Positions 1-64,000 of a stretch of DNA of 64,000 nt are shown in pieces (positions within the stretch are counted from its first letter, which is position 1; each line of letters starts with the position of its first letter). A program made the translations under genes and the position numbers. Under the pieces are notes generated by a model. That model ran no database searches. It was not told where the DNA came from and worked only from the letters and a program-made list of their open reading frames with translations. Source of the stretch: Candidatus Latescibacterota bacterium (GTDB lineage: Bacteria > Latescibacterota > UBA2968); contig OZ242311.1 in assembly GCA_965207885.1 (NCBI GenBank), positions 2,048,001 through 2,112,000 of the forward strand, in the 5' to 3' direction.

Positions 1-291
1 GATGTTTTGCGGGAGGCAGATGCTATTGCCATGCGAATACTCGACCGCGCGGGTCTTATGCCTGCTGTGTCTCAGATGCCGACTGTTCTGGTGCCGTTGA
101 CGACAGATGGACAAGATGAAATTGTGATTTTGCGCCCGATTACGACTCCGGATTTTATGACTGCGCGATTTGCTGAATTGCCCCACAATCTGGTGCGCGA
201 TATGGCGGATGAAATACTGAATCTGCCCGGTGTCGCTGCCGTGGGGTACGACATTACACACAAACCGCCGGGAACTGTGGAATGGGAATGA
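1..291 (+). CDS. guaA: GMP synthase (glutamine-hydrolysing), C-terminal part (5' end outside window)
   Basis: C-terminal signature YDITHKPPGTVEWE and LRPITTPDFMTARF; frame is open from base 1. Confidence 0.93.
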   Translation, partial: DVLREADAIAMRILDRAGLMPAVSQMPTVLVPLTTDGQDEIVILRPITTPDFMTARFAELPHNLVRDMADEILNLPGVAAVGYDITHKPPGTVEWE

Positions 292-914
292 AAGACAAAA
301 GCGGAGGTTCTGGCCTGGGACCTCAAGGGGAATCCAATCACGACAAGGATCAGGAAATTATTGAAGTCCGCGTGGGACAAATTTCTATGAACCTTCTTTC
401 ACTCCTTATGCTTTTTTTCGCGTTTAATATCGCCATTGCTGTTCAATTTTTATTTTTTAGGGAGATCGAATTGCGTTTTCCGGGAATTGATAGTTGGAAG
501 TTATTGGGGTCTGTTATTTTGCTTATTATTTTTCACGAAGGACTCCATGCTGTTGCCGCGCTACTGTGGGGGAGGGTCCAGTGGCGTTCAATACATTTCG
601 GAGTCAAATGGCGACAGCTCATGTTTTATTGTCATTGTGATAAACCGCTAAAAGTGAATACGTATCGAATTTTTGCTCTTTTTCCTCTCCTTGTCACCAC
701 ACCCATTGCAGGTTTTATCCTGTGGTTAGATCCATCTACCTGGTCGCTATTGTTCTTCAGTCTAACAATAGCTGTCTGTGCCGGAGATGTCTTGTTGTTT
801 GTCAAGACCCGCCAGATTGAAAATGACAAATGGATTCAAGATCACGACTCAGAACCCGGTTTCTATATCCTGCCAGAAGCTATCGCTGCATCCCCTGAAG
901 AACACCACAGATAG
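288..914 (+). CDS. DUF3267-like membrane protein, putative zincin metallopeptidase
   Basis: TM helices, HEGLH (HExxH) motif, 'ALFPLLV', 'CAGD', 'IQDH'; ATG overlaps the guaA stop (ATGA 288-291). Confidence 0.7.
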   Translation: MKDKSGGSGLGPQGESNHDKDQEIIEVRVGQISMNLLSLLMLFFAFNIAIAVQFLFFREIELRFPGIDSWKLLGSVILLIIFHEGLHAVAALLWGRVQWRSIHFGVKWRQLMFYCHCDKPLKVNTYRIFALFPLLVTTPIAGFILWLDPSTWSLLFFSLTIAVCAGDVLLFVKTRQIENDKWIQDHDSEPGFYILPEAIAASPEEHHR

Positions 915-954
915 CTCAGATTTTACACCTGTGGGAATGGAGTAACTTACAAAA

Positions 955-1473
955 ATGGGAAAAAATACAGCCTATTACGAGACCATAACGCCTATAACGG
1001 TCTGGTCGGTAATCCTGTCTATCATTATTGTTGCTTCCCCCTGGATTTATTTTTATAGTCCGAAATTTATGTTCTCTTTGGTTATAGCGGCTGTATATGT
1101 GATGTTTTTGGTTATATTCTTGCTTTACGGGCGTTATACGATTCAGATAGACGATACAGCAATCGCATTTGGTTATCGATTTACCAGTAAAGAAAAAGTT
1201 TTATTGAATACAATTGCGTATGCTGAGATTTTCATTTTGGATCTAAAAAATCCCATCAGACGCTTCGCCATTAATACACTCGGAGGACCTCCCGTTTGGA
1301 TTTCGGGTGCTTTGATCAGGTTGAGATTAAACGAAGAATACCTTACTCGATATAAATTCAGGCGAAAAAAGAGAGTGAAACAATTGGTCCTTGTATCGAG
1401 ACAACCCGAATCGGTCTTGTCCGTGCTGTCAGAAAAAGGTGTGCCCGTTCAATCGCGATGGAGAGCAAAATAA
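955..1473 (+). CDS. hypothetical membrane protein (2 N-terminal TM helices plus basic soluble domain)
   Basis: 172-aa ORF, upstream GGAG RBS, two hydrophobic segments, AT-rich. Confidence 0.6.
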   Translation: MGKNTAYYETITPITVWSVILSIIIVASPWIYFYSPKFMFSLVIAAVYVMFLVIFLLYGRYTIQIDDTAIAFGYRFTSKEKVLLNTIAYAEIFILDLKNPIRRFAINTLGGPPVWISGALIRLRLNEEYLTRYKFRRKKRVKQLVLVSRQPESVLSVLSEKGVPVQSRWRAK

Positions 1474-1618
1474 ATGGACAGGACGAGGTTGAGATTTTGC
1501 GTCCGATAGGGTTGTTTTTTTCATTTTTAAAAATTGAAATGGAACAAAATGAACACCTTTTTTTAAATAGTTAGCAAGCGTGGGTCTGATAGCGCAAATT
1601 ATATATCCTTGTTTTTTT

Positions 1619-1651
1619 AGTGCCTTAGAATATTCTGAGGCACTTTTTTTT
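1619..1651 (+). terminator. intrinsic terminator upstream of the peptide cluster
   Basis: AGTGCCTTAGA-ATAT-TCTGAGGCACT stem followed by a long T run. Confidence 0.7.
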
Positions 1652-1666
1652 GTTTTTTTTGAAAAT

Positions 1667-1682
1667 GGGCACGGCATTTGCA
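1667..1682 (+). promoter_or_regulatory. putative sigma54 (RpoN) -24/-12 promoter
   Basis: GGGCAC-GGCAT-TTGCA matches TGGCAC-N5-TTGCW at all but the first base, with exact GG-N10-GC spacing, about 75 nt before the first GT start. Confidence 0.6.
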
Positions 1683-1755
1683 GAGATGTTGTGTGCAAAT
1701 CGCGTGAACGGGATTGAGGCGGACGAGATGTCCGCGATGATAGAGGGGTGAAATT

Positions 1756-3003
1756 TTGAAAAATACTACAGTTGCGTTTTACAGCCAGCACCTCATTGGC
1801 GTTGGGCACCATTTTCGCAATCGACAGATTGTCAATGAACTGGTCAAAACATGCGATGTGTTTTTCATCGATGGAGGGCGACCAATTCCCGAAGCCGATC
1901 TTGATGAACAGGTGGTACGTATTCCTCTGCTGCCGCTTCGCACGGGCGCACAGGGTATTGAGTCTGTCGATACGGAGAGTGATTTGCAGGCTGTGATGCG
2001 CGAGCGTCAGACACAGCTTTCCGAGGCGATGGAGCAGATTCGCCCCGATGTGTTTTGTGTTGAGTTTTTCCCTTTTTCTCGGTGGTCGCTCAAGAGCGAG
2101 ATCCTCAATACTATTGTCAGACTCAATGAGGTCAATCCCGGTGCGAAGGTGCTGTGTTCTCTGCGCGATATTCCAACGCGGGCAAAAAGCAATGTGTTGC
2201 AGCCGACTGTCGCGCTTGTCCAGAGACGCGATGGAGATGCGATGCGGTTTTATTCAGTGCCTTTTGGTGGGATACATCACGAGTATTTGGCTTTTAATCG
2301 GCGGTATTACGAGGAGGTCGTGCCCGTGTTGAATCAGTATTTCGATGCGGTACTGGTGCATGGCGATTCCCAACTATCCCGGTTGGAAGATCACTTTCCC
2401 TGGACTGCTGATATCGGTATTCCCGTGGTTTATACAGGGTTTGTTTCTGAGAAACTCGGTGACGCATCTCGGCCTGGTCGTGCGCCTGATCGGTATGTGC
2501 TGGTCAGTTCTGGCGGTGGGGCTGAGGGGCTTGCGCTTGTCGCGCCGTGTATTGAAGCGTGGAAACAATTGGAGCGGGACGATGCGCACGATGGACGCGA
2601 GATGGTGATTTTTGCTGGTGCGTTTATAGATGAAAAGCATTTTGACGCTTTGTGTGGGTTGTGCGGTGATGGTCCGTTTCGCATTGAACGCTTTACGTCC
2701 AATTTTTTGGCGTGGATGAAACACGCGGATTTGTCGATTAGCCGGGCGGGCTACAATACGTGTATGAATGTGCTCGAGACACAGGTCCCGTCGATTCTGG
2801 TGCCGAGTATTGCGATGGATGATCAGGTATTTCGCGCGCAGGAGTTGATGGGATTGGGCATTGCCGGGGTGGTACATCCGGATCAACTCGGTGTGGGAAA
2901 GATGACAAAAGCTATTGCCAAAATGCTCGAGAGTCCTGTGCCCGAACACGATCTATTCCTGGATGGTGCCGAGCAAACGCGAAAGTTTATAGAATCAGTC
3001 TGA
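1756..3003 (+). CDS. GT-B glycosyltransferase (COG4671-like, GT1/GT28-C type)
   Basis: YSQHLIGVGH N-terminal motif, VEFFPFSR, VLVHGD, VSSGGGAEG, ADLSISRAGYNTCMN, DQVFRAQ. Confidence 0.85.
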   Translation: MKNTTVAFYSQHLIGVGHHFRNRQIVNELVKTCDVFFIDGGRPIPEADLDEQVVRIPLLPLRTGAQGIESVDTESDLQAVMRERQTQLSEAMEQIRPDVFCVEFFPFSRWSLKSEILNTIVRLNEVNPGAKVLCSLRDIPTRAKSNVLQPTVALVQRRDGDAMRFYSVPFGGIHHEYLAFNRRYYEEVVPVLNQYFDAVLVHGDSQLSRLEDHFPWTADIGIPVVYTGFVSEKLGDASRPGRAPDRYVLVSSGGGAEGLALVAPCIEAWKQLERDDAHDGREMVIFAGAFIDEKHFDALCGLCGDGPFRIERFTSNFLAWMKHADLSISRAGYNTCMNVLETQVPSILVPSIAMDDQVFRAQELMGLGIAGVVHPDQLGVGKMTKAIAKMLESPVPEHDLFLDGAEQTRKFIESV

Positions 3004-3015
3004 ATGAGGTGAAAG

Positions 3016-4419
3016 ATGAAAATTTATGTGTCACATCCATATCACGACCGCGAGAAAGTGATAGCGTCGAATAGCGGGGCGTCCCTTTCGGGTTTTAACC
3101 ATGTGCAGGCGTTATCGAAGTATTGCGAGGTGTATATGCCAGCGTCTGAAGCAGTGGATTATGGTCCGAATGTGCACGGTATTCGACCTGAGTTTGAGAC
3201 GATTGATGCGTCTCGCCAGTGGTTTGCGCGGCAGGATTTTGATGGCGTGCTGATGTTTGAACCCAAAGTAGATGACTTGGCATTTTTTCGCCATGTGTGT
3301 CCCGCACCCATTGTGATTCGGCTGTCGTGTTCTTTTGGGCACAATCGGGATTTTGTCGATAAGGTGCTGAATTGTTATTCACTGCTGCGGCCTTATGATG
3401 CCCTGTCACCCAAGTCGGCGTATGTCGCTGATGAGGTGGGCAAGCTGGTGTTTGACAGATCGTATTTGCACGCGATTACCAATGGGGTAGATGCCGAGGT
3501 GTTTGTGCCGATGGATAAGTTGCAAGCGCGCAAAGAGGTCGCGGATAAGACGGGTGATCAACGTTTTTTAGAGATGCCTGTCGTGGGTTTTTGCGGGCGG
3601 TTTGAGCCGGGCAAGGGTGCGTATCCGTTTTTGCGGATGGCCGATCTGAATCCCAATGTGCTGTTTGCGGTGATTGGCAAGCAGTTCGCACCCGTGACAC
3701 ATGCGCCCAATGTGATCTTTCTGGGCGCGCAACCCTATACGGATATGCCGCTGTATTACAATATGCTGGATGTATTGTGCGCGCTGTCGGTGTATTCGTA
3801 TGAGTCGTGTCCCTCCACTGTGATAGAGGGCATGGCGTGTGGTCTTCCGGTTGTGGCGACAAATTTTGCGGGTGCGCCAGAGTTGTTGGGCAGTTGTGGG
3901 CGGTTGATCGAGATTGAGCGATTTGAAGACGAGCCATTGAATGTGACGGGGTATATCGCTCCTGAAGTGATTTCAGATGCTGTGCGCGATTTTTTGGATA
4001 GCAAGACGGAGCGTGTAGAAATGGGTGAGTCTGCTCGCAAACGCGCACTAGAATTTTCCTGGGATCATACGGCACAGCAGCACATGGCACTGTTTGAAAG
4101 TCTGCGGACCAAACGCGATGCACCTGCCTGCCCGATACCAATAACCGTGAGTTTTACACAGGGGTGTGATATGTCCGGTGTGCCGAAAAGTGTGTCCAAA
4201 GGATTTAACTATTTGGGAAGCGCGCAAGGTCCGTTGCCGCGCATTTCGTTTTTTGGGCAAGATATGTCCCTTATTGAAGGCCTGGGCCTTCACTTGATGC
4301 AACATTTACACCCAAACGAAGTCGAAGCTGCTCTGATAGGCTTATGCGAGACGCGCGATAGAGCTTATAAGACGCTTCGCAAAATCCGACACTTCAGCGA
4401 TATGCTCACGGCTCCCTGA
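3016..4419 (+). CDS. GT4 family glycosyltransferase with about 100-aa C-terminal extension
   Basis: ITNGVD, GRFEPGKG, ESCPSTVIEGMACGLPVVAT (EX7E), FSWDHTAQQH. Confidence 0.85.
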   Translation: MKIYVSHPYHDREKVIASNSGASLSGFNHVQALSKYCEVYMPASEAVDYGPNVHGIRPEFETIDASRQWFARQDFDGVLMFEPKVDDLAFFRHVCPAPIVIRLSCSFGHNRDFVDKVLNCYSLLRPYDALSPKSAYVADEVGKLVFDRSYLHAITNGVDAEVFVPMDKLQARKEVADKTGDQRFLEMPVVGFCGRFEPGKGAYPFLRMADLNPNVLFAVIGKQFAPVTHAPNVIFLGAQPYTDMPLYYNMLDVLCALSVYSYESCPSTVIEGMACGLPVVATNFAGAPELLGSCGRLIEIERFEDEPLNVTGYIAPEVISDAVRDFLDSKTERVEMGESARKRALEFSWDHTAQQHMALFESLRTKRDAPACPIPITVSFTQGCDMSGVPKSVSKGFNYLGSAQGPLPRISFFGQDMSLIEGLGLHLMQHLHPNEVEAALIGLCETRDRAYKTLRKIRHFSDMLTAP

Positions 4420-4472
4420 TTGGCATAGGGATACGGCTTGTGTTGAAGTGGTAAAGAAAGGAGGTGAGAGAA

Positions 4473-4691
4473 ATGACGGAGCGCATTACATCAATGCCAG
4501 CACAAGTTTCTGTGACCTGTGTTCAACTCCCCGGTCAAGAAAGCGAACTGGCACATGGTGAGATGGCGAATACATCAGGAGGATGCATTTTGCCAGGAGA
4601 AGATTTGTTTGAGCACGACCCATTAGAGCCTCTTGAAGATATTATTGATGATATCTGTGATACGGTGAGTGAATGGTGGGCTTCCTGGTAG
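4473..4691 (+). CDS. putative RiPP/secreted peptide precursor A (double-glycine leader, 35-aa acidic core)
   Basis: Strong RBS AAGGAGGT; leader ends ELAHGEMANTSGG; adjacent to a C39-peptidase ABC exporter. Confidence 0.75.
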   Translation: MTERITSMPAQVSVTCVQLPGQESELAHGEMANTSGGCILPGEDLFEHDPLEPLEDIIDDICDTVSEWWASW

Positions 4692-4784
4692 CACCCCCAC
4701 AAGACGCTATTCCTGTTATTCAGATACTGGACGAAAACCATCTTTTTTTGCTGAATCTTACAATTCATTTACCCGGAGGATGTT

Positions 4785-5165
4785 ATGTATAATCGCGTGA
4801 CTTCAGATTCAAATTCAGACGCTGTTTTTGCCTCTTGCACGATACTGCCTATCCATCAAACAACACTAAATGTTGAAGAAATGGAGGGCATTGATGGCCT
4901 GGGAAGTGTGACAGATGCTATTGATGCAGCGGTAGATTATGTTTCTGATGTTGTTGATTCAGTAGGAGATTGTGTTTCTGATTTTGTTGATTCGTTATAT
5001 TTTTACCCCCAGGATGCTGAGCCCATATACCTGCCTGATCCAACTGTTATCCCACCATCACCACGTGATACGACGACTATCACTAATTATATATATTCCT
5101 GCGATAAGACGATCGCGGACTTAGCTTCTGGTGCGACTTGTCCGTGTATGCCGCCGCCGTGGTAA
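4785..5165 (+). CDS. putative RiPP/secreted peptide precursor B (GG-like leader, 11-mer repeats, Pro/Cys-rich tail)
   Basis: RBS GGAGG; leader LNVEEMEGIDG aligns without gaps to the precursor A leader. Confidence 0.7.
   Translation: MYNRVTSDSNSDAVFASCTILPIHQTTLNVEEMEGIDGLGSVTDAIDAAVDYVSDVVDSVGDCVSDFVDSLYFYPQDAEPIYLPDPTVIPPSPRDTTTITNYIYSCDKTIADLASGATCPCMPPPW
4908..5006 (+). repeat. three 33-bp (11-aa) tandem repeats within precursor B
   Basis: VTDAIDAAVDY/VSDVVDSVGDC/VSDFVDSLYFY; DNA 4934-4960 vs 4967-4993 differ at 2 of 27 nt. Confidence 0.8.
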
Positions 5166-5182
5166 GTCCGATGTGCATCAAC

Positions 5183-5226
5183 CCGTCATTCCCGCGCATG
5201 CTCCACGGCGTGTGCAGGAGTGACGG
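5183..5226 (+). other. REP-like stem-loop between the precursor genes and the transporter
   Basis: CCGTCATTCCCGCGCATGC...GCGTGTGCAGGAGTGACGG, 19-bp arms with G-U pairs and one mismatch, no U tail. Confidence 0.65.
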
Positions 5227-5344
5227 TGTTATATGAGGCAGGACTTACGTCACTCAGTACTGGAGAGTAGATAGCTTGCCTGGAGCATTTTAGAAATCAG
5301 CATTGTAGTTGAGTTATAGACATGTTACAGGACGGTTGGAGAAA

Positions 5345-8300
5345 ATGAATCTTTCGCACTTTTTCACCAAAAACTCGGTGCGGTCACAATCTGTTCACTT
5401 TCCCTTTGGAGGTGTTGTTTTTCAACAGGGTCAGGCGGGTGAGGCGTTTTACATTGTGCAGTCTGGGCGGTTGCGGGTGATTAAGCAGGATGAGAATGGA
5501 AATTCGACAACTGTGGGATATTTGTATGCGGGCGATCATTTTGGCGAAGGGGCATTGTTGACCAGAGAGGGACATCGGGCAACGGTGCGAGCGGTTGAGG
5601 ATGCGGAGGTGTTGCAGGTGCCGAAGGATGAATTTTTTAAGGCTGTAAGAAAAAATTCTGATGTAAGGGCGTATCTTGAGGAGCAGGTCGCCAGTATTGC
5701 GTATCGGGATTTTACGCGTTTTTTGAAAGGGGATGTTCCGAGTCAGGCAATGCGGGTGTTGTTTGCGCGGCTGAAGCGCGAGGCGGTTGAGGAGGGTGTG
5801 ACCGTTGTTGAGCGAGGTCAGTTGGGTCAGCGATTTTATTTGATCGGTAGCGGTCAGTTGGAGGCTGTGTCAGAAGACGGGGATACGGTGATTTTGAGTG
5901 CAGGTGATTATTTTGGCGATGATAGAGATGATAAAACGGTCATTCGCAGTCGGTGTCATAGCGTGCTCTTTTGTATAGATAAAAGCAATTTTAATAAGTT
6001 AAAAGCTATGATACCGGAATTTGATGAGGCGTTGGAGAAAGGTCGCATATCGCGTGGAGATCAGGGGGCGAATGGGGCATTGTTTCGAAATGCGCGACAA
6101 GTGCCCGAACCACCTGTTGACCGGTCTGATGAAAAACTGGCATCCAATACAGCATCCAATGTAGTCAATATCAGAATAGACGGTGCAAAACCATACGTTC
6201 CCACATGGTTTCGCTTTCCATTTTTGAAGCAACACGATCAATCGGATTGTGGCGCGGCGTGTTTGGGCATGATTTGTAAGTATTACAAGATGCCGATTGG
6301 GTTGAACAGGCTGCGCGATATGTCCAATGTGTCGCGGTATGGCACGTCGATGGCGGCTTTGGCTGAGGCTGCGGAAACCATAGGTTTTGTCACGCGTGGG
6401 GTGCGCACGGGGTATGAGGCTCTGATGCGAACAGAACTGCCAGCTATTCTGCACTGGGAGGGCAATCACTTTGTGGTCTTGTATCAGATTGATAAAAAGG
6501 AGGTGAAAATAGCAGACCCCGGTGTGGGTATTCGCAAGCTGTCGCGGGCAGAGTTTGAGAAGGGCTGGACAAACAGGGCACTGTTGTTGGAATACACGGA
6601 TCAGGTGGCAGAGAATGAACCGTCTCAGTCTTCTTTTAAGCGGTTTTTTCCACTGGTCAGGCCCTATACAGGCATATTGATTGAGGTGTTGCTGGCGTCT
6701 CTGGTGCTCAGTTTGTTCGGTCTGGCGTCGCCCATTTTTATGCAGACGATTGTCGATCAGGTCTTAGTGCATCACGATAAGGATTTGTTGAATTTGATGC
6801 TGGTAGGGATGGTGGTCGTCGCGTTGTTCCAGATGGGTACATCGACGTTGCGCGTCTATTTAATCGGGTATGTGAGTGCGCGGTTGAGCATTGCGATGTT
6901 GTCGCGTTTTTATCGGCATTTACTATCGCTGTCCATGCAGTTTTTTGCTCTGAGGCGCACGGGCGATTTGACCACGCGATTTCGAGAGAATACAACGATT
7001 CGGCGGTTGTTGACAGGTACGACGGTTTCTGCGGTTCTGGATTTTATCATGCTCTTTGTCTATCTGGGCTTGATGTTTTATTACAACGCTGAACTGACGT
7101 TGGTCATGCTGATTTTTGTGCCGATCTCTGTAGGGCTTACGCTGATTTACACACCCATTTTGAAGTCTTTCAGCCAGCGCGCTTTTCTGGCGCGTGCCGA
7201 ACAATCATCTGTTTTAATCGATTCGCTGCAGGGCATTGATGCGGTCAAAGCCGCGGCAGTTGAGCGCGCGACGCGGTGGCATTGGGAAGGCAAGTTCACG
7301 AAGGAAATTCAGATTGGCTTTCAACGGTTAAAAATGCAGATGTTGTTTGGGGGGATAGGAAGTGTGATCAATTTGTTGAGCAGTACGGTAATTTTATGGT
7401 ATGGCGCCTCATTGGTGATTGCGGGTAACCTGTCGGTTGGACAGTTGATGGCGTTTAATGCGCTGATTGGCAATGTGATGGGACCGATTATGGGGTTAAT
7501 TGGGATATGGCCGCAGGTGCAAGAAGCGCGTATTGCTCTGGATCGGCTGAATGATGTGTATGATACGCAGATGGAAGATGCGCGGCAACAGGGGCAGGGT
7601 TTGATCTTAAAGCATTTGGTAGGACGGGTGGTTTTTGAGGGGGTATTTTTTAGATATGGTGTTGGTTCTGACGAACCTTATGTGTTGAATAATATAGACC
7701 TGACGCTTGAGCCGGGTCAAAAAGTTGCAGTTGTGGGACGCAGTGGTGCGGGCAAAACTACGTTGGTAAAGTTAGTGCCCCGTTTGTTTGATCCGTCAGA
7801 AGGGCGTGTGACGCTTGATGGTATGGATGTGCGAGATCTGGATCCTCATTGGTTGCGTCGGCAGGTGGGTATGGTGATGCAGGAGCCGTTTTTGTTTTCT
7901 GGCACGATTGCAGAAAATATCGCCATTGGTCAGACAGACGCGGACATGGACCGCATTTTGGAAGTGGCAAAGCTATCGTGTGTACACGATTTCGTAAGCG
8001 ATATGCCTTTGGGCTATGAGACAAAGGTCGGTGAGCAGGGCGTGGGGCTATCAGGCGGACAACGACAACGGATTGCAATTGCACGGGCACTGTATTGTGA
8101 TCCGAAAATTTTGATTTTTGATGAGGCGACCAATGCCTTAGATACGGATTCAGAACAGGCGATTCAGGCGAATTTAGATCTGTTTTTGGATGATCGCACG
8201 GCGTTGATTATCGCGCATCGGTTGAGTACAGTGCGCGATGCGGATGCGATTGTGGTCTTAGATAAGGGGCATATTGTGGAGATGGGCACACACGATGAGT

Positions 8301-8359
8301 TGATGGTGCAACAGGGTTTGTACTATCACATGTGTAGTCAACAGTTGCAAGTAGTATGA
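5345..8359 (+). CDS. peptidase-containing ABC exporter (2x cNMP-binding + C39 peptidase + TMD + NBD)
   Basis: FGEGALLTREGHRATVRA (cNMP); QHDQSDCGAACL, HWEGNHFVV, IADP (C39 triad); GRSGAGKT, LSGGQRQR, IFDEAT, IAHRL. Confidence 0.93.
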   Translation: MNLSHFFTKNSVRSQSVHFPFGGVVFQQGQAGEAFYIVQSGRLRVIKQDENGNSTTVGYLYAGDHFGEGALLTREGHRATVRAVEDAEVLQVPKDEFFKAVRKNSDVRAYLEEQVASIAYRDFTRFLKGDVPSQAMRVLFARLKREAVEEGVTVVERGQLGQRFYLIGSGQLEAVSEDGDTVILSAGDYFGDDRDDKTVIRSRCHSVLFCIDKSNFNKLKAMIPEFDEALEKGRISRGDQGANGALFRNARQVPEPPVDRSDEKLASNTASNVVNIRIDGAKPYVPTWFRFPFLKQHDQSDCGAACLGMICKYYKMPIGLNRLRDMSNVSRYGTSMAALAEAAETIGFVTRGVRTGYEALMRTELPAILHWEGNHFVVLYQIDKKEVKIADPGVGIRKLSRAEFEKGWTNRALLLEYTDQVAENEPSQSSFKRFFPLVRPYTGILIEVLLASLVLSLFGLASPIFMQTIVDQVLVHHDKDLLNLMLVGMVVVALFQMGTSTLRVYLIGYVSARLSIAMLSRFYRHLLSLSMQFFALRRTGDLTTRFRENTTIRRLLTGTTVSAVLDFIMLFVYLGLMFYYNAELTLVMLIFVPISVGLTLIYTPILKSFSQRAFLARAEQSSVLIDSLQGIDAVKAAAVERATRWHWEGKFTKEIQIGFQRLKMQMLFGGIGSVINLLSSTVILWYGASLVIAGNLSVGQLMAFNALIGNVMGPIMGLIGIWPQVQEARIALDRLNDVYDTQMEDARQQGQGLILKHLVGRVVFEGVFFRYGVGSDEPYVLNNIDLTLEPGQKVAVVGRSGAGKTTLVKLVPRLFDPSEGRVTLDGMDVRDLDPHWLRRQVGMVMQEPFLFSGTIAENIAIGQTDADMDRILEVAKLSCVHDFVSDMPLGYETKVGEQGVGLSGGQRQRIAIARALYCDPKILIFDEATNALDTDSEQAIQANLDLFLDDRTALIIAHRLSTVRDADAIVVLDKGHIVEMGTHDELMVQQGLYYHMCSQQLQVV

Positions 8360-8409
8360 GGGGCTGGGTGGGTGGGCTGATCGCTTGGGGACTGGTGAGC
8401 GGGTGGTCG

Positions 8410-8437
8410 TCTCACGTTTTACTTCTTACGTCTTACC
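8410..8437. repeat. heptamer tandem repeat
   Basis: TCTCACG TTTTACT TCTTACG TCTTACC; same family as 21381-21412 on the opposite strand. Confidence 0.5.
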
Positions 8438-8457
8438 GCTTTTAAGGAGTCTGCATC

Positions 8458-9840
8458 ATGGCAGAACCGCTTTTGGAGACATCGACCGAGACAATGTCTC
8501 CAAAAATTATCCAGGAGCAAGATGACGCGGCAGAAGAGGTGCATGCATTTATGGGGTCTTTGCGGCCCTTTTGGGGACGCGCATTGCTCTATATTGTCTT
8601 GCTGTTTGTAGGTATTGCCATTATCTGGGCGTGGTGGAGTAAGGTAGATGTGGTAGCATCAGCCCCTTTTCGGTTGGTGCCTTTGGGACAGGTGAAGACG
8701 ATGCAGGCGCAGCGAGGTGGTGAGATTGAGTTGATTGGTGTTAAGGAAGGAGATCATGTCGAGAAAGGGGAGGTATTGTTCAAGCTCAAATCGTGGGAGA
8801 CCTGGGGAGATTTGCGGGAATGGGAACAGGCAAAGATGGCTTTTCAAAAGGCAGAGTACGATTTCAAGACGGTGTTGCCTCAAAGGGCGAGGTTGAATCG
8901 AGAGACGATAGGGGCATTGGAACAACGTCTTTCCGTTTTGCAGCGGTTTATGGAGGCACATCAGAATGCGCTGGAAGATTATCAAAGTGATATGGGCGGT
9001 GTTGAGGGATCGAAAACCAAAACATCTGATGCGGGGTTGCAAGCGCAGATCGGGTTTCGTCAGGCTGAAATTGACCTTATGAAAGGGGAGTTTTTACAGC
9101 AAAAGACGCTGTTTGAGCGCGAATTGATCAGCCGGGCAGATATGAATCGCGCGCGCGTGCAGTATTTGAGTGCTCTATCCGCGCTTCCATCGCGCATGTC
9201 GGAGATATACAAGAATGAAATGGCTGTGGCTGATCTCAAGCGTCAAATCACAGAAGCGCGTATTGCACACGAGCGCGAGGCATCGCAGATGCGACATGCT
9301 TATGAGACTGCACACTTGCGATTGGAACAGGCGCGCAAACGCATTGATCGCACCCTCGAAGCCGAGTCGGATTTGATTCTGGCTTCTGTATCGGGCATTG
9401 TAACACAGGTGATGGTGAATGCAGTTGGACAGGTGATCAGTAAGGGGCAACCTTTGGTTGCACTGGCACCGGCCTCAGCGCCGATGGTTGCAGAAGTGAT
9501 GGTGTTGAATAAAGATGTGGGCTTGCTCAAACCCGGTCAGTTGGTCAAGCTGAAATACGATGCGTATGCCTTTCAGGATTTTGGTATCAAACGCGGATGG
9601 CTTACATCCATCTCGCCCGATGCGGTGATTGATGAACGTATTGGACCGATATTTAAGTGTGTTGTCGAACTGGAAGAAAATACGATGCGCGTGAAAGGAT
9701 ATGACAAGCCTCTGATGTTTGGTATGAAGGGCACGGCTGAGATGATGACAGATCGGCAATCGGTTTTGCTGATGTTGCTTTCTCCCTTGCGACAACTTTA
9801 CGAGTCGGCGAAGTACGATGTGCAGGAGGGTGCGTTGTGA
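8458..9840 (+). CDS. HlyD-family type I secretion membrane fusion protein
   Basis: N-terminal TM, VKEGDHVEKGEVLF, long coiled coil, NKDVGLLKPGQLVKLKYDAY, ISPDA, GMKGTAE. Confidence 0.92.
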   Translation: MAEPLLETSTETMSPKIIQEQDDAAEEVHAFMGSLRPFWGRALLYIVLLFVGIAIIWAWWSKVDVVASAPFRLVPLGQVKTMQAQRGGEIELIGVKEGDHVEKGEVLFKLKSWETWGDLREWEQAKMAFQKAEYDFKTVLPQRARLNRETIGALEQRLSVLQRFMEAHQNALEDYQSDMGGVEGSKTKTSDAGLQAQIGFRQAEIDLMKGEFLQQKTLFERELISRADMNRARVQYLSALSALPSRMSEIYKNEMAVADLKRQITEARIAHEREASQMRHAYETAHLRLEQARKRIDRTLEAESDLILASVSGIVTQVMVNAVGQVISKGQPLVALAPASAPMVAEVMVLNKDVGLLKPGQLVKLKYDAYAFQDFGIKRGWLTSISPDAVIDERIGPIFKCVVELEENTMRVKGYDKPLMFGMKGTAEMMTDRQSVLLMLLSPLRQLYESAKYDVQEGAL

Positions 9841-10610
9841 TGTCAGAAGTACTAATTCAGGTCAATGGTGCCGAGGTGTTATTAAGCGATATCGTACGGC
9901 AATTAGGTGTTGCTGATAATCTGCGTTTTTTTAATGAATTTGCGCGCAGGGAATTGATACGGCAACTCGCCCGGCGCGAGGGTGTTTGTGCAGCGCGTGA
10001 AGATATTCAGCGCAAGGTAGATGAATGGCGGTATCAACATCGCCTGGAACGGGTGGAAAATACAGAGGCCTATCTCGCAAAGCGAGGTATTACGCTTCAG
10101 GATGTGGCAGAAGATGCCGAGGTGAGGCAACTGGAGTATTTGCTGTCTGAGAAGATTGCCAAAGGACAGATCGAATCCTATTTCGCTCAACGCACACTGG
10201 CTTTTGATGAGGCGGAGCTTTGCTGGATTTTTCACACGGATAAGGGTGTGATTGACGAGGTTGATTTGCAGATTCGAGACGATGGAGCAGATTTTTACGC
10301 GATGGCGCGTCGGTTTTCTCAAGATGCACGCACGCGATCAGGTAGTGGCTTTTTAGGTCGTGTTCGGCGCAAGCAGTTGCCAAAGGGGATTGCTGCACGC
10401 GTGTTTGCTGCTTCACCGGGTGAAATTTTGGGACCGGAAAAAGTATCGAAAGGCTTTGCGCTGTACCTGGTGCAAGAACGCTACCCGGCAACACTAAATG
10501 AGCGGACAAAAAAGGAGATCCGCAAGCACCTGTTTAATCAGTGGTTGCAACGCGAAGTGCAGCGGGCAGATATACGGTATCCGATTTGGCAGACGGAAAT
10601 TAAAAAATAG
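9837..10610 (+). CDS. parvulin/PpiC (SurA-like) rotamase-domain protein, cytoplasmic
   Basis: DFYAMARRFSQD..GSGFLG..LP..VF..PGEILGP..GF; no signal peptide; GTGA overlap with hlyD. Confidence 0.8.
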   Translation: MMSEVLIQVNGAEVLLSDIVRQLGVADNLRFFNEFARRELIRQLARREGVCAAREDIQRKVDEWRYQHRLERVENTEAYLAKRGITLQDVAEDAEVRQLEYLLSEKIAKGQIESYFAQRTLAFDEAELCWIFHTDKGVIDEVDLQIRDDGADFYAMARRFSQDARTRSGSGFLGRVRRKQLPKGIAARVFAASPGEILGPEKVSKGFALYLVQERYPATLNERTKKEIRKHLFNQWLQREVQRADIRYPIWQTEIKK

Positions 10611-10651
10611 GTTCTTGTAAAAAGATAAAAAGTCAAAAGGACAGGTCCGCA

Positions 10652-11503
10652 CTAAGGCATCACAGCTTCTTTCCCCTGGTATTCTCGGATCCAGCCTTTT
10701 AATGGCACATCTTCTTCTGTTGGGGATGTGTAGCCGTGAATGCCAGAAGGGGAATGCCGGCACATTTGCTTTCGGATTGGGCTTAGTTCATCCCAGAAAT
10801 TTTCCACGTTGCATTCGCCGCGTGCCTGCAGCCAGCGATAAGCGTATCCGTAGAAGAGCACCTTGCGGGGTTGTGTCCAGTAATTTGCACTCGCCGAATG
10901 CCACAACCGGCGATCAAAAATAACGGCAGTACCCCGGGGTACAAGGATGGGTACGGCGCCTTTTACCATCTGATTGCGATTTCCGTTCGGCCAAGTCATC
11001 TTATTTTTTACCTGGCTTCCCGGTATGACGTGAAAATTGCCGCGTCCCGGTTCGCTTGTATCCGAGAGAAAGTAGGCCACTTTGACCGATAAGCGCGGCC
11101 TTGGGTTTGTCTCCATCTCTTGATTCACGCGCCCGGTATCTTGATGCCAGCCGATTCCCAAACCGCGTTTGCTATCTGGTGGTTCGGGAGGTGTCACGTT
11201 CAGGTGTGCCAGATAGATTTGAATATTCCACCCTAAGATTCCCCAAACTTTTGGGAATGTGGTGTAGTGATCTATCAGGTCAATAAATGCACGGTCCCGC
11301 CCCAGAAAGTCGCGTTCGTGAACACGCTTATGTGGTTCGATTTTTTGCTTTTCGCGTTCTACGGCATTGACGCGGTCAACCGCTCTGGTCAATTGTCTTC
11401 TTTTTGCGTCGCTCAGCGCGTTTTCAATGATCAGATAACCCCGATCCTCAAATTCGAGCCGTTCGTCTTCGGTCAGGCAATGATTTAGCCAGCGTCTGTT
11501 CAT
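10652..11503 (-). CDS. phytanoyl-CoA dioxygenase (PhyH) family 2OG-Fe(II) oxygenase
   Basis: GYLIIENAL, WHQD, VIPGSQ, GTAVIFDRRLWH, RKVLFYGY. Confidence 0.88.
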   Translation of the reverse strand: MNRRWLNHCLTEDERLEFEDRGYLIIENALSDAKRRQLTRAVDRVNAVEREKQKIEPHKRVHERDFLGRDRAFIDLIDHYTTFPKVWGILGWNIQIYLAHLNVTPPEPPDSKRGLGIGWHQDTGRVNQEMETNPRPRLSVKVAYFLSDTSEPGRGNFHVIPGSQVKNKMTWPNGNRNQMVKGAVPILVPRGTAVIFDRRLWHSASANYWTQPRKVLFYGYAYRWLQARGECNVENFWDELSPIRKQMCRHSPSGIHGYTSPTEEDVPLKGWIREYQGKEAVMP

Positions 11504-11517
11504 GGCGTATCTCCTAT

Positions 11518-11985
11518 TTAAGAAAAGAGTTTGGCCTTCCTTTTTTTGCGATCCAGAATATAGAATTTGATAAGCCCTATCCCGCCGATCAGACCACAGG
11601 GGATTACAATGAAGCGGTACATTGAGACCTCGTCATATCGAAACGATGCACCGGTCGCGCCCATTGTCGCTATGACAAATGATATGTGAATGAGTTTTTG
11701 AGATAGGTTTTTATTGACAAAGGTAGAGATCAGAATCAACGCGAGCGCGGTGTGGAAAATGACAAATCCCGTATATCCGTTTCGCACGGCGAGGTCGAAT
11801 TGCCAGTCATAGCGATAAATCCACACCATGAGCACATGTACCAGAATGATGAGTGCAATAGCGCGCCACAGCGCGGTCGGATGTTGTCCCCGCAGGGTGA
11901 GTACGACCACTGTGGTTAAGCCCACATATCCTGTGATCGCCAATAAAAATGTGATGAATATTTCCGTTGTTCCCGTTCCTACCAT
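11518..11985 (-). CDS. hypothetical integral membrane protein (about 5 TM)
   Basis: Hydrophobic ORF; ATG at 11985 with GGGAGA RBS preferred over the longer ORF. Confidence 0.6.
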   Translation of the reverse strand: MVGTGTTEIFITFLLAITGYVGLTTVVVLTLRGQHPTALWRAIALIILVHVLMVWIYRYDWQFDLAVRNGYTGFVIFHTALALILISTFVNKNLSQKLIHISFVIATMGATGASFRYDEVSMYRFIVIPCGLIGGIGLIKFYILDRKKRKAKLFS

Positions 11986-12098
11986 CAAACGATTCTCCCA
12001 GATCTTTGTCGCGTTTGATTTGCAATATATGGCATGATATTCTGAGAACAAGAGTGTTTCACGGGGCAGTGCATGTGTGCATTTGAAGGGCATCATGC

Positions 12099-12132
12099 AA
12101 AACGGGTTACGACATATTGTCATAACCCGTTG
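12099..12132 (-). terminator. intrinsic terminator after tRNA-Thr
   Basis: AACGGGTTATGAC-AATAT-GTCGTAACCCGTT hairpin followed by TT on the minus strand. Confidence 0.6.
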
Positions 12133-12139
12133 TTTTTTT

Positions 12140-12215
12140 TGGAGCCGCCCAGCGGACTCGAACCGCTGACCGCCTGATTACAAATCAGGTGCTCTACCAG
12201 CTGAGCTAGGGCGGC
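12140..12215 (-). tRNA. tRNA-Thr (anticodon UGU), CCA encoded
   Basis: GCCGCCCTAGCTCAGCTGGTAGAGCACCTGATTTGTAATCAGGCGGTCAGCGGTTCGAGTCCGCTGGGCGGCTCCA: cloverleaf, TTCGA T-loop, TGT anticodon. Confidence 0.97.
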
Positions 12216-12293
12216 TGGGCCGTCAAAGATATACAAGTGAGTGTTTTTTTGCAACCTCAAACCCGTTATGGGAGGGACTCGGGGGGCTAATAG

Positions 12294-13376
12294 CTAAAAA
12301 AACGAGGTCTTGTGTTTTTGCTCGCGTTCGTAGCGTTCGATGCCCAGTTGAATGAGGCGATCAATCAATTCCGGATAAGAAATGCCACTGGCTTCCCACA
12401 GCTTGGGATACATACTGATCCGCGTAAAGCCGGGAATGGTATTGATTTCATTTACAACAAAGGTGCCGTCATTTTTGAGAAAGAAATCCGCGCGTGCCAT
12501 ACCCTCACAGCACAGGACTTGAAATGTGCGAATGGCAAGGGTCTGCACCCGTTTTACAGCTTCTTCGGATAAATCAGCGGGGATGTGCAAGATCGCGCCT
12601 TTTTCATCCAGATATTTTGCTTCGTAAGAATAAAACTCGTGCTGTGGCAAGATTTCGCCGGGGATTGAAACAATGGGTGTTTCGTTGCCCAATACCGAAC
12701 ATTCGATTTCTCGCCCCTCGACAAAAGCCTCGATCAGGACTTTTTTGTCGTAGCGGAATGCTTCTTTCAGCGCGGGGATTAGCGCGCTTTTGTGGTGTAC
12801 CTTACTCACGCCGACCGATGAACCCAAATTTGCTGGCTTTACAAATAGGGGCAATCCCAGTTCTGAAATCACATCATCTACATCCAGATTGTCCAACTGG
12901 AATTGATGTACTGTTCGCCACGCGGCAACGGGAATATTTGCATCGCGCAATAAGCGTTTCATCACGTCTTTGTCCATTCCCACAGCCGAGCCGAGTACAT
13001 CGGCACCTACATAGGGGACATCGGCCAATCTCAAAAATCCCTGTACTGTACCGTCTTCTCCCAGCGGACCGTGCAAGACGGGAAAGACCACATCGACCGA
13101 GTCGGACGCAGACTGCCCCACGAGTTCACCGCGCCCCTCTGGCATCAACGTAATCAGTGCGTTTTGATCTGCGTCAGAGAGTCCCTCCGTATTGGCTTCG
13201 GGCAATAGTTGTTCGGCTTCGTTTAAGAACCATTGGCCCGATTTGTCGATTCCTATTGGGACGACTTCGTATTTGGTCTTGTCAATCGCGTCAATGATGT
13301 TGCGCGCAGATTGTAGTGATACTTCGTGCTCTGCTGATTTTCCACCAAATAGTATTCCCACGCGGGTCTTTTTCAT
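12294..13376 (-). CDS. ddl: D-alanine--D-alanine ligase
   Basis: GGKSAEHEVSL, FPVLHGPLGEDGTVQG, KPANLGSSVG, NEINTIPGFT; ATGA overlap with dedA. Confidence 0.97.
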   Translation of the reverse strand: MKKTRVGILFGGKSAEHEVSLQSARNIIDAIDKTKYEVVPIGIDKSGQWFLNEAEQLLPEANTEGLSDADQNALITLMPEGRGELVGQSASDSVDVVFPVLHGPLGEDGTVQGFLRLADVPYVGADVLGSAVGMDKDVMKRLLRDANIPVAAWRTVHQFQLDNLDVDDVISELGLPLFVKPANLGSSVGVSKVHHKSALIPALKEAFRYDKKVLIEAFVEGREIECSVLGNETPIVSIPGEILPQHEFYSYEAKYLDEKGAILHIPADLSEEAVKRVQTLAIRTFQVLCCEGMARADFFLKNDGTFVVNEINTIPGFTRISMYPKLWEASGISYPELIDRLIQLGIERYEREQKHKTSFF

Positions 13377-14032
13377 TTTTCTCTCTGCTTTTTTTTTCGT
13401 CGCCACCACCAGAATCCGAGTATGCCCACAACCATTAAAATTGCCAGTATGCGATTATAAGTTTTCAGTACAGCGACTACGATTTGCCAGTTTTCGCCGA
13501 CCGTAAAGCCAAAGTAGATCAGCAGACTATTCCACAATAATGTGCCAAATAACACGTAAAGCGTCATGCGCAGGGGGTGCATCTGGCTGATGCCAGCCAC
13601 AATACCGACAAATATCCGCACAGCGGGCAAAAAGCGGTTGAAAATGACGATTTTGTCGCCATAGCGATTGAACCATGTTTCGGTGCGGTGCAGGTTTTCT
13701 TCATTTAAGAACTTTATATTGAGCCGTAAGAAGAACGATCGCCCTTTTACAAATGCGATGGCGTAAAGGAGCAAACAGCCCACTGCGCTGCCTATCCACA
13801 TTGCAAAATACGCAGGCCAGACAGCGATTATCCCAATGCCGGCCAAATATGCGCCGAATACAATCAGGGTATCACCGGGAATGATAGGTACTATGTTCTC
13901 TAAAAAAGCACCCAGAAACAAAAAAAAGTAAATCCACTCTGGTGGTTGGTCTCTCAAATAGGCGAGAAAAGAATTCCAGAGTTCAGTAAAGTAAGGAAAA
14001 AACGAATTCCAGAGTTCAGTAAAGTACTCCAA
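13373..14032 (-). CDS. DedA family membrane protein
   Basis: LENIVPIIPGDT, FNRFLPAVR, GENWQ; TTG start at 14032 with AAGGA RBS. Confidence 0.88.
   Translation of the reverse strand: MEYFTELWNSFFPYFTELWNSFLAYLRDQPPEWIYFFLFLGAFLENIVPIIPGDTLIVFGAYLAGIGIIAVWPAYFAMWIGSAVGCLLLYAIAFVKGRSFFLRLNIKFLNEENLHRTETWFNRYGDKIVIFNRFLPAVRIFVGIVAGISQMHPLRMTLYVLFGTLLWNSLLIYFGFTVGENWQIVVAVLKTYNRILAILMVVGILGFWWWRRKKKQREK
13971..14026. repeat. 23-bp exact direct repeat (33-bp period) at the DedA N-terminus
   Basis: GAATTCCAGAGTTCAGTAAAGTA at 13971 and 14004; protein YFTELWNSF x2. Confidence 0.9.
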
Positions 14033-14093
14033 TTTGTATCCTTTGGATGTGACACAGGAGGCGATTACATTTTTGAATAAACTGCACAATAAG

Positions 14094-15260
14094 TCAATAA
14101 CTTTTTATTAACGCTACCGCCTGTGCTGCTATGCCTTCTTCGCGTCCGATAAAACCCATGTATTCGGTTGTGGTTGCTTTTACCGATATGAGGTCAACCG
14201 ACACTTCCAATGCGCGTGCTATGTTTTCGCGCATTTGTTCAATATACGGCGATAGTTTTGGGCGTTGCGCCATCACGGTTGCATCCACATTGAGCACCTG
14301 CGCGTGTGATTCTTTCAGGATGTGAGTCACGTGCGCCAGCAATGTGAGACTCGATATATCTTTGTACGCGGCGTCTGTATCGGGAAAGAGTTGACCAATG
14401 TCGCCGGCACCCAGTGCGCCCAACAGGGCATCGATGACGACATGGGTCAATACATCTGCATCTGAGTGACCCTGTAGCCCTTTTTCGTGGGGAATGTGTA
14501 CGCCACCCAAAATTAGCGCACGGTCCTCCGCGAGTTGATGCGCGTCATAGCCCTGACCAATTCGCAATGTCGGTGTCACTTCGCCTCGTTGTGCTAAAAT
14601 GTGCAAACCCATGTCGAGGTCTTCTATCGATGTAATTTTGATATTGTCCGCTCGCCCGGGCACAATGGTTACTGCTTCGCCCAAACGCTCTACCAGAGCC
14701 GTATCATCTGTGCCCAGATATCCCGATTCGCGCGCGGCACGATGGGCGCGGAAGATCACGTCGCGGCGAAATGCCTGGGGTGTTTGCACGGCTCGCAATG
14801 TCGATCTGTCCAGAGTTTTTGCGACTTGATCGCCCTGCACGCGTTTTATTGTATCTGTTACTGGTGTACCCAAAACAGCGGCGCCGTGTTCAGTTGCTGC
14901 CAGGACTACGGCATTGATCTCTTCGGGTGTTACATAAGCTCGCGCGCCATCGTGGATAGCAACTACGTCGGCATCTTGCGGGATCGCGTGTAGGCCGCAG
15001 GCCACAGAATCCTGTCGTTCTGCACCGCCAGCGATCACTTCGACGACTTTGGAAAATTTTTTCTTTCCGAATTGTTCTCGACAAGTATCGATGTCCTCAC
15101 GCCCCACGACCAACACAACGCGGTCAATGCGGTCTGCGCGTTCAAATGCGGTCAATGTCCAGGCCAATACGGGACGTCCGGCAAGGTCGAGAAATTGCTT
15201 GGGAATATGCGTGCCCATTCGTTTTCCCGATCCAGCAGCGAGAATGATGGCGTAGTTCAT
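14094..15260 (-). CDS. ispDF: bifunctional MEP cytidylyltransferase / MEcPP synthase
   Basis: LAAGSGKRMG, ERQDSV, HDGAR, QTPQAF, TDD; GQGYDAH, GHSDADV, KATTTE. Confidence 0.96.
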   Translation of the reverse strand: MNYAIILAAGSGKRMGTHIPKQFLDLAGRPVLAWTLTAFERADRIDRVVLVVGREDIDTCREQFGKKKFSKVVEVIAGGAERQDSVACGLHAIPQDADVVAIHDGARAYVTPEEINAVVLAATEHGAAVLGTPVTDTIKRVQGDQVAKTLDRSTLRAVQTPQAFRRDVIFRAHRAARESGYLGTDDTALVERLGEAVTIVPGRADNIKITSIEDLDMGLHILAQRGEVTPTLRIGQGYDAHQLAEDRALILGGVHIPHEKGLQGHSDADVLTHVVIDALLGALGAGDIGQLFPDTDAAYKDISSLTLLAHVTHILKESHAQVLNVDATVMAQRPKLSPYIEQMRENIARALEVSVDLISVKATTTEYMGFIGREEGIAAQAVALIKSY

Positions 15261-15283
15261 GATAAGCTTTCAGATTTTTGCGC

Positions 15284-16465
15284 TCATATGTTATACTGGT
15301 CCTGTTCCCGTTTGGCCCAGTCGGCGTTGACAAACATGTTCAGGCCGGGATCGGCGTATATGCCGTCTATTTTGTCGCCGTCGTGCTGTCGCAAGAAGTC
15401 GATGTCGATCTCTACGCCCCAGCCCGGGCCACCGGGCAATTCGAAATGACCATCTACGACTTCGGGGTACGGCGTTCCCGCGCGTTTGACGTGCTCATCT
15501 GCAAAATCATTAAAATGTTCGAGTACTTTGCCATTGCGGAGAGTTGCCATCAGGTGAAGGGTCGCAACGGTGGTGATAATTCCGCCGACATTGTGTGGCG
15601 CAACCATCACGTTATAGGTTTCAGCCGTGGAGGCGATTTTCTTGGTTTCCAGCAGGCCGCCACACTGGTTCAGATCCGGCTGGATGATATCCACGACCCG
15701 CATGGGAAATAGGTCTCTAAATTCCGCGGCTTTGTAAAGCCGTTCTCCGGTCGCAATTGGGATGGATGTATGTTGCGCTACTTTGGTCAATGCGCCCAGG
15801 TCTTCCGGACGCGTCGGTTCTTCAATCCATCCCGGACGCAGGTGTTCAATTGCTTTGGCGATTTCGATGGCTTGATGGGACGCGAACCGACCGTGCATTT
15901 CCACAAATATCTGTACGCGGTCACCCACGACGGAATGCACGGCTTCGATCAATTCAACGGATTTGAAAAATTCGTCGCGCGTCAGTTCCAGGTTGCCATT
16001 ACCAAATGGATCAAATTTTAGACCGATATATCCGCGGTCGATCACTTTTTGAGCTGCTTTGGCAAATTCTTCTGGCGAACGCTCCACTGTGTACCAGCCA
16101 TTTGCATAAGCGGGTACGCGTTCAATGGTTTTGCCGCCGATGAGATTGTACACGGGCTGATTGGTCAATTTGCCAATGCAATCCCAGCACGCCATCTCTA
16201 CGAGTGCCAGCCCCGTCATCACAACTTCACCTGGCACACCAAAGTCGTGGAGTGTGAATCGGCAATATAGGTCCTCTATATCGTACACACTGTGCCCGAT
16301 AAAATGTCGTCTGGTATCTTTCAGAAACTCCAGCACGGTATGTGTTTTGCTCAGGACGCGCGCTTCCCCAACCCCGCGCGTGCCGTCTTCCAATTCGATA
16401 AATACATACGTCAAATTGCGCCAGGGCGTTCCCAGCACATAAGTTTCGTAATTTTTGATTTTCAA
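15284..16465 (-). CDS. mandelate racemase/enolase-superfamily dehydratase (galactonate dehydratase-like)
   Basis: AYANGW, KFDPFG, EMHGR, WIEEP, ATGER, QPD, APHN; TTG start with AAGGAG RBS. Confidence 0.87.
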   Translation of the reverse strand: MKIKNYETYVLGTPWRNLTYVFIELEDGTRGVGEARVLSKTHTVLEFLKDTRRHFIGHSVYDIEDLYCRFTLHDFGVPGEVVMTGLALVEMACWDCIGKLTNQPVYNLIGGKTIERVPAYANGWYTVERSPEEFAKAAQKVIDRGYIGLKFDPFGNGNLELTRDEFFKSVELIEAVHSVVGDRVQIFVEMHGRFASHQAIEIAKAIEHLRPGWIEEPTRPEDLGALTKVAQHTSIPIATGERLYKAAEFRDLFPMRVVDIIQPDLNQCGGLLETKKIASTAETYNVMVAPHNVGGIITTVATLHLMATLRNGKVLEHFNDFADEHVKRAGTPYPEVVDGHFELPGGPGWGVEIDIDFLRQHDGDKIDGIYADPGLNMFVNADWAKREQDQYNI

Positions 16466-16482
16466 AGGGTACTCCTTTTTCG

Positions 16483-17520
16483 CTATAATATCATCATTGC
16501 ATCGCCATAACTGTAAAACCGATAGGCTTCGCGCACGGCTTCCCGATATGCTCGCATCACAAAATCGCGCCCCATGAATGCGGCGATGAGCATGAGTAAA
16601 GTAGATTCTGGCAGATGGAAATTTGTGATTAGACCATCTACCAATCGAAAATTGTAGGGTGGATAGATAAAGATATGCGTCCAGTCCGAGCCGGATTTTA
16701 GTTGCCAATTTGATCCGATTTTTACCGCTGCGGACTCGAGTGTTCGCACCGATGTCGTTCCCACTGCGATGACGCGCCCGCCATTTGCCCGGCATCGGTT
16801 GACGGTTTCTGCCGCGCTTTCATCAATTTTCCAAAATTCCGCACCCATTTTGTGATCGCGCACATCGTCTGCTTTCACTGGTTTGAATGTGCCGGGTCCT
16901 ACATGTAGCAGGATTCGCGCTAAACCTATGCCCAATGCTTCAATTTTTGCCAACAGAACGGGGGTAAAATGAAGCCCCGCAGTGGGAGCAGCGATAGACC
17001 CGTGCACGCGCGCATAGACCGTCTGATACCGCTCTTTGTCAGAGGCGCAATCTTCCCGCCGAATATAGGGCGGCAATGGTACATGGCCATGTGTTTTTAG
17101 GAGTTCATCCAGCGATCCTTTGCCCTCAAACCGCACGCGGCGGTTGCCCGAATCGAGTACGTCTTCGACCGTGGCAATCAGGTCAGATCCTTCAAAAGCA
17201 ATTTCAGCCCCAATTCGCAATCGCCGTCCAGGCCGCGCCATTACTTCCCAGCTATCGCCATTGGGATGCAGGAGCAAAAGTTCTACTGCACCTCGAGTGA
17301 TTGGCCGGTATCCTTTTAGACGCGCGGGAAATACCCGCGTTTCGTTCAATACCAGACAATCGCCTGCGCGCAAAAAGTTGGGCAGTTCTCGAAATGTTCG
17401 ATGTACAATCTCGCGGTGCGTGCGATTTGCTACCATCAAACGCGATCCATCGCGCTCAGCCGTTGGGTATTGTGCGATCAGGTGATTGGGTAATTCGTAA
17501 TAAAAATCAGAACGTTTCAC
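16483..17520 (-). CDS. queA: S-adenosylmethionine:tRNA ribosyltransferase-isomerase
   Basis: PLPPYIRR, YQTVYA, AAPTAGLHFT, HVGPGTFKPV, TNFHLPESTL, YRFYSYGDAM. Confidence 0.97.
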   Translation of the reverse strand: MKRSDFYYELPNHLIAQYPTAERDGSRLMVANRTHREIVHRTFRELPNFLRAGDCLVLNETRVFPARLKGYRPITRGAVELLLLHPNGDSWEVMARPGRRLRIGAEIAFEGSDLIATVEDVLDSGNRRVRFEGKGSLDELLKTHGHVPLPPYIRREDCASDKERYQTVYARVHGSIAAPTAGLHFTPVLLAKIEALGIGLARILLHVGPGTFKPVKADDVRDHKMGAEFWKIDESAAETVNRCRANGGRVIAVGTTSVRTLESAAVKIGSNWQLKSGSDWTHIFIYPPYNFRLVDGLITNFHLPESTLLMLIAAFMGRDFVMRAYREAVREAYRFYSYGDAMMIL

Positions 17521-17558
17521 TGGATGAATTTTAAAAAAGTGAGAATATGGCAATCGTA

Positions 17559-18338
17559 TCACTCAAAGAGCGATGGAAAGTGACGATGGGGTTCTGCTGG
17601 CTCTCTGAAGAGTATCTGCTGGCGCGGTGTCAGTTCTGTGTTGGTTGGCGGTTGGACGCGATTGGGTCTCCAGGCTGTGTGCGCTACGCAATATTTGTAA
17701 AGGAGAGAGCGGCGTTCGTGCTTGCTGTACCAGGCCGATGTCCCGTGCGTTAGAGCTTCGGAAAATAAAATAGCGGAGCCAGCAGGTGCATGTGGAATGA
17801 TTATAAGGGGCGATTTTTCGGGAGCATCGAATATCTTTTGGGGTAATCGGTAGTTGCTTTTGTGGCTACCGGGAATGCAGCAGAATCCCCCGTGGTCTGG
17901 CCCTGCGTCTGTGAGGCTCCACGCTACAACCATGAATCCGTCGGTGATCTCGTGTTTGGGAAAATTAAAGTATTTGCCCGGCATCGATCCAGAAATGGGT
18001 GACATGGCGCCGTAGTCGGCGTGCAGACGCCCTCTTCCCATGCCCGCTTTCATGTACATGCCATAGAGGCGGTCAAGGCGAAAGCAGTCGCCCAATCGGA
18101 AGCGCAATATAGACATAATTTGAGGGTGATCAAGGAGGTCGCAAAAGGGTTTTCCCCATTGCAGAAAGCCCGGCCCGTCTGGCGCGCTGCCAAATCGCTG
18201 CGTTTCGCCCGGTGGGGGCAGTTTTTGTCGGTCAAATAGTTCATTGAGTGTTGCTACTTCGTCTGCGGTTAAGACGTTTTCAACGACGAGATAGCCCTGC
18301 AAGTCGAGCAGGTATTGTTGTGTTTCAAGGTCCTCCAT
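17559..18338 (-). CDS. phytanoyl-CoA dioxygenase (PhyH) family protein
   Basis: GYLVVENVL, LHAD, CIPGSHK, AGSAILFSEALTHG, ERRSLLYKY. Confidence 0.88.
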   Translation of the reverse strand: MEDLETQQYLLDLQGYLVVENVLTADEVATLNELFDRQKLPPPGETQRFGSAPDGPGFLQWGKPFCDLLDHPQIMSILRFRLGDCFRLDRLYGMYMKAGMGRGRLHADYGAMSPISGSMPGKYFNFPKHEITDGFMVVAWSLTDAGPDHGGFCCIPGSHKSNYRLPQKIFDAPEKSPLIIIPHAPAGSAILFSEALTHGTSAWYSKHERRSLLYKYCVAHTAWRPNRVQPPTNTELTPRQQILFREPAEPHRHFPSLFE

Positions 18339-18560
18339 AATATCCTCCTGTTGTTTTTAAATGATGTGGTGTAATGTCCTGGGGAATGATATTGATTGGA
18401 CTATATTAGATTTCGACTTTGGACGCAAGGAGAAAGACCAGCAAATGGTCAGTTGCAAAATCAGGTAGGTGGTATTATATTTTGCTGTGTCTTATTATTT
18501 TACGCAAAGAAACGGTGTGTATCACGCCGTTTCTTTTTTTCCAAATAACAGGAGTGTGCT

Positions 18561-19601
18561 ATGGCAGTTAAAACGTGTCTTATGGTGGGCGGTGGTGGTA
18601 TGGCAGGGGGCTGGATCAATCGCATGACGCAAAAATTTGGAGATCGCATCAAAATTATCGGTCTCGTCGATGTCAATCGGGATGTGCTGGATCGTCAGGC
18701 GCAGACACTTGGTCTGTCTAAAGATCAACTTTTTACTTCACACGAAGATGCTGTGTCCACTGTCAAAGCCGATTTTTGTGGTGTGGCAACGCCGCCGCCG
18801 TTTCACGCGCCGGCAACAGTTGCCGCGCTTGAGGCGGGCATGCCCGTGATATCCGAGAAGCCGATTGCAGATACGCTCGATGCGGCTAAAGACATGGTTC
18901 GCGCTGCCCAAAAGACGGGCTTGCCCTGCGCCATTATTCAAAATTATCGCTATGCCCGAAATAAGCAGGAACTCGTTCGAATTCGCGATGAGGGACGCCT
19001 CGGTCGGCTGCAGCATATTGTTGGACGATATGCTTGCGATTACCGAGAATTTGAGTCGTGGGGCAAAGCCTGGCGGCATACGATGGAATTTGGTCTTCTC
19101 TTTGAAGGCTCGGTGCATCATTTTGACATGCTGCGTTTTCTTTCAGGTGGCGATCCCGATACGCTTATGGGATTTGGCTGGAATCCCGAATGGTCGAGTT
19201 TTGATCACCATTCGAGCGGGATGTATCTCGTGAATATGGACAATGGTACGCATGCGTTTTACGAGGGTAATAGCTCAGCGGCGGGTATTACCAACTGCTG
19301 GCATCGGGAACACTACCGCGCTGAATTTGAAGAGGGGACGGTCGAGATTGCCGAGGGTGCTACTGTGACTATTCACCGCGTTGGGCAAGAGCCAGAAGTT
19401 TATGAAGCGCCTGAAATTGAATGGGAAGGTCACGATCATCTTTTCGATGAGTTTCTCGACTGGCTCGATGGGGGGCCGCCTTCCGAGACGCGCATTGAAA
19501 AAAATATTATTTCGTATGCTATGGTCATCGCCGCAATGGAGACGACGCTGGATGGACAGCCGAAGAAAATCGCAGATTATGTTTCGGATCTCGATTTGTA
19601 G
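18561..19601 (+). CDS. Gfo/Idh/MocA family oxidoreductase
   Basis: GGGGMA Rossmann motif, ATPPPFH, SEKPIA, SVHHFDML. Confidence 0.9.
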   Translation: MAVKTCLMVGGGGMAGGWINRMTQKFGDRIKIIGLVDVNRDVLDRQAQTLGLSKDQLFTSHEDAVSTVKADFCGVATPPPFHAPATVAALEAGMPVISEKPIADTLDAAKDMVRAAQKTGLPCAIIQNYRYARNKQELVRIRDEGRLGRLQHIVGRYACDYREFESWGKAWRHTMEFGLLFEGSVHHFDMLRFLSGGDPDTLMGFGWNPEWSSFDHHSSGMYLVNMDNGTHAFYEGNSSAAGITNCWHREHYRAEFEEGTVEIAEGATVTIHRVGQEPEVYEAPEIEWEGHDHLFDEFLDWLDGGPPSETRIEKNIISYAMVIAAMETTLDGQPKKIADYVSDLDL

Positions 19602-19625
19602 CCATAGATCAACTTACCAAATCGC

Positions 19626-19660
19626 AAAAAAGCCCCCGTAACACTGTTGCGGGGGCTTTG
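19626..19660. terminator. bidirectional terminator between convergent genes
   Basis: AAAAAAGCCCCCGTAAC-ACT-GTTGCGGGGGCTTT. Confidence 0.75.
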
Positions 19661-19680
19661 AATTGGTCGTTTTTCGCCTA

Positions 19681-20493
19681 TTAGCAACACCCTGTGCTCG
19701 ACAAGATGCCTCTGATATATCCGAGCGTGAATGCGAGGTCACGGTCGATACCTTCAGGCGTTTTGGAGCCGACGCATTCTACGTAGAGTGGACCTGTGAA
19801 TCCCCCGCCGATTAGTCCGGATAAGATGCGGTGAAAATCGACTTCACCATCTCCTGCTGTGGTCTGTACATTGGGGTTGTTCTCAGAGTCCAATGCACAA
19901 TCTTTTACAATCGCTGTTGAGGTGTATTTTGCAATATCATCCACTTCCTGCTCTGGGCGCACTTCGCCGCGCGTGTAGTGAATGATGTTGCCCGGGTCGT
20001 AGCTTACCGCAAATGCGGGGTGATTGACCTGGTGATACAGATCGATCAATTCTTTTGCTGTCAGGCTGATACCCCCATGAGGCTTGAGGGAGATGCCCAG
20101 ATCTAAGGTATCCGCGTGTTCGGCTGCACGGCGCATGACTTCGGGATAGATGCCGTAATATTCTTTTTTTCCCGTTCCCAATTCCAATATCCACTTTGCG
20201 CCGAGTTCGGCGGCGTTATCCAATAATTGTTTATACGCATCTGCTGCACCATCCACACCGTGCTCCAACAGCGCTCTGCCGAGCAACATGGATGGATTGA
20301 CGCCCGCCTGGGTAGCGGCTTTTTTGGCGGCTGCGATTTGCGCGGCACTGCTTTCATTATTTACGGGTATAACCCCATCGTGTGCAAATACAGCTACGTC
20401 TGTATATCCAGCGCTTGCGATGTGTTCACACGCCTCTGCAAATGACAGGGCGTTGAGAGGTCGCGTTGTGCTGCCAATGACCAGTTCCATCAT
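19681..20493 (-). CDS. sugar phosphate isomerase/epimerase (xylose isomerase-like TIM barrel)
   Basis: LKPHGG, YDPGN, VKD, GDGEVDF, GPLYVE. Confidence 0.8.
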   Translation of the reverse strand: MMELVIGSTTRPLNALSFAEACEHIASAGYTDVAVFAHDGVIPVNNESSAAQIAAAKKAATQAGVNPSMLLGRALLEHGVDGAADAYKQLLDNAAELGAKWILELGTGKKEYYGIYPEVMRRAAEHADTLDLGISLKPHGGISLTAKELIDLYHQVNHPAFAVSYDPGNIIHYTRGEVRPEQEVDDIAKYTSTAIVKDCALDSENNPNVQTTAGDGEVDFHRILSGLIGGGFTGPLYVECVGSKTPEGIDRDLAFTLGYIRGILSSTGCC

Positions 20494-20522
20494 TTACTCC
20501 TTCCTCGTTTTATCCGGATTGT

Positions 20523-21323
20523 TTACCCGTGGTTGTTAAGGTCTTTCCCGCAATGCGGGCATTTATTTTCGCGATGAGATTCCTGCATGGCTTCGACAAA
20601 GCCAGAACTCAAGATGCCGGCGGGTAAGGCAAACATCCCAACGCCCAGTACGGCAATTATTGCCCCCAGGAATTTGCCCAATGACGTTATGGGAAAGACA
20701 TCGCCATAGCCCACGGTTGTCAGGGTTACTATTCCCCACCACATGGTTGTTGGAATACTCGAAAAGGCTTCGGGTTGTGCATAGTGTTCGACAAAATACA
20801 TCAGGCTGGATACGATGACTAATAAGAGCGTCAATGCAAATGCTACGATATAAAGTTCATGGCGTTTTTGCCATATTACCCGGCCAAACATTTGCATTGA
20901 ATGCGAATAGCGGCCCACTTTGAGCAGGCGAAATAATCGCAACAAGCGCAGGGGCAGCGTATATTCGGGCGGTATTGTGACGAGTAAAAAGACATAATAG
21001 GGAAATATGGCGATGAAATCAATCAGCGCCAGAGGCGTCAGCATAAATGCCAACCGCCCAGTCAGGGGGCGCGCAAATTTTTTATCTGCGGTACAACACC
21101 AGATACGCAGCAGGTATTCAACAGTGAAGATCAGCACGCATATAGTTTCAAAAAGCTCGATAAACTCGCCATAAGTCTCATTAATTCCCTCGACGGTTTC
21201 GAGTATGACCATTGTCACATTCAGGACGATGAGGGTGATTATAAAAAGATCAACTATGCGGCTCAGCAGATCACCTTCTTCGGCTTTTTCCAGGATTGCG
21301 TACAAGTGTGTTTTTGCGGTCAT
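20523..21323 (-). CDS. voltage-gated potassium channel (ion transporter)
   Basis: S4 LRLLRLFRLLK, pore TLTTVGYGD, C-terminal CPHCG. Confidence 0.92.
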   Translation of the reverse strand: MTAKTHLYAILEKAEEGDLLSRIVDLFIITLIVLNVTMVILETVEGINETYGEFIELFETICVLIFTVEYLLRIWCCTADKKFARPLTGRLAFMLTPLALIDFIAIFPYYVFLLVTIPPEYTLPLRLLRLFRLLKVGRYSHSMQMFGRVIWQKRHELYIVAFALTLLLVIVSSLMYFVEHYAQPEAFSSIPTTMWWGIVTLTTVGYGDVFPITSLGKFLGAIIAVLGVGMFALPAGILSSGFVEAMQESHRENKCPHCGKDLNNHG

Positions 21324-21380
21324 CGCGTTTACCTCCCGCTCCAAAATAGAATTGTTTTGTGATCTTTACAAGTGAATATT

Positions 21381-21412
21381 AAGAGGTGAGATGTAAGACG
21401 TAAGAGGTGAAG
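21381..21412. repeat. heptamer tandem repeat
   Basis: AAGAGGT GAGATGT AAGACGT AAGAGGT GAAG. Confidence 0.55.
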
Positions 21413-21472
21413 GTCGCAGTCCCCAGTCCCCTGGGATGGATTGTGGGGCGAGGCTCATCAAAGGAGTTTTAT

Positions 21473-23416
21473 TTGTCTGATCTTTTAAAAAATCCAATTG
21501 TCCGAGTTATTTTTGCGCTTATTTTTGCGGTGGTTCTGGTGAGCGTTTTGCCGGGGAACCGGGAGCGCGTTTTACACGAGCAACTGTTGACTGCGATTCC
21601 CAAATTGGCGGAACAGTTTGGCGATTATCCATGGATGCTATCGCCGGATGCGGATCGCGTGTTGCAGAAGGCTTTTGCCGAAGCACAAGGTCGTCGGCCT
21701 GATGCGTCTGATGAGGGTGCAGAGATTGTATTTCGCAGCGTGGCAATCTCCGAGGATTATCACCTCGTTGCTGTGCGCGGTTCTGATGAACGCGGGGAAG
21801 TTTTGTCGCCTGTTACGGCGTGGAGTCTTTTTCCACCTGTTGCTGCGATTCTGGTGGCTATTATCAGCGGGCGTCTTATTCTGGGGCTTTCGCTTTCTAT
21901 TCTCGCGGGGGGATTTCTCGCGTCGCTGGGTGAACCTCTTTATTATTTGCCGATTATTGCGCTGCAAAAATCCCTGATTGGCTATGTTTGGACGCCTTTG
22001 GAAAGTTCGTTTCAGCTCTATATTCTCGCGTTTACTGCAGGGCTTATCGGTATGGTACGCGTTACCACGCTTTCGGGTGGCAATCTCGGTATTGCCAATG
22101 TGCTCGCCCGACGTGCCGAGGGCGCGCGTTCAACGCGGTTGGCGGCATTTTTTATGGGGCTTGCTATCTTTTTTGACGACTATGCCAATTCTATTGTCGT
22201 GGGTTCTACGTTGCGCCCGATAGCGGACCGATTCAGGGTGTCGCGCGAAAAACTCGCGTATATTGTCGATTCAACTGCCGCCCCTATTGCGGGTATTGCG
22301 ATTATCAGTACGTGGATTGGATACGAAGTTAGCCTTTTTCAGGATTTAATGACGGATCTCAAGACCGGGTTGTCGGGATACCAGCTTTTTTTTAATGCTC
22401 TGCCTTTGCGTTTCTATTGTTTGCTTACGCTTACTTTTGTGTTGCTTTCTGCTTATCTGCGCCGCGATTACGGGCCTATGCTCGCCGCAGAACGCCGCGC
22501 ACAAACAACGGGTCAGGTGATGCGCCCTGGCGCGACGCCAATGACCGGACGAGCACAGGACGAAATTGGTCCTGTTGAGGGCGTCCGTCCCGTGTGGTGG
22601 GCGGCTGTTTTGCCCGTACTTCTCGTTATTGTGTGCGTCATTGGGGGGATGGCTTTTGATACTTGGGATCACGAGAGGGTTCTCGCTGCGCGGCGGGATT
22701 ATGGCTTGATGAGTAGCGCGTTTTGGAGTGCGTGTTTTTCAAATGCCAATACTGCGCAGGTTCTTTTTGTGGCGGCAATGCTTGGTTCTGCACTCGCGAT
22801 TGCGATAGCTATTACGCGCAGGCAGGTTGAGACGGGTGCGCGGGTTATTTCTGTGGGGGATGCTGTCTCGACATGGGCGCGCGGTATTGTCGGCGTGTGG
22901 TATGCGATTGTTATTCTGATTCTCGCATGGGCGATCAAAGAGGTCTGTGCAGATGCGGGTACGTCAACTTATCTCACCGCGGCACTTTCTCCGCTTATTT
23001 CTCCGGGGCTGCTGCCTTTGCTGATTTTTCTGCTCGCTGCTCTTGTTGCATTTTCAATTGGCACGTCCTGGACGACGATGGCGATTCTCATTCCTACAGT
23101 TGTTCCGCTCGCACATGCGGTGGGGGGGCTACCACTGACTATCCTGGCAGCCGCGGCTGTGCTTGATGGGGCGATTTTTGGCGATCATTGCTCGCCTATT
23201 AGCGATACTACGGTGATGGCGAGTATCGCGTCGTCGTGTGACCACCTTGATCACGTTAAAACACAACTTCCCTACGCGCTCACGACGATGAGTGTCGCGG
23301 GTATTTTTGGCTATTTGGGGACGGCGCTGATTTATCCAGGGTGGGTTGGTCTCGTTCTGGGCCTGATTACCATTCCAATAATTCTTCTCGCTATAGGCAA
23401 AAATCCGGATGAATAG
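21473..23416 (+). CDS. NhaC-family Na+/H+ antiporter / amino acid transporter
   Basis: FFDDYAN, SREKLAYIVDSTAAP, GTSWTT, GAIFGDHCSPISDTT, HVKTQLPYA; TTG start after AAGGAG. Confidence 0.9.
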   Translation: MSDLLKNPIVRVIFALIFAVVLVSVLPGNRERVLHEQLLTAIPKLAEQFGDYPWMLSPDADRVLQKAFAEAQGRRPDASDEGAEIVFRSVAISEDYHLVAVRGSDERGEVLSPVTAWSLFPPVAAILVAIISGRLILGLSLSILAGGFLASLGEPLYYLPIIALQKSLIGYVWTPLESSFQLYILAFTAGLIGMVRVTTLSGGNLGIANVLARRAEGARSTRLAAFFMGLAIFFDDYANSIVVGSTLRPIADRFRVSREKLAYIVDSTAAPIAGIAIISTWIGYEVSLFQDLMTDLKTGLSGYQLFFNALPLRFYCLLTLTFVLLSAYLRRDYGPMLAAERRAQTTGQVMRPGATPMTGRAQDEIGPVEGVRPVWWAAVLPVLLVIVCVIGGMAFDTWDHERVLAARRDYGLMSSAFWSACFSNANTAQVLFVAAMLGSALAIAIAITRRQVETGARVISVGDAVSTWARGIVGVWYAIVILILAWAIKEVCADAGTSTYLTAALSPLISPGLLPLLIFLLAALVAFSIGTSWTTMAILIPTVVPLAHAVGGLPLTILAAAAVLDGAIFGDHCSPISDTTVMASIASSCDHLDHVKTQLPYALTTMSVAGIFGYLGTALIYPGWVGLVLGLITIPIILLAIGKNPDE

Positions 23417-23545
23417 TGGTGTAGCCCATCCCGCCTCTGCCGGTTTTTTATACCTGCGCTCTATTGTTTTCTTGACTTCTATTTTTGAGTGATTCATGCA
23501 TGCCTTGTCACATATTGAGGATTTGAGATTTTAACGGAGGTGGCT

Positions 23546-24487
23546 ATGACGATTCAGGAGCAGTTGCACTACGAGCAGGTCAATGATGAATCGCTGAGTT
23601 TTCTCAAAGCGATTGGCGTTGACTATCTGACGATCAATCCGTCGATGGATATGCGCGATGGCAAGGACCGCCGCGCGTACTGGGAAGATATGCGAGATAG
23701 GGCCGAGGATCACGGCCTGGTTTTGAGGAATGCCGCCAGCTATGGCTGGGATGAATTTACTCTGGGTTTGGAAGACCGGGATGAAAAAATTGATGCCTGG
23801 TGTATGTTCATCCGCAACCTGGGTGAGGCAGGGATACCCACTCTGGGATACAATTTTAAGCCGATTGGCAATTTTCGCACAGAGTCGGCGACGGGGCGCG
23901 GCGGCGTCAAATACAGTACGTTTGATTACGACGAATGGGCGCGCGAGCGCGTGTATGTGCCCGACAAAGTAATTTCAGAAGCCGGCATGTGGGAAAATAT
24001 CGAATACTTTTTGAAGCGCGTAATACCCGTGGCCGAGGAATACGGCGTGAGGATGGCATTGCATCCGGATGATCCGCCCATTCCCGAACCGATGGGCGGA
24101 GCCGCGCGTATTGTATCGACATTGGAGCAATATCACCGCATCTTTGACCTTGCTCCCAGCCTATGTAATGCCATGCTATTTTGTCAGGGGTGCGTGGCTG
24201 AAATGGGCGAAGATGTTTGCGAAGCGATCCGCGATATTGGCGGTCGGGACAAAATTGTGTATGTGCATTTTCGAGATATTCAGGGTTCGCCGAGAAGTTT
24301 TCGAGAGGTGTTTATCGATGAAGGGCAAAACGATATGCACAAGGCGATGCAAACCTACAAGGACGTGGGGTTTAATGGTCCGTTTATGATGGACCACACC
24401 CCCAGGTTCTGGCAATCGGGTACTGAGTGGGCAGGGCGTGCATTTGCCGTGGGGTACATGCGCGCGTTGATTCAGGTGGTTTATTGA
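23546..24487 (+). CDS. uxuA: mannonate dehydratase family protein
   Basis: LGYNF, ALHPDDPP, FCQG, YVHFRD, FIDEG, DHTP, AFAVGYMRAL. Confidence 0.82.
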   Translation: MTIQEQLHYEQVNDESLSFLKAIGVDYLTINPSMDMRDGKDRRAYWEDMRDRAEDHGLVLRNAASYGWDEFTLGLEDRDEKIDAWCMFIRNLGEAGIPTLGYNFKPIGNFRTESATGRGGVKYSTFDYDEWARERVYVPDKVISEAGMWENIEYFLKRVIPVAEEYGVRMALHPDDPPIPEPMGGAARIVSTLEQYHRIFDLAPSLCNAMLFCQGCVAEMGEDVCEAIRDIGGRDKIVYVHFRDIQGSPRSFREVFIDEGQNDMHKAMQTYKDVGFNGPFMMDHTPRFWQSGTEWAGRAFAVGYMRALIQVVY

Positions 24488-24519
24488 GGACGGTGAGACG
24501 CTTTTAAAAGGAGAGCAAT

Positions 24520-25512
24520 ATGGAAAAGAAGACGGCAAGTTCTCAGAAGGTTGTCAAGGTTGCCATGATCGGTGCGGGGGGGCGGTCGCGCAGTGTACAC
24601 TATCCCTCGCTAAACGATATGGACGATGTCAAAATGGTGGCCGTATGCGAGTTGAATGAAGTGCGTATGATTGAGGTGGCGGGAGAGTACGATATTCCAG
24701 CGCGATACACCAATTATGTGACGATGATCGAACGGGAAAAACCCGATGTGGTGTATGCGATTATGCCACCGCATCACATATACGATCTGGCGGCAAATAT
24801 TATGGAGATGGGCGTTAATATTATCATTGAAAAACCGCCTTCAGTGACGACCGAACAGGCTAAGCAGATGACGTTGTTAGCGAAAAAGAACAATGTGATT
24901 ACGGGCGTGACATTCCAGAGGCGGTTTGCGCCAGTGATCCGCACGGGAAAAGAAATATGTGAAAAGAATGGGCCAGTGCACAGTGCGGCGTCGTATTTTT
25001 TGAAAAACGAAGTGGGTGGACAACCCATTTACAAGGGGGCGCTGGAAAAACTGACCTGCGATGGTATTCACGCGGTGGATACGCTGCGATATTTGTGTGG
25101 TGGAGAAGTAGAAGCCGTGGCGAGCGATGTGCGGCGATTGGATGCCACGTTTAGAAATATGCACACGGCGCTGGTGAAGTTTTCGTCTGGCGCAACAGGT
25201 GTGCTACAAAATTGTTATATGATGGGACGTCGGATGTTCACGGTGGAAGTGCATTCGACGGGTATTTCGATGTTTGGCGATCCCGAAGAGGGCGGGCAGG
25301 TATTTGCCGATGGGAAAGTCGAACCCGTAAGGTCGCTCGATCCCTGGATACTGAGCGATAGCGAGCAGCCACATGTCGCTTTTGGGGCTTATGCCATTAA
25401 TCGCCATTTTATCGATTGCGTAAAAACAGGCCAACAACCCGAAACAAATTTTGAAGATGCGGCAAAATCTATGGAATTGGTCGATGCGATTTACGATTCG
25501 CAAATCGGATGA
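24520..25512 (+). CDS. Gfo/Idh/MocA family oxidoreductase
   Basis: IGAGGRS, IEKPP, FQRRF, GIHAVD. Confidence 0.9.
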   Translation: MEKKTASSQKVVKVAMIGAGGRSRSVHYPSLNDMDDVKMVAVCELNEVRMIEVAGEYDIPARYTNYVTMIEREKPDVVYAIMPPHHIYDLAANIMEMGVNIIIEKPPSVTTEQAKQMTLLAKKNNVITGVTFQRRFAPVIRTGKEICEKNGPVHSAASYFLKNEVGGQPIYKGALEKLTCDGIHAVDTLRYLCGGEVEAVASDVRRLDATFRNMHTALVKFSSGATGVLQNCYMMGRRMFTVEVHSTGISMFGDPEEGGQVFADGKVEPVRSLDPWILSDSEQPHVAFGAYAINRHFIDCVKTGQQPETNFEDAAKSMELVDAIYDSQIG

Positions 25513-25529
25513 GATGTAATTATTAAGGA

Positions 25530-25560
25530 AAGGGCGGGATGTGATAGATCTCGCCTTTTT
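25530..25560 (+). terminator. intrinsic terminator
   Basis: AAGGGCGGGAT...ATCTCGCCTTTTT. Confidence 0.6.
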
Positions 25561-25571
25561 GTTATTGGGTT

Positions 25572-26171
25572 TTACAACAGGTGTCCATTTCCGCGTGTTC
25601 GGCGTTTTACTTCGCGCAGGGTGACGAGTGACTTTTCGAGCGCATTGGACACGGTTTTGAGGCGTTCATTGGGTGAGGTGCTTTCCAGAAGTGCTTGCTG
25701 CTCATCGAGGGATAAGGTGAGATTTGATGCGAGGATGTATGAGAGTGTACCCAGTTCCAGAGTGGGTATTTGGGGCGATATCCAGCCCGATGAGAGTTTC
25801 ATGGCTTCGGAATAAAGTTTTTTGGCGCGGTTCCCCAAAGCGATGTCAAAAGCTTCGTCGTCGTCTTCTACGTCTTCCACAAAGCCCGATATATACGGAT
25901 GGATATCGTATTGCTGGATAACGCGAAAGCGTCGCGTTCCTTCAATTAAGATGTTCATTCGGCCATCGGGAAATCGATTGAGCAGGCCGACAACACGCGC
26001 CGCGCATCCGATGTCGTTAAAATCGTCGTCTGTGCCCCATACAAGACCAAATTCGGTGTCGTTGTCAAGGCATTCACCAATCATTTGCTTGTATCGCTCT
26101 TCAAAGATATGCAAGGGAACACGCCGGTGTGGTAGCAGCACCATGTCGAGGGGAAAGAGGGGAAGTTCCAT
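25572..26171 (-). CDS. Lon peptidase N-terminal (substrate-binding) domain protein
   Basis: LPLFPL, PLHIFEERYKQMI, DGRMNI..G.RRF. Confidence 0.88.
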   Translation of the reverse strand: MELPLFPLDMVLLPHRRVPLHIFEERYKQMIGECLDNDTEFGLVWGTDDDFNDIGCAARVVGLLNRFPDGRMNILIEGTRRFRVIQQYDIHPYISGFVEDVEDDDEAFDIALGNRAKKLYSEAMKLSSGWISPQIPTLELGTLSYILASNLTLSLDEQQALLESTSPNERLKTVSNALEKSLVTLREVKRRTRGNGHLL

Positions 26172-26175
26172 TGGA

Positions 26176-27075
26176 TCAGGAGGCGGGTTTTTGATGGCTG
26201 TTTAAGAGAATATCGAGCAATTTTTGGGTGGCGATTGACAAACTGCGTCCTTTGCGAAAGAGGATGCCCAATGGACGCTCAAAGTCTCGATCTACAAAGT
26301 GTAGATATGATAGGGTTTTGCGAGCGAGTTCTTGCTCAATGGAATTGAGTGGTAAAATAGAGATGCCAATATCGACTTCTACGGCGTGTTTGATGGGGGC
26401 TATGTGGTCGAGTTCCATGACGATATCGGGGCGTATTTTGTATTTTTTTAAGAACTGATCAATGGCGCGCCGAGTTGGGGTTTCGGGGGTAAAGAGAACC
26501 AGCGGAAATTTGTTGAGTTCTTGTGGTAAGAATGCGTTGCGAGAAGCCAATTCATGATCGGGATGCATGGTCACGACCATCTTATCCTGTGAAAAGGGCA
26601 TCACATCTACATTGCGTTGGGTGCGGGGATATGGCACAATGCCCAAATCGACTTCGCCATTGGCAACATCGTTATAAATTTTATTTACCTGATCGTATTG
26701 GAGACGGAAATTAACCCGGGGATAGGCTTTGAGGTAGGTTTTGAGAAAGGGTGTGAGTTCGAGCATTCCCACACTGTAAATAGATGCCAGACGAACAGTT
26801 CCTGAAACCACTCCTCCCAGAGCCTGGATGCGGTGTTCCATTTCTTCGTAGCGTCGGACAATTTCTCGGGCATAAGAGTAAAAAATTTCACCTTCTGCTG
26901 TGAGTGTCAGGCGTCTTTTTTCAACTCGTTCGATGAGTTGTTTTCCCTGACGTTTTTCAATGCTTTTGAGTTGCTGGCTTACCGCGGATTGGGTAACGGA
27001 ATTGAGGACTGCGGTTTTGGAAAAACTCTGCGTTTCAATCAGGTCACAGAAGACTTTCAGACTTGTAATCAGCAA
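26176..27075 (-). CDS. LysR family transcriptional regulator
   Basis: SFSKTA..VTQSAVSQQLK HTH, LTAEGE, substrate-binding domain. Confidence 0.93.
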   Translation of the reverse strand: MLITSLKVFCDLIETQSFSKTAVLNSVTQSAVSQQLKSIEKRQGKQLIERVEKRRLTLTAEGEIFYSYAREIVRRYEEMEHRIQALGGVVSGTVRLASIYSVGMLELTPFLKTYLKAYPRVNFRLQYDQVNKIYNDVANGEVDLGIVPYPRTQRNVDVMPFSQDKMVVTMHPDHELASRNAFLPQELNKFPLVLFTPETPTRRAIDQFLKKYKIRPDIVMELDHIAPIKHAVEVDIGISILPLNSIEQELARKTLSYLHFVDRDFERPLGILFRKGRSLSIATQKLLDILLNSHQKPAS

Positions 27076-27342
27076 GGGGCTTTCTCCGTTGTTAAAATTA
27101 TAAGAGGATATGAAATTGTGAGAGGGTGTAAATTAGAGCGGCAAATCTATAAGAAAATCGAAACTATGTCAATAGAAAAACTGGATTTGAAAAATAGTGC
27201 TCATTTTGAACAGCGTATAAAAAAAATAGAAGTACGATTTTGGTAAGGCCCGATTGTCAAAACACCAATTTTGGATTTGCCCTTGTAAAAAACGCCAGAA
27301 CATCTTATACTTCAATTTGTTATCGCTATATGGAGATCGTTT

Positions 27343-28212
27343 ATGAACTGGTTTAACAAGCTCAAATCTGGCATTCAGACGCTCGTGCGCAAGCGTATGC
27401 CCGAAAATATCTGGATCAAGTGTGAGCGGTGTGAACAAATAGTTTACCGAAAGAAACTCGAGCAAAATACAGGTATTTGTCCACATTGCAAACATCACTT
27501 TCGCATATCCAGTGCCGAATATATCGCCGCTGTGCTCGATAAAAATTCGTTTGAAGAAATAGGTCAGGAGGTCAAATCGACCGATCCGCTCACATTTGTC
27601 GATCTACAGCCCTATCCCGACCGGCTCAAGGAATATCGCAAACGCACCAATATGGATGCCGCTGTATTGGCTGGCGTGGGTGAGATTAATGGTGCGCCTG
27701 TGGGCATTGCCGTGCATGAATTTGGTTTTATGGGTGGGTCACTCGGTTCGGCTGAAGGAGAGCGAATTTGTCGGGTGATTGATCGATGTATGCGCGATCA
27801 ATTGCCGCTGATTATTGTGTGCCGGTCTGGCGGCGCGCGCATGCAAGAGAGTATTTTTTCGCTAATGCAAATGGCGAAAGTCAATGCCAAATTGTCGCAA
27901 TTTTCAGATGCAGGACTGCTGTTTATTTCCGTTCTGATAGATCCCACAACAGCCGGTGTAAATGCCAGTTATGCATCAATTGGCGATATCAATATCGCCG
28001 AGCCAAATGCGCTGATCGGATTTACTGGGTCGCGTATTACAGGGTCTTCTGTGAGTGCCTCCGAGATGGAAGCTCTGCGGCAGGCACAGCGCGCAGAGCA
28101 AGTGCTCGAACACGGTTTTGTCGATATGATTGTTTCTCGAGATAAAATGAGAGCTACCCTGTCTCAGTTGATTGAAATGTTGAGTAAAGAGCCATCTGAG
28201 GTTACTTCATGA
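27343..28212 (+). CDS. accD: acetyl-CoA carboxylase carboxyltransferase beta subunit
   Basis: WIKCERC..CPHC zinc finger, FMGGSLG, SGGARMQE, DPTTAGV. Confidence 0.96.
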   Translation: MNWFNKLKSGIQTLVRKRMPENIWIKCERCEQIVYRKKLEQNTGICPHCKHHFRISSAEYIAAVLDKNSFEEIGQEVKSTDPLTFVDLQPYPDRLKEYRKRTNMDAAVLAGVGEINGAPVGIAVHEFGFMGGSLGSAEGERICRVIDRCMRDQLPLIIVCRSGGARMQESIFSLMQMAKVNAKLSQFSDAGLLFISVLIDPTTAGVNASYASIGDINIAEPNALIGFTGSRITGSSVSASEMEALRQAQRAEQVLEHGFVDMIVSRDKMRATLSQLIEMLSKEPSEVTS

Positions 28213-28670
28213 AGATTCTCGTTTTACAAGGTCCCAATATCAATATGCTGGGGCGGCGCAAAGCAGAGCATTACGGTACTGTGACAATGGACGAGGTTCA
28301 CGCACGTCTCGAACAAAAAGCGGATGAACTGGATTGCGAGATTGCGTTTTTTCATTCGAATTACGAGGGGGCTCTCGTTGAAAAAGTGCAGGAGATGCGC
28401 GATTCTGTAGATGGTATTCTTATGAATCCCGCAGGGCTGACCACAACAAGCGTGTCGTTGCGAGACGCGCTTGAAGACGCGGGTTTACCACTGGTCGAAA
28501 TTCATTTGTCCAATATCCACGCGCGAGAAACATGGCGGCGGCATTCTCTGTTTTCTGAAATTGCAGTGGGCATTATTGCCGGATTCAGATGGCGAGGCTA
28601 TGTGTCGGCGCTTGAGATGCTGGTTGGCATGCTGCGAGATGAAGTACGAAGTGTGAAGTGTGAAGAGTGA
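28209..28670 (+). CDS. aroQ: type II 3-dehydroquinate dehydratase
   Basis: GPNINMLGRR..YG, SNYEG, NPAG, EIHLSNIHARE. Confidence 0.95.
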   Translation: MKILVLQGPNINMLGRRKAEHYGTVTMDEVHARLEQKADELDCEIAFFHSNYEGALVEKVQEMRDSVDGILMNPAGLTTTSVSLRDALEDAGLPLVEIHLSNIHARETWRRHSLFSEIAVGIIAGFRWRGYVSALEMLVGMLRDEVRSVKCEE

Positions 28671-28680
28671 AGTGAGAAGT
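28641..28680 (+). repeat. GAAGnnn heptamer array across the aroQ stop
   Basis: GAAGTAC GAAGTGT GAAGTGT GAAGAGT GAAGTGA GAAGT. Confidence 0.8.
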
Positions 28681-28801
28681 CCACCCAACACCACTCCAGA
28701 GCGGATGTTTCTTCATCGTGAACTGGTCTGGAACTGCGACCAGTCATGCTCGATTGAACTGCTGTCGCAGTTGTACACCGTTCACTCGCCTTCATACACT
28801 G

Positions 28802-28851
28802 CTTCACCCTTCCTACTTTCCTGATTCCTCCTTCCCTCTTCCCACTTCATT
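28802..28851 (-). repeat. GAAG-heptamer array (minus strand) across the NMNAT stop
   Basis: + strand CTTCACC CTTCCTA CTTTCCTG ATTCCTC CTTCCCT CTTCCCA CTTCATT. Confidence 0.7.
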
Positions 28852-29572
28852 TGTAAAGATCAAATGTCTCAATAAATTGGGCGATAGATTCTGGCACGAG
28901 ATCTGTGATGGGGTCTCCTGCTCGGATGCGTTTGCGTACCTCAGTAGAGGAAATATTGCCAAAGGATGGGGGTAGTTGGAGAGGGTGTACGCGGTTTGCA
29001 AAAGGCGCGCATTCGGGGCGTGACATAAATCTGTAAAAAACTTCTCGCGAAGGATTTTCGCGATTGGCAGATACCATGTGACACAGTGAAAATAGCACTT
29101 TGAGTTCGGCGACCATGTCGGTGTAATAGTGCGGATCAAAGATGCGTATCAGGGTGTCGTGGCCGACGAGAAAGTAGATTTGGGCGTTGGGTGAAAAATG
29201 TGCTCTGAGTGCGTGTGCTTTGTCGATAAAGCGAGCGTGGCTACATCCAGCAATTGACAGGCAGGTGTCCAATTGGGTATCAGAATCCGCGTAATTGGCC
29301 ATCATGGCGAGGCGTTGGCCCAGGTCTGCACCAAAGAGGGCTTTATCGACATTGGTTTTGGCGAGGAGGAGGACGATTTCGTCAAAGTTAAAAGCATTTT
29401 GTGCATGGTGTACAAGTGCTTCGTGGGCGAGGGTGAGCGGGTTGAAGGATGCGTCGAGCACCCCGATATGTTTGGGTTGCCGAGGTGCGGCTCGATGTAC
29501 AAATTGCACCAAAGGGGTATTTTGGGGATCGAGGCTATCCATGAGGATGCGGTAGTTTTCAAGGGTGTTCAT
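28847..29572 (-). CDS. nicotinamide/nicotinate mononucleotide adenylyltransferase (Pof1-like)
   Basis: LDASFNPLTLAH (T/HxxH), GHDTLIRIFDPHYY, ISSTEVRKR. Confidence 0.82.
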   Translation of the reverse strand: MNTLENYRILMDSLDPQNTPLVQFVHRAAPRQPKHIGVLDASFNPLTLAHEALVHHAQNAFNFDEIVLLLAKTNVDKALFGADLGQRLAMMANYADSDTQLDTCLSIAGCSHARFIDKAHALRAHFSPNAQIYFLVGHDTLIRIFDPHYYTDMVAELKVLFSLCHMVSANRENPSREVFYRFMSRPECAPFANRVHPLQLPPSFGNISSTEVRKRIRAGDPITDLVPESIAQFIETFDLYK

Positions 29573-29664
29573 GGTGAGGAAAATTTATGTTAGAGACTGG
29601 TGTGGAGCAAGGAAAAATAACGATTAGCCCAACCACCTCTATCGAAGTGCGTGAGGATATTAAA

Positions 29665-30417
29665 ATGATTTACCGATTGTTTTTAATGGCATTTGTCCTC
29701 TTGTTTGCCTATCCCGTTGTATCGTTGGCATCTGAGCGGGATGTGGAATCTATTGTGAAAAAAATTGACGCGCTCTATCGCAGCAACACCAGCGTGGCTG
29801 ATATGGAGATGCAGATTGTTACGCCGCACTGGGAACGCACGCTGTCGTTGAGGGTGTGGACAGAGGGGATGGATAAGACTTTCATCCGCATTGACGCGCC
29901 CAAAAAGGAAAAGGGCGTTACAACGCTACGCATCGGCAACGAGATGTGGAACTATCTTCCAAAGACCAATAAGGTGATAAAAGTGCCGCCTTCGATGATG
30001 ATGGGGTCGTGGATGGGATCGGATTTCACGAATGATGACCTTGTCAAAGAGTCGTCAATGCTCAACGATTATAGCTACGATTTGATTGTGCCGGATGACG
30101 CGAAACCGGGTCATCTTTACATCCGGTTCATTCCGAAGGAAGATTCTCCAATTGTTTGGGGCAAGCTCATCACGGCTGTGCGGGCAGATGATCTGATTCC
30201 GGTATGGCAACATTTCTACGACGAGAAGGGCAATTTGATGCGGGTCTTGAATTTCAAAGAGATTGTGTCGTTCGGCGGCAAGATGATTCCATCTGTGATG
30301 GAGATGGTGCCGCAGAACAAGGACAGGCATAAAACGGTTATGCGTTATCTCAAGGCCGAGTTTGATGTGCAGATAGATGACGATGTATTCACGAGGCGCA
30401 ATCTTCAGAGGAAATGA
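29665..30417 (+). CDS. outer membrane lipoprotein-sorting (LolA-like) protein
   Basis: Signal peptide, MWNYLP, SWMGSDFTNDD, FTRRNL. Confidence 0.85.
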   Translation: MIYRLFLMAFVLLFAYPVVSLASERDVESIVKKIDALYRSNTSVADMEMQIVTPHWERTLSLRVWTEGMDKTFIRIDAPKKEKGVTTLRIGNEMWNYLPKTNKVIKVPPSMMMGSWMGSDFTNDDLVKESSMLNDYSYDLIVPDDAKPGHLYIRFIPKEDSPIVWGKLITAVRADDLIPVWQHFYDEKGNLMRVLNFKEIVSFGGKMIPSVMEMVPQNKDRHKTVMRYLKAEFDVQIDDDVFTRRNLQRK

Positions 30418-31631
30418 AGATGCTCAAAATAGCATTTCGCAATATCTTTCGTCAAAAGCGTCGCACTATTTTGACTGCGCTTGCAATGATCGTGGGGTTC
30501 ACGCTCTCGTCGGTCTTTATTGGCTGGTCAGACGGCGCGTATTCGGACATTATTTCAATGTTCACGCGGAATCGCATCGGGCATATTCAGGTGCATCGGG
30601 CGGGCTATCTCGACAAGCCTTCACTTTACGATGTGATCGACAGTTATGAATTCATTGGCGAGAAGATTGTCCGGGTTGAGGGCGTTGAGGCGTGGACGCC
30701 GCGCATCTATTCGGCTGGACTCGGTTCGGTAGGCGATAAGACGATGGGGGTGCAAATCATCGGCGTAGATGTGGAGCGCGAGGTGAAAGCCACGCGGTTT
30801 GATCGGAAGATCACCAGTGGGGCGATGTTTTCAGACGCCGCCTCGCGCGAAGCGATTCTCGGCGTTGGGTTGGCGCGCATTCTGAAGGCGGATGTTGGCC
30901 GCGAAATTGTGCTCGTCACACAGGGAACAGATGGTGCTATCGCCAATGATTTGTACACGATTATCGGCATTGCAGAAAGCGGCGATAAAGCGACTGATCG
31001 GATGGCGTGCTATCTCCATATCAATGACGCGCAGGACTTGCTCGTGCTCGACGGGCGCGTTCATGAAATTGCCGTGATCGTCAAGGCGTTGGATCGCGTC
31101 CCCAAAATCACCGCGGCGATTGAGGCGCAGATCAACGACACAACACTCGAGGTGTCGCCGTGGCAGGTCGTCGCCAAATCATTTTATCGCGCGATGCAGG
31201 CCGATAGACAGGGTGATCTTATCGGGCGCATGATTATTATGCTGATTGTCGCTATTGGTGTGCTGAATACGGTGCTGATGTCTGTGCTGGAGCGCACGCG
31301 AGAGTACGGCGTGTTGAAAGCGATGGGGACAAAGCCGGGCCAGATATTTGGAGTGGTGGTGGCAGAGGTGACATTCATCGCGCTTGGCAGCATTGTCATT
31401 GGCGCGCTGTTCGGTGCGGGTCTCAATTACTTGCTGTCGATCTACGGCATCTCACTGCCGCAAGAGTTTTCCTATGGCGGTATTGTGTTTCAGACGATGT
31501 ACGCCGCGGTCACTGTGCGAAGTCTTGCAATTCCCGCAGTTACGGTCCTTATCTCGGCTGTTTTGGTCAGCCTGTTTCCCGCGCTGAGAGCAGCGCGAAT
31601 TGCCCCAGCCAGCGCGATGAGGACGCATTAG
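30414..31631 (+). CDS. LolC/E (MacB/FtsX-type) ABC permease
   Basis: AFRNIFRQKRRT, NTVLMSVLERTREYGVLKAMG, FPALRAA. Confidence 0.9.
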   Translation: MKMLKIAFRNIFRQKRRTILTALAMIVGFTLSSVFIGWSDGAYSDIISMFTRNRIGHIQVHRAGYLDKPSLYDVIDSYEFIGEKIVRVEGVEAWTPRIYSAGLGSVGDKTMGVQIIGVDVEREVKATRFDRKITSGAMFSDAASREAILGVGLARILKADVGREIVLVTQGTDGAIANDLYTIIGIAESGDKATDRMACYLHINDAQDLLVLDGRVHEIAVIVKALDRVPKITAAIEAQINDTTLEVSPWQVVAKSFYRAMQADRQGDLIGRMIIMLIVAIGVLNTVLMSVLERTREYGVLKAMGTKPGQIFGVVVAEVTFIALGSIVIGALFGAGLNYLLSIYGISLPQEFSYGGIVFQTMYAAVTVRSLAIPAVTVLISAVLVSLFPALRAARIAPASAMRTH

Positions 31632-31636
31632 GAACT

Positions 31637-32866
31637 ATGTCCTGGATACTGATAAAGCTCGCGTGGAAGAATCTCTTTCGGCATAAACGTCGCTCCATCA
31701 TTGCTGCAACAGCTATGGGAATTGGACTTGCGGCACTTATCTTTGCCGATGCGCTCTGGTTGGGGATGGAGCAGAACATGGTCAAAACGGCGACGGCGTC
31801 ATTTCTGGGAGATGGACAGATTCATCGAGAGGGATTTTCCGATGAGCAAGCAGTTGAGTTGACAATTAATCAGCTCGATGCGGTGGTCGCCAATCTTCGG
31901 CGGGAAGGTATCGTGGCGCACTTCACCTTGCGGACGTTTGCCTTTGGTATGATAACTTCACCTGCAACCGTCGCGGCGGTCAATCTCGTGGGCGTCGAAC
32001 CATCTACCGAGCGGTATTTATCTCAAATTGACGATGCGATTATTGAAGGCGCGTATTTTGAGGGATCAAATTTGCGGGACATTGTCATGGGTGAGGAACT
32101 TGTGGAACGCCTTGAGGTGGGCTTAAACGACAGGGTTGTCGTGACGATGGCGCAAGCCGGGAGCGGCGATCTCTCGCAAGAGATGTTTCGCGTTTCTGGA
32201 ATTTATCGTTTTGCCGACGAGGGGATGAACAGCGGCATGGCGTTTATTCGATTGGGGAAGGCGCAGCAGATGCTCGCTCTCGGCGCAGGGGCGCACGAAA
32301 TCGCGCTGAAGTTCATCGATTCGATATCCGCCGAGGATCAGAATCTGTTGTTTTGGAAAACTTATTCGCAAGGGGGAAACAAAGCGCGCAGTTGGACAGA
32401 GGTTTTGCCAGAGGTGCAAGCGATGTTCGAGATGTCGAAATTCAGCAAGTACATTATGGGCTTTGTGCTGTTTGGCGTGGTTGTTTTTGGCATTGTCAAT
32501 ACGCTGTTTATGTCGCTTTACGAACGGATGTTTGAATTTGGCGTGTTGCGTGCAATTGGCACGCGTCCGTTTGGCATGGCGCGGCTGATTCTGTTTGAGG
32601 CAGGGGCATTGGCTGTTCTGGGTATTATTTTGGGTACGATTTTTGGGTTCTGTGTCACTTTAATTTTTGCAACAATTGGTATTGACTACACGGGGATCGA
32701 GATGATGGGCATCACCATGCAAGAGTTGATCTATCCGGAGATGCGTATTCAGCCGTTTATTTTTTATTCGATCTGGATCTTTGTTTTTACAATTATCGCA
32801 GGGCTGTATCCGGCGCGGTATGCGGCGAAGATGTCTGCGGCGACGGCGATGCGAAGAAGTTTCTGA
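31637..32866 (+). CDS. LolC/E (MacB/FtsX-type) ABC permease
   Basis: AWKNLFRHKRRS, NTLFMSLYERMFEFGVLRAIG, YPARYAA. Confidence 0.9.
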   Translation: MSWILIKLAWKNLFRHKRRSIIAATAMGIGLAALIFADALWLGMEQNMVKTATASFLGDGQIHREGFSDEQAVELTINQLDAVVANLRREGIVAHFTLRTFAFGMITSPATVAAVNLVGVEPSTERYLSQIDDAIIEGAYFEGSNLRDIVMGEELVERLEVGLNDRVVVTMAQAGSGDLSQEMFRVSGIYRFADEGMNSGMAFIRLGKAQQMLALGAGAHEIALKFIDSISAEDQNLLFWKTYSQGGNKARSWTEVLPEVQAMFEMSKFSKYIMGFVLFGVVVFGIVNTLFMSLYERMFEFGVLRAIGTRPFGMARLILFEAGALAVLGIILGTIFGFCVTLIFATIGIDYTGIEMMGITMQELIYPEMRIQPFIFYSIWIFVFTIIAGLYPARYAAKMSAATAMRRSF

Positions 32867-32879
32867 AGAGGATATCGCG

Positions 32880-33569
32880 GTGTCTGTAATTGTGACAGAA
32901 GGGGTGACCAGAGTTTATTCGGGCGATGGCGTGCCCGTTCACGCCTTGCGCGGGGTTGATCTGACCATTGAGCGCGGCGAATTTGCAGCGTTGGTTGGAC
33001 CTTCTGGATCGGGGAAAACGACTTTTCTCAATATCATCTCCGGGCTGGATACACCAACAGATGGAAAGGTATGGCTCAATGGCAAACTTTTGTCGCGTAT
33101 GAGCGGTAACGCACTTTCGGATTTTCGGCGAGACAATATCGGATTTATTTTTCAAGCGTACAATTTGATTCCGGTGCTGACTGTCGAGGAAAATATTGAG
33201 TATATTATGCTCCTGCAAAAGATACCCAAATCTGAGCGGCACGAGCGCGTACTGGCGATACTGAATGAGGTGGGATTGGGTGGGATGGCGAGTCGCAAGC
33301 CGACACAACTTTCGGGTGGACAGCAACAGCGGGTCGCGATTGCACGGGCTATGGTGTCTCAGCCAGCGATTATTCTGGCGGATGAACCGACGGCGAATCT
33401 CGATTCAAAGATTGGCGCAGAGTTGCTCGATATGATGTATCGGCTCAATACGCAGACTGGAATGACATTTATTTTTTCTACACATGATCCGATGGTGATG
33501 GCGCGTGCGAGGCGGCTGATTGCGCTGAAAGACGGAGAGATTGAGCGCGATGAGGTAGGGGTACCATGA
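32880..33569 (+). CDS. LolD-like ABC transporter ATP-binding protein
   Basis: GPSGSGKT, FIFQAYNL, LSGGQQQR, LADEPTANLD, STHD. Confidence 0.93.
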   Translation: MSVIVTEGVTRVYSGDGVPVHALRGVDLTIERGEFAALVGPSGSGKTTFLNIISGLDTPTDGKVWLNGKLLSRMSGNALSDFRRDNIGFIFQAYNLIPVLTVEENIEYIMLLQKIPKSERHERVLAILNEVGLGGMASRKPTQLSGGQQQRVAIARAMVSQPAIILADEPTANLDSKIGAELLDMMYRLNTQTGMTFIFSTHDPMVMARARRLIALKDGEIERDEVGVP

Positions 33570-34747
33570 GATGGCTTGTTGGGCCAATGATCGCGCTTTT
33601 GCCACACGTCGGCATGGCTGCACAACTGAGCGGTTTTTACAAGGGTTTTTCCGTCGCTTTTGATTCGCCACAGGTGGGTGTTCCTATAAAGGGTATGGTG
33701 AGTAATCGGCTGCGGTTCAATCTCGCCAATTCGTTCAGCGAGCACATCTCGGTTGATCTCGCCTACGACTTTATCCTGCGTATTCAGGATTCAACGTTGT
33801 TTGAGAATCAGGCGGAGATTCTTACTATTGACCCGCACGATTATCGCGTTGCCGATCTGGAGTCACCTATTTATCCCGGCGATAATGATCCCATCGGCAG
33901 CGTTGGCGTGTTTCAAAACTTCGACCGAGCTAATGTGACAGCGCGTTTGTCATTTGCAGATGTGATTGTCGGGCGTCAGGCGATTGCGTGGGGAAGTGCG
34001 CGGGTCGTCAATCCGACGGATGTGATCGCGCCGTTTACATATAGTGAATTGGATACGGAAGACCGCTCAGGTGTCGATGCCGTGCGCGTGCGCGTCCCGA
34101 TTGGAGCACTGAGCGAAGTCGATGTGGGGTATGTGTTTGGACGAGACTTCGCGGGTGATCGGAGTGCGTTTTTTGCTCGCGGTCAATTCAATGTGTCGGA
34201 GACCGATATGTCGCCGCTACTCGTCCGTTTCCGCGAGCAGTTGCTCTTTGGTATTGATGTTGCTCGTGGCATTGGAAGTGTTGGGGCGTGGATAGAGGGT
34301 GCTCGCGTTTTTTCGATGGGACGAGATGCGAACGACTATTTTCGCGTATCTACGGGCATGGATTACAGCTTCGGTGGCGAGACTTATGGGTTCATCGAAT
34401 ACCACTTCAACGGAGCGGGGGTGCGCGACCCTGAAGATTATCTCGTCAATTTAAATCGCCCGACATATCGCGATGCTGCTGTCTATCTTATGGGCGCCCA
34501 CTACTTCGCGCTTGGCGCCACCCACCAACTTACGCCGCTGGTCGCGTTGAGCGGACAGTTTCTCGCAAATGTCACTGATTCGTCGTTCTTTTTTGCACCT
34601 GCTATCGAATACAATATCGAGCAGGATTTCTACCTTTCTGGGGGTGCGTTTATAGGTATTGGCGATCGCCCACAAGGTGAGCATTTCCAATCCGAGTTCG
34701 GCGGGTATTCCAATATCCTGTTTTTTTCGTTCCGAATTTATTACTGA
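33566..34747 (+). CDS. putative outer-membrane beta-barrel associated with the Lol-like operon
   Basis: Signal peptide, VGRQAIAWG..NPTD, GVDAVR, terminal aromatic FRIYY. Confidence 0.7.
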   Translation: MRWLVGPMIALLPHVGMAAQLSGFYKGFSVAFDSPQVGVPIKGMVSNRLRFNLANSFSEHISVDLAYDFILRIQDSTLFENQAEILTIDPHDYRVADLESPIYPGDNDPIGSVGVFQNFDRANVTARLSFADVIVGRQAIAWGSARVVNPTDVIAPFTYSELDTEDRSGVDAVRVRVPIGALSEVDVGYVFGRDFAGDRSAFFARGQFNVSETDMSPLLVRFREQLLFGIDVARGIGSVGAWIEGARVFSMGRDANDYFRVSTGMDYSFGGETYGFIEYHFNGAGVRDPEDYLVNLNRPTYRDAAVYLMGAHYFALGATHQLTPLVALSGQFLANVTDSSFFFAPAIEYNIEQDFYLSGGAFIGIGDRPQGEHFQSEFGGYSNILFFSFRIYY

Positions 34748-34853
34748 CGCGATTCAGACTTTGATCATTTTCCTTGACTTCACCTTCACAACGCGTTTTC
34801 ATATCAGCGCAACTGAGATAACTGACAACAGTTTTTTATCAGGAGGTAATACG

Positions 34854-35717
34854 ATGCATGTGGGTATGCGAATCCCGCCGATGGGGCGGGAAATGGGGTT
34901 GGATGGAATTATTCAATGGGCATCAGAAAACGGTTTGGGGTCAATTGATTTGCCCGAAGTAGATGCTGAAATTCGCAGGATGTGTGACAGTGCTGAGATT
35001 GGGATTGGCTCTGTGGATTGGGGGGCCGGAGGTGGATTGTTGAGCAAAGATGATGGTGCGCGAGAAGAAGCTGTGGCCGCGATGAAGGCGCGCATTCAAG
35101 CGGTTGGGGCATATGGTTCAGGGGTGATTTTTTTGTGTCTGGCTCCCGATGACCGGTTGCAGGCTCGGGCTGAGACCTTTGAGGTGTTTAAGCAGGTCTA
35201 TCCAGAGATTGTGGAAGAGGCAGAAGCACACGAGGTTTTTCTCGCGATTGAACCCTGGCCTGGTCCGGCACCAGCATACCCAAATTTGGGTTGTACGCCC
35301 GAGACTTTGCGGGCGATTTTTGAGGTTGTTCCGTCACCCAATCTGGGGATTTGTTACGATCCGTCGCATTTCGCGCGTATCGGGGTTGATTACAAGCGGT
35401 TGCTGATGGAGTTTGGCAGCCGGGTGCGGCATGTGCATGCAAAGGATACCGAGTTGTTGGCGGATGGCCTGTACGAGTTTGGCTGTTTGGGCCAATCGTT
35501 TGGTCAGCGCTATGGTTATGGCGAGGGGTGGTGGCGTTACTGCATTCCCGGATGGGGGGTGGTGGATTGGAGATGGGTGATTGCGCGTCTGGAAGAATTG
35601 GGCTATGACGGGCCGTTGGCCATTGAATTGGAAGACCATCGCTACAGCGGCAGTGCCGAAAAGAATGCGGCAGGTATTTTGGCAGCAAAAAGCTACCTCG
35701 AAGATATTTTGGGATGA
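34854..35717 (+). CDS. sugar phosphate isomerase/epimerase (TIM barrel)
   Basis: AIEPWP, YDPSH, HVHAKD, PGWGVVDW, IELED; AGGAGG RBS. Confidence 0.85.
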   Translation: MHVGMRIPPMGREMGLDGIIQWASENGLGSIDLPEVDAEIRRMCDSAEIGIGSVDWGAGGGLLSKDDGAREEAVAAMKARIQAVGAYGSGVIFLCLAPDDRLQARAETFEVFKQVYPEIVEEAEAHEVFLAIEPWPGPAPAYPNLGCTPETLRAIFEVVPSPNLGICYDPSHFARIGVDYKRLLMEFGSRVRHVHAKDTELLADGLYEFGCLGQSFGQRYGYGEGWWRYCIPGWGVVDWRWVIARLEELGYDGPLAIELEDHRYSGSAEKNAAGILAAKSYLEDILG

Positions 35718-35733
35718 ACTGCTCGATAAGGTT

Positions 35734-35768
35734 AAGCCCCCACAAGCGATATACTGTGGGGGCTTTTT
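35734..35768. terminator. terminator between convergent genes
   Basis: AAGCCCCCACA...TGTGGGGGCTTTTT. Confidence 0.75.
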
Positions 35769-35787
35769 GTTTTTTAAACAGTGTTAC

Positions 35788-36675
35788 TTAGCTCGATAGG
35801 GCGCGTTTCATTGTTGCGCCCATTTCGGCGGGGCTTTCGCACACGTGAATGCCGGCTTCTTGAAGCGCGGCCATTTTGTCGGCGGCGGTGCCCTGTCCGC
35901 CAGAGATAATTGCGCCCGCATGCCCCATGCGTCGTCCCGGAGGTGCTGTTTGGCCCGCGATAAAACTGACCACGGGTTTGCCAAAGTGCGCTTTGACATA
36001 AGCGGCGGCTTCTTCTTCGGCGGTGCCGCCAATTTCCCCGATCATGATGACGGCGTCTGTGTCGGGGTCGTCCTTGAAGAGCGCGAGGCAGTCTGTAAAG
36101 GTCGTGCCGATAATGGGGTCGCCGCCGATTCCCACACACGACGATTGACCAAAGCCACTATCGGTGAGTTGGGAGACCGCTTCATAGGTGAGTGTGCCGC
36201 TGCGCGAAATGACACCAATGCGACCTTCGCGGTGAATCGCGCCGGGCATAATGCCGATTTTGCACTTGCCAGGAGAAATCAGGCCCGGACAATTGGGGCC
36301 GATCAAACGCGTGTTTTTATCGGCCATATAGTGTTTGGCTTTTAGCATGTCGAGCACGGGTATGTTCTCAGAGATGCAAACGACCAGAGGTAGGCCTGCA
36401 TCGGTCGCTTCCATGATGGTGTCGGCTGCAAAGGGTGCGGGAACAAAATTGGCCGATGCCGTGGCACCTGTTTGTTCTACTGCATCGGATACAGTATCAA
36501 AAACGGGTATGCCATCCACGCTCTCGCGGCCTTTGCCCGCGTTGACCACGCCGACGACTTGCGTGCCGTAATCTACCATTTGTTGCAGGTGAAATCGCGC
36601 TTCGCCACCCATTGCTCTGCTGCTGGAAAAGCTCTGGACGATCACGCGGGTGTTGTTGTCAATGAGGATGCTCAT
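35788..36675 (-). CDS. sucD: succinate--CoA ligase alpha subunit
   Basis: [36 protein letters not shown]. Confidence 0.93.
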
Positions 36676-36751
36676 AAAACTTGTCCTTGTGGTTGAAATA
36701 CGAATCAACGAAGGGATTCGCACTGACTTTGGGTGGCTGGGTGGGGTTCGT

Positions 36752-37447
36752 CTATTCGTCTATTCGCGCTTCTTTAGTTCGTTCTTCGATTGTGCCATCT
36801 GTTTTGCCGATGATGATGCGATCTGTTAGACCTATAAAAAGACCGCATTCGACCACGCCGCATATGGCGTTGATTTTTGCTTCGAGCATGGGCGGGTCGT
36901 CAATGCGACCAAAATCGCAATCGATGATGTAATTGCCGTTGTCTGTGACAAAAGGCGTGTTGTCCTGCGCGTTGCGAAGCGTGGGATGACAGCCCAGGTC
37001 TGCGAGCAGGCGTTGTATGGCTTGCCAGCCAAAGGGAATGACTTCAACGGGCAGGGGAAAAGCGCCCAGGTGCGCTACGGGTTTGGATTCGTCGGCGACG
37101 ATGATTTCCCTGTCGGATAGAGAGGCGACGATTTTTTCTCGCAAAAGCGCGCCACCGCCACCTTTTATGAGGTTAAAGTCCGGGTCAAATTCATCCGCGC
37201 CGTCAATGGTCAGGTCAATGCGGGTAACTTTGCCGAAGTCGGTGAGTGGGATATTTTCCGATTCCGCCTGAATGCGCGATTGCTCTGAGGTGGGTATGCC
37301 ACATATATCGAGCCCTTCAGCGATGCGCTGGCCGAGTTTTTGAATTGCAAAAAAAGCCGTTGATCCTGTGCCCAGACCGACGACCATGCCATCTTCTACA
37401 TATTCGGCAGCCCGTTCTCCTGCTAATTGCTTGGGGTTAATGGTCAT
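36752..37447 (-). CDS. rpiA: ribose-5-phosphate isomerase A
   Basis: [34 protein letters not shown]. Confidence 0.97.
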
Positions 37448-37620
37448 ATCTGTTCCATCCTTCATAATAAAAACAAGCAGAAGATAAACGGAAGATAGTG
37501 ATTTGGCAATGATTTTGACTCAGACAGGCACGGTATTTTTCTATTTATTTTTTTTAAAAATTGTCATACTCTATCAAATAGGCAGGGCAAAGTTGAATAT
37601 GATTAAATTCGGAGAAAAAT

Positions 37621-38457
37621 ATGGCTTATCGCACATTGGAAGATTTTTTTGGTGATATTGTGGGGAAAGCGCGTCGGGGACAGGGGATTTCGGAATCGGA
37701 GCTGGCGCAACGGGTGGGGCTTAGTGTTCGACAAATTGGGCAAATAGAATCGTACGAACTGACGCCCGATGATCAGGCCATTTGCCGACTTGCAGACGCA
37801 CTTCATCTCGATGGTAAAAAGTTGGCGGAGGTGGCGCGTGGATGGGTGCCAGCGCAGGGCAATGCGGCGTTTGAAGACGAGAATATGCGGGTTGACCGAT
37901 TGATTCTCGACGCGGGCATGACGGTGAATTGTTATGTCCTAAAGTGTAAGGTGTCGGGCAAAGGAGCTGTGATTGATCCCGGTGGGCAGGCGCAGTTGAT
38001 TTTGGATGCGATTGCCGATATACAGGTGACGCACATTTTGCTCACACACGGGCACGGCGATCACGTTGGGGCACTCGAAGCCGTTGCCGATACGACACAG
38101 GCGCAGGTATGTGGTTGCGAGCGCGATTTTGCGTTGATGGCCGGGCGCAGCAGGCGGGTGACGGAACGCGTGGATGAGGGGTGGCAAACAGCGATTGGCG
38201 AACTCGGTATTGATACGGTGAGTTTGCCCGGGCACACGGGTGGTGGTATTGGGTATTATACTTCACCTGTGTTTTTTTCGGGCGACGCGCTATTTGCGGG
38301 TTCTCTGGGAGGGGCGAGGGGAGATGCCTACCGAGGGCAAATTCAGGCCGTGCGTGCGAAGGTGCTCTCTCTACCGGGAGAAACGACCATTTTTCCCGGA
38401 CATGGTCCGATTACGTCTGTGGTGCAAGAGCTGGCGCACAATCCCTATTTTGTTTAA
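37621..38457 (+). CDS. XRE-HTH + MBL-fold metallohydrolase fusion
   Basis: N-terminal ARRGQGISESELAQRVG HTH; IDPG, THGHGDH, PGHT, SGDALF, PGHG. Confidence 0.85.
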   Translation: MAYRTLEDFFGDIVGKARRGQGISESELAQRVGLSVRQIGQIESYELTPDDQAICRLADALHLDGKKLAEVARGWVPAQGNAAFEDENMRVDRLILDAGMTVNCYVLKCKVSGKGAVIDPGGQAQLILDAIADIQVTHILLTHGHGDHVGALEAVADTTQAQVCGCERDFALMAGRSRRVTERVDEGWQTAIGELGIDTVSLPGHTGGGIGYYTSPVFFSGDALFAGSLGGARGDAYRGQIQAVRAKVLSLPGETTIFPGHGPITSVVQELAHNPYFV

Positions 38458-38477
38458 AAAGAATCCGGGAACCTTTT

Positions 38478-38675
38478 TTATTCTTTTTCGGATTCCTGGG
38501 TTTCAACCCATTGTCCAATGGCCTGGCGAATGGATTCGACTGCGGCTTTTTTGCGCTCAAGGCGGTCAATATGCACGCGTAGCTGATCAATTTGTGCGTC
38601 GAGATCTCGAAGTTCACCATTTGCTGCTTCAAGTGCTTGTTGATACAGGGGTTCGCTATGGGTCGGTTCTGCCAT
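38478..38675 (-). CDS. small coiled-coil hypothetical protein
   Basis: 65 aa, heptad pattern, AAGGAG RBS. Confidence 0.6.
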   Translation of the reverse strand: MAEPTHSEPLYQQALEAANGELRDLDAQIDQLRVHIDRLERKKAAVESIRQAIGQWVETQESEKE

Positions 38676-39031
38676 GAATTAAGCTCCTTGTAGAAAAAAA
38701 ATGAAATACGCGATCTGGCTAAACATAACCTGTGTGGCCTTGCGTCGTCAAGTGCGAAAAAGTCCGCTCGCTGTTGGTTTGTGAAAACGGTGTATTTTTT
38801 TGTCTTTACAATCCGTTACAATTTATTACAATTTTCATGGGAACGTAGTGGTTCTGCCAGTTGTTTAATGCCGTAAATACTGATTCACAAGAGACATGCA
38901 ACTTTCTTTTGATTCACGCATTTAAAAAAGGTAGTAAATTCCAATATTTATTATAGTGGGTGTTGAGAGTATGTCAACGCTGTCTCACAGGGATATTTCT
39001 CACTGTTGATTTCGTTGCAAAGGAGCTAAAC

Positions 39032-42000
39032 ATGGCTCGGTGGTGTCTTTTCGTACGAAGCGCAATATGCGCCCTTATCTTGGGTGTTTCAAGCTCTGCT
39101 TTCGGGCAGGAATATTTTGGCAAAAACAAGGTCAATTACAGCCAGTATGTATGGCATTATATCGACAGTGAACACTTCACGGTTTATTTTGACAAGGGTT
39201 CACTGGGGCTGGCCGAGTTTGTTGCCAAAGAAGCCGAAAGATCTTTGGTACACATTGAGAAAACGCTGAAATATACGATGAAGGATCGCTATCCCATTGT
39301 TATTTACAATTCTCACAATGGATTTTCAGTGTCGAATATTATCAGCGGGGAACAGTCTGAGTTTACGGGCGGATATACCGAGTTTGCCCAGGGGCGCGTG
39401 GTGATTCCCTTTACGGGATCTTATGGGGATTTGCAACATGTTATCCACCACGAACTGGTTCATGCGGTTACGATTGAGTTGTGGACCGGTGGTGGCTGGT
39501 TGGGGTCTCTGGTTTCGCAAACATCGACGTTACCTCCGCTGTGGATTGCCGAGGGCATTGCCGAATACGTATCTCGATATGGCTGGCACAAAGAGCACGA
39601 TAATTTTATGCGCGATGCAACCATTACCGGATATGTGCCGACTATCGAAATGATGTCCCTGAGTTATTTTGCCTATCCCGGTGGCAATTCAGTTTTTTAC
39701 ATGATAGAACAGGAATACGGCAAGGACAAAGTGGCATCTTTTATTTCTTCTTTCCGAACGGCCAAAAATCCCGATAAAGCACTCAAAGCATCTCTGGGAT
39801 TTGGGATGAAGGAATTGGAGGAAAAATATCAATTGTGGCTCAAGCGGCAATACTGGAATGAGATCAATTTGCGCCATACGCCCAAAGAAATGGCAACAAA
39901 TTTGACAGAGCACGAAGATAGGCGTTCGGCGTATAATTTAGCTGCTGCGTTATCCCCACAAGGCGACAAGGTCGCGTATTTGACCGACCGGAATGGCACG
40001 TTTGATATTTATTTGATGTCGGCGATTGATGGCAAAGACCTGGGGCGTTTGGTCGAGGGCCAAAAGTCGTCTGCTTTTGAGTCGATGTTTGTTTTGCGGC
40101 CCGGATTTACCTGGTCGCCGGATGGTCGGCACATTGCATTCGCCGCCAAATCGAATAACAAAAATACCCTGTATATCCTCGAAGTTAAAAATAAACAGAT
40201 TCGCAAGCGCTTTAAGTTTGACCTCGATGGCTTGTTTGAACCCACCTGGTCGCCAGATGGGAAAAAAATAGCCGTCGCGGGTATTAAAGATGGCTGGTCC
40301 GACGTCTATGTGGTCGATTTGAACGATGAGTCGCTTACGCGGCTTACAAATGATCCCTATGACGAGCGGCATCTGGATTGGTCGCCCGATGGTACCTGGA
40401 TCGCCATGAGTTCTGATCGTCCCGATACCCATTTGAAGTTCAGCGGGGGGAAGGATTTTGCTTTTGGTCAGTACGATATTTTCTTACTGCGTACAGATGG
40501 TTCCGGGATGCGCCGCATTGTCGCTTCTGAAGATGCCGAGGATTCGCATCCCGTGTGGGGTGCCGATAGCAAACACGTCGCCTTTGTTTCTGATCGCACG
40601 GGTGTGGGCAATATCTATATTGCAGATGTTGACAGTACGCAGGAGATATATCCCATTACTAATTTGCTGTCAGGGGCGCAATATCTCGATTGGTCAGCCG
40701 ATGGCAAAAAAATCGTGTTCAATGCGTTTCACAAGGGTGCCCTGGATATATTTGTGATGCGCGACCCACTTGCAGAGCGAAAAGAAATGGCGGATTTGCC
40801 GCGCACCCGGTTTGTCAAGCGCCTTGCTGGCGAAGATGAAAAGATGTTTGTCGAGTTGCAAAAGGAAAAATATGCGAGCCGCAAGATTGACAAAGTAGAA
40901 GCCGACAGCACCGCGGTCGATTCGACAGCAGAAAAAACAGAAAAGAAAGTAGCGCAGTGGATTTCCGATCAGGAAGCACTTGCAGCTGCAGAGAGTGCAC
41001 CTGCAGATAGTACGACTGAAATCGATACCACACATCCGGTTGCAGGTAGCCCAGAAATGGCCGATACCGGCAAACAAGGGGTGAAAAACTGGGGTGAAAA
41101 GGAATTTTTGGTTAAGAAATACAAGCTGAAATTCAAGCCCGAACTATTTGGTGCTCAGGCGGGGTTTGATACGTTCTACGGTGTGAGTAGCTCTATTGTA
41201 TTGTCGATGAGTGATGTGATGGGCGATCACCGCGCCACGTTGGTGACGAGTCTGAATTTTTCGCTTAAAGACAGCGATTTTCTGCTCGCTTATGCTTATT
41301 TGAAGAATCGCACAAATTACGGTGCACAACTTTTTCACACGCGATTCTTTTTCTTTGACAGTACAGGGCGCCTGACTGCGGATCGATATTACGGGCTTGC
41401 GGGAGGGCTTGAAAGACCATTTAACCGATTCTCCCGTTTGGAACTCAGTACGCGTTTTGTATCTATTGATCGCGAGGAGGTATTTACCGACAGAAATGCC
41501 AACCCGTATTATCAGCCGGGCTTTCGCGGCGTTGGGCGGTTTACGAGCGAATTGATCAATCGCCGTCGGGCGGCTATCGGCGAGGTGGCTCTGGTGGGCG
41601 ATAGCGCGTTGTACAGTTTGTTTGGCGCGGTAGATGGGCATCGCTATCGGTTAAATTTTGAAGGCTCTGGCGTGGGCATGAAATTTGCCACATTTACGCT
41701 GGATTATCGCAAATATATGCGGTTGTTAAATGAATATACCTTTGCAATTCGAATGTCGGGCGGAACGAGTTATGGCCCCAACAGCACCGTGTTTTTCCTG
41801 GGCGGTGTGAACAATCCGGTCAATCCGACATTTTCAACCATTGCCAGTGTTGATCAGAGTCGCGTCTTTTTCTCTTCTTACGTCTGGCCCTTGCGAGGCG
41901 CGAGATTGCTCGAAATGGCGGGTGATTCTTATGTGCTGGCCAATGTCGCATTTCGGTTCCCGCTCATCCGGCAATTGGCCATGGGCTGGCCCTTACCGTT

Positions 42001-42298
42001 TTTCTTCCAGAATGTACAGGGCGAATTGTTCTTCGACATTGGAGGTGCTTTTGACCGCGCCAATTGGAGAGATGGGTGGGTCGCCCGAGATGGGGGGTTT
42101 GAGCTCAATACACCGCAAAATTTTCGTACGCCGGAAATCCTGAAACCAAAACCGCAGATAGCCGCCGGGTATGGATTTGGGGTGCGGGTAAATTTGGGCT
42201 ATTTCCTGTTCCGCTACGATCTGGCCTGGCCTACGGATCTCGCAGAAACATATCATCCACACCAGTATTTCTCAATTGATTTCACGGGCTTGTTCTAA
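39032..42298 (+). CDS. peptidase MA-like + PD40/TolB propeller + Omp85 (BamA/TamA-type) barrel protein
   Basis: Signal peptide, FGKNKV, HHELVH..W.AEG.AEY, repeated WSPDG, FFLGG..PLRG, GYGFGVR, terminal F. Confidence 0.85.
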   Translation: MARWCLFVRSAICALILGVSSSAFGQEYFGKNKVNYSQYVWHYIDSEHFTVYFDKGSLGLAEFVAKEAERSLVHIEKTLKYTMKDRYPIVIYNSHNGFSVSNIISGEQSEFTGGYTEFAQGRVVIPFTGSYGDLQHVIHHELVHAVTIELWTGGGWLGSLVSQTSTLPPLWIAEGIAEYVSRYGWHKEHDNFMRDATITGYVPTIEMMSLSYFAYPGGNSVFYMIEQEYGKDKVASFISSFRTAKNPDKALKASLGFGMKELEEKYQLWLKRQYWNEINLRHTPKEMATNLTEHEDRRSAYNLAAALSPQGDKVAYLTDRNGTFDIYLMSAIDGKDLGRLVEGQKSSAFESMFVLRPGFTWSPDGRHIAFAAKSNNKNTLYILEVKNKQIRKRFKFDLDGLFEPTWSPDGKKIAVAGIKDGWSDVYVVDLNDESLTRLTNDPYDERHLDWSPDGTWIAMSSDRPDTHLKFSGGKDFAFGQYDIFLLRTDGSGMRRIVASEDAEDSHPVWGADSKHVAFVSDRTGVGNIYIADVDSTQEIYPITNLLSGAQYLDWSADGKKIVFNAFHKGALDIFVMRDPLAERKEMADLPRTRFVKRLAGEDEKMFVELQKEKYASRKIDKVEADSTAVDSTAEKTEKKVAQWISDQEALAAAESAPADSTTEIDTTHPVAGSPEMADTGKQGVKNWGEKEFLVKKYKLKFKPELFGAQAGFDTFYGVSSSIVLSMSDVMGDHRATLVTSLNFSLKDSDFLLAYAYLKNRTNYGAQLFHTRFFFFDSTGRLTADRYYGLAGGLERPFNRFSRLELSTRFVSIDREEVFTDRNANPYYQPGFRGVGRFTSELINRRRAAIGEVALVGDSALYSLFGAVDGHRYRLNFEGSGVGMKFATFTLDYRKYMRLLNEYTFAIRMSGGTSYGPNSTVFFLGGVNNPVNPTFSTIASVDQSRVFFSSYVWPLRGARLLEMAGDSYVLANVAFRFPLIRQLAMGWPLPFFFQNVQGELFFDIGGAFDRANWRDGWVARDGGFELNTPQNFRTPEILKPKPQIAAGYGFGVRVNLGYFLFRYDLAWPTDLAETYHPHQYFSIDFTGLF

Positions 42299-42347
42299 TC
42301 CGCAGATAAAAGGCGAGATTAAGTTTAGGTTTGGATGAAAACCGATG

Positions 42348-42380
42348 AGGAGAGGCGTGCTGTGCGTCTCTCCTTTTTTT
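42348..42380 (+). terminator. intrinsic terminator
   Basis: AGGAGAGGCG...CGTCTCTCCTTTTTTT. Confidence 0.7.
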
Positions 42381-42466
42381 GTTAGGTTGATAGATGATGA
42401 TTTTTTTTGTATTATTTGAAATGGTCAAAACGCGAGGTGAGAAAGTTTTTTTATGAGGGGCTTGTT

Positions 42467-42781
42467 ATGGCAGCTAAAGAGTCTTACATGGCGGGTTTGG
42501 GTAAGTTAGGGGCTGGAGATTTGGAAGGCGCGATTATCGAATTTGAGAAGGCTGTATCTGACGATGTCTCATTTTACATGGCGCATCTGGGATGGGCACA
42601 GGCATTAGATCGGCTGGGGAGGGTTGATGAGGCGATTGAACAGGTCAACTGCGCTTTGCAAATTGTTCCCGATGAGGCACTCGCACATACGAGTCTATCG
42701 CGATTATATCAGCAGAAAGGGATGATTGAAGAGGCCGAAAAGGAAATGGCTATTTCTCACAAACTCTCTCAAAATATTTAA
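42467..42781 (+). CDS. small TPR protein
   Basis: TPR-like helices, AHTSLSRLYQQKGMIEEAE. Confidence 0.8.
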   Translation: MAAKESYMAGLGKLGAGDLEGAIIEFEKAVSDDVSFYMAHLGWAQALDRLGRVDEAIEQVNCALQIVPDEALAHTSLSRLYQQKGMIEEAEKEMAISHKLSQNI

Positions 42782-42784
42782 AAA

Positions 42785-44809
42785 ATGACGCGTGTACTGA
42801 AAATGAGGACGTCCTGCTTGGGCGTCCTTTCTGTTTTTGTGTTGATGGCGTGTGTGAAAGCAAATGCAAATTCGGTTGATTCGCTGCTGGCACGTGCGCA
42901 AAGCGATACGTCGAAACCGCTTGACTACCGCATTGGTTTGCTCAGAAAAGCACTCCGTGTGGATGGCGATCGCGCAGATGTCTGTGCGGCATTGGGTGTG
43001 TTGTTTATGCAAAAAAACACGCCTGCGAGCAGGTTGCGTGCAGATCGCTATATTTATCGCGCGATTGTATTGGACCCCGAGAACATAGAGTATCATCTGT
43101 CTTACGCGACCCTGCAGCGCAAGAAGGGTTTTCGGTACAATGCCAGGCGATATTTTGAAAAGGTGCTCAGTATAGATTCAACGCAGGTTGATGCGGCCTG
43201 TGAAGTGGGCGATTATTATTTACAGGATATGTTGAAATACGTCGATGCGCGACGTTTTGACGGAGGTGGAAGTATGCGGTCTTTTGCAATGGAGAGTGTG
43301 CAAACGGCTGCGGATTATTACCACTACGCACTCGCACATGATCCCTATTGCAGACGCGCGTATTACGGGCTGGGGATGCTGAGTATAGAGGGTGGATATA
43401 AAGAGGATTTGATTGTTATTGCGCAGGCACTTTTAGGCCGGTGGCCACAGGATCGGGATGGACTTTTGTTTTTGGGATTGGGGTATTATGCGGCCGAAAA
43501 GTACGAGGCGGCGGGCAAAGCATTTGATCGCGCGTACGCACAGATGGATTCGGTTGGACAGGCTGCGATGACTTCAATAGAATTGTTGGGCGGCGGGGAT
43601 GAGGCACCTGCGCTTTTTTGGCAAAAGCGCGATCCTTTGTTTCTCTCGCCTGTGAATGAAAGAAAGCTGGCACATCGCGGGCGGGTTGCTTATGCAAATT
43701 TGAGATTTGGTCTGCCCGATGAGGAGATTGCGGGTTGGGAAACGGATATGGGCAAGGTCTGGATTCGCTACGGTCGCTATGTCAATCGCGTGAGAACGCT
43801 TATTCCGCATCGAGAGATCTGGACTTATGAAGATTTTTCAATGGACTTTTTTTCCTATGATTCTGTGCATTGGAAATTGGAATCGATGAGGGATGAGCGA
43901 TGGGCACTCGTTCCGGGCGGATGGGGCAGAAGTCAGATTCTGTCGTCCAATTTTTATTACCCCGAGCGCTATATCGATCCGTATCGAGATCAGAAATACG
44001 GATTGCCCGTGCAGGTGGGATTTTTTAAGGCTGAAGAAAAACAGGTCAAAGTGGCTCTTTCGTGGGGCATCCCCAAGCATCAGTTGCAGTATCTCAAGCT
44101 CTATGAGACCTATCAGGTTGATTTAGATGCTGGTATTTTTGTTCATAGAAGCGATGGGGAAGAGATAACGGGTATCAGGTGGCAGCCAGAGGTATTTCGA
44201 GATGTTTGGACCGATTCATTGAAGGAGCGGTATTTGTTGGGGCAACGCGACCTGATTTTGGCACCAGGGCAACAAGATGCCGATTCACTTGCGCTATCTT
44301 TAGAGATTAGGGATTCGGGAAAGAAAACAGTGGGCGTGTTCCGCGATACCGTTTTTGTACAGGCATTTCCCGATGATGTGATTTCTATGAGTTCTGTGTT
44401 GTTGGCTTCACATGCGGAGGATGGCAAAGAGGGGATAGAAGTCATCCCCAATCCGTTGAGAACTTTTGGTGCGGACGAGTTGTTGTATATCTATTTTGAG
44501 ATCTACAATCTGATACGCGATGAGTTTGGGCAGACCGATTTTTCTGTGACGTACAGAGTCGGACCACCAGATTTGCGGCGTTTTTCCGATAAGCGAGATC
44601 GAAAGGCGATTGCGCAATTGGGTATAAGTGATGACAGGTGGCGTATTTCCGTTAGTACAGATTATCGGGGAGGGGATATGCAGGAGCCGATTTATTTATC
44701 TGTTGATTTAAGTGAGTTAGGACCTGGTGTGCATCTGCTATCTATAGTGGTCACTGACCGTCAGACGGGTTTACAGACCTGGCGAGAAACCCTGTTTCGC
44801 ATTTTGTGA
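42785..44809 (+). CDS. GWxTD-domain protein with TPR repeats
   Basis: Signal peptide, TPRs, FWQKRDP..NE..H..R..YAN..F..GWETDMGKVWIRYG. Confidence 0.87.
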   Translation: MTRVLKMRTSCLGVLSVFVLMACVKANANSVDSLLARAQSDTSKPLDYRIGLLRKALRVDGDRADVCAALGVLFMQKNTPASRLRADRYIYRAIVLDPENIEYHLSYATLQRKKGFRYNARRYFEKVLSIDSTQVDAACEVGDYYLQDMLKYVDARRFDGGGSMRSFAMESVQTAADYYHYALAHDPYCRRAYYGLGMLSIEGGYKEDLIVIAQALLGRWPQDRDGLLFLGLGYYAAEKYEAAGKAFDRAYAQMDSVGQAAMTSIELLGGGDEAPALFWQKRDPLFLSPVNERKLAHRGRVAYANLRFGLPDEEIAGWETDMGKVWIRYGRYVNRVRTLIPHREIWTYEDFSMDFFSYDSVHWKLESMRDERWALVPGGWGRSQILSSNFYYPERYIDPYRDQKYGLPVQVGFFKAEEKQVKVALSWGIPKHQLQYLKLYETYQVDLDAGIFVHRSDGEEITGIRWQPEVFRDVWTDSLKERYLLGQRDLILAPGQQDADSLALSLEIRDSGKKTVGVFRDTVFVQAFPDDVISMSSVLLASHAEDGKEGIEVIPNPLRTFGADELLYIYFEIYNLIRDEFGQTDFSVTYRVGPPDLRRFSDKRDRKAIAQLGISDDRWRISVSTDYRGGDMQEPIYLSVDLSELGPGVHLLSIVVTDRQTGLQTWRETLFRIL

Positions 44810-44811
44810 CG

Positions 44812-45885
44812 TCAGAGGACCTGTTTTTTTGCTTTTTTGTGCCAGAGGAGGTTAATCAGTGGGGGGCCGCCAAATAAAATAAAGCCGAAGATCGCGACTG
44901 CGTGTACCGACGTGGCAAATGCCAATGCGATTTCTGTTGGCACATGGTAGAAATGGTGGAGGGTTTGGGCGCAAAAAAAATGGTAAGAGCCTATACCCCC
45001 TGGAGCGGGAAGGACAAATCCGATTGTGGCGAAGGTCATCACAACCATCGCTTCAAACAAGCCGAGGTTGTACTTATGCGATAGGTCGAAACTGTAGAAG
45101 GGCAAGTACATGGCGAACAAATAAAGACTGTTGAGAATCAGGGTTGATACCAATATCCCCGCATAGCCTTCTACAGTGTGAATGGCTCTCATTCCCTGTA
45201 AAAAAGAACGCAAAATATGGGTTACACCATCGGCCAGCCTGGGAGAGAGGCGCGATAGCAGGTGGTGGAAAAAGGACAGGCCGCGTTCTCCGCGGGCAGA
45301 GAGCAGTCCCAAAAATACGAAAGCAAACAGGATGATGGGCAATGTCAGCAAGGCGACTTGCTCAAGTCCGGGAAATGCTGCGCCGATTTGCTCTCTGGCA
45401 AAAAATAAAACCACGCCAAAGATGATCAAGAGGGTGAGTATATCGAGCAAGCGTTCTACAATCACTGTCGCCAGGATTGCGCTGAGGCCGGTAGGGTGAT
45501 CTCTCTCGAGGGCGAGGGCACGCGCAACTTCGCCCGCGCGCGGGAATACGACATTGCCCGCATAAGCGACCATGACAGCCCAAAATGCCGAGCGAATGGA
45601 AATATTTGGGGCAACGGGCAATAGCAACATGCGCCAACGCCAGGCTCGGGGCAAGCCCGATGCAATGATGATGATGGCCGATAAGAGCAACCAAAGGGGA
45701 TTGGCCGTTTGCAGGGCCTCTTCGAGACGCACCCATTCGACATTTCTAAACGCCGCCCAGAGAAAGCCCCCCATGAGCAGGAGACTGGCTGCGAGTTTGA
45801 GAAAGGTTTTTATGACAGACTTCGACATGGCAGAACTGGGCGCGTCAATTAGGCGACTAACTGCGAGTTTGAGAAAGGTTTTCAT
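44812..45885 (-). CDS. lysylphosphatidylglycerol synthase TM / flippase-like (UPF0104) protein
   Basis: RAWRW, N.VFPRAGEVAR, IVERLLD, PAPGGIG. Confidence 0.87.
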   Translation of the reverse strand: MKTFLKLAVSRLIDAPSSAMSKSVIKTFLKLAASLLLMGGFLWAAFRNVEWVRLEEALQTANPLWLLLSAIIIIASGLPRAWRWRMLLLPVAPNISIRSAFWAVMVAYAGNVVFPRAGEVARALALERDHPTGLSAILATVIVERLLDILTLLIIFGVVLFFAREQIGAAFPGLEQVALLTLPIILFAFVFLGLLSARGERGLSFFHHLLSRLSPRLADGVTHILRSFLQGMRAIHTVEGYAGILVSTLILNSLYLFAMYLPFYSFDLSHKYNLGLFEAMVVMTFATIGFVLPAPGGIGSYHFFCAQTLHHFYHVPTEIALAFATSVHAVAIFGFILFGGPPLINLLWHKKAKKQVL

Positions 45886-45887
45886 GA
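45789..45887. repeat. 22-bp exact direct repeat (72-bp period) duplicating the gene start
   Basis: CTGCGAGTTTGAGAAAGGTTTT at 45789 and 45861; protein KTFLKLA x2. Confidence 0.88.
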
Positions 45888-46769
45888 TAGGCCATATCCC
45901 AGACTGCGAAGGGCGGTGTCTTTTTTTCGCCAGTTCTCATAGACTTTGACGTGCAGGTCGAGATAAATTGGGTGTTCCAAAAATGCCTCGATTTTTTTTC
46001 GTGCCTGATGTCCAATGGTTTTGAGGGTTTTTCCCCCCCGTCCTATGACAATGCCTTTTTGTGAATTGCGTTCGACAATGATATTGGCCTGAATATAGAC
46101 TTTGGGGCGGTTTTCTTCAAAAGCCTCAATGTCGATTGCCGTTGCATAAGGCAATTCCTGGCGGAGATGGTGGAATACTTCCTCTCGAATGAGTTCCGCA
46201 ACAAAAAATCTTTCGGGCTGTTCGGTGAGCGTATCTTCCGGATAGTATTGTGGGCCTTCTGGCAGTGCTTGGCGCAGGGCTGTGTGAAGCTCTTGCAGGC
46301 CATGTCCAGTGATGGCCGACACAGATAAGACGCCCTGCGTAGCAAGTGAGGCGCGAATCTGTTGCTCGCAGCGTTGGACTTGCGTGCGCGAGATGAGGTC
46401 GGTCTTGTTTACGGCGATGATTTTGGGAATATCCCATTGTCCGAAGATTTGTCGTACTTCGGCGTCATAGGAGGTGTCGAGTTTTGAACCATCGACAATG
46501 CCCAAAAGCACATCTGCACTTTGATATGCACGCCCGATTTGCCGGTTCATAAATTCGTGAAGGCGATAGCGCGCAGACAAGATACCGGGGGTATCGAGAA
46601 ATATCATTTGAGCCTGTTTATCTGTCACAATTCCCAGGATATTATTACGGGTAGTTTGGGGTTTGGGTGAAATAATGGATAGACGCTCCCCCACGAGTGC
46701 ATTAAAAAGTGTGGATTTGCCGACATTGGTTCGTCCCGCGATTATGACATATCCAGATTTGAAAGCCAT
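45882..46769 (-). CDS. era: GTPase Era
   Basis: GRTNVGKST, PKPQTTR, DTPG, NKTD, QELPY, SQKGIVIG. Confidence 0.97.
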   Translation of the reverse strand: MAFKSGYVIIAGRTNVGKSTLFNALVGERLSIISPKPQTTRNNILGIVTDKQAQMIFLDTPGILSARYRLHEFMNRQIGRAYQSADVLLGIVDGSKLDTSYDAEVRQIFGQWDIPKIIAVNKTDLISRTQVQRCEQQIRASLATQGVLSVSAITGHGLQELHTALRQALPEGPQYYPEDTLTEQPERFFVAELIREEVFHHLRQELPYATAIDIEAFEENRPKVYIQANIIVERNSQKGIVIGRGGKTLKTIGHQARKKIEAFLEHPIYLDLHVKVYENWRKKDTALRSLGYGLS

Positions 46770-46779
46770 CACTGTCCAA

Positions 46780-47754
46780 TCAAAAAAATAAAGTGGCCGA
46801 AATGCGGTACGTATTGTCGAGTTGGTCGTGTTCCATGAAGGCGAGATCTACGCCAAATCGACGAAGTTGCAAGCCAGTGCCCGCTGTAAAGTGCCCATCC
46901 TTATATCCGAGGCGAAATGCAAGGCGGTGTTGCAGGCGGTATTCTGTCCCCAGTTGTATGCTGCTCGTTTTTTCCCGTGTCGATTTTTCGTCATTCAGGT
47001 GCGTGCTAAAACCGACTGTCATATCACCGCCGGGCACCCTGCGTAGAAGTGCAAGGCCAATGAGAAGAGACGGCGAAATGCGATCTGTAATGCCGTCGGG
47101 AAATGCAATGCGCGTCTTTGTAAGATCGCGTATTGTCGCGCCAATGCGAAACGTCGAAGTGGGCAGATAGAGCAGGCCGATGTCCAGGCCAAAGCCGCTT
47201 CCGATGCCCACGCTGAGATCGCGTCTAATCATTTTTATACCCGCCCCAAGACGCAATTTATCTGTGATATGTCGCCCATAAGCGATTCGAAAGACATAAT
47301 CAGCAGTGCCGATTTTGTCGATTATTACGGGTCGGTTGTCTGGGCCAATTGGACGGTCTGGATCTTCCAGGCCCGTCAGGGCAATCCCATCAACGCCAGC
47401 GCGAACAATGCCCAGGCCAATGCCGCCTTTTCTTATGGGCAAGCGCAATGCCAAAATATCGTGATTTATACTACCGCCAAATTGTTCGGCATGTTGTACG
47501 TGAATTTCTCGTTTGGGTGGTAATGAATTTTTTTCGAAGTCTGTCCTGGAATACACCTCTAGAGCAAGTCCTGCGGGATTCCAATAGACTGCTGTTGCAT
47601 CAAAACTGAGCGCGATATAAGCACTGCCCATGCCCAGAGCGCGGGCACCAGCCCCCAATAAGAGTGGATCACCTGCATAATGGGATGTCTGTGCATGGGT
47701 TGGACTTGTGAGCGCGCACATGCAATACAACGCCAGGGTCGCAAAGCGTTTCAA
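46780..47754 (-). CDS. PorV/PorQ-like outer membrane beta-barrel
   Basis: Signal peptide, GARALGMG.A......A.YWNPAGL, terminal F. Confidence 0.8.
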   Translation of the reverse strand: MKRFATLALYCMCALTSPTHAQTSHYAGDPLLLGAGARALGMGSAYIALSFDATAVYWNPAGLALEVYSRTDFEKNSLPPKREIHVQHAEQFGGSINHDILALRLPIRKGGIGLGIVRAGVDGIALTGLEDPDRPIGPDNRPVIIDKIGTADYVFRIAYGRHITDKLRLGAGIKMIRRDLSVGIGSGFGLDIGLLYLPTSTFRIGATIRDLTKTRIAFPDGITDRISPSLLIGLALLRRVPGGDMTVGFSTHLNDEKSTREKTSSIQLGTEYRLQHRLAFRLGYKDGHFTAGTGLQLRRFGVDLAFMEHDQLDNTYRISATLFF

Positions 47755-48347
47755 TGATTGGCCTCTGCATGGGGAATGAAAATGGCGATATTGCCGGGAC
47801 GCAATGCCGATCCCAGGGCTTTGATATCGACAGGAGATAAAGTGATGTGCGGTATGTCACTTGTTGAAACTCCGTCCGCTCGAATGACGAGGTTTGGGGC
47901 AAAATAGAGGCGAGAACGATGGCGAGGTCCTTCTATCAGTCGTCCGGAGAAGTCGAGGGGGAACAGCCGCCCGCGAAGTCGCAGATTTGCATTGCCGGGT
48001 TCAACCGAGATGGGGTCAATTCTGGTCACAAAGCGGTAGTTCTGGGTATGGCTTTCTTTTCTGGGCGACAAGTTGAGGATGGAGCACGTTCTCAGCACAT
48101 TGCCCTGTGATTTGAGGTGAATTTGCTTTGACGGAATGTCGATGATAAGGTAGAATTCGCCCGGTGCTGTTTTGATCTGGTCGAGTTCTCGGACAAGGGC
48201 TTCGCGGTAGTTTTGGAGAACGATTTTGTCCTGACCAAATACAGGGGTTTCCACAAGAAGCAAACAAATTAGTAGATATAGACCCGGTCGCCAACTTGTA
48301 GTGAGCGATACACAAAGGCCAGGTCTTCGTCGTTGAGGCGAATACAT
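47751..48347 (-). CDS. degenerate L,D-transpeptidase-like (YkuD fold) protein; start uncertain
   Basis: FYLIIDIPSKQIHL..GNVLRTC resembles the YkuD start; lacks HG..HGC; TGA/ATG overlap with porV. Confidence 0.55.
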   Translation of the reverse strand: MYSPQRRRPGLCVSLTTSWRPGLYLLICLLLVETPVFGQDKIVLQNYREALVRELDQIKTAPGEFYLIIDIPSKQIHLKSQGNVLRTCSILNLSPRKESHTQNYRFVTRIDPISVEPGNANLRLRGRLFPLDFSGRLIEGPRHRSRLYFAPNLVIRADGVSTSDIPHITLSPVDIKALGSALRPGNIAIFIPHAEANH

Positions 48348-48856
48348 CCGTGCGTGATATGCCGTCCGAGCAATGTGGGATAAAGGGTGCCGTGAATTTC
48401 GTACCCGTCGCCCAATTTAAGGGCGTAGGCACCTAAGGTTGTCCTGTCGAGACGCCGAAACTCCCAGGGCAATACAGTGGGTTCTTCTCCATTTTCGACA
48501 AAGGCCCACAGGGGCTTGGCCCAGATGGGGTCTGTCACTTTGTGCAAAATGGTTCTGATACCTAATGGGGTGTGAAATTGCCAGCGTGCCGAAGCACCCG
48601 GATGGAGCAGTACTTTGCCGCTGCCTGTCGCACACGTCGCTTCTCGTATCATCTGGTTGTTGTGCCAAACTTGAAGACGGTTGTGTACGGTATCAATAAC
48701 GATGTAGGTTTCTGTTGCGTGCCGTTTCAATGCTTCCTGGAGTGATGCGATGTCAGCTTTGAGTTGTTCGATATCCGTTTCTCGCGCGGGTAGATGCAGG
48801 GAAAAACTGAAGAACAAATATAGCGCGAGTAATAATATGGTGTGAAAGCTGTGCAT
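48269..48856 (-). CDS. L,D-transpeptidase (YkuD/ErfK family)
   Basis: YIVIDT, CATG, TPLG, DPIW, IHGT....GRHITHGCIRL, GDRVYIY. Confidence 0.92.
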   Translation of the reverse strand: MHSFHTILLLALYLFFSFSLHLPARETDIEQLKADIASLQEALKRHATETYIVIDTVHNRLQVWHNNQMIREATCATGSGKVLLHPGASARWQFHTPLGIRTILHKVTDPIWAKPLWAFVENGEEPTVLPWEFRRLDRTTLGAYALKLGDGYEIHGTLYPTLLGRHITHGCIRLNDEDLAFVYRSLQVGDRVYIY

Positions 48857-48874
48857 GTATGGCTCAGAAATTGC

Positions 48875-48908
48875 AAAACCGAGGTGCTTTTAGCGCGCCT
48901 CGGTTTTT
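48875..48908. terminator. stem-loop/terminator after the lipoprotein gene
   Basis: AAAACCGAGGTGC-TTTTA-GC-GCGCCTCGGTTTTT. Confidence 0.65.
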
Positions 48909-48935
48909 GTCTTTTTAAAAGATATTTGGATGGTA

Positions 48936-49562
48936 CTACAGGCGGAAATACCAGGGTTTGTTTCGTTCTTTCCAGTCTTCGATTTTCTGAAGCGCGACCG
49001 TAACAGCACCTTGAACACCTGCTAATTTGTTTTCCGCATCTTGTGCTTGAGCGAGAGCATCTCTGTATTGCCCATTGTCGAGGCTGCTGCGTGCGTCGCT
49101 TACGCTGGTCTCGGCCTGATTCAGGTCGGCGTTGAGTTGATCGAGATCATCGTCAGCGCCTTTTCCTCGAGGTGCCTCACCCAAACTGACTCTGGTGTCT
49201 GAAATGCCAGGCATGACGCGTTCGATAATCGCCTGGGTATCGGCCTCCAATTGCCTGTTGGTGTCAGCTTCTGATTTTGCACTATTAGCTAACTCCTGAG
49301 CTTCTACATAAAGAGGCTCAGCCTCGTCAAATTTATTAAAGAAGAAGAACTTTTTCTCTTCAAACTTCTTGGCGGCACTGTCTATGGCAGCGGTTGCTAT
49401 GCGATATGATTCGGGCGCATAAGCCTCGGCCTGAGCCGCCTGTGCTGCAGCATAAGCTGCCTCAGTATCTGCTTTCAATTTTACCAATTCTTCGGAAGGC
49501 CCACAACCCGTTATGGCAAATGCCAAAATCAGAACAGTGCAAAGGCTTAAAATGGATCGCAT
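48936..49562 (-). CDS. helical Ala-rich lipoprotein (DUF4398-like)
   Basis: Lipobox AITG-C, AEAYAPESY, APRGKG, coiled-coil; AAGGAG RBS. Confidence 0.75.
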   Translation of the reverse strand: MRSILSLCTVLILAFAITGCGPSEELVKLKADTEAAYAAAQAAQAEAYAPESYRIATAAIDSAAKKFEEKKFFFFNKFDEAEPLYVEAQELANSAKSEADTNRQLEADTQAIIERVMPGISDTRVSLGEAPRGKGADDDLDQLNADLNQAETSVSDARSSLDNGQYRDALAQAQDAENKLAGVQGAVTVALQKIEDWKERNKPWYFRL

Positions 49563-49704
49563 CCTTAGACTCCTTGAGTGTGTTGTCAATAAAGGCTTTA
49601 CGCATTGTCTTCTTTGCGGAAGATAAAACACAAATTTCCGCTTGTCAACACCAATTTTGAGATATGGGAAATGGTGTTGAGCTATCGGTGATGATGTATT
49701 TTAT

Positions 49705-50556
49705 TTATCGCCGTTCGCTTTTTTTATAAAAAAGTTTGTTCAGTGGGCTTTTGGGATCCGTAAGGTATTTGGCTTCGTCGGGCGTCAGGGCTTTGTCAAA
49801 AACAGCGATTTCGTCAATTTCTCCAGGGTATTTGAAATGATTAAATCGCATCACGAGGGTTTCTATATCCCAGGTCATATTTTGTTGAAGCGGACCTTTG
49901 CGCCCTGCTTCTTTGCCATCTATATACAACGCCCATTCTGCATCGGCCTTGCCACTGTTAAAGTTGGACCAGGTAATCGCAATGTGGTGCCAGTCATTTG
50001 CACGCCAGTTGACCGGTACAGAAATCACACGAGCTGCGACTACATCGTCGGTAACTGGTTGTTCTTTGTTGGGATAGCACCCAAATCGAAGCGTGCCATC
50101 GGCTTTTTTGAAATCGACAAATACAACTGCATCATCCCAGGGATATTTCCCACTCTCTTTTTTTCCAACGTGAAAGGGTTCTGGGTAGCTTTCATCAAAG
50201 CTGGCGATGTCGGCTTTGAGCCAGAATGCAATGCTGCCAGACCACGCGCTGTTTGCACTGTAGGCGAGATTGTTTTTACCGCTGTAATTGAGTGCGCCCG
50301 CATCTGGATTAAAAGCCAAATATCCGTCGGGATTGCCGCCTTGCTTGATGTGGTTGGTGTTGGCTGTGTCAAAGGTAGCCAATGGGTCGCCAAGGCTGTC
50401 GAGGGCATCCACGCCTTTTTCAAAGTTGGCAAAAAAAAGTATGTGTGCTCGCAGGCTCTCTTCAATGGCCTTTTCAGGGCCACCACAGGCTGTTGTGATT
50501 GATAGAAATATGAGGGTTAGAGTGCCGCGAGATAGCTGGAAAAAGTGGAGCGACAT
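49705..50556 (-). CDS. LamG-like jellyroll domain lipoprotein
   Basis: Lipobox ITTAC, SIAFW, DWHHIAITW, LYIDG, GEIDEIAVFDKALT. Confidence 0.8.
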   Translation of the reverse strand: MSLHFFQLSRGTLTLIFLSITTACGGPEKAIEESLRAHILFFANFEKGVDALDSLGDPLATFDTANTNHIKQGGNPDGYLAFNPDAGALNYSGKNNLAYSANSAWSGSIAFWLKADIASFDESYPEPFHVGKKESGKYPWDDAVVFVDFKKADGTLRFGCYPNKEQPVTDDVVAARVISVPVNWRANDWHHIAITWSNFNSGKADAEWALYIDGKEAGRKGPLQQNMTWDIETLVMRFNHFKYPGEIDEIAVFDKALTPDEAKYLTDPKSPLNKLFYKKSERR

Positions 50557-50807
50557 GTGTAAGGTTTCCTCGAAAAAAGAAGTTTGGCGTATTGTGGAGT
50601 TAAGTACACAAGTTGATATACTCCCAAAACGCGGGGATGTCAATACCAAAATAATGGAATTACAAAGATAGCTTAAATACTCGAAAAATCAATAGTTGAG
50701 ATACTCGAAAACTCTGTCTCGGAAATTGTCTTGACATCTCAAAAGTTATTTGTTAGCATAAATTCAATTTCCCAAAATGTTTGGCATTCTCAACAGGAGT
50801 CTCCTCG

Positions 50808-53800
50808 ATGCGTAAAATCGGCACAGGTATTCTCTGGATAATCACGATTTTGATGTTGTCTTCGGTGACCATTTTTAATCCGGGACAGGTGACGGATTTT
50901 TTTGTCACGCTTTTTAATATTAAACCGAGTATTCCCGAACTCAAACCCATTGAAATTTCAGAACGCGATCGAGAAATTCGGTCCATTGCCGAGTCCATTA
51001 CACAAGAAGATGTAAGCCAAATTATTACCGACCTGTCGGGGATGGGATCTCGGGTGCCTGGCTATGCGGGGCATAGGCAGGCTTTTGAATATGTCAAACA
51101 GCATTTTGAGCAATTTGGTCTCGAAGATATCAAGGTCGAAGAGCACACGGTAACGGTTCCCGTTGACAAAGGTGCTTCACTCACTTTGACGGATACCGGC
51201 GAAGAAATTGCGATCTACGGTTTTTGGCCCAACCATGTACAAACGCCCTCTGTGCCCAGCGCTGGGATTTCGGGGGCGCTTATTTACGGGGGCAAGGGAT
51301 CGTTTTCAGAACTGAATGGCAAAAAGGTCGAAGGCAGCGTTGTCCTGATGGACTTCGATTGTGATCAGGGCTATTTAAGCCCTCGTATGCTGGGGGCACA
51401 GGCTATTTTATTTTACGACAATGGGCGGGTTACACAGGGACAGGCTATGGATAAGTTTTTGCCCGTGCCCGTTGATGTGCCCCGGTTCTGGGTCAAGAAA
51501 GACGATGCTTTGCGTTTGCTCGAATTGGCCCAAATGCAATCTCCCGAAGTGCGTTTAACGTCGAAGATGGATTGGGAAGAGGTGCCGACCTGGAATATTT
51601 TTGCAACCGTTCCCGGATCCGAAGACTATATCACTGAGCGCGAAGAGCGCAAATGGAAAGATCAGCAGATTGTGCTGAGTGCTTTTTACGATGCCATTTC
51701 CGTTGTGCCCGCTCTCGCGCCGGGTGCTGAAAATGCGTCGGGGTTGGCTGCACTTTTACACACTGCCCGCGTTTTGAAACAGAATCCGCCCAAATATTCG
51801 GTGACCTTTTTAGCAACTGGTTCTCATTTTCAAGGCCTATCGGGTATCAATGATTTTGTGTATCGCCACTCGCGCGAGAGCGATCATTTCCGCGATAAAA
51901 TTCCCGATAGTTTATCGGTTGCCGGTGCTTATCTCGATGGCGAACTGATTCCGCGCGACAGCGAAGATTTTGAAGAGCTCATTCCCGGTAGCTACAAAAT
52001 TGATTTTCGGTTATTTATCGGGTTGGACCTGTCGAGTGAATCCGATCAGTTGGCGAGCTTTTCACACGGCACCTTTAATAACCCAAATTGGCAGACAGAC
52101 AATTATCTGAATAATCTGCTGGCGCCTTATGCGGACAAATTCGATAAATATATGGCCAAAGTCTTTCCGGGCGAAGAAGTGCGCCATGTCGATGCGATTG
52201 CACCGCCAAAACGCACCTGGAAGAATTTTATGCCCATTCGCCTGGGATTCGACAGCGAGGCCGTCACATTTGTTGGCAAAGAAGGCATTACACTGGCGAC
52301 GCCATCAACCGTGCGGCGGTTTGTCGATACACCTGTCGATCGCGTGGAGCATGTCAATATGGGCAATTTGACGCGTCAGGTCCAAACGGCGATCGCTGCC
52401 ATGATGAAAGCGGGCGAAGATCCCGAGTTTTTCAGGGTATCCAAACTCAAATTGCAAGATCGCGGACACAGTTTGAAAGGGCGCGTATTGTGGTTTGATC
52501 GCAATGTCGATTTTGCATTGCCTCGCGTGCCTGTCCCAGGAGGGGTTGCGACGTATCGACAGCCGGGCAATGTCCATAGCTGTGCGGGAGTGCGGACGCT
52601 GATTATAGACAAGACAACAGAAGGTCCCATTTACGATGTCAAATTGGCGAAAAATAGAACAGATGCAGATCTAAAATTGTATGGCGACCCGGACAAAGTT
52701 AAACAAACGGGAGAGTTTTTCTTCAATATTATGCGAAATCGGTTCACCAATCGCATTTTGGCTTATGATATTGATGAGGAAGGAACTATTACGTCGGCAC
52801 CCGACATGGGGTCTGAGGGCGATAAAAAATTCCCACTGACGCAGCGATATGGCTGGTGGGAAAATGAAATGATGACAGTTCTGTTTAAGAGTCGCTCCGT
52901 CAGTGTTTTTGAAATTATAGATTCGAGCTATTTGTCCGCGCTCGATTTTATGACGGTGCTCAACGAAAATGACACACAACCTCTGGAATTTGGTTATACG
53001 TATTTGCCGGGACAAAGCACCAAAGAGGGCGATGTGACGCGCGCTGCAGTGACGTTTGCGCGTGTGGATGAACACACGGGAGAAGCCGAGCGGTTGAAAG
53101 TTTTGATGAGCACGGGATTATTTGGCGTTAAGTATTTGCTGATCAATGCGCCCCAGAAGTTTTTGGACAATCCGGTTGATAAACGCGAGGTTAATCCCGA
53201 TCTTCTGGAAGAGGCCCGAGGTGAAGGGTATGAACCCGGCGTCATTTTCAGACCTTCGTATCAGGCCGCCAAAGATATGTGGGTGATTGACGATGTGCGG
53301 ATGAAACAATTGGCGCAATTTGGTATTGAAAACAATCGGCTCACCCTGTTGCACAACAGCGCGCGCGAAGCCCTGATTGAAGCGCGTCAGCACCTTGAAA
53401 ATCTGGATTACGAAGGGTTTATGAACGCATCCCGGCGGGCATGGGGGCTGGAGGCGCGGGGTTATCCCGAAGTGATGGCGACGGCCAATGATACTGTTCG
53501 GGGCATTATTTTTTATTTTATTTTATTGCTGCCGTTTTCATTTTTCTGCGAGCGTTTGTTGATTGGTGCGTCGAGTATTACCGCGAGGTTGAGTTGGTTT
53601 GCCGCATTTTTTATATTTTTCTTTATTGTTCTGCGCTTTGTCCATCCGGCTTTTCAGTTGAGCAATTCCCCCTATATTATTTTTCTCGCATTTGTGATTA
53701 TGGCTCTCGGAGGCGTGGCCATGGTCATTGTGGTGTCTAAGTTTGGCGATGAAGTTCGCAAAATGAAGCAGGCTTCTGCCGGGACTTATGAAGCCGATGT

Positions 53801-55655
53801 CGGGCGCATTAGCGCGACGTCGGCCGCGATTGTGCTGGGCATTTCAAATTTGAGAAAGCGCCCCATGCGCACGGGGTTGACGGCGATTACGTTGACCTTA
53901 TTGACTTTTACGACATTGTCTTTTACCTCGGTACAGACTTCGTTGAAGTTCTACAAATTGCCCCGCGATAACGAGCCGTCGTATCAGGGGGCACTCGTGC
54001 GCGACCGATCCTGGCGCGGGATGCAGGAATCCGTACTCAATTATCTCAATAGTGCCTTTGAAGGCCGCGCCGATATTGTGCCGCGATCGTGGTATTTGTC
54101 ACAGGTGCGTGGCGAGCGCGCTTATGTGAATTTTTCTCGCTTGACAGAGGCCACCGCCGATATGGGTCCAAAGGAGATTTACGTCGATTTCGATGTGGGC
54201 ATTACCACGGGAAAAGACAGTTTTGTCAATGCGCTGTTGGGTCTTACACCTGACGAACCCAAAATTACCGGAGTTGATCGCTATTTGATGAGCGGGCGGT
54301 GGTTTGAACCCGGAGAAGAGTTCGTTTGTCTGTTGCCAAATGATCTGGCCGAGCTTGTGGGTATTTTCCCGGAAGATGCCGGTACAGCCAAAATTGAAAT
54401 GCAGGGACAGGTTTTTACGGTGATTGGCATTCTCGATTCTGAAATGTTTAACAAGTTCAAAGATCTGGACGATGAAAAATTGACCCCTGTTGATACGGTT
54501 AAAGAAAAAGACGATTTGGCAGATGCACAAGATCAGGACCCGCGGGTTGTTGCGGCTGCGCCTATTGAGACCTTTACCCACCTGGAATCGACCAATGTGC
54601 TCGTCGTGCCCTATGAGTATATTCGGGATATCGGGGGCGTGTTGGCTTCGGTGGCGATTGCGAATTTCAGGGATGAGAGCGGGCAGCCCAAGTTGAATTT
54701 TGTCCCCGATATTGAAGAGTTTATGGCACGCGTGTCTTTGACGATGTTTGTGGGCAAGGATGATGGTGTAACCGTCTATAGTTCGATTGGTTCAACGTCG
54801 CTTTCTGGATTGGGCAATTTGTTTATTCCGATCTTGATTGCGGCGCTTATTGTGCTCAATACTATGATGGGTGCTGTGTATGAGCGTTTTCGAGAGATCA
54901 GTATTTATTCTTCGGTGGGATTGGCTCCCAATCATATTGCGGCACTTTTCCTCGCGGAGGCTGGCGTATTTGCCACACTCGGTGCGGTTATGGGATATTT
55001 AATTGGACAAGTGCTTGTGCTCATACTTTACAATGAGGGATTGTTGGGGGGCCTGGAATTGAATTATTCGTCGCTGTCCGCAATTTCCGCCACGTTGATT
55101 GTGATGGCAACGGTATTTCTTTCGGCGCTTTATCCAGCCAAAAAAGCCGCTGATATGGCCGTGCCCGATGTGACCCGAAAATGGGAATTTCCCGATCCGG
55201 ATGGCGATCGGTGGGTATTTGATTTTCCCTTTACAGTGGGCGGTGCCGAGGTATTGGGCATGTACTCTTATTTGACCCGGGTTTTTGAATCTTATGGCGA
55301 GGGGTCGGTGGGTGATTTTGTAGCAGATCACGTGAAGTTCTGGTCTGAGGATCACGAGGGAGAACCGCAATACAATATTGACCTGACGGCGTGGTTGGCG
55401 CCTTATGACCTGGGAATTAGCCAGGAAGTGCAGTTGAAAGCCATTCCAACGGGTGAGCACAATATTTATAAAATTGAAGTGGTGATCAATCGCTTGAGTG
55501 GGGATGTGGCGTCCTGGAAACGGATCAATCGCGGATTTTTGAATGTGTTGAGAAAGCGGTTCCTGGTCTGGCGCACAATTCCGGGCGACATGAAGTTCAA
55601 TTATGCAGAAGACGGACGCCGGGTTTTGTCTGGCGAGGTCGCGGCAATAGCATAA
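50808..55655 (+). CDS. large M28-like/PA-domain + FtsX/MacB-type permease fusion
   Basis: SRVPGYAG, PA-like insert, SAFYDA, APGAENASG; TM bundle; NLRKRPMRTGLT; VYERFREISIYSSVGLAP, YPAKKAA. Confidence 0.75.
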   Translation: MRKIGTGILWIITILMLSSVTIFNPGQVTDFFVTLFNIKPSIPELKPIEISERDREIRSIAESITQEDVSQIITDLSGMGSRVPGYAGHRQAFEYVKQHFEQFGLEDIKVEEHTVTVPVDKGASLTLTDTGEEIAIYGFWPNHVQTPSVPSAGISGALIYGGKGSFSELNGKKVEGSVVLMDFDCDQGYLSPRMLGAQAILFYDNGRVTQGQAMDKFLPVPVDVPRFWVKKDDALRLLELAQMQSPEVRLTSKMDWEEVPTWNIFATVPGSEDYITEREERKWKDQQIVLSAFYDAISVVPALAPGAENASGLAALLHTARVLKQNPPKYSVTFLATGSHFQGLSGINDFVYRHSRESDHFRDKIPDSLSVAGAYLDGELIPRDSEDFEELIPGSYKIDFRLFIGLDLSSESDQLASFSHGTFNNPNWQTDNYLNNLLAPYADKFDKYMAKVFPGEEVRHVDAIAPPKRTWKNFMPIRLGFDSEAVTFVGKEGITLATPSTVRRFVDTPVDRVEHVNMGNLTRQVQTAIAAMMKAGEDPEFFRVSKLKLQDRGHSLKGRVLWFDRNVDFALPRVPVPGGVATYRQPGNVHSCAGVRTLIIDKTTEGPIYDVKLAKNRTDADLKLYGDPDKVKQTGEFFFNIMRNRFTNRILAYDIDEEGTITSAPDMGSEGDKKFPLTQRYGWWENEMMTVLFKSRSVSVFEIIDSSYLSALDFMTVLNENDTQPLEFGYTYLPGQSTKEGDVTRAAVTFARVDEHTGEAERLKVLMSTGLFGVKYLLINAPQKFLDNPVDKREVNPDLLEEARGEGYEPGVIFRPSYQAAKDMWVIDDVRMKQLAQFGIENNRLTLLHNSAREALIEARQHLENLDYEGFMNASRRAWGLEARGYPEVMATANDTVRGIIFYFILLLPFSFFCERLLIGASSITARLSWFAAFFIFFFIVLRFVHPAFQLSNSPYIIFLAFVIMALGGVAMVIVVSKFGDEVRKMKQASAGTYEADVGRISATSAAIVLGISNLRKRPMRTGLTAITLTLLTFTTLSFTSVQTSLKFYKLPRDNEPSYQGALVRDRSWRGMQESVLNYLNSAFEGRADIVPRSWYLSQVRGERAYVNFSRLTEATADMGPKEIYVDFDVGITTGKDSFVNALLGLTPDEPKITGVDRYLMSGRWFEPGEEFVCLLPNDLAELVGIFPEDAGTAKIEMQGQVFTVIGILDSEMFNKFKDLDDEKLTPVDTVKEKDDLADAQDQDPRVVAAAPIETFTHLESTNVLVVPYEYIRDIGGVLASVAIANFRDESGQPKLNFVPDIEEFMARVSLTMFVGKDDGVTVYSSIGSTSLSGLGNLFIPILIAALIVLNTMMGAVYERFREISIYSSVGLAPNHIAALFLAEAGVFATLGAVMGYLIGQVLVLILYNEGLLGGLELNYSSLSAISATLIVMATVFLSALYPAKKAADMAVPDVTRKWEFPDPDGDRWVFDFPFTVGGAEVLGMYSYLTRVFESYGEGSVGDFVADHVKFWSEDHEGEPQYNIDLTAWLAPYDLGISQEVQLKAIPTGEHNIYKIEVVINRLSGDVASWKRINRGFLNVLRKRFLVWRTIPGDMKFNYAEDGRRVLSGEVAAIA

Positions 55656-55692
55656 TGTGTAGATTTTGTGAATTTCCTTCTGGGAGGCAATT

Positions 55693-57750
55693 TTGGCAAC
55701 CGACGAACCAAGAGATACAGAAGAAACAAAAGAGGATCTGACGGAATACGAACAGATTATGCCAGAGGACGCGCCTTTTGAAGATGGCTTTGGCTGGAAG
55801 ACGATATGGGCGACGGCGTTCGTTGGGATTGTCATGTTGCCGGGGGCGATTTATCTGGGCCTGGTGACAGGGCAGAGCATGGCTGGCGCATCTGAGTGGG
55901 TGACGATTATTCTCTTTTTAGAGATTGCCAAGCGCTCTTTTGTTCGGCTCAAGACACAGGAAATTTTGATTATCTATTGGGTCGCCGCAGGGCTGTTGGG
56001 CATTGGGGTAAAACTCGGCTCTGGCGCGCACCTGTACGGTGGACCTTTTGGGGGGTTGATCTGGGATCAGTATTTGATTCAGTCACCTGCGGCAAAGGGT
56101 CTGGATAGTTATATTCCAAATTGGGTGGCACCGTCTTTGGATTCGCCGGTTTATGCCGAGCGCACATTTGTGCATCCCGACTGGATTTTGCCGGTGTTGA
56201 TTCTGTTTCTGGCCATGATTATCAATCAGACTGCGCGGCTGTCCTTTGGGTATGTGATGTTTCGCATTACCAGCGATATCGAGCAATTGCCTTTTCCGCT
56301 GGAGCCTGTCCACGCGAGAGGTGTTACAGCACTGGCTGAAACATCGGCCAAAGCCGAGGGTTGGCGGTGGCGCGTGTTCAGCACGGGAACGTGTATTGGT
56401 CTGGTGTGGGGATTGCTCTATGTGGTTGTGCCCACGTTGTCGGGTATTTTTCTGACAGAGACCGTTCAGGTTTTGCCCATTCCATTTATCGATTTTACAG
56501 CCGAGGTAAAGACCATATTGCCCGCTGCTGTGTTTGGCATAGGAACGGATTTGGGGCATTTATTGATCGGTTTTGTCCTTCCGTTTTACGTGGTGGTGGG
56601 ATCGTTTATCGGTGCTGTGCTCGCCAATCTGGTGATTAATCCAGTGCTTTATCTTCACACAGACGTTTTAAGCCGATGGGCACCGGGTATGACGGCGATC
56701 CCCGCGAGTATTTCCAATCGTTTTGACTTCTGGTTGAGCTTTGGGATCGGCACTTCGTTTGTTATTGCGGCCACTGGTTTTTATATGGTGGGTAAAACCC
56801 TGTTGGAACAGCGCAAATTGCAACAGGAAACAGGGCACCACTCGGTGAAAATTAGTATGGAGGATTTGCCCGAGGGGCGAGGGGATATACCGATGAAGTG
56901 GCCTCTCGTGTTGTGGGTCATGGCTTCTTTTGCCGCCATTGGGCTGTGCCAGTGGCTCGTGCCAGAGTTTCAATGGTACTGGCTGGTTTTCTTTGCGTTT
57001 ATTTATACGCCTGTTTCGTCTTATATCGGTGCCCGGATGATTGGTCTTACGGGCAGTCCCTATGGGGCGAGCATTCCCTATATTCGGGAAGCGGCCATTT
57101 TTCTGTCGGGGTATAAGGGGGTGGCGGTTTGGTTTGCTCCCATTCCTCTGCACGACCACGGGCTGGCCGTGCGGCAGTTTAAGCAATTGGAATTGACCAA
57201 AACGAAGATCGGCAGTTATATCAAAATGGTTGTAATTACGACTTTTGTGATTTTCATCTGTAGCTTTATGTTCTATGAGTTTATCTGGCGGCTGGGTCCC
57301 ATTCCATCTGCGACATATCCCTATGTGCAGTTGTTCTGGCCGTTTGAAGCTACGATGCAAACTATGTGGCTCAAATCGACTTTGCCACCTGGAGAAGTAC
57401 AGGGTGCTGCGGGTCTGGAACTCCTGGCAGACATTATCAAGCCAGAATATATAGGTGCTGGTTTCGTTACAGGGGGGCTTCTCTATCTGGTACTGGTCGC
57501 CGCCAAGGTCCCCGTGCTGGCATTTTTCGGTTTTGTGAATGGCCTGGCGCAATGGCCGCACTTTGTCATTTTGAATTTTGCCGGGGCCATGCTGGGGCGA
57601 TACCATTTTGCCAAGCGGTTTGGCGAGTCCAAATGGAACGCTTACGCGCCTATTTTATTGGCGGGTTATTCCTGTGGTATGGGGCTTATTGGTATGACCT
57701 CAATTGCTGTGGCTTTGATATCCAAAGCCGTGTCTCAAGTGGTTTTCTAA
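55693..57750 (+). CDS. OPT-like multi-pass membrane 'peptide transporter'
   Basis: Many TM helices, FEDGFGWKT, EQLPFPLEPV, PSATYPY. Confidence 0.6.
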   Translation: MATDEPRDTEETKEDLTEYEQIMPEDAPFEDGFGWKTIWATAFVGIVMLPGAIYLGLVTGQSMAGASEWVTIILFLEIAKRSFVRLKTQEILIIYWVAAGLLGIGVKLGSGAHLYGGPFGGLIWDQYLIQSPAAKGLDSYIPNWVAPSLDSPVYAERTFVHPDWILPVLILFLAMIINQTARLSFGYVMFRITSDIEQLPFPLEPVHARGVTALAETSAKAEGWRWRVFSTGTCIGLVWGLLYVVVPTLSGIFLTETVQVLPIPFIDFTAEVKTILPAAVFGIGTDLGHLLIGFVLPFYVVVGSFIGAVLANLVINPVLYLHTDVLSRWAPGMTAIPASISNRFDFWLSFGIGTSFVIAATGFYMVGKTLLEQRKLQQETGHHSVKISMEDLPEGRGDIPMKWPLVLWVMASFAAIGLCQWLVPEFQWYWLVFFAFIYTPVSSYIGARMIGLTGSPYGASIPYIREAAIFLSGYKGVAVWFAPIPLHDHGLAVRQFKQLELTKTKIGSYIKMVVITTFVIFICSFMFYEFIWRLGPIPSATYPYVQLFWPFEATMQTMWLKSTLPPGEVQGAAGLELLADIIKPEYIGAGFVTGGLLYLVLVAAKVPVLAFFGFVNGLAQWPHFVILNFAGAMLGRYHFAKRFGESKWNAYAPILLAGYSCGMGLIGMTSIAVALISKAVSQVVF

Positions 57751-57856
57751 GATAAAATGATGGATGGAACTTTTATCCGGGCATGTGTCGTCTAATTTGT
57801 TGCGATACATGCCCGGTTTTATAGGCATTTTATTAACTTTTTCAAAGGAGCAGATT

Positions 57857-64000: not shown

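Follow-up and report, generated by a model that had tools for sequence, protein, structure and literature searches.

A recurrent, predicted peptide export cassette of Latescibacterota with a linked but dispensable pair of GT-B glycosyltransferases

Do the two glycosyltransferases (GTs) at the head of a peptide export operon in Latescibacterota modify the peptides encoded directly behind them? The operon lies in the window, the whole 64,000-nucleotide stretch of DNA analysed here, which comes from a Candidatus Latescibacterota MAG of an uncultured lineage. The organism has been recovered from sponge metagenomes in several studies and the host lineage is sponge-associated. A sequence-only reading had placed seven co-oriented genes downstream of position 1619 (two GT-B enzymes, two small ORFs, a cNMP-C39 PCAT, HlyD and a parvulin-like protein) and taken them for a glycosylated-peptide system. 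ORF calls, Pfam and NCBIfam bear out all seven (GT1, GT2, pep1, pep2, PCAT, HlyD and PpiC-like), which are given here with their neighbours.

282..914, + strand, DUF3267, putative zincin-type membrane peptidase (Pfam PF11667, E 3.9e-17)
955..1473, + strand, orf172, small membrane protein of no known family
1619..1644, + strand, terminator-like hairpin and T-run (11-pair stem, 5 GC pairs, tail TTTTTTTGTT)
1756..3003, + strand, GT1, 415 aa, GT-B glycosyltransferase of the GT1/GT28 clan (natural-product/MurG-like; Pfam Glyco_tran_28_C, E 2.3e-12)
3016..4419, + strand, GT2, 467 aa, GT4-family GT-B glycosyltransferase (Pfam Glycos_transf_1, E 2e-18)
4108..4416, + strand, conserved C-terminal domain of GT2, ~100 residues (residues 365-467)
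4473..4691, + strand, pep1 precursor, 72 aa (AGGAGG ribosome-binding site; leader HMM E 5.5e-25)
4785..5165, + strand, pep2 precursor, 126 aa (GGAGG ribosome-binding site; leader HMM E 5.1e-21)
5345..8359, + strand, PCAT, two cNMP_binding stretches, C39 peptidase and ABC exporter (Pfam, NCBIfam)
8458..9840, + strand, HlyD-family type I secretion adaptor (TIGR01843, 216.3 bits, cut-off 208.65; Pfam HlyD_3, HlyD_D23)
9837..10610, + strand, PpiC-like, SurA/parvulin-like protein (Pfam Rotamase, 3.1e-12)
10652..11503, - strand, convergent PhyH gene

The hairpin is the top terminator-like site across 1300-11600 and stands between the upstream accessory genes and the GT-led operon. Together with the convergent PhyH gene it upholds the boundaries first proposed, but not the promoter placed there, as promoter-like sites did not exceed chance level (8 found, 11.6 expected). 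The extent given for the operon genes was right but probably falls short upstream. Other copies of the cassette have homologues of DUF3267 and orf172 within their variable region, and both genes are therefore probably part of the system. DUF3267, whose translation shows a HEGLH motif, has homologues between the peptide genes and PCAT in other copies, GT-less loci of the sister genus g6 included, and is a candidate accessory, immunity or processing gene. orf172 has no Pfam match; its homologues lie inside the variable region of cassette L014 (61.6% identity) and upstream of GT1 in L015 and L022 (83%), and it is a candidate accessory or immunity gene. A Pfam scan of the 11 proteins in 1-12.1 kb found no lanthipeptide, YcaO, radical-SAM or TolC family, in agreement with the earlier description, and the cassette carries no sugar-nucleotide genes.

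Peptide export is well supported as the predicted function of the operon. PCAT contains Peptidase_C39 (2.8e-39), two cNMP_binding, ABC_membrane and ABC_tran domains and scores 531.6 bits against the bacteriocin ABC family TIGR01193 (cut-off 523.85). The frame is open from TTG 5309, although tblastn alignments begin at residues 7-13 and the start is therefore probably ATG 5345. Alignment of the C39 domain to PCAT1 (4ry2, E 9e-22) confirmed an intact catalytic triad, with the Q..DCG, HFVV and ADPG motifs (Cys, His, Asp) kept. This domain of the cNMP-domain exporter would be expected to cut after the double-glycine signal, and the peptide would then pass from the exporter through HlyD into a TolC-type channel whose gene lies outside the cassette; the rest of the genome gives 14 half-matches to TolC-type OEP genes.

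The PpiC-like gene always comes after HlyD, in GT-bearing and GT-less cassettes alike, and is therefore part of the export core and not of the GT module. Its product has no N-terminal signal sequence visible by eye and may be a cytoplasmic SurA/parvulin-like protein acting as a constant helper of export. In the rosaritide system (MirA/MirB/MirC/MirD) the genes for a RiPP precursor and a PCAT are likewise accompanied by one for a SurA/PpiC-like cytoplasmic protein. The TIGR04500 PpiC-like partner, beside the PCAT, is required for graspetide maturation, and MirC is needed by the modifying enzyme and co-purifies with it (PMC13097080). The cassette protein differs in reaching only 85 bits against TIGR04500 (cut-off 180) and covering profile positions 88-336 only, so that the parvulin domain is kept and the N-domain (positions 1-87) is missing. 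The modifying enzyme of rosaritide is an ATP-grasp, absent from the cassette, and the cassette protein also occurs where GTs are lacking. In the same genome, the slot upstream of the precursors in a second PCAT-HlyD-PpiC trio is taken by a 484-aa frame that includes a PqqD-like domain; judged by eye, this frame is a radical-SAM enzyme. The paralogous cassette would thus have a tailoring enzyme in that slot, a parallel in favour of a tailoring role for the GTs.

The two small ORFs share a previously undescribed leader of ~38-40 residues and double-glycine type, which is the sole constant part of the precursors and is followed by hypervariable cores. The best start of pep1 is ATG 4473, 7 nt after AGGAGG; its leader (4473-4583) ends in Gly-Gly and its 35-aa core contains 11 D+E, no K+R and two Cys, one at core position 1. 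In pep2 the leader (4785-4901) closes with IDGL, which puts Gly at -2 and Leu at -1. The description of both as double-glycine precursors thus fits pep1 but not pep2, whose Gly-Leu aligns where Gly-Gly is expected and makes the cleavage site non-canonical; this type occurs in 18 of 63 leaders. The pep2 core (87 aa) has 14 D+E, 2 K+R, 16 S+T and 4 Cys. Among the 63 leaders Gly -2 and Leu -19 are invariant (63/63 each), Leu -12 is found in 56, Met -7 in 45 and Ser/Thr at -31 in 58. In its C-terminal half the leader is a classical double-glycine export signal that combines Gly -2 with hydrophobic residues at positions -4, -7 and -12. Leader matches comprised 79 ORFs (59 unique) in the first 55 loci, with additional ones in GT-less loci, and a profile search of 1.84 billion proteins returned 103 small proteins (40-191 aa), matched nearly always at the N-terminus. 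Leader dN/dS was 0.14-0.8 overall, with a single exception of 2.9; pep2 gave 0.14-0.28 for the leader and 0.91-1.36 for the core, and pep1 gave 0.19-0.6 against six homologues. These ratios and the conserved leader family point to purifying selection on the leaders and indicate that the small ORFs are real.

The order GT1-GT2-[peptides]-PCAT-HlyD-PpiC recurs in 15/20 fetched loci at 50-98% identity, and the full cassette spans two diverged classes plus a second family (L029). Among GT1 matches of at least 49% identity, 30/37 are followed on the same strand, 7-16 kb downstream, by a PpiC-like match; the remaining seven lie in fragmented assemblies, and none contradicts the linkage. GT1 lies directly upstream of GT2 in all three metagenome contigs with a GT2 relative of at least 48%. 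Judged from gene order, linkage of GT1, GT2 and the cassette is strict, and the close GT homologues away from peptide/PCAT loci that would have spoken against a role in peptide tailoring were not found; only paralogues of ~42% identity to GT1 sit elsewhere. There are several cassette copies per genome, each with a different peptide set, and every copy has its own GT pair (88-98% identity). Other copies have three GT domains, and a GT4-GT28 fusion occurs in some cassettes.

The fold of GT1 (AF2 model, pLDDT 86.5) is closest to natural-product GTs, one of them a peptide-antibiotic GT. The best Foldseek PDB matches were the kitacinnamycin GT 6j31, OleD/OleI, CalG1-4, YjiC and MurG (E 5e-14 to 1e-10), and in a profile search against PDB sequences the match was confined to residues 312-397. 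In GT2, E263 and E271 are invariant in alignments and presumably form the EX7E motif; its AF2 model is unreliable (pLDDT 55.5). The C-terminal domain of GT2 was seen in 34 GT4 clusters only, mostly of 467 aa. It had no match in Pfam, PDB or Atlas and did not resemble PqqD/RRE domains (hhalign probability 0.9%). GT4 enzymes with this private domain were found in the cassette context only, and the domain may hold the peptide. The cytoplasmic GT-B pair could form an accessory tailoring module that most likely equips the precursors with a short glycan before they are cut and exported. On the gene evidence we lean slightly towards GT1 and GT2 glycosylating the peptides; if they do act on them, the exported peptides may carry sugars.

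Such a system would resemble glycocins (sublancin/SunS, glycocin F, pallidocin and thurandacin type), in which a GG-leader peptide receives its sugar in the cytoplasm and leaves through a C39 PCAT, with the GT gene adjoining the precursor (PMC6405829, PMC12457901). It nevertheless stands outside the known glycocins, as the sequence-only reading had held. The cassette GTs are GT-B enzymes (GT1/GT28 clan and GT4) and not SunS-type GT-A/GT2, and two to three GT domains replace the single one of glycocins. Further differences are a 38-40-aa leader whose N-terminal half is conserved, hypervariable anionic cores that lack the helix-loop-helix disulfide pattern of glycocins, and a Gram-negative-type architecture with HlyD and a PpiC-like protein; for the cassette, glycosylation itself is a prediction. 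Cacaoidin, a class V lanthipeptide with an O-Tyr disaccharide, is likewise a RiPP whose cluster encodes several GTs; one of them, a GT4, has been proposed to attach the second sugar (PMC8068269). It differs in its actinomycete host, its lanthipeptide scaffold and its first sugars, which GT2-family enzymes add; the PCAT/HlyD/PpiC trio is absent there and the precursor family is unrelated.

Genus g6 lacks both GTs. Its cassettes (13/13 genomes with a PpiC-like gene) have neither GT1 nor GT2, but retain the same PCAT-HlyD-PpiC trio (PCAT identity 72-75%), leaders of the same family and several core types in common with GT-bearing cassettes. In the PCAT tree g6 is nested among GT-bearing cassettes (SH-aLRT 100; at least 3 state changes). 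The GTs are therefore dispensable, being needed neither for export nor for peptide function. As the leaders are the same without GTs, the conserved N-terminal half is not a GT-specific handle, and the long leader was ruled out as a GT-specific recognition element. This weakens the case that the GTs glycosylate the peptides. The missing sugar-nucleotide genes, the lack of PqqD/RRE resemblance in the GT2 domain, the Gly-Leu cut site of pep2 and the decay of some cassette copies likewise count against the overall reading. The sequence-only reading is thus partly supported: the two checks it set in advance, on GT homologues elsewhere and on conservation of the small ORFs, left its idea unrefuted, but g6 counts against its glycosylation step. 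Core composition offers a descriptive hint in favour of that step. The first core residue is Cys, Ser, Thr or Tyr in 28/57 GT-linked and 0/17 GT-less g6 cores, though these sequences are not independent and the contrast at cluster level is ~6-7/17 against 0/10; S+T content is 11% against 6%.

The GTs might instead leave the peptides alone and synthesise a cell-envelope glycan or glycolipid linked to the cassette (for general self-protection from the exported peptides, for masking of their receptor, or by hitch-hiking), the peptides being exported unmodified. The GT28/GT1 clan has lipid-acceptor enzymes, MurG among the GT1 fold matches being one, and the ~42% GT1 paralogues sit in one polysaccharide-type cluster and two other exporter loci, so that a lipid or glycan acceptor is possible. 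In L019 the paralogue accompanies a UDP-GlcNAc 2-epimerase, a UDP-sugar dehydrogenase and another GT4, in L030 likewise via the same GT4-GT28 fusion, and in L021 its neighbours are an ACP, HlyD and a MacB-type ABC exporter. Cassettes of g6 function with the same peptides but no GTs, and no residue conserved across all core types presents itself as an obvious acceptor. We nonetheless consider an envelope glycan unlikely. The GT pair heads the peptide operon, with 53 nt from GT2 to pep1, and a separate pair in every copy within a genome would be redundant for a shared envelope role. Genes for a flippase, polymerase or lipid carrier are missing from the cassette, GT2 enzymes with the private domain turned up in no other context, and GT presence does not complement absence of the CPBP or DUF3267 genes.

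A sugar could also be placed on a constant element, either the leader (for example at Ser/Thr -31) or an export-machine protein, as an export or quality-control mark removed with the leader. GT2 conservation (up to 98%) is far above that of the accompanying cores, and the leader is the only constant precursor part. Ser/Thr -31 and Cys -22 are, however, retained in the GT-less g6 leaders, and we know of no precedent for such a mark; we regard it as very improbable.

Returning to the peptides as the exported and possibly glycosylated product, the best reading, to which we give an even chance, is a polymorphic, bacteriocin-like peptide export cassette that is multi-copy and lineage-specific and has an optional glycosylating module. 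CPBP/Rce1-like genes, DUF3267 and genes for small membrane proteins are also found in other copies. CPBP/Rce1-like genes are known bacteriocin-immunity types, and with hypervariable acidic cores this gene set would fit antagonistic peptides of bacteriocin or microcin type that are accompanied by immunity genes. The cores have Gly/Ala-rich hydrophobic stretches and Cys-rich tails and in this resemble class II microcins and bacteriocins. They are strongly acidic in this lineage (median net charge -8, K+R 3%), which is unusual among bacteriocins.

This acidity also agrees with peptides, glycosylated or not, that are matrix, signalling or host-directed factors and not antibiotics, like EbfG of Synechococcus biofilms or the HetC cargo, as does the presence of the organism in sponge metagenomes. 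HetC of Nostoc and PteB/EbfG of Synechococcus similarly combine a cNMP-type domain N-terminal to an active C39-ABC exporter with small GG-motif cargo; HetC binds ppGpp and serves cell differentiation (PMC10986499), and small GG-motif proteins function in biofilm formation (PMC4997328). The cassette exporter differs in its two cNMP domains, its adjacent and polymorphic cargo genes, its GTs, and the adjoining HlyD and PpiC-like genes, no MFP being known near HetC. A non-antibiotic role is rather unlikely. Against it stand the hypervariable cores, with pep2 core dN/dS near 1, the several copies per genome with differing peptide sets, the microcin-like core features and the CPBP/Rce1-like genes of immunity type.

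For the antagonistic reading, class II microcins (MccV with CvaAB-TolC; class IIb MccE492 and MccH47) offer a close parallel. The GT of class IIb microcins acts on enterobactin and not on the peptide. Class II microcin systems have a GG/GA leader, a PCAT and MFP in the locus shared by several peptides and TolC encoded elsewhere, and an optional tailoring module in the class IIb siderophore-microcins, whose modification is not always required for activity; some class II microcins are net negative (PMC10233263). The cassette differs from them in leader family, phylum, lack of siderophore genes, extra cNMP domains in the exporter and a PpiC-like partner. Some cassette copies are decaying, with stops in PCAT of L017 and L027 and fragments in L028 and L069.

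The window lies 2.05 Mb into one contig of 6.23 Mb, and ORF calls place seven + strand genes between 1.6 and 10.6 kb of it, forming a cassette of two glycosyltransferases, two small peptide ORFs, an exporter, an adaptor and a PpiC-like protein. The features of the locus, in window coordinates, are as follows.

282-914 and 955-1473, DUF3267 gene and orf172, just upstream of the cassette, with homologues within other copies
1619-1644, hairpin and T-run, the best terminator-like site of the region
1756-3003, + strand, glycosyltransferase GT1 (GT1/GT28 clan), Pfam Glyco_tran_28_C
3016-4419, + strand, glycosyltransferase GT2 (a GT4-family enzyme), Glycos_transf_1 and Glyco_trans_1_4
ATG at 4473, + strand, peptide gene pep1, AGGAGG 7 nt 5' of the start
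ATG at 4785, + strand, peptide gene pep2, GGAGG before the start
ATG probably at 5345, + strand, PCAT exporter of 1004-1016 residues, two cNMP_binding stretches, Peptidase_C39, ABC_membrane and ABC_tran
next, + strand, HlyD adaptor, TIGR01843, 216.3 bits against a cut-off of 208.65
last, + strand, parvulin-type PpiC-like protein, Rotamase, 3e-12
10652-11503, PhyH gene, converging on the cassette
12143-12215, - strand, tRNA gene, Rfam RF00005, 69.9 bits

The seven-gene content proposed in the sequence-only reading is borne out by the ORFs, the Pfam and NCBIfam families, the ribosome-binding sites, the terminator-like hairpin and the convergent PhyH gene. The DUF3267 gene and orf172 probably belong to the cassette as well, because their homologues sit inside other copies of it. 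PhyH was considered as a tailoring oxygenase and rejected, as it is convergent and, among the other loci, occurs only beside the syntenic cassette copy (L013, L015, L016 and L022), at varying distance. The tRNA gene lies between orf201 and a D-Ala-D-Ala ligase-like ORF, and these genes border the syntenic cassette in sister genomes. The relatives' loci (25) come from records titled Candidatus Latescibacterota or uncultured Latescibacteria MAGs, and runs labelled sponge or marine metagenome, from 9 studies, hold near-identical DNA.

The exporter scores 531.6 bits against TIGR01193 (cut-off 523.85), and its C39 domain (about residues 290-440) aligns to PCAT1 (4ry2, E 9e-22) with the Q..DCG, HFVV and ADPG motifs kept, in agreement with the intact C39 Cys/His/Asp triad claimed for it earlier. 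TolC-type proteins (PF02321) gave 0 matches in the window and 14 above cut-off in its own genome. Of the 20 loci fetched first, 15 hold a full cassette, and every one of these has the PpiC-like gene 3' of PCAT-HlyD; the PCAT-HlyD-PpiC trio recurs in 14 later-fetched loci and once more in the window's own genome. Like the MirC-type proteins of TIGR04500, the PpiC-like protein is encoded with a RiPP precursor and a PCAT, but it scores only 85.3 bits against a cut-off of 180 and matches profile positions 88-336 only, leaving the N-domain unmatched. The cassette appears to work like a type I export system of class II microcins or GG-bacteriocins, because the leader pattern, the C39 triad, the HlyD adaptor and the genomic TolC-type proteins all agree with one, and the peptides are very probably exported by it. 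The DUF3267 gene, orf172 and the CPBP/Rce1-like genes of other copies are candidate immunity genes by association, and an antagonistic, bacteriocin-like role of the peptides seems reasonably likely.

Both small ORFs had been described as double-glycine precursors. This holds for pep1, whose leader ends in GG; in pep2 the residues aligned with this cut are Gly-Leu. A leader HMM built iteratively from both precursors identified 79 ORFs, 59 of them unique, across the first 55 loci and further members in later ones, and in the window's own genome it matches pep1 (5.5e-25) and pep2 (5.1e-21) only. Counting back from the cleavage site, G-2 and L-19 are invariant among 63 aligned leaders; L-12 is found in 56 (I, M or V in the rest), M-7 in 45, I/T/V/A at -4, P-18 in 49, C-22 in 50 and Ser/Thr at -31 in 58. 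Position -1 is Gly in 43 of the 63 and Leu, the non-canonical pep2 type, in 18. The C-terminal half is, as far as sequence can tell, a classical double-glycine signal, and the family follows the class II microcin leader pattern (Gly at -2; hydrophobic residues at -4, -7 and -12). The N-terminal half, R-x-x-S/T-x-P...F-x-x-C-x-x-L-P, is additional to that signal. Neither pep1 nor pep2 matched a Pfam or NCBIfam family at E ≤ 0.01, and so neither matched a curated leader model (NHLP, Nif11 or other). Searched against 1.84 billion representative proteins, the 40-position leader profile gave 103 matches at E ≤ 0.001 and 13 at ≤ 1e-10; the 103 proteins have 40-191 residues each, and the match is N-terminal in nearly all of them.

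The cores behind the cleavage site are hypervariable, with 24 clusters among 77 peptides. Those of the window are strongly acidic: that of pep1 has 35 residues with 11 D+E and 0 K+R, and that of pep2 has 87 residues with 14 D+E and 2 K+R. Compared with sister-genome homologues, dN/dS is 0.19-0.6 for pep1 and, for pep2, 0.14-0.28 in the leader and 0.91-1.36 in the core, all rough values from short sequences. The conservation on which the sequence-only reading depended is found in the shared leader family and the low dN/dS of the pep2 leader, and both ribosome-binding sites are strong; judged by such features, the small ORFs are real genes and members of a new leader family.

GT1 is present in all 20 genomes of the window's genus, often in several copies, and in three other genera; phylum-wide it was detected in 25 of 168 genomes and 4 of 49 genera (E ≤ 1e-30). 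Twenty loci were fetched around GT1 matches and searched by tblastn with the window's proteins, and 15 of them have the order GT1-GT2-[0.8-7 kb variable region]-PCAT-HlyD-PpiC. Identities to the window are 50-98%, and the cassettes form two diverged classes and a second family (L029). In the variable region leader-bearing ORFs, from one to several, are accompanied by CPBP/Rce1-like, DUF3267, orf172-like and TPR genes, and that of L012 has, by eye, an apparent IS element. For 30 of the 37 GT1 matches at ≥49% identity, a PpiC-like match follows on the same strand of the contig, 7-16 kb further downstream; the remaining seven are on fragmented assemblies (G003, G012, G013 and G024) that cannot be judged, none is contrary, and counts across genomes of one genus are non-independent. 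A metagenome scan with the GT2 alignment gave just four short contigs, and GT1 is directly 5' of GT2 in all three contigs with a GT2 relative of ≥48%. In the assemblies that can be judged, close homologues of the GTs stay at peptide/PCAT loci, as the earlier proposal needed. No gene of the cassette is better conserved than GT2 (up to 98%). Many copies have one more GT-B domain, a GT4 fused to either end of GT1, which gives the module two or three GT activities. Decaying copies also occur: the PCAT match contains a stop in L017 and L027, L028 has PCAT, HlyD and PpiC fragments beside a 43% GT1, and L069 has a split PCAT, an N-terminally shortened precursor and no GTs.

In g6, a sister genus of the window's genus, the PpiC-like gene is found in 13 of 13 genomes (64-71% identity), and matches to GT1 are weak (E 1e-4 to 1e-6) or absent. 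Five g6 loci were fetched, and all have the order [leader peptides]-CPBP-DUF3267-PCAT (72-75%)-HlyD (73-75%)-PpiC, with no GT1 or GT2 within 20 kb. The leaders of their peptides fall in the one family described above, and several core types are shared with the GT-bearing cassettes (pep1-like; 'IDGL-WDWGD' Gly/Ala-rich; Cys-rich tails; '...DWYGDR...'). In a PCAT tree of 25 rows (quick IQ-TREE, rooted on the distant paralogue class, L017 and L027 left out for their stops), the g6 clade and the window-type GT-bearing clade are sisters (SH-aLRT 100), and the GT-bearing cassettes of the 50% class and L029 branch outside the g6 clade. The presence of GTs changes state at least three times on this tree, most simply by one gain and two losses. 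The GTs are therefore dispensable, the conserved N-terminal half of the leader is not a private handle of theirs, and the PpiC-like protein is a member of the export core, not a GT partner.

A divergent gene for a TMEM260-like O-mannosyltransferase (PF11028, 6e-20) adjoins all five GT-less g6 cassettes (L056-L060), and an enzyme of CAZy family GT2 is close by in three of them (L056, L058 and L059); in L056 the observation covers 13856-16051 (+) and 18838-19578 (-). The O-mannosyltransferase is not supported as a replacement glycosylation system of g6, since the five loci represent one genus and the window's own genome has 67-69% orthologues elsewhere. Its position beside the cassettes may be synteny only, or reflect another route to the glycosylation of exported peptides.

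The structural model of GT1 is confident (pLDDT 86.5). Its best PDB fold matches (E 5e-14 to 1e-10, TM 0.5-0.6) are the kitacinnamycin GT 6j31, OleD/OleI, CalG1-4, YjiC and MurG, so that the predicted fold is closest to natural-product enzymes of CAZy family GT1 and to MurG; by sequence, solved structures match only residues 312-397, the nucleotide-sugar-binding part. The GT2 model is poor (mean pLDDT 55.5). E263 and E271 of GT2 are invariant and presumably represent the EX7E motif that marks retaining GT4 enzymes. Among 5.8 billion proteins, the 100-residue extension at the C-terminus of GT2 (residues 365-467) was found only in 34 GT4 clusters, most of them of 467 aa. This domain is predicted, with low confidence, as strand-strand-(strand)-helix-helix-helix, an order reminiscent of an RRE; it has no Pfam or PDB-sequence match at E ≤ 10 and no usable Atlas match, and hhalign against 15 PqqD-like domains of these genomes, a low-power test, gave a probability of 0.9%. 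GT2 reaches 28 bits against TIGR04157 (glyco_rSAM_CFB, cut-off 400), which is general GT4 similarity only; TIGR04157 is the GT of a GG-leader peptide system in Bacteroidales.

We lean slightly towards the GTs acting on the peptides, a putative glycosylation. In the operon the GTs lie 53 nt before pep1. Their linkage to the cassette appears strict across diverged copies, each with its own GT pair, and the private GT2 family, the logic of a tailoring slot and the natural-product-type GT1 fold point the same way. Three precedents may be added by analogy: a RiPP-modifying enzyme encoded beside a PCAT needs its TIGR04500 PpiC-like partner (PMC13097080), a GT4 is proposed for cacaoidin (PMC8068269), and tailoring is optional in class IIb microcins, with one PCAT and MFP shared and TolC elsewhere (PMC10233263). 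Core position 1 is Cys, Ser, Thr or Tyr in 28 of 57 GT-linked cores versus 0 of 17 g6 cores, S+T content is 11% versus 6% and median net charge is -8 versus 0, a contrast between related sequences that is weak at cluster level; it gives only a hint of the residue at core position 1 as the sugar acceptor. A Thr-rich stretch of pep2 is another candidate acceptor.

Four points speak against glycosylation of the peptides: the same peptide types occur in GT-less cassettes, no acceptor residue is conserved across the cores, the low-power test detected no RRE on the GT2 C-terminal domain, and GT1 paralogues are found in glycan or lipid contexts. In L019 and L030 these paralogues (~42%) are GT4-GT28 fusions in a cluster with a UDP-GlcNAc 2-epimerase, a UDP-sugar dehydrogenase and another GT4. 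In L021 (707-9555, +), behind a subtilase-DUF1611 fusion, a 376-aa paralogue lies between an acyl-carrier protein and MauE/DoxX, Yip1, HlyD and a MacB-type ABC exporter. From these contexts a lipid or glycan acceptor is possible for the family. The L021 locus looks like one for glycolipid or lipopeptide export. Another paralogue (~43%) heads a different export locus in L020 (7765-17486, -) and L028 (2959-12061, +), with the order AraC, GT, HlyD, small protein, TPR/Peptidase_C39_2 protein, ABC exporter and subtilase; the small protein has ~107-123 aa, is Thr-rich and acidic and ends in W-D-W…DDT. This locus may be a second link of the GT1 family to exported small proteins.

If the GTs do act on the peptides, a fuller reading can be offered tentatively, and with rather more doubt than confidence. 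The cassette would represent a new glyco-RiPP class in which two to three cytoplasmic GT-B enzymes place a di- or trisaccharide on strongly anionic, hypervariable peptides: a natural-product-type GT1, a GT4 whose private domain would be a new precursor-binding module, and, in some copies, a second GT4. The peptides, with their novel 40-residue leader, would be passed to a C39 exporter that is gated by nucleotides and has a SurA-like chaperone in the cytoplasm. Were this true, the naturally GT-less sister cassettes would readily allow one set of peptides to be compared in sugar-bearing and sugar-free form.

A more distant, GT-less trio class is present in several genomes (PCAT about 55%, PpiC about 39%). 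In the window's own genome this second trio lies outside the window near 5.32 Mb (G000:C1, about 5320208-5340951), without GTs, with identities to the window of 55% for PCAT, 49% for HlyD and 39% for PpiC. Upstream of it are a very acidic 198-aa precursor with a related leader (…GLTCKPLSILSETIS.QEM.MARGG), two ~450-aa proteins, an apparent transposase (by eye) and a 484-aa frame with a PqqD-like domain that looks, by eye, like a radical-SAM enzyme. The tailoring sets at the two trios of this genome differ, and the same export trio therefore accepts various sets upstream of its precursors. Swapping of this kind at the tailoring slot is the usual mode of RiPP cluster variation.

The well-studied glycosylated ribosomal peptides use SunS-type GT-A enzymes in Firmicutes. 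Glycocins share with the cassette a GG-leader precursor beside a C39 PCAT, but the cassette is without a SunS-type GT-A enzyme (CAZy family GT2): both of its GTs match GT-B families only, which places it outside the known glycocins, as had been proposed. It also differs from curated systems: none of the curated families matches its leaders, the PpiC-like protein falls short of the TIGR04500 cut-off and the GT4 lies far under that of TIGR04157. Known glycosylated ribosomal peptides are few, and the excerpted text of a 2021 listing names only glycocins, NAI-112 and cacaoidin (PMC8068269). In the available portions of papers on sponge Latescibacterota, the only mentions are generic calls of the RiPP-like, RRE and ranthipeptide types (PMC12993501, PMC9426513), and one paper flags the phylum as biosynthetically rich yet uncharacterised (PMC9426513). 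No published description of this cassette was found within a partial coverage of the literature. New here are the leader family and the exporter-trio architecture, with an accessory GT-B module and putative glycosylation. If the GT-B pair decorates double-glycine peptides, it would widen the enzymology of peptide glycosylation, offer new tools for leader-guided glycosylation and assign biosynthetic capacity to sponge-associated Latescibacterota. Independently of glycosylation, there is a new, well-defined leader family, a conserved cNMP-PCAT/HlyD/PpiC trio that takes different tailoring modules, and cassettes that occur in nature both with GTs and without them, so that the question can be tested directly.

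Contigs of a relative, ~90-93% identical over parts of GT1, GT2, PCAT, HlyD and the PpiC-like gene, were found in metatranscriptome run X20; this is presence in an RNA library, not proven transcription. Positions 4710-5311 have no cover in X20 or in a second run, X5, and next to none in a third, X6. Contigs of another run, X11, lead from 4898 back to 4455 across 220 letters of different sequence and have 108 other letters in place of 4981-5078. The missing cover and the replaced segments fit the hypervariability of the peptides, and the missing cover is not read as absence. Across 4455-5178 natural populations appear to differ in their peptide genes, with the flanking genes alike. In L047 (12618-17925, +) a two-peptide unit is present in tandem triplication, its first peptide being 'SGG-YVGWPDSLYDVIADY…HPWLM' and its second hydrophobic and ending in a run of 4-7 Cys then DD; local duplication seems to enlarge the peptide sets.

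Follow-up and report, generated by a model that had tools for sequence, protein, structure and literature searches.

Two short genes lying side by side in a Latescibacterota genome encode peptide precursors with different cores and a common leader, and sequence comparison shows this leader to belong to a conserved, uncurated family of 37–44 residues that is joined to many unrelated cores. The leader is encoded next to a C39-ABC exporter (PCAT) with cNMP-binding domains, an HlyD protein, two GT-B glycosyltransferases and a PpiC/SurA-like protein. The best explanation overall, to which we assign a probability of roughly 60%, is that the two precursors share this leader as members of a Latescibacterota locus that matures and exports several peptides, and that the leader probably directs the exporter as well as the glycosyltransferases encoded nearby.

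The window, i.e. the whole stretch of 64,000 nucleotides that was analysed, carries on its + strand, in this order, a GT28-like enzyme, a GT4-family glycosyltransferase, precursors A and B, the exporter (cNMP-C39-ABC), HlyD and the PpiC/SurA-like protein. The region from 4473 to 4901 extends from the start codon of A to the final codon of the B leader. The features discussed here are the following.

1756..3003, + strand: GT28-like glycosyltransferase (MurG/macrolide-GT-like, GT-B), 415 aa; Pfam Glyco_tran_28_C at 2.3e-12
3016..4419, + strand: GT4-family glycosyltransferase, 467 aa; Pfam Glycos_transf_1 at 2e-18
4473..4691, + strand: precursor A, 72 residues; translation MTERITSMPAQVSVTCVQLPGQESELAHGEMANTSGG (leader), then a core beginning CILPG
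4473..4583, + strand: leader of A, 37 aa, with a terminal Gly-Gly
4482..4493, + strand: R-I-T-S N-terminal box of leader A, from residue counts in 155 unique leaders
4518..4532, + strand: C-V-Q-L-P box of leader A (C-22 to P-18), from leader counts
4548..4583, + strand: double-glycine recognition segment of A, L(-12)...E(-8) M(-7)...T(-4)...G(-2) G(-1), after the pattern of PMC10885120
4584..4691, + strand: core of A (35 aa, acidic) and stop codon
4785..5165, + strand: precursor B, 126 residues; translation MYNRVTSDSNSDAVFASCTILPIHQTTLNVEEMEGIDGL (leader), then a core beginning GSVTD
4785..4901, + strand: leader of B, 39 aa, with a terminal Gly-Leu
4836..4850, + strand: C-T-I-L-P box of leader B, with C18, L21 and P22 invariant in 29 family-B sequences
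4902..5165, + strand: core of B (87 aa) and stop codon
5309..8359, + strand: exporter PCAT, two cNMP-binding domains followed by C39 and ABC transporter domains, 1016 aa, by Pfam
8458..9840, + strand: HlyD-family periplasmic adaptor; TIGR01843 at 7.2e-64, above cut-off
9837..10610, + strand: PpiC/SurA-like protein; Pfam Rotamase at 3.1e-12 and parvulin matches in the PDB

Both precursor genes have a GGAGG-type ribosome-binding site 6–9 bases upstream (by eye), the PCAT gene starts 144 bases downstream of B, and A and B are the only leader-bearing ORFs of this kind in the window. A scan for promoters and terminators and a search for repeats between 4300 and 5400 found nothing exceeding shuffled sequence. 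The core of A begins C-I-L-P-G and ends S-E-W-W-A-S-W, while that of B consists of an acidic repeat region, a Pro-rich middle and a tail with Cys.

The initial annotation had claimed that the two leaders align without gaps and open with a common M-x-x-R-[IV]-T-S. The translations bear out the common start, and the gap-free block spans residues 12–37 of A and 14–39 of B with 8 identities in 26 positions and a BLOSUM62 sum of 25. Taken on its own, the pair nonetheless has only marginal similarity: BLASTP of A against B returned no alignment at E ≤ 100, and when leader B was shuffled 5000 times, the best ungapped score of 29 was matched or exceeded by 71 shuffles and nine identities on one diagonal were attained by 20, statistics that are to be read knowing that the shared motif was picked post hoc, after the sequences had been inspected. 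Database searches supplied 76 relatives of A and 28 of B, and once these are included comparison of the two families confirms the leader homology as robust. Family A (75 sequences) aligned to family B (29 sequences) by hhalign with a probability of 91% and an E-value of 1e-6 over 67 columns, and the positions common to A and B (C, L, P, L, E, M and G) are invariant or nearly so inside each family. We count the similarity as solid because of this family-profile match and the matches to a leader-only profile, not because of the pair alone.

The leader-only profile (37 positions) was built from 20 leaders of at least four precursor types taken from related loci. Their MAFFT alignment has no gaps between the P-x-Q region and G(-2), with R4, L19, L26 and G36 invariant and P20 and E30 retained in at least 90%. 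Searched against 1,835,955,588 cluster representatives, the profile matched 49 proteins at E ≤ 1e-3. Eight of these were long proteins (479–1230 aa) with 5–11 partial stretches each, which we discarded as presumed repeat-protein false positives. The other 41 are 54–147 aa long; each starts, or nearly starts, with the leader, and their cores are dissimilar. Leaders A and B have no counterpart among Pfam or NCBIfam models even at E ≤ 10, and the whole precursors have none in Pfam at E ≤ 0.01 or in NCBIfam at E ≤ 10. A keyword search of the open-access literature gave no description of this cluster or leader, a weak sign of absence as the motif itself is unsearchable.

Alignment of the family shows three conserved elements in the leader: R-[IVM]-x-[ST] near the N-terminus, [FS]-[VA]-x-C-x2-L-P at -25 to -18, and L(-12)-x3-E-M-x4-G(-2). 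Among the 41 representatives L-19 was retained in 41, L-12 in 39, G-2 in 38, R-34 in 37, C-22 and M-7 in 36 each, P-18 in 34 and E-8 in 29. In a larger set of 155 unique leaders, R(-34) was found in 151 and Ser or Thr at -31 in 154, and the residues of the C-x2-LP box in 144 (C), 154 (L) and 131 (P). The proposal that C-x2-LP is an extra conserved element, additional to the double-glycine signature, thus stands. With 36, 41 and 34 representatives keeping its C, L and P, it is better retained than the canonical E(-8), kept in 29, and we therefore regard it as a hallmark of the leader family and not a product of chance. A lipobox reading of the F-A-S-C of this region was rejected by eye, as no hydrophobic signal segment precedes it and the S-V-T-C of A does not fit.

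The cores that follow the leader are varied. Besides A and B, the related loci encode type C precursors, with cores beginning CFPVP or CYPTP, and type D precursors, with a hydrophobic core; B-type leaders also precede WDWG Gly-rich cores and cores beginning CLLGEV or CHYEP. Two natural chimeras, P0089 and P0115, join a B-type N-terminal part to an A-type core. This diversity bears on whether the common leader might simply be left over from a recent duplication of one precursor gene, with the upstream box having no function of its own. A and B are indeed paralogous over the leader and part of the core, as the 67-column hhalign match indicates, and the barely significant similarity of the pair alone could be taken the same way. 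Selection on the leader speaks against it: per-column identity is higher in leaders than in cores (0.81 vs 0.63 in family A, 0.86 vs 0.53 in family B), and leader pN/pS is about 0.4 (∼0.40 over 105 pairs for A, ∼0.39 over 91 pairs for B). Further, the box persists across 41 clusters (50% identity) with unrelated cores, and in the two chimeras a B-type N-terminal part has been put to use before a core of type A. This explanation is largely refuted, and we give it very little credence.

The strong retention of C(-22), in 36 of the 41 representatives, also raises the possibility that the leader Cys is used chemically, whether S-glycosylated, joined to the core or an enzyme in a disulfide or thioester, or serving as a decoy of the core sequence C-I-L-P-G, which echoes the C-V-Q-L-P-G of the leader. 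Glycocins carry S-linked sugars on Cys (PMC8068269; PMC12457901), and at the first core position of A 71 of 75 sequences have Cys and the other 4 Ser, a swap that, judging from the alignment, might be the pattern shown by a glycosylation nucleophile. The Cys of the leader is not universal, however. Four of the five type C leaders from the loci have Val in this column and keep the L-P, and the fifth has its Cys one residue farther from LP (C-x3-LP); with Val in most type C leaders, the Cys is not essential for every precursor. Modification of the leader itself is, moreover, not known to us from any RiPP, and we consider a chemical role of the Cys improbable.

The third element of the leader was first read as the established double-glycine signature, L-12/E-8/M-7/G-2. 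Published substrates of C39 domains and PCATs are hydrophobic at -4, -7 and -12, and cleavage follows GG, GA or GS (PMC10885120). Leader A departs from this pattern in its Thr at -4 and leader B in its Leu at -1: the residues at the three upstream positions are I, M and L in B, all of them hydrophobic, and T, M and L in A. Gly at -2 (G36 of A, G38 of B) is present in 151 of 155 unique leaders, in all 29 members of family B and in 38 of the 41 representatives, the remaining three being unaligned at that position. At -1 all 75 members of family A have Gly and fit the GG/GA/GS rule, whereas family B breaks it (Leu in 26, Gln in 1, Val in 1 and a gap in 1 of 29 members). Among the 38 representatives with G(-2), the -1 residue is Gly in 24, Leu in 9, Ala in 2, Glu in 2 and Lys in 1.

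For the Gly-Leu precursor the initial annotation had allowed either non-canonical cleavage, after DG or at LG/GS, or export without cleavage. The gap-free register, which places Leu at -1, held, since a B-type relative at locus L012 has Gly-Gly at exactly these positions; a cut at LG/GS is unlikely, because in B-type relatives the residue after Leu is W or C and not G. An alternative hhalign register in which Leu39 of B is an insertion (G-l-G) was ruled out by the same W or C and by the Gly-Gly of L012. One PCAT gene adjoins both Gly-Gly and Gly-Leu precursors in the window and in 11 of the loci, and cleavage after Gly-Lys by a C39 domain (OrgT) has been shown experimentally (PMC12457901). Given the conserved Leu, the gap-free register, the shared PCAT and the Gly-Lys precedent, the simplest reading of the sequences is that B would be cut after Gly-Leu; B may instead be exported uncleaved.

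In the exporter, Pfam places two stretches of cNMP_binding (2.4e-31) ahead of Peptidase_C39 (2.8e-39), ABC_membrane and ABC_tran, and the C39 domain (about residues 295–445) matches that of PCAT1 (4ry2) at 9e-22 with DCGAAC, NHFVV and ADP aligned to its Cys, His and Asp motifs, so by alignment the catalytic motifs are intact. The arrangement of a cNMP-binding domain, C39 and ABC is like that of HetC of Nostoc PCC 7120, whose cNMP-type domain is required and binds ppGpp (PMC10986499). It is unlike HetC in having two cNMP-type domains and likely substrates encoded directly upstream, together with an HlyD gene; HetC, for which no substrate is known, has no HlyD beside it. By analogy, the cNMP domains of the PCAT could be among the parts that take part in reading the leader.

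The latter point leads to the main competing explanation, in which the whole leader is read by the export machinery (C39, the cNMP-type domains or HlyD), the products are unmodified peptides, bacteriocin-like or with a signalling role, and the glycosyltransferases have other targets, e.g. envelope glycans. The chain of PCAT, HlyD and leader is the best-understood link in the locus, and the extra N-terminal domains of the PCAT could be readers of the upstream boxes in the light of the required, ppGpp-binding domain of HetC (PMC10986499). The first cNMP domain, on the other hand, resembles a normal nucleotide binder by eye. We consider a leader that serves export and nothing else unlikely.

A scan with the family A profile over one genome per species identified 14 loci, all of them in Latescibacterota MAG records. 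Eleven have the full set of GT28-like enzyme, GT4, precursors, cNMP-C39-ABC exporter, HlyD and PpiC-like protein, and two are truncated by contig ends with remaining content that agrees with the full set. The last, L013, has four precursors and no enzymes within 20 kb. The loci carry 2–4 precursors, and in one genome the entire module is present three times as paralogues (L002, L008 and L011). As the genomes are related, this synteny does not amount to 14 independent observations. A PCAT is present in 13 of the 14, and the search for homologous leaders near PCATs with a leader HMM, which had been put forward as a check on the motif, came out positive.

CPBP/Abi-type membrane proteins are limited to L008, L009, L011 and L013, where they adjoin precursors with hydrophobic Gly-rich cores. 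A hydrophobic peptide with an adjacent membrane protein resembles an unmodified class II bacteriocin with its immunity gene.

Some of these loci suit peptides that are exported unmodified: the Gly/Ala-rich hydrophobic cores with CPBP/Abi-type neighbours in L008, L009, L011 and L013 point that way, as do the four precursors of L013 with no glycosyltransferases nearby. The glycosyltransferase genes argue the opposite. In 12 of the 14 loci GT4 is immediately preceded by an ortholog of the GT28-like enzyme, in 12 of the 13 with context the two stand immediately before the precursors, and they have been duplicated along with the precursors three times in one genome. A third glycosyltransferase domain, fused before the GT28-like enzyme, is confined to four loci (L008–L011), all of which have extra precursor types. 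The GT4 enzymes, moreover, form a discrete family of about 45 full-length homologues at 46–96% identity, beyond which come generic GT4s at 34% or less. Its members pair with precursors on the same contigs, as judged by equal contig size, and this includes one remote pair, P0197 (a GT4 48% identical to ours) and P0133 (a precursor match), both on a contig of 252,730 bases.

Of the two enzymes, the GT28-like protein has only weak NCBIfam matches to murG and MGT, far under their cut-offs. The AF2 model of GT4 (pLDDT 87.9) has a GT-B fold, with MshA, GlgM and BshA as top PDB matches, and carries an extra C-terminal domain (approximately residues 377–467) that is modelled as three strands followed by three helices. 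This domain has no Pfam match at E ≤ 10; modelled separately by AF2 it reached a pLDDT of 62.5, a fold search with that model found nothing at E ≤ 0.001, and nothing usable came from the Atlas. That it might be a peptide binder resembling the PqqD-like RiPP recognition element (RRE) is an idea only, and comes from the order of its predicted secondary-structure elements alone. The modelled complex of GT4 with precursor A weakly supports predicted binding, and to that extent goes against a leader read by the exporter alone. It scored 0.47 (runs of 0.41, 0.47 and 0.52), with 0.00 for the best of three controls, on a scale calibrated with 157 solved complexes, 116 of which attained its mark, and with 215 mismatched pairs, of which 2 did; only 18 of the 157 attained it at 0.60 or under, as did both mismatches. 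The runs, made with our own alignments, showed at least 33% contact agreement and a partner pLDDT of at least 36, with no interface reported.

The PpiC-like protein is a further candidate partner of the leader. Against TIGR04500 it scored 85.3 bits, where the cut-off is 180, and it covered only model positions 88–336 of 340, so that it is without the N-terminal (RRE-like) part of that family. Neither its N-terminal part nor an ORF at 955–1473 found anything useful in Pfam or NCBIfam at E ≤ 10. In an alignment with HP_0175 both parvulin His positions are unmatched. These histidines have a catalytic role in parvulins, and from the alignment the domain is probably not catalytic here. A non-enzymatic role has a parallel in MirC (TIGR04500), a partner that a RiPP synthetase requires although MirC does not act as an enzyme (PMC13097080). 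The Leu-Pro of the leader would suit a parvulin fold given the preference of E. coli Par10 for Leu before Pro (PMC4922055), which we treat as a lead only. Docking of the glycosyltransferases or the parvulin on C-x2-LP, as originally suggested, is a possible role of the box, for which the modelled GT4 complex gives weak support.

Under our preferred explanation, that of a leader read by both exporter and maturation enzymes, the segment from L(-12) to G(-2) would form an amphipathic helix and the cut site for the C39 domain. The two upstream boxes would make up a second recognition element that retains the precursor on the maturation proteins until it is exported. GT4 with its extra C-terminal domain is the foremost candidate reader of these boxes, the GT28-like enzyme or the PpiC-like chaperone being alternatives. 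The glycosyltransferases would then glycosylate core residues, perhaps among them the Cys/Ser at +1 of A, and the exporter would cut after -1 and export the core, a single exporter taking both Gly-Gly (A) and Gly-Leu (B) precursors.

Much of this is of a known kind, namely a double-glycine leader and PCAT system serving several cores. The leaders are like those of ComC/ComA, LahA/LahT, class II bacteriocins and microcins in their L(-12), E(-8), hydrophobic -7 and G(-2), and the genes are like those systems in that leaders are encoded beside a C39-ABC exporter and HlyD and that one leader serves several cores (PMC10885120). They are unlike other double-glycine leaders in having about 25 extra conserved residues upstream (with R-[IV]-T-S and C-x2-L-P), Thr at -4 in A and a variable -1. 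As in prochlorosin and Lah-type loci a conserved leader is joined to hypervariable cores, but here the leader is not of the Nif11 or NHLP kind and is accompanied by glycosyltransferases in place of lanthipeptide synthetases.

Glycocin glycosyltransferases are of the SunS/GccA type (GT2), and the glycocin core is a two-helix disulfide hairpin. The enzymes here, by contrast, are GT-B proteins (GT4 and GT28/GT1-like) that match only Glyco_tran_28_C and Glycos_transf_1, the cores are acidic and Pro-rich, and glycosylation is putative. What is shared with glycocins (sublancin, glycocin F, thermoglycocin/orniglycocin) is the presence of leaders, predicted to be removed by a PCAT, beside glycosyltransferases, together with the OrgT precedent for a residue other than Gly at -1 (PMC12457901). 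The rosaritide (mir) graspetide cluster likewise combines a PpiC/SurA-like gene with a precursor and a PCAT, yet our locus has no ATP-grasp enzyme, and its PpiC-like protein is without the N-terminal domain that MirC needs (PMC13097080). Glycosyltransferases in RiPP clusters are already known (PMC8068269), and fusions of RREs to PF00535 glycosyltransferases have been reported (PMC12710340); the arrangement found here matches neither. The locus differs from the known kind in the conserved upstream leader of about 25 residues, the variable -1, the GT-B rather than glycocin-type glycosyltransferases, the PpiC-like protein and the cNMP domains of the exporter.

We tentatively raise a more far-reaching possibility, which we regard as doubtful: that these loci make a new class of ribosomal peptide in the Latescibacterota. 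GT-B enzymes, namely the GT28-like one and a GT4 whose C-terminal domain binds peptide, would glycosylate its cores in place of a glycocin-type glycosyltransferase, guided by a new leader element made up of R-I-T-S and C-x2-L-P. A non-catalytic parvulin-like partner would hold the Leu-Pro, and a nucleotide-gated PCAT would need only Gly at -2, accepting Leu, Thr, Ala, Glu or Lys at -1.

Several consequences follow for the study of these peptides. The locus supplies likely substrates for a cNMP-domain PCAT, an exporter type of which HetC, for all that it has been studied, has no known substrate (PMC10986499). Cleavage after Gly-Leu, and after the Gly-Thr, Gly-Ala, Gly-Glu and Gly-Lys of relatives, would widen the C39 cut-site rule that is used in most genome-mining filters. 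If enzymes do dock on the upstream box, it could be transferred to other peptides as a tag that brings GT-B glycosyltransferases to them. Finally, the leader profile retrieves members whatever the core, and so opens a way to mine for peptide loci in a phylum without cultured members.

Among the 14 related Latescibacterota loci found with precursor family A (L001-L014), four (L008-L011) encode an additional GT4-like domain of ~430 aa that precedes the GT28-like enzyme in the same reading frame, the two forming single ORFs of 846-873 aa. The fusion is confined to these four loci, all of which also encode extra precursor types, i.e. types C or D (same leader family, other cores) or B-type leaders with other cores. 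These ORFs and the flanking or accessory features discussed below are as follows.

Features within the window and in related loci (locus coordinates are within each locus)
L008:5978-8530, L009:5969-8509, L010:5760-8381, L011:5846-8443: GT4-like domain fused to GT28-like enzyme
L008:13747-14610, L009:12016-12933, L011:11562-12449, L013:12330-13172: CPBP/Abi-like membrane protein
Window 282-914, + strand: DUF3267 'putative zincin peptidase' membrane protein
L002:6209-6841, L006:4490-5122 and 5591-6442, L008:11200-11808: the same kind of DUF3267 protein
Window 5309-6180, + strand: two cNMP-type domains of the PCAT (cNMP-C39-ABC exporter)
Window 9837-10610, + strand: PpiC-like protein
Window 10652-11503, - strand, convergent to the cluster: PhyH-family (2-oxoglutarate/Fe) dioxygenase

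The CPBP/Abi-like genes, whose family was called by eye and from phmmer matches between loci rather than by Pfam, are located between precursor genes and the PCAT gene and occur only in loci with hydrophobic, Gly/Ala-rich precursor cores; their products may be immunity proteins. A DUF3267 membrane protein was repeatedly found beside the cluster, both in the window and in L002, L006 and L008, and might act either in immunity or as a protease for a second processing step. The PhyH-family dioxygenase, present within the fetched flank of 6 of the 14 loci (L001, L002, L005, L006, L007 and L014), might serve as a tailoring hydroxylase, or it may have no connection with the cluster.

Two overlapping ORFs in L008 (L008:12056-13245), which by eye resemble an IS3-type transposase pair, separate the precursors from the PCAT. 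L013 is devoid of the cluster's enzymes except for a 36-codon remnant of the start of the GT28-like gene (L013:9537-9647) just 5' of its four precursor genes, suggesting a rearranged or orphan precursor array. The GT4 homologue P0163 is encoded on a contig of 4,717,263 bases, the same size as the L013 contig.

The HMMER alignment of the PpiC-like protein with HP_0175 places a W at the first parvulin His and lacks the second, which suggests binding rather than catalysis; the protein is probably cytoplasmic, since no signal peptide was seen by eye. Of the PCAT cNMP-type domains, compared by eye with known motifs, the first retains a phosphate-binding-cassette-like F-G-E...R-A-T-V-R-A and the second appears degenerate.

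The core of A begins C-I-L-P-G (window 4584-4598), echoing C-V-Q-L-P-G of its leader (window 4518-4535), and could be a modification site or stand in a pseudo-substrate relation to the leader box; in 4 of 75 relatives Ser replaces the Cys at +1. Two database proteins, P0089 (90 aa) and P0115 (88 aa), are natural chimeras in which the N-terminal part of a B-type leader (through L-N-V-E-E) is followed by the end of an A-type leader and then by a core of type A, and thus the N-terminal part of the leader seems to be interchangeable between precursor types.
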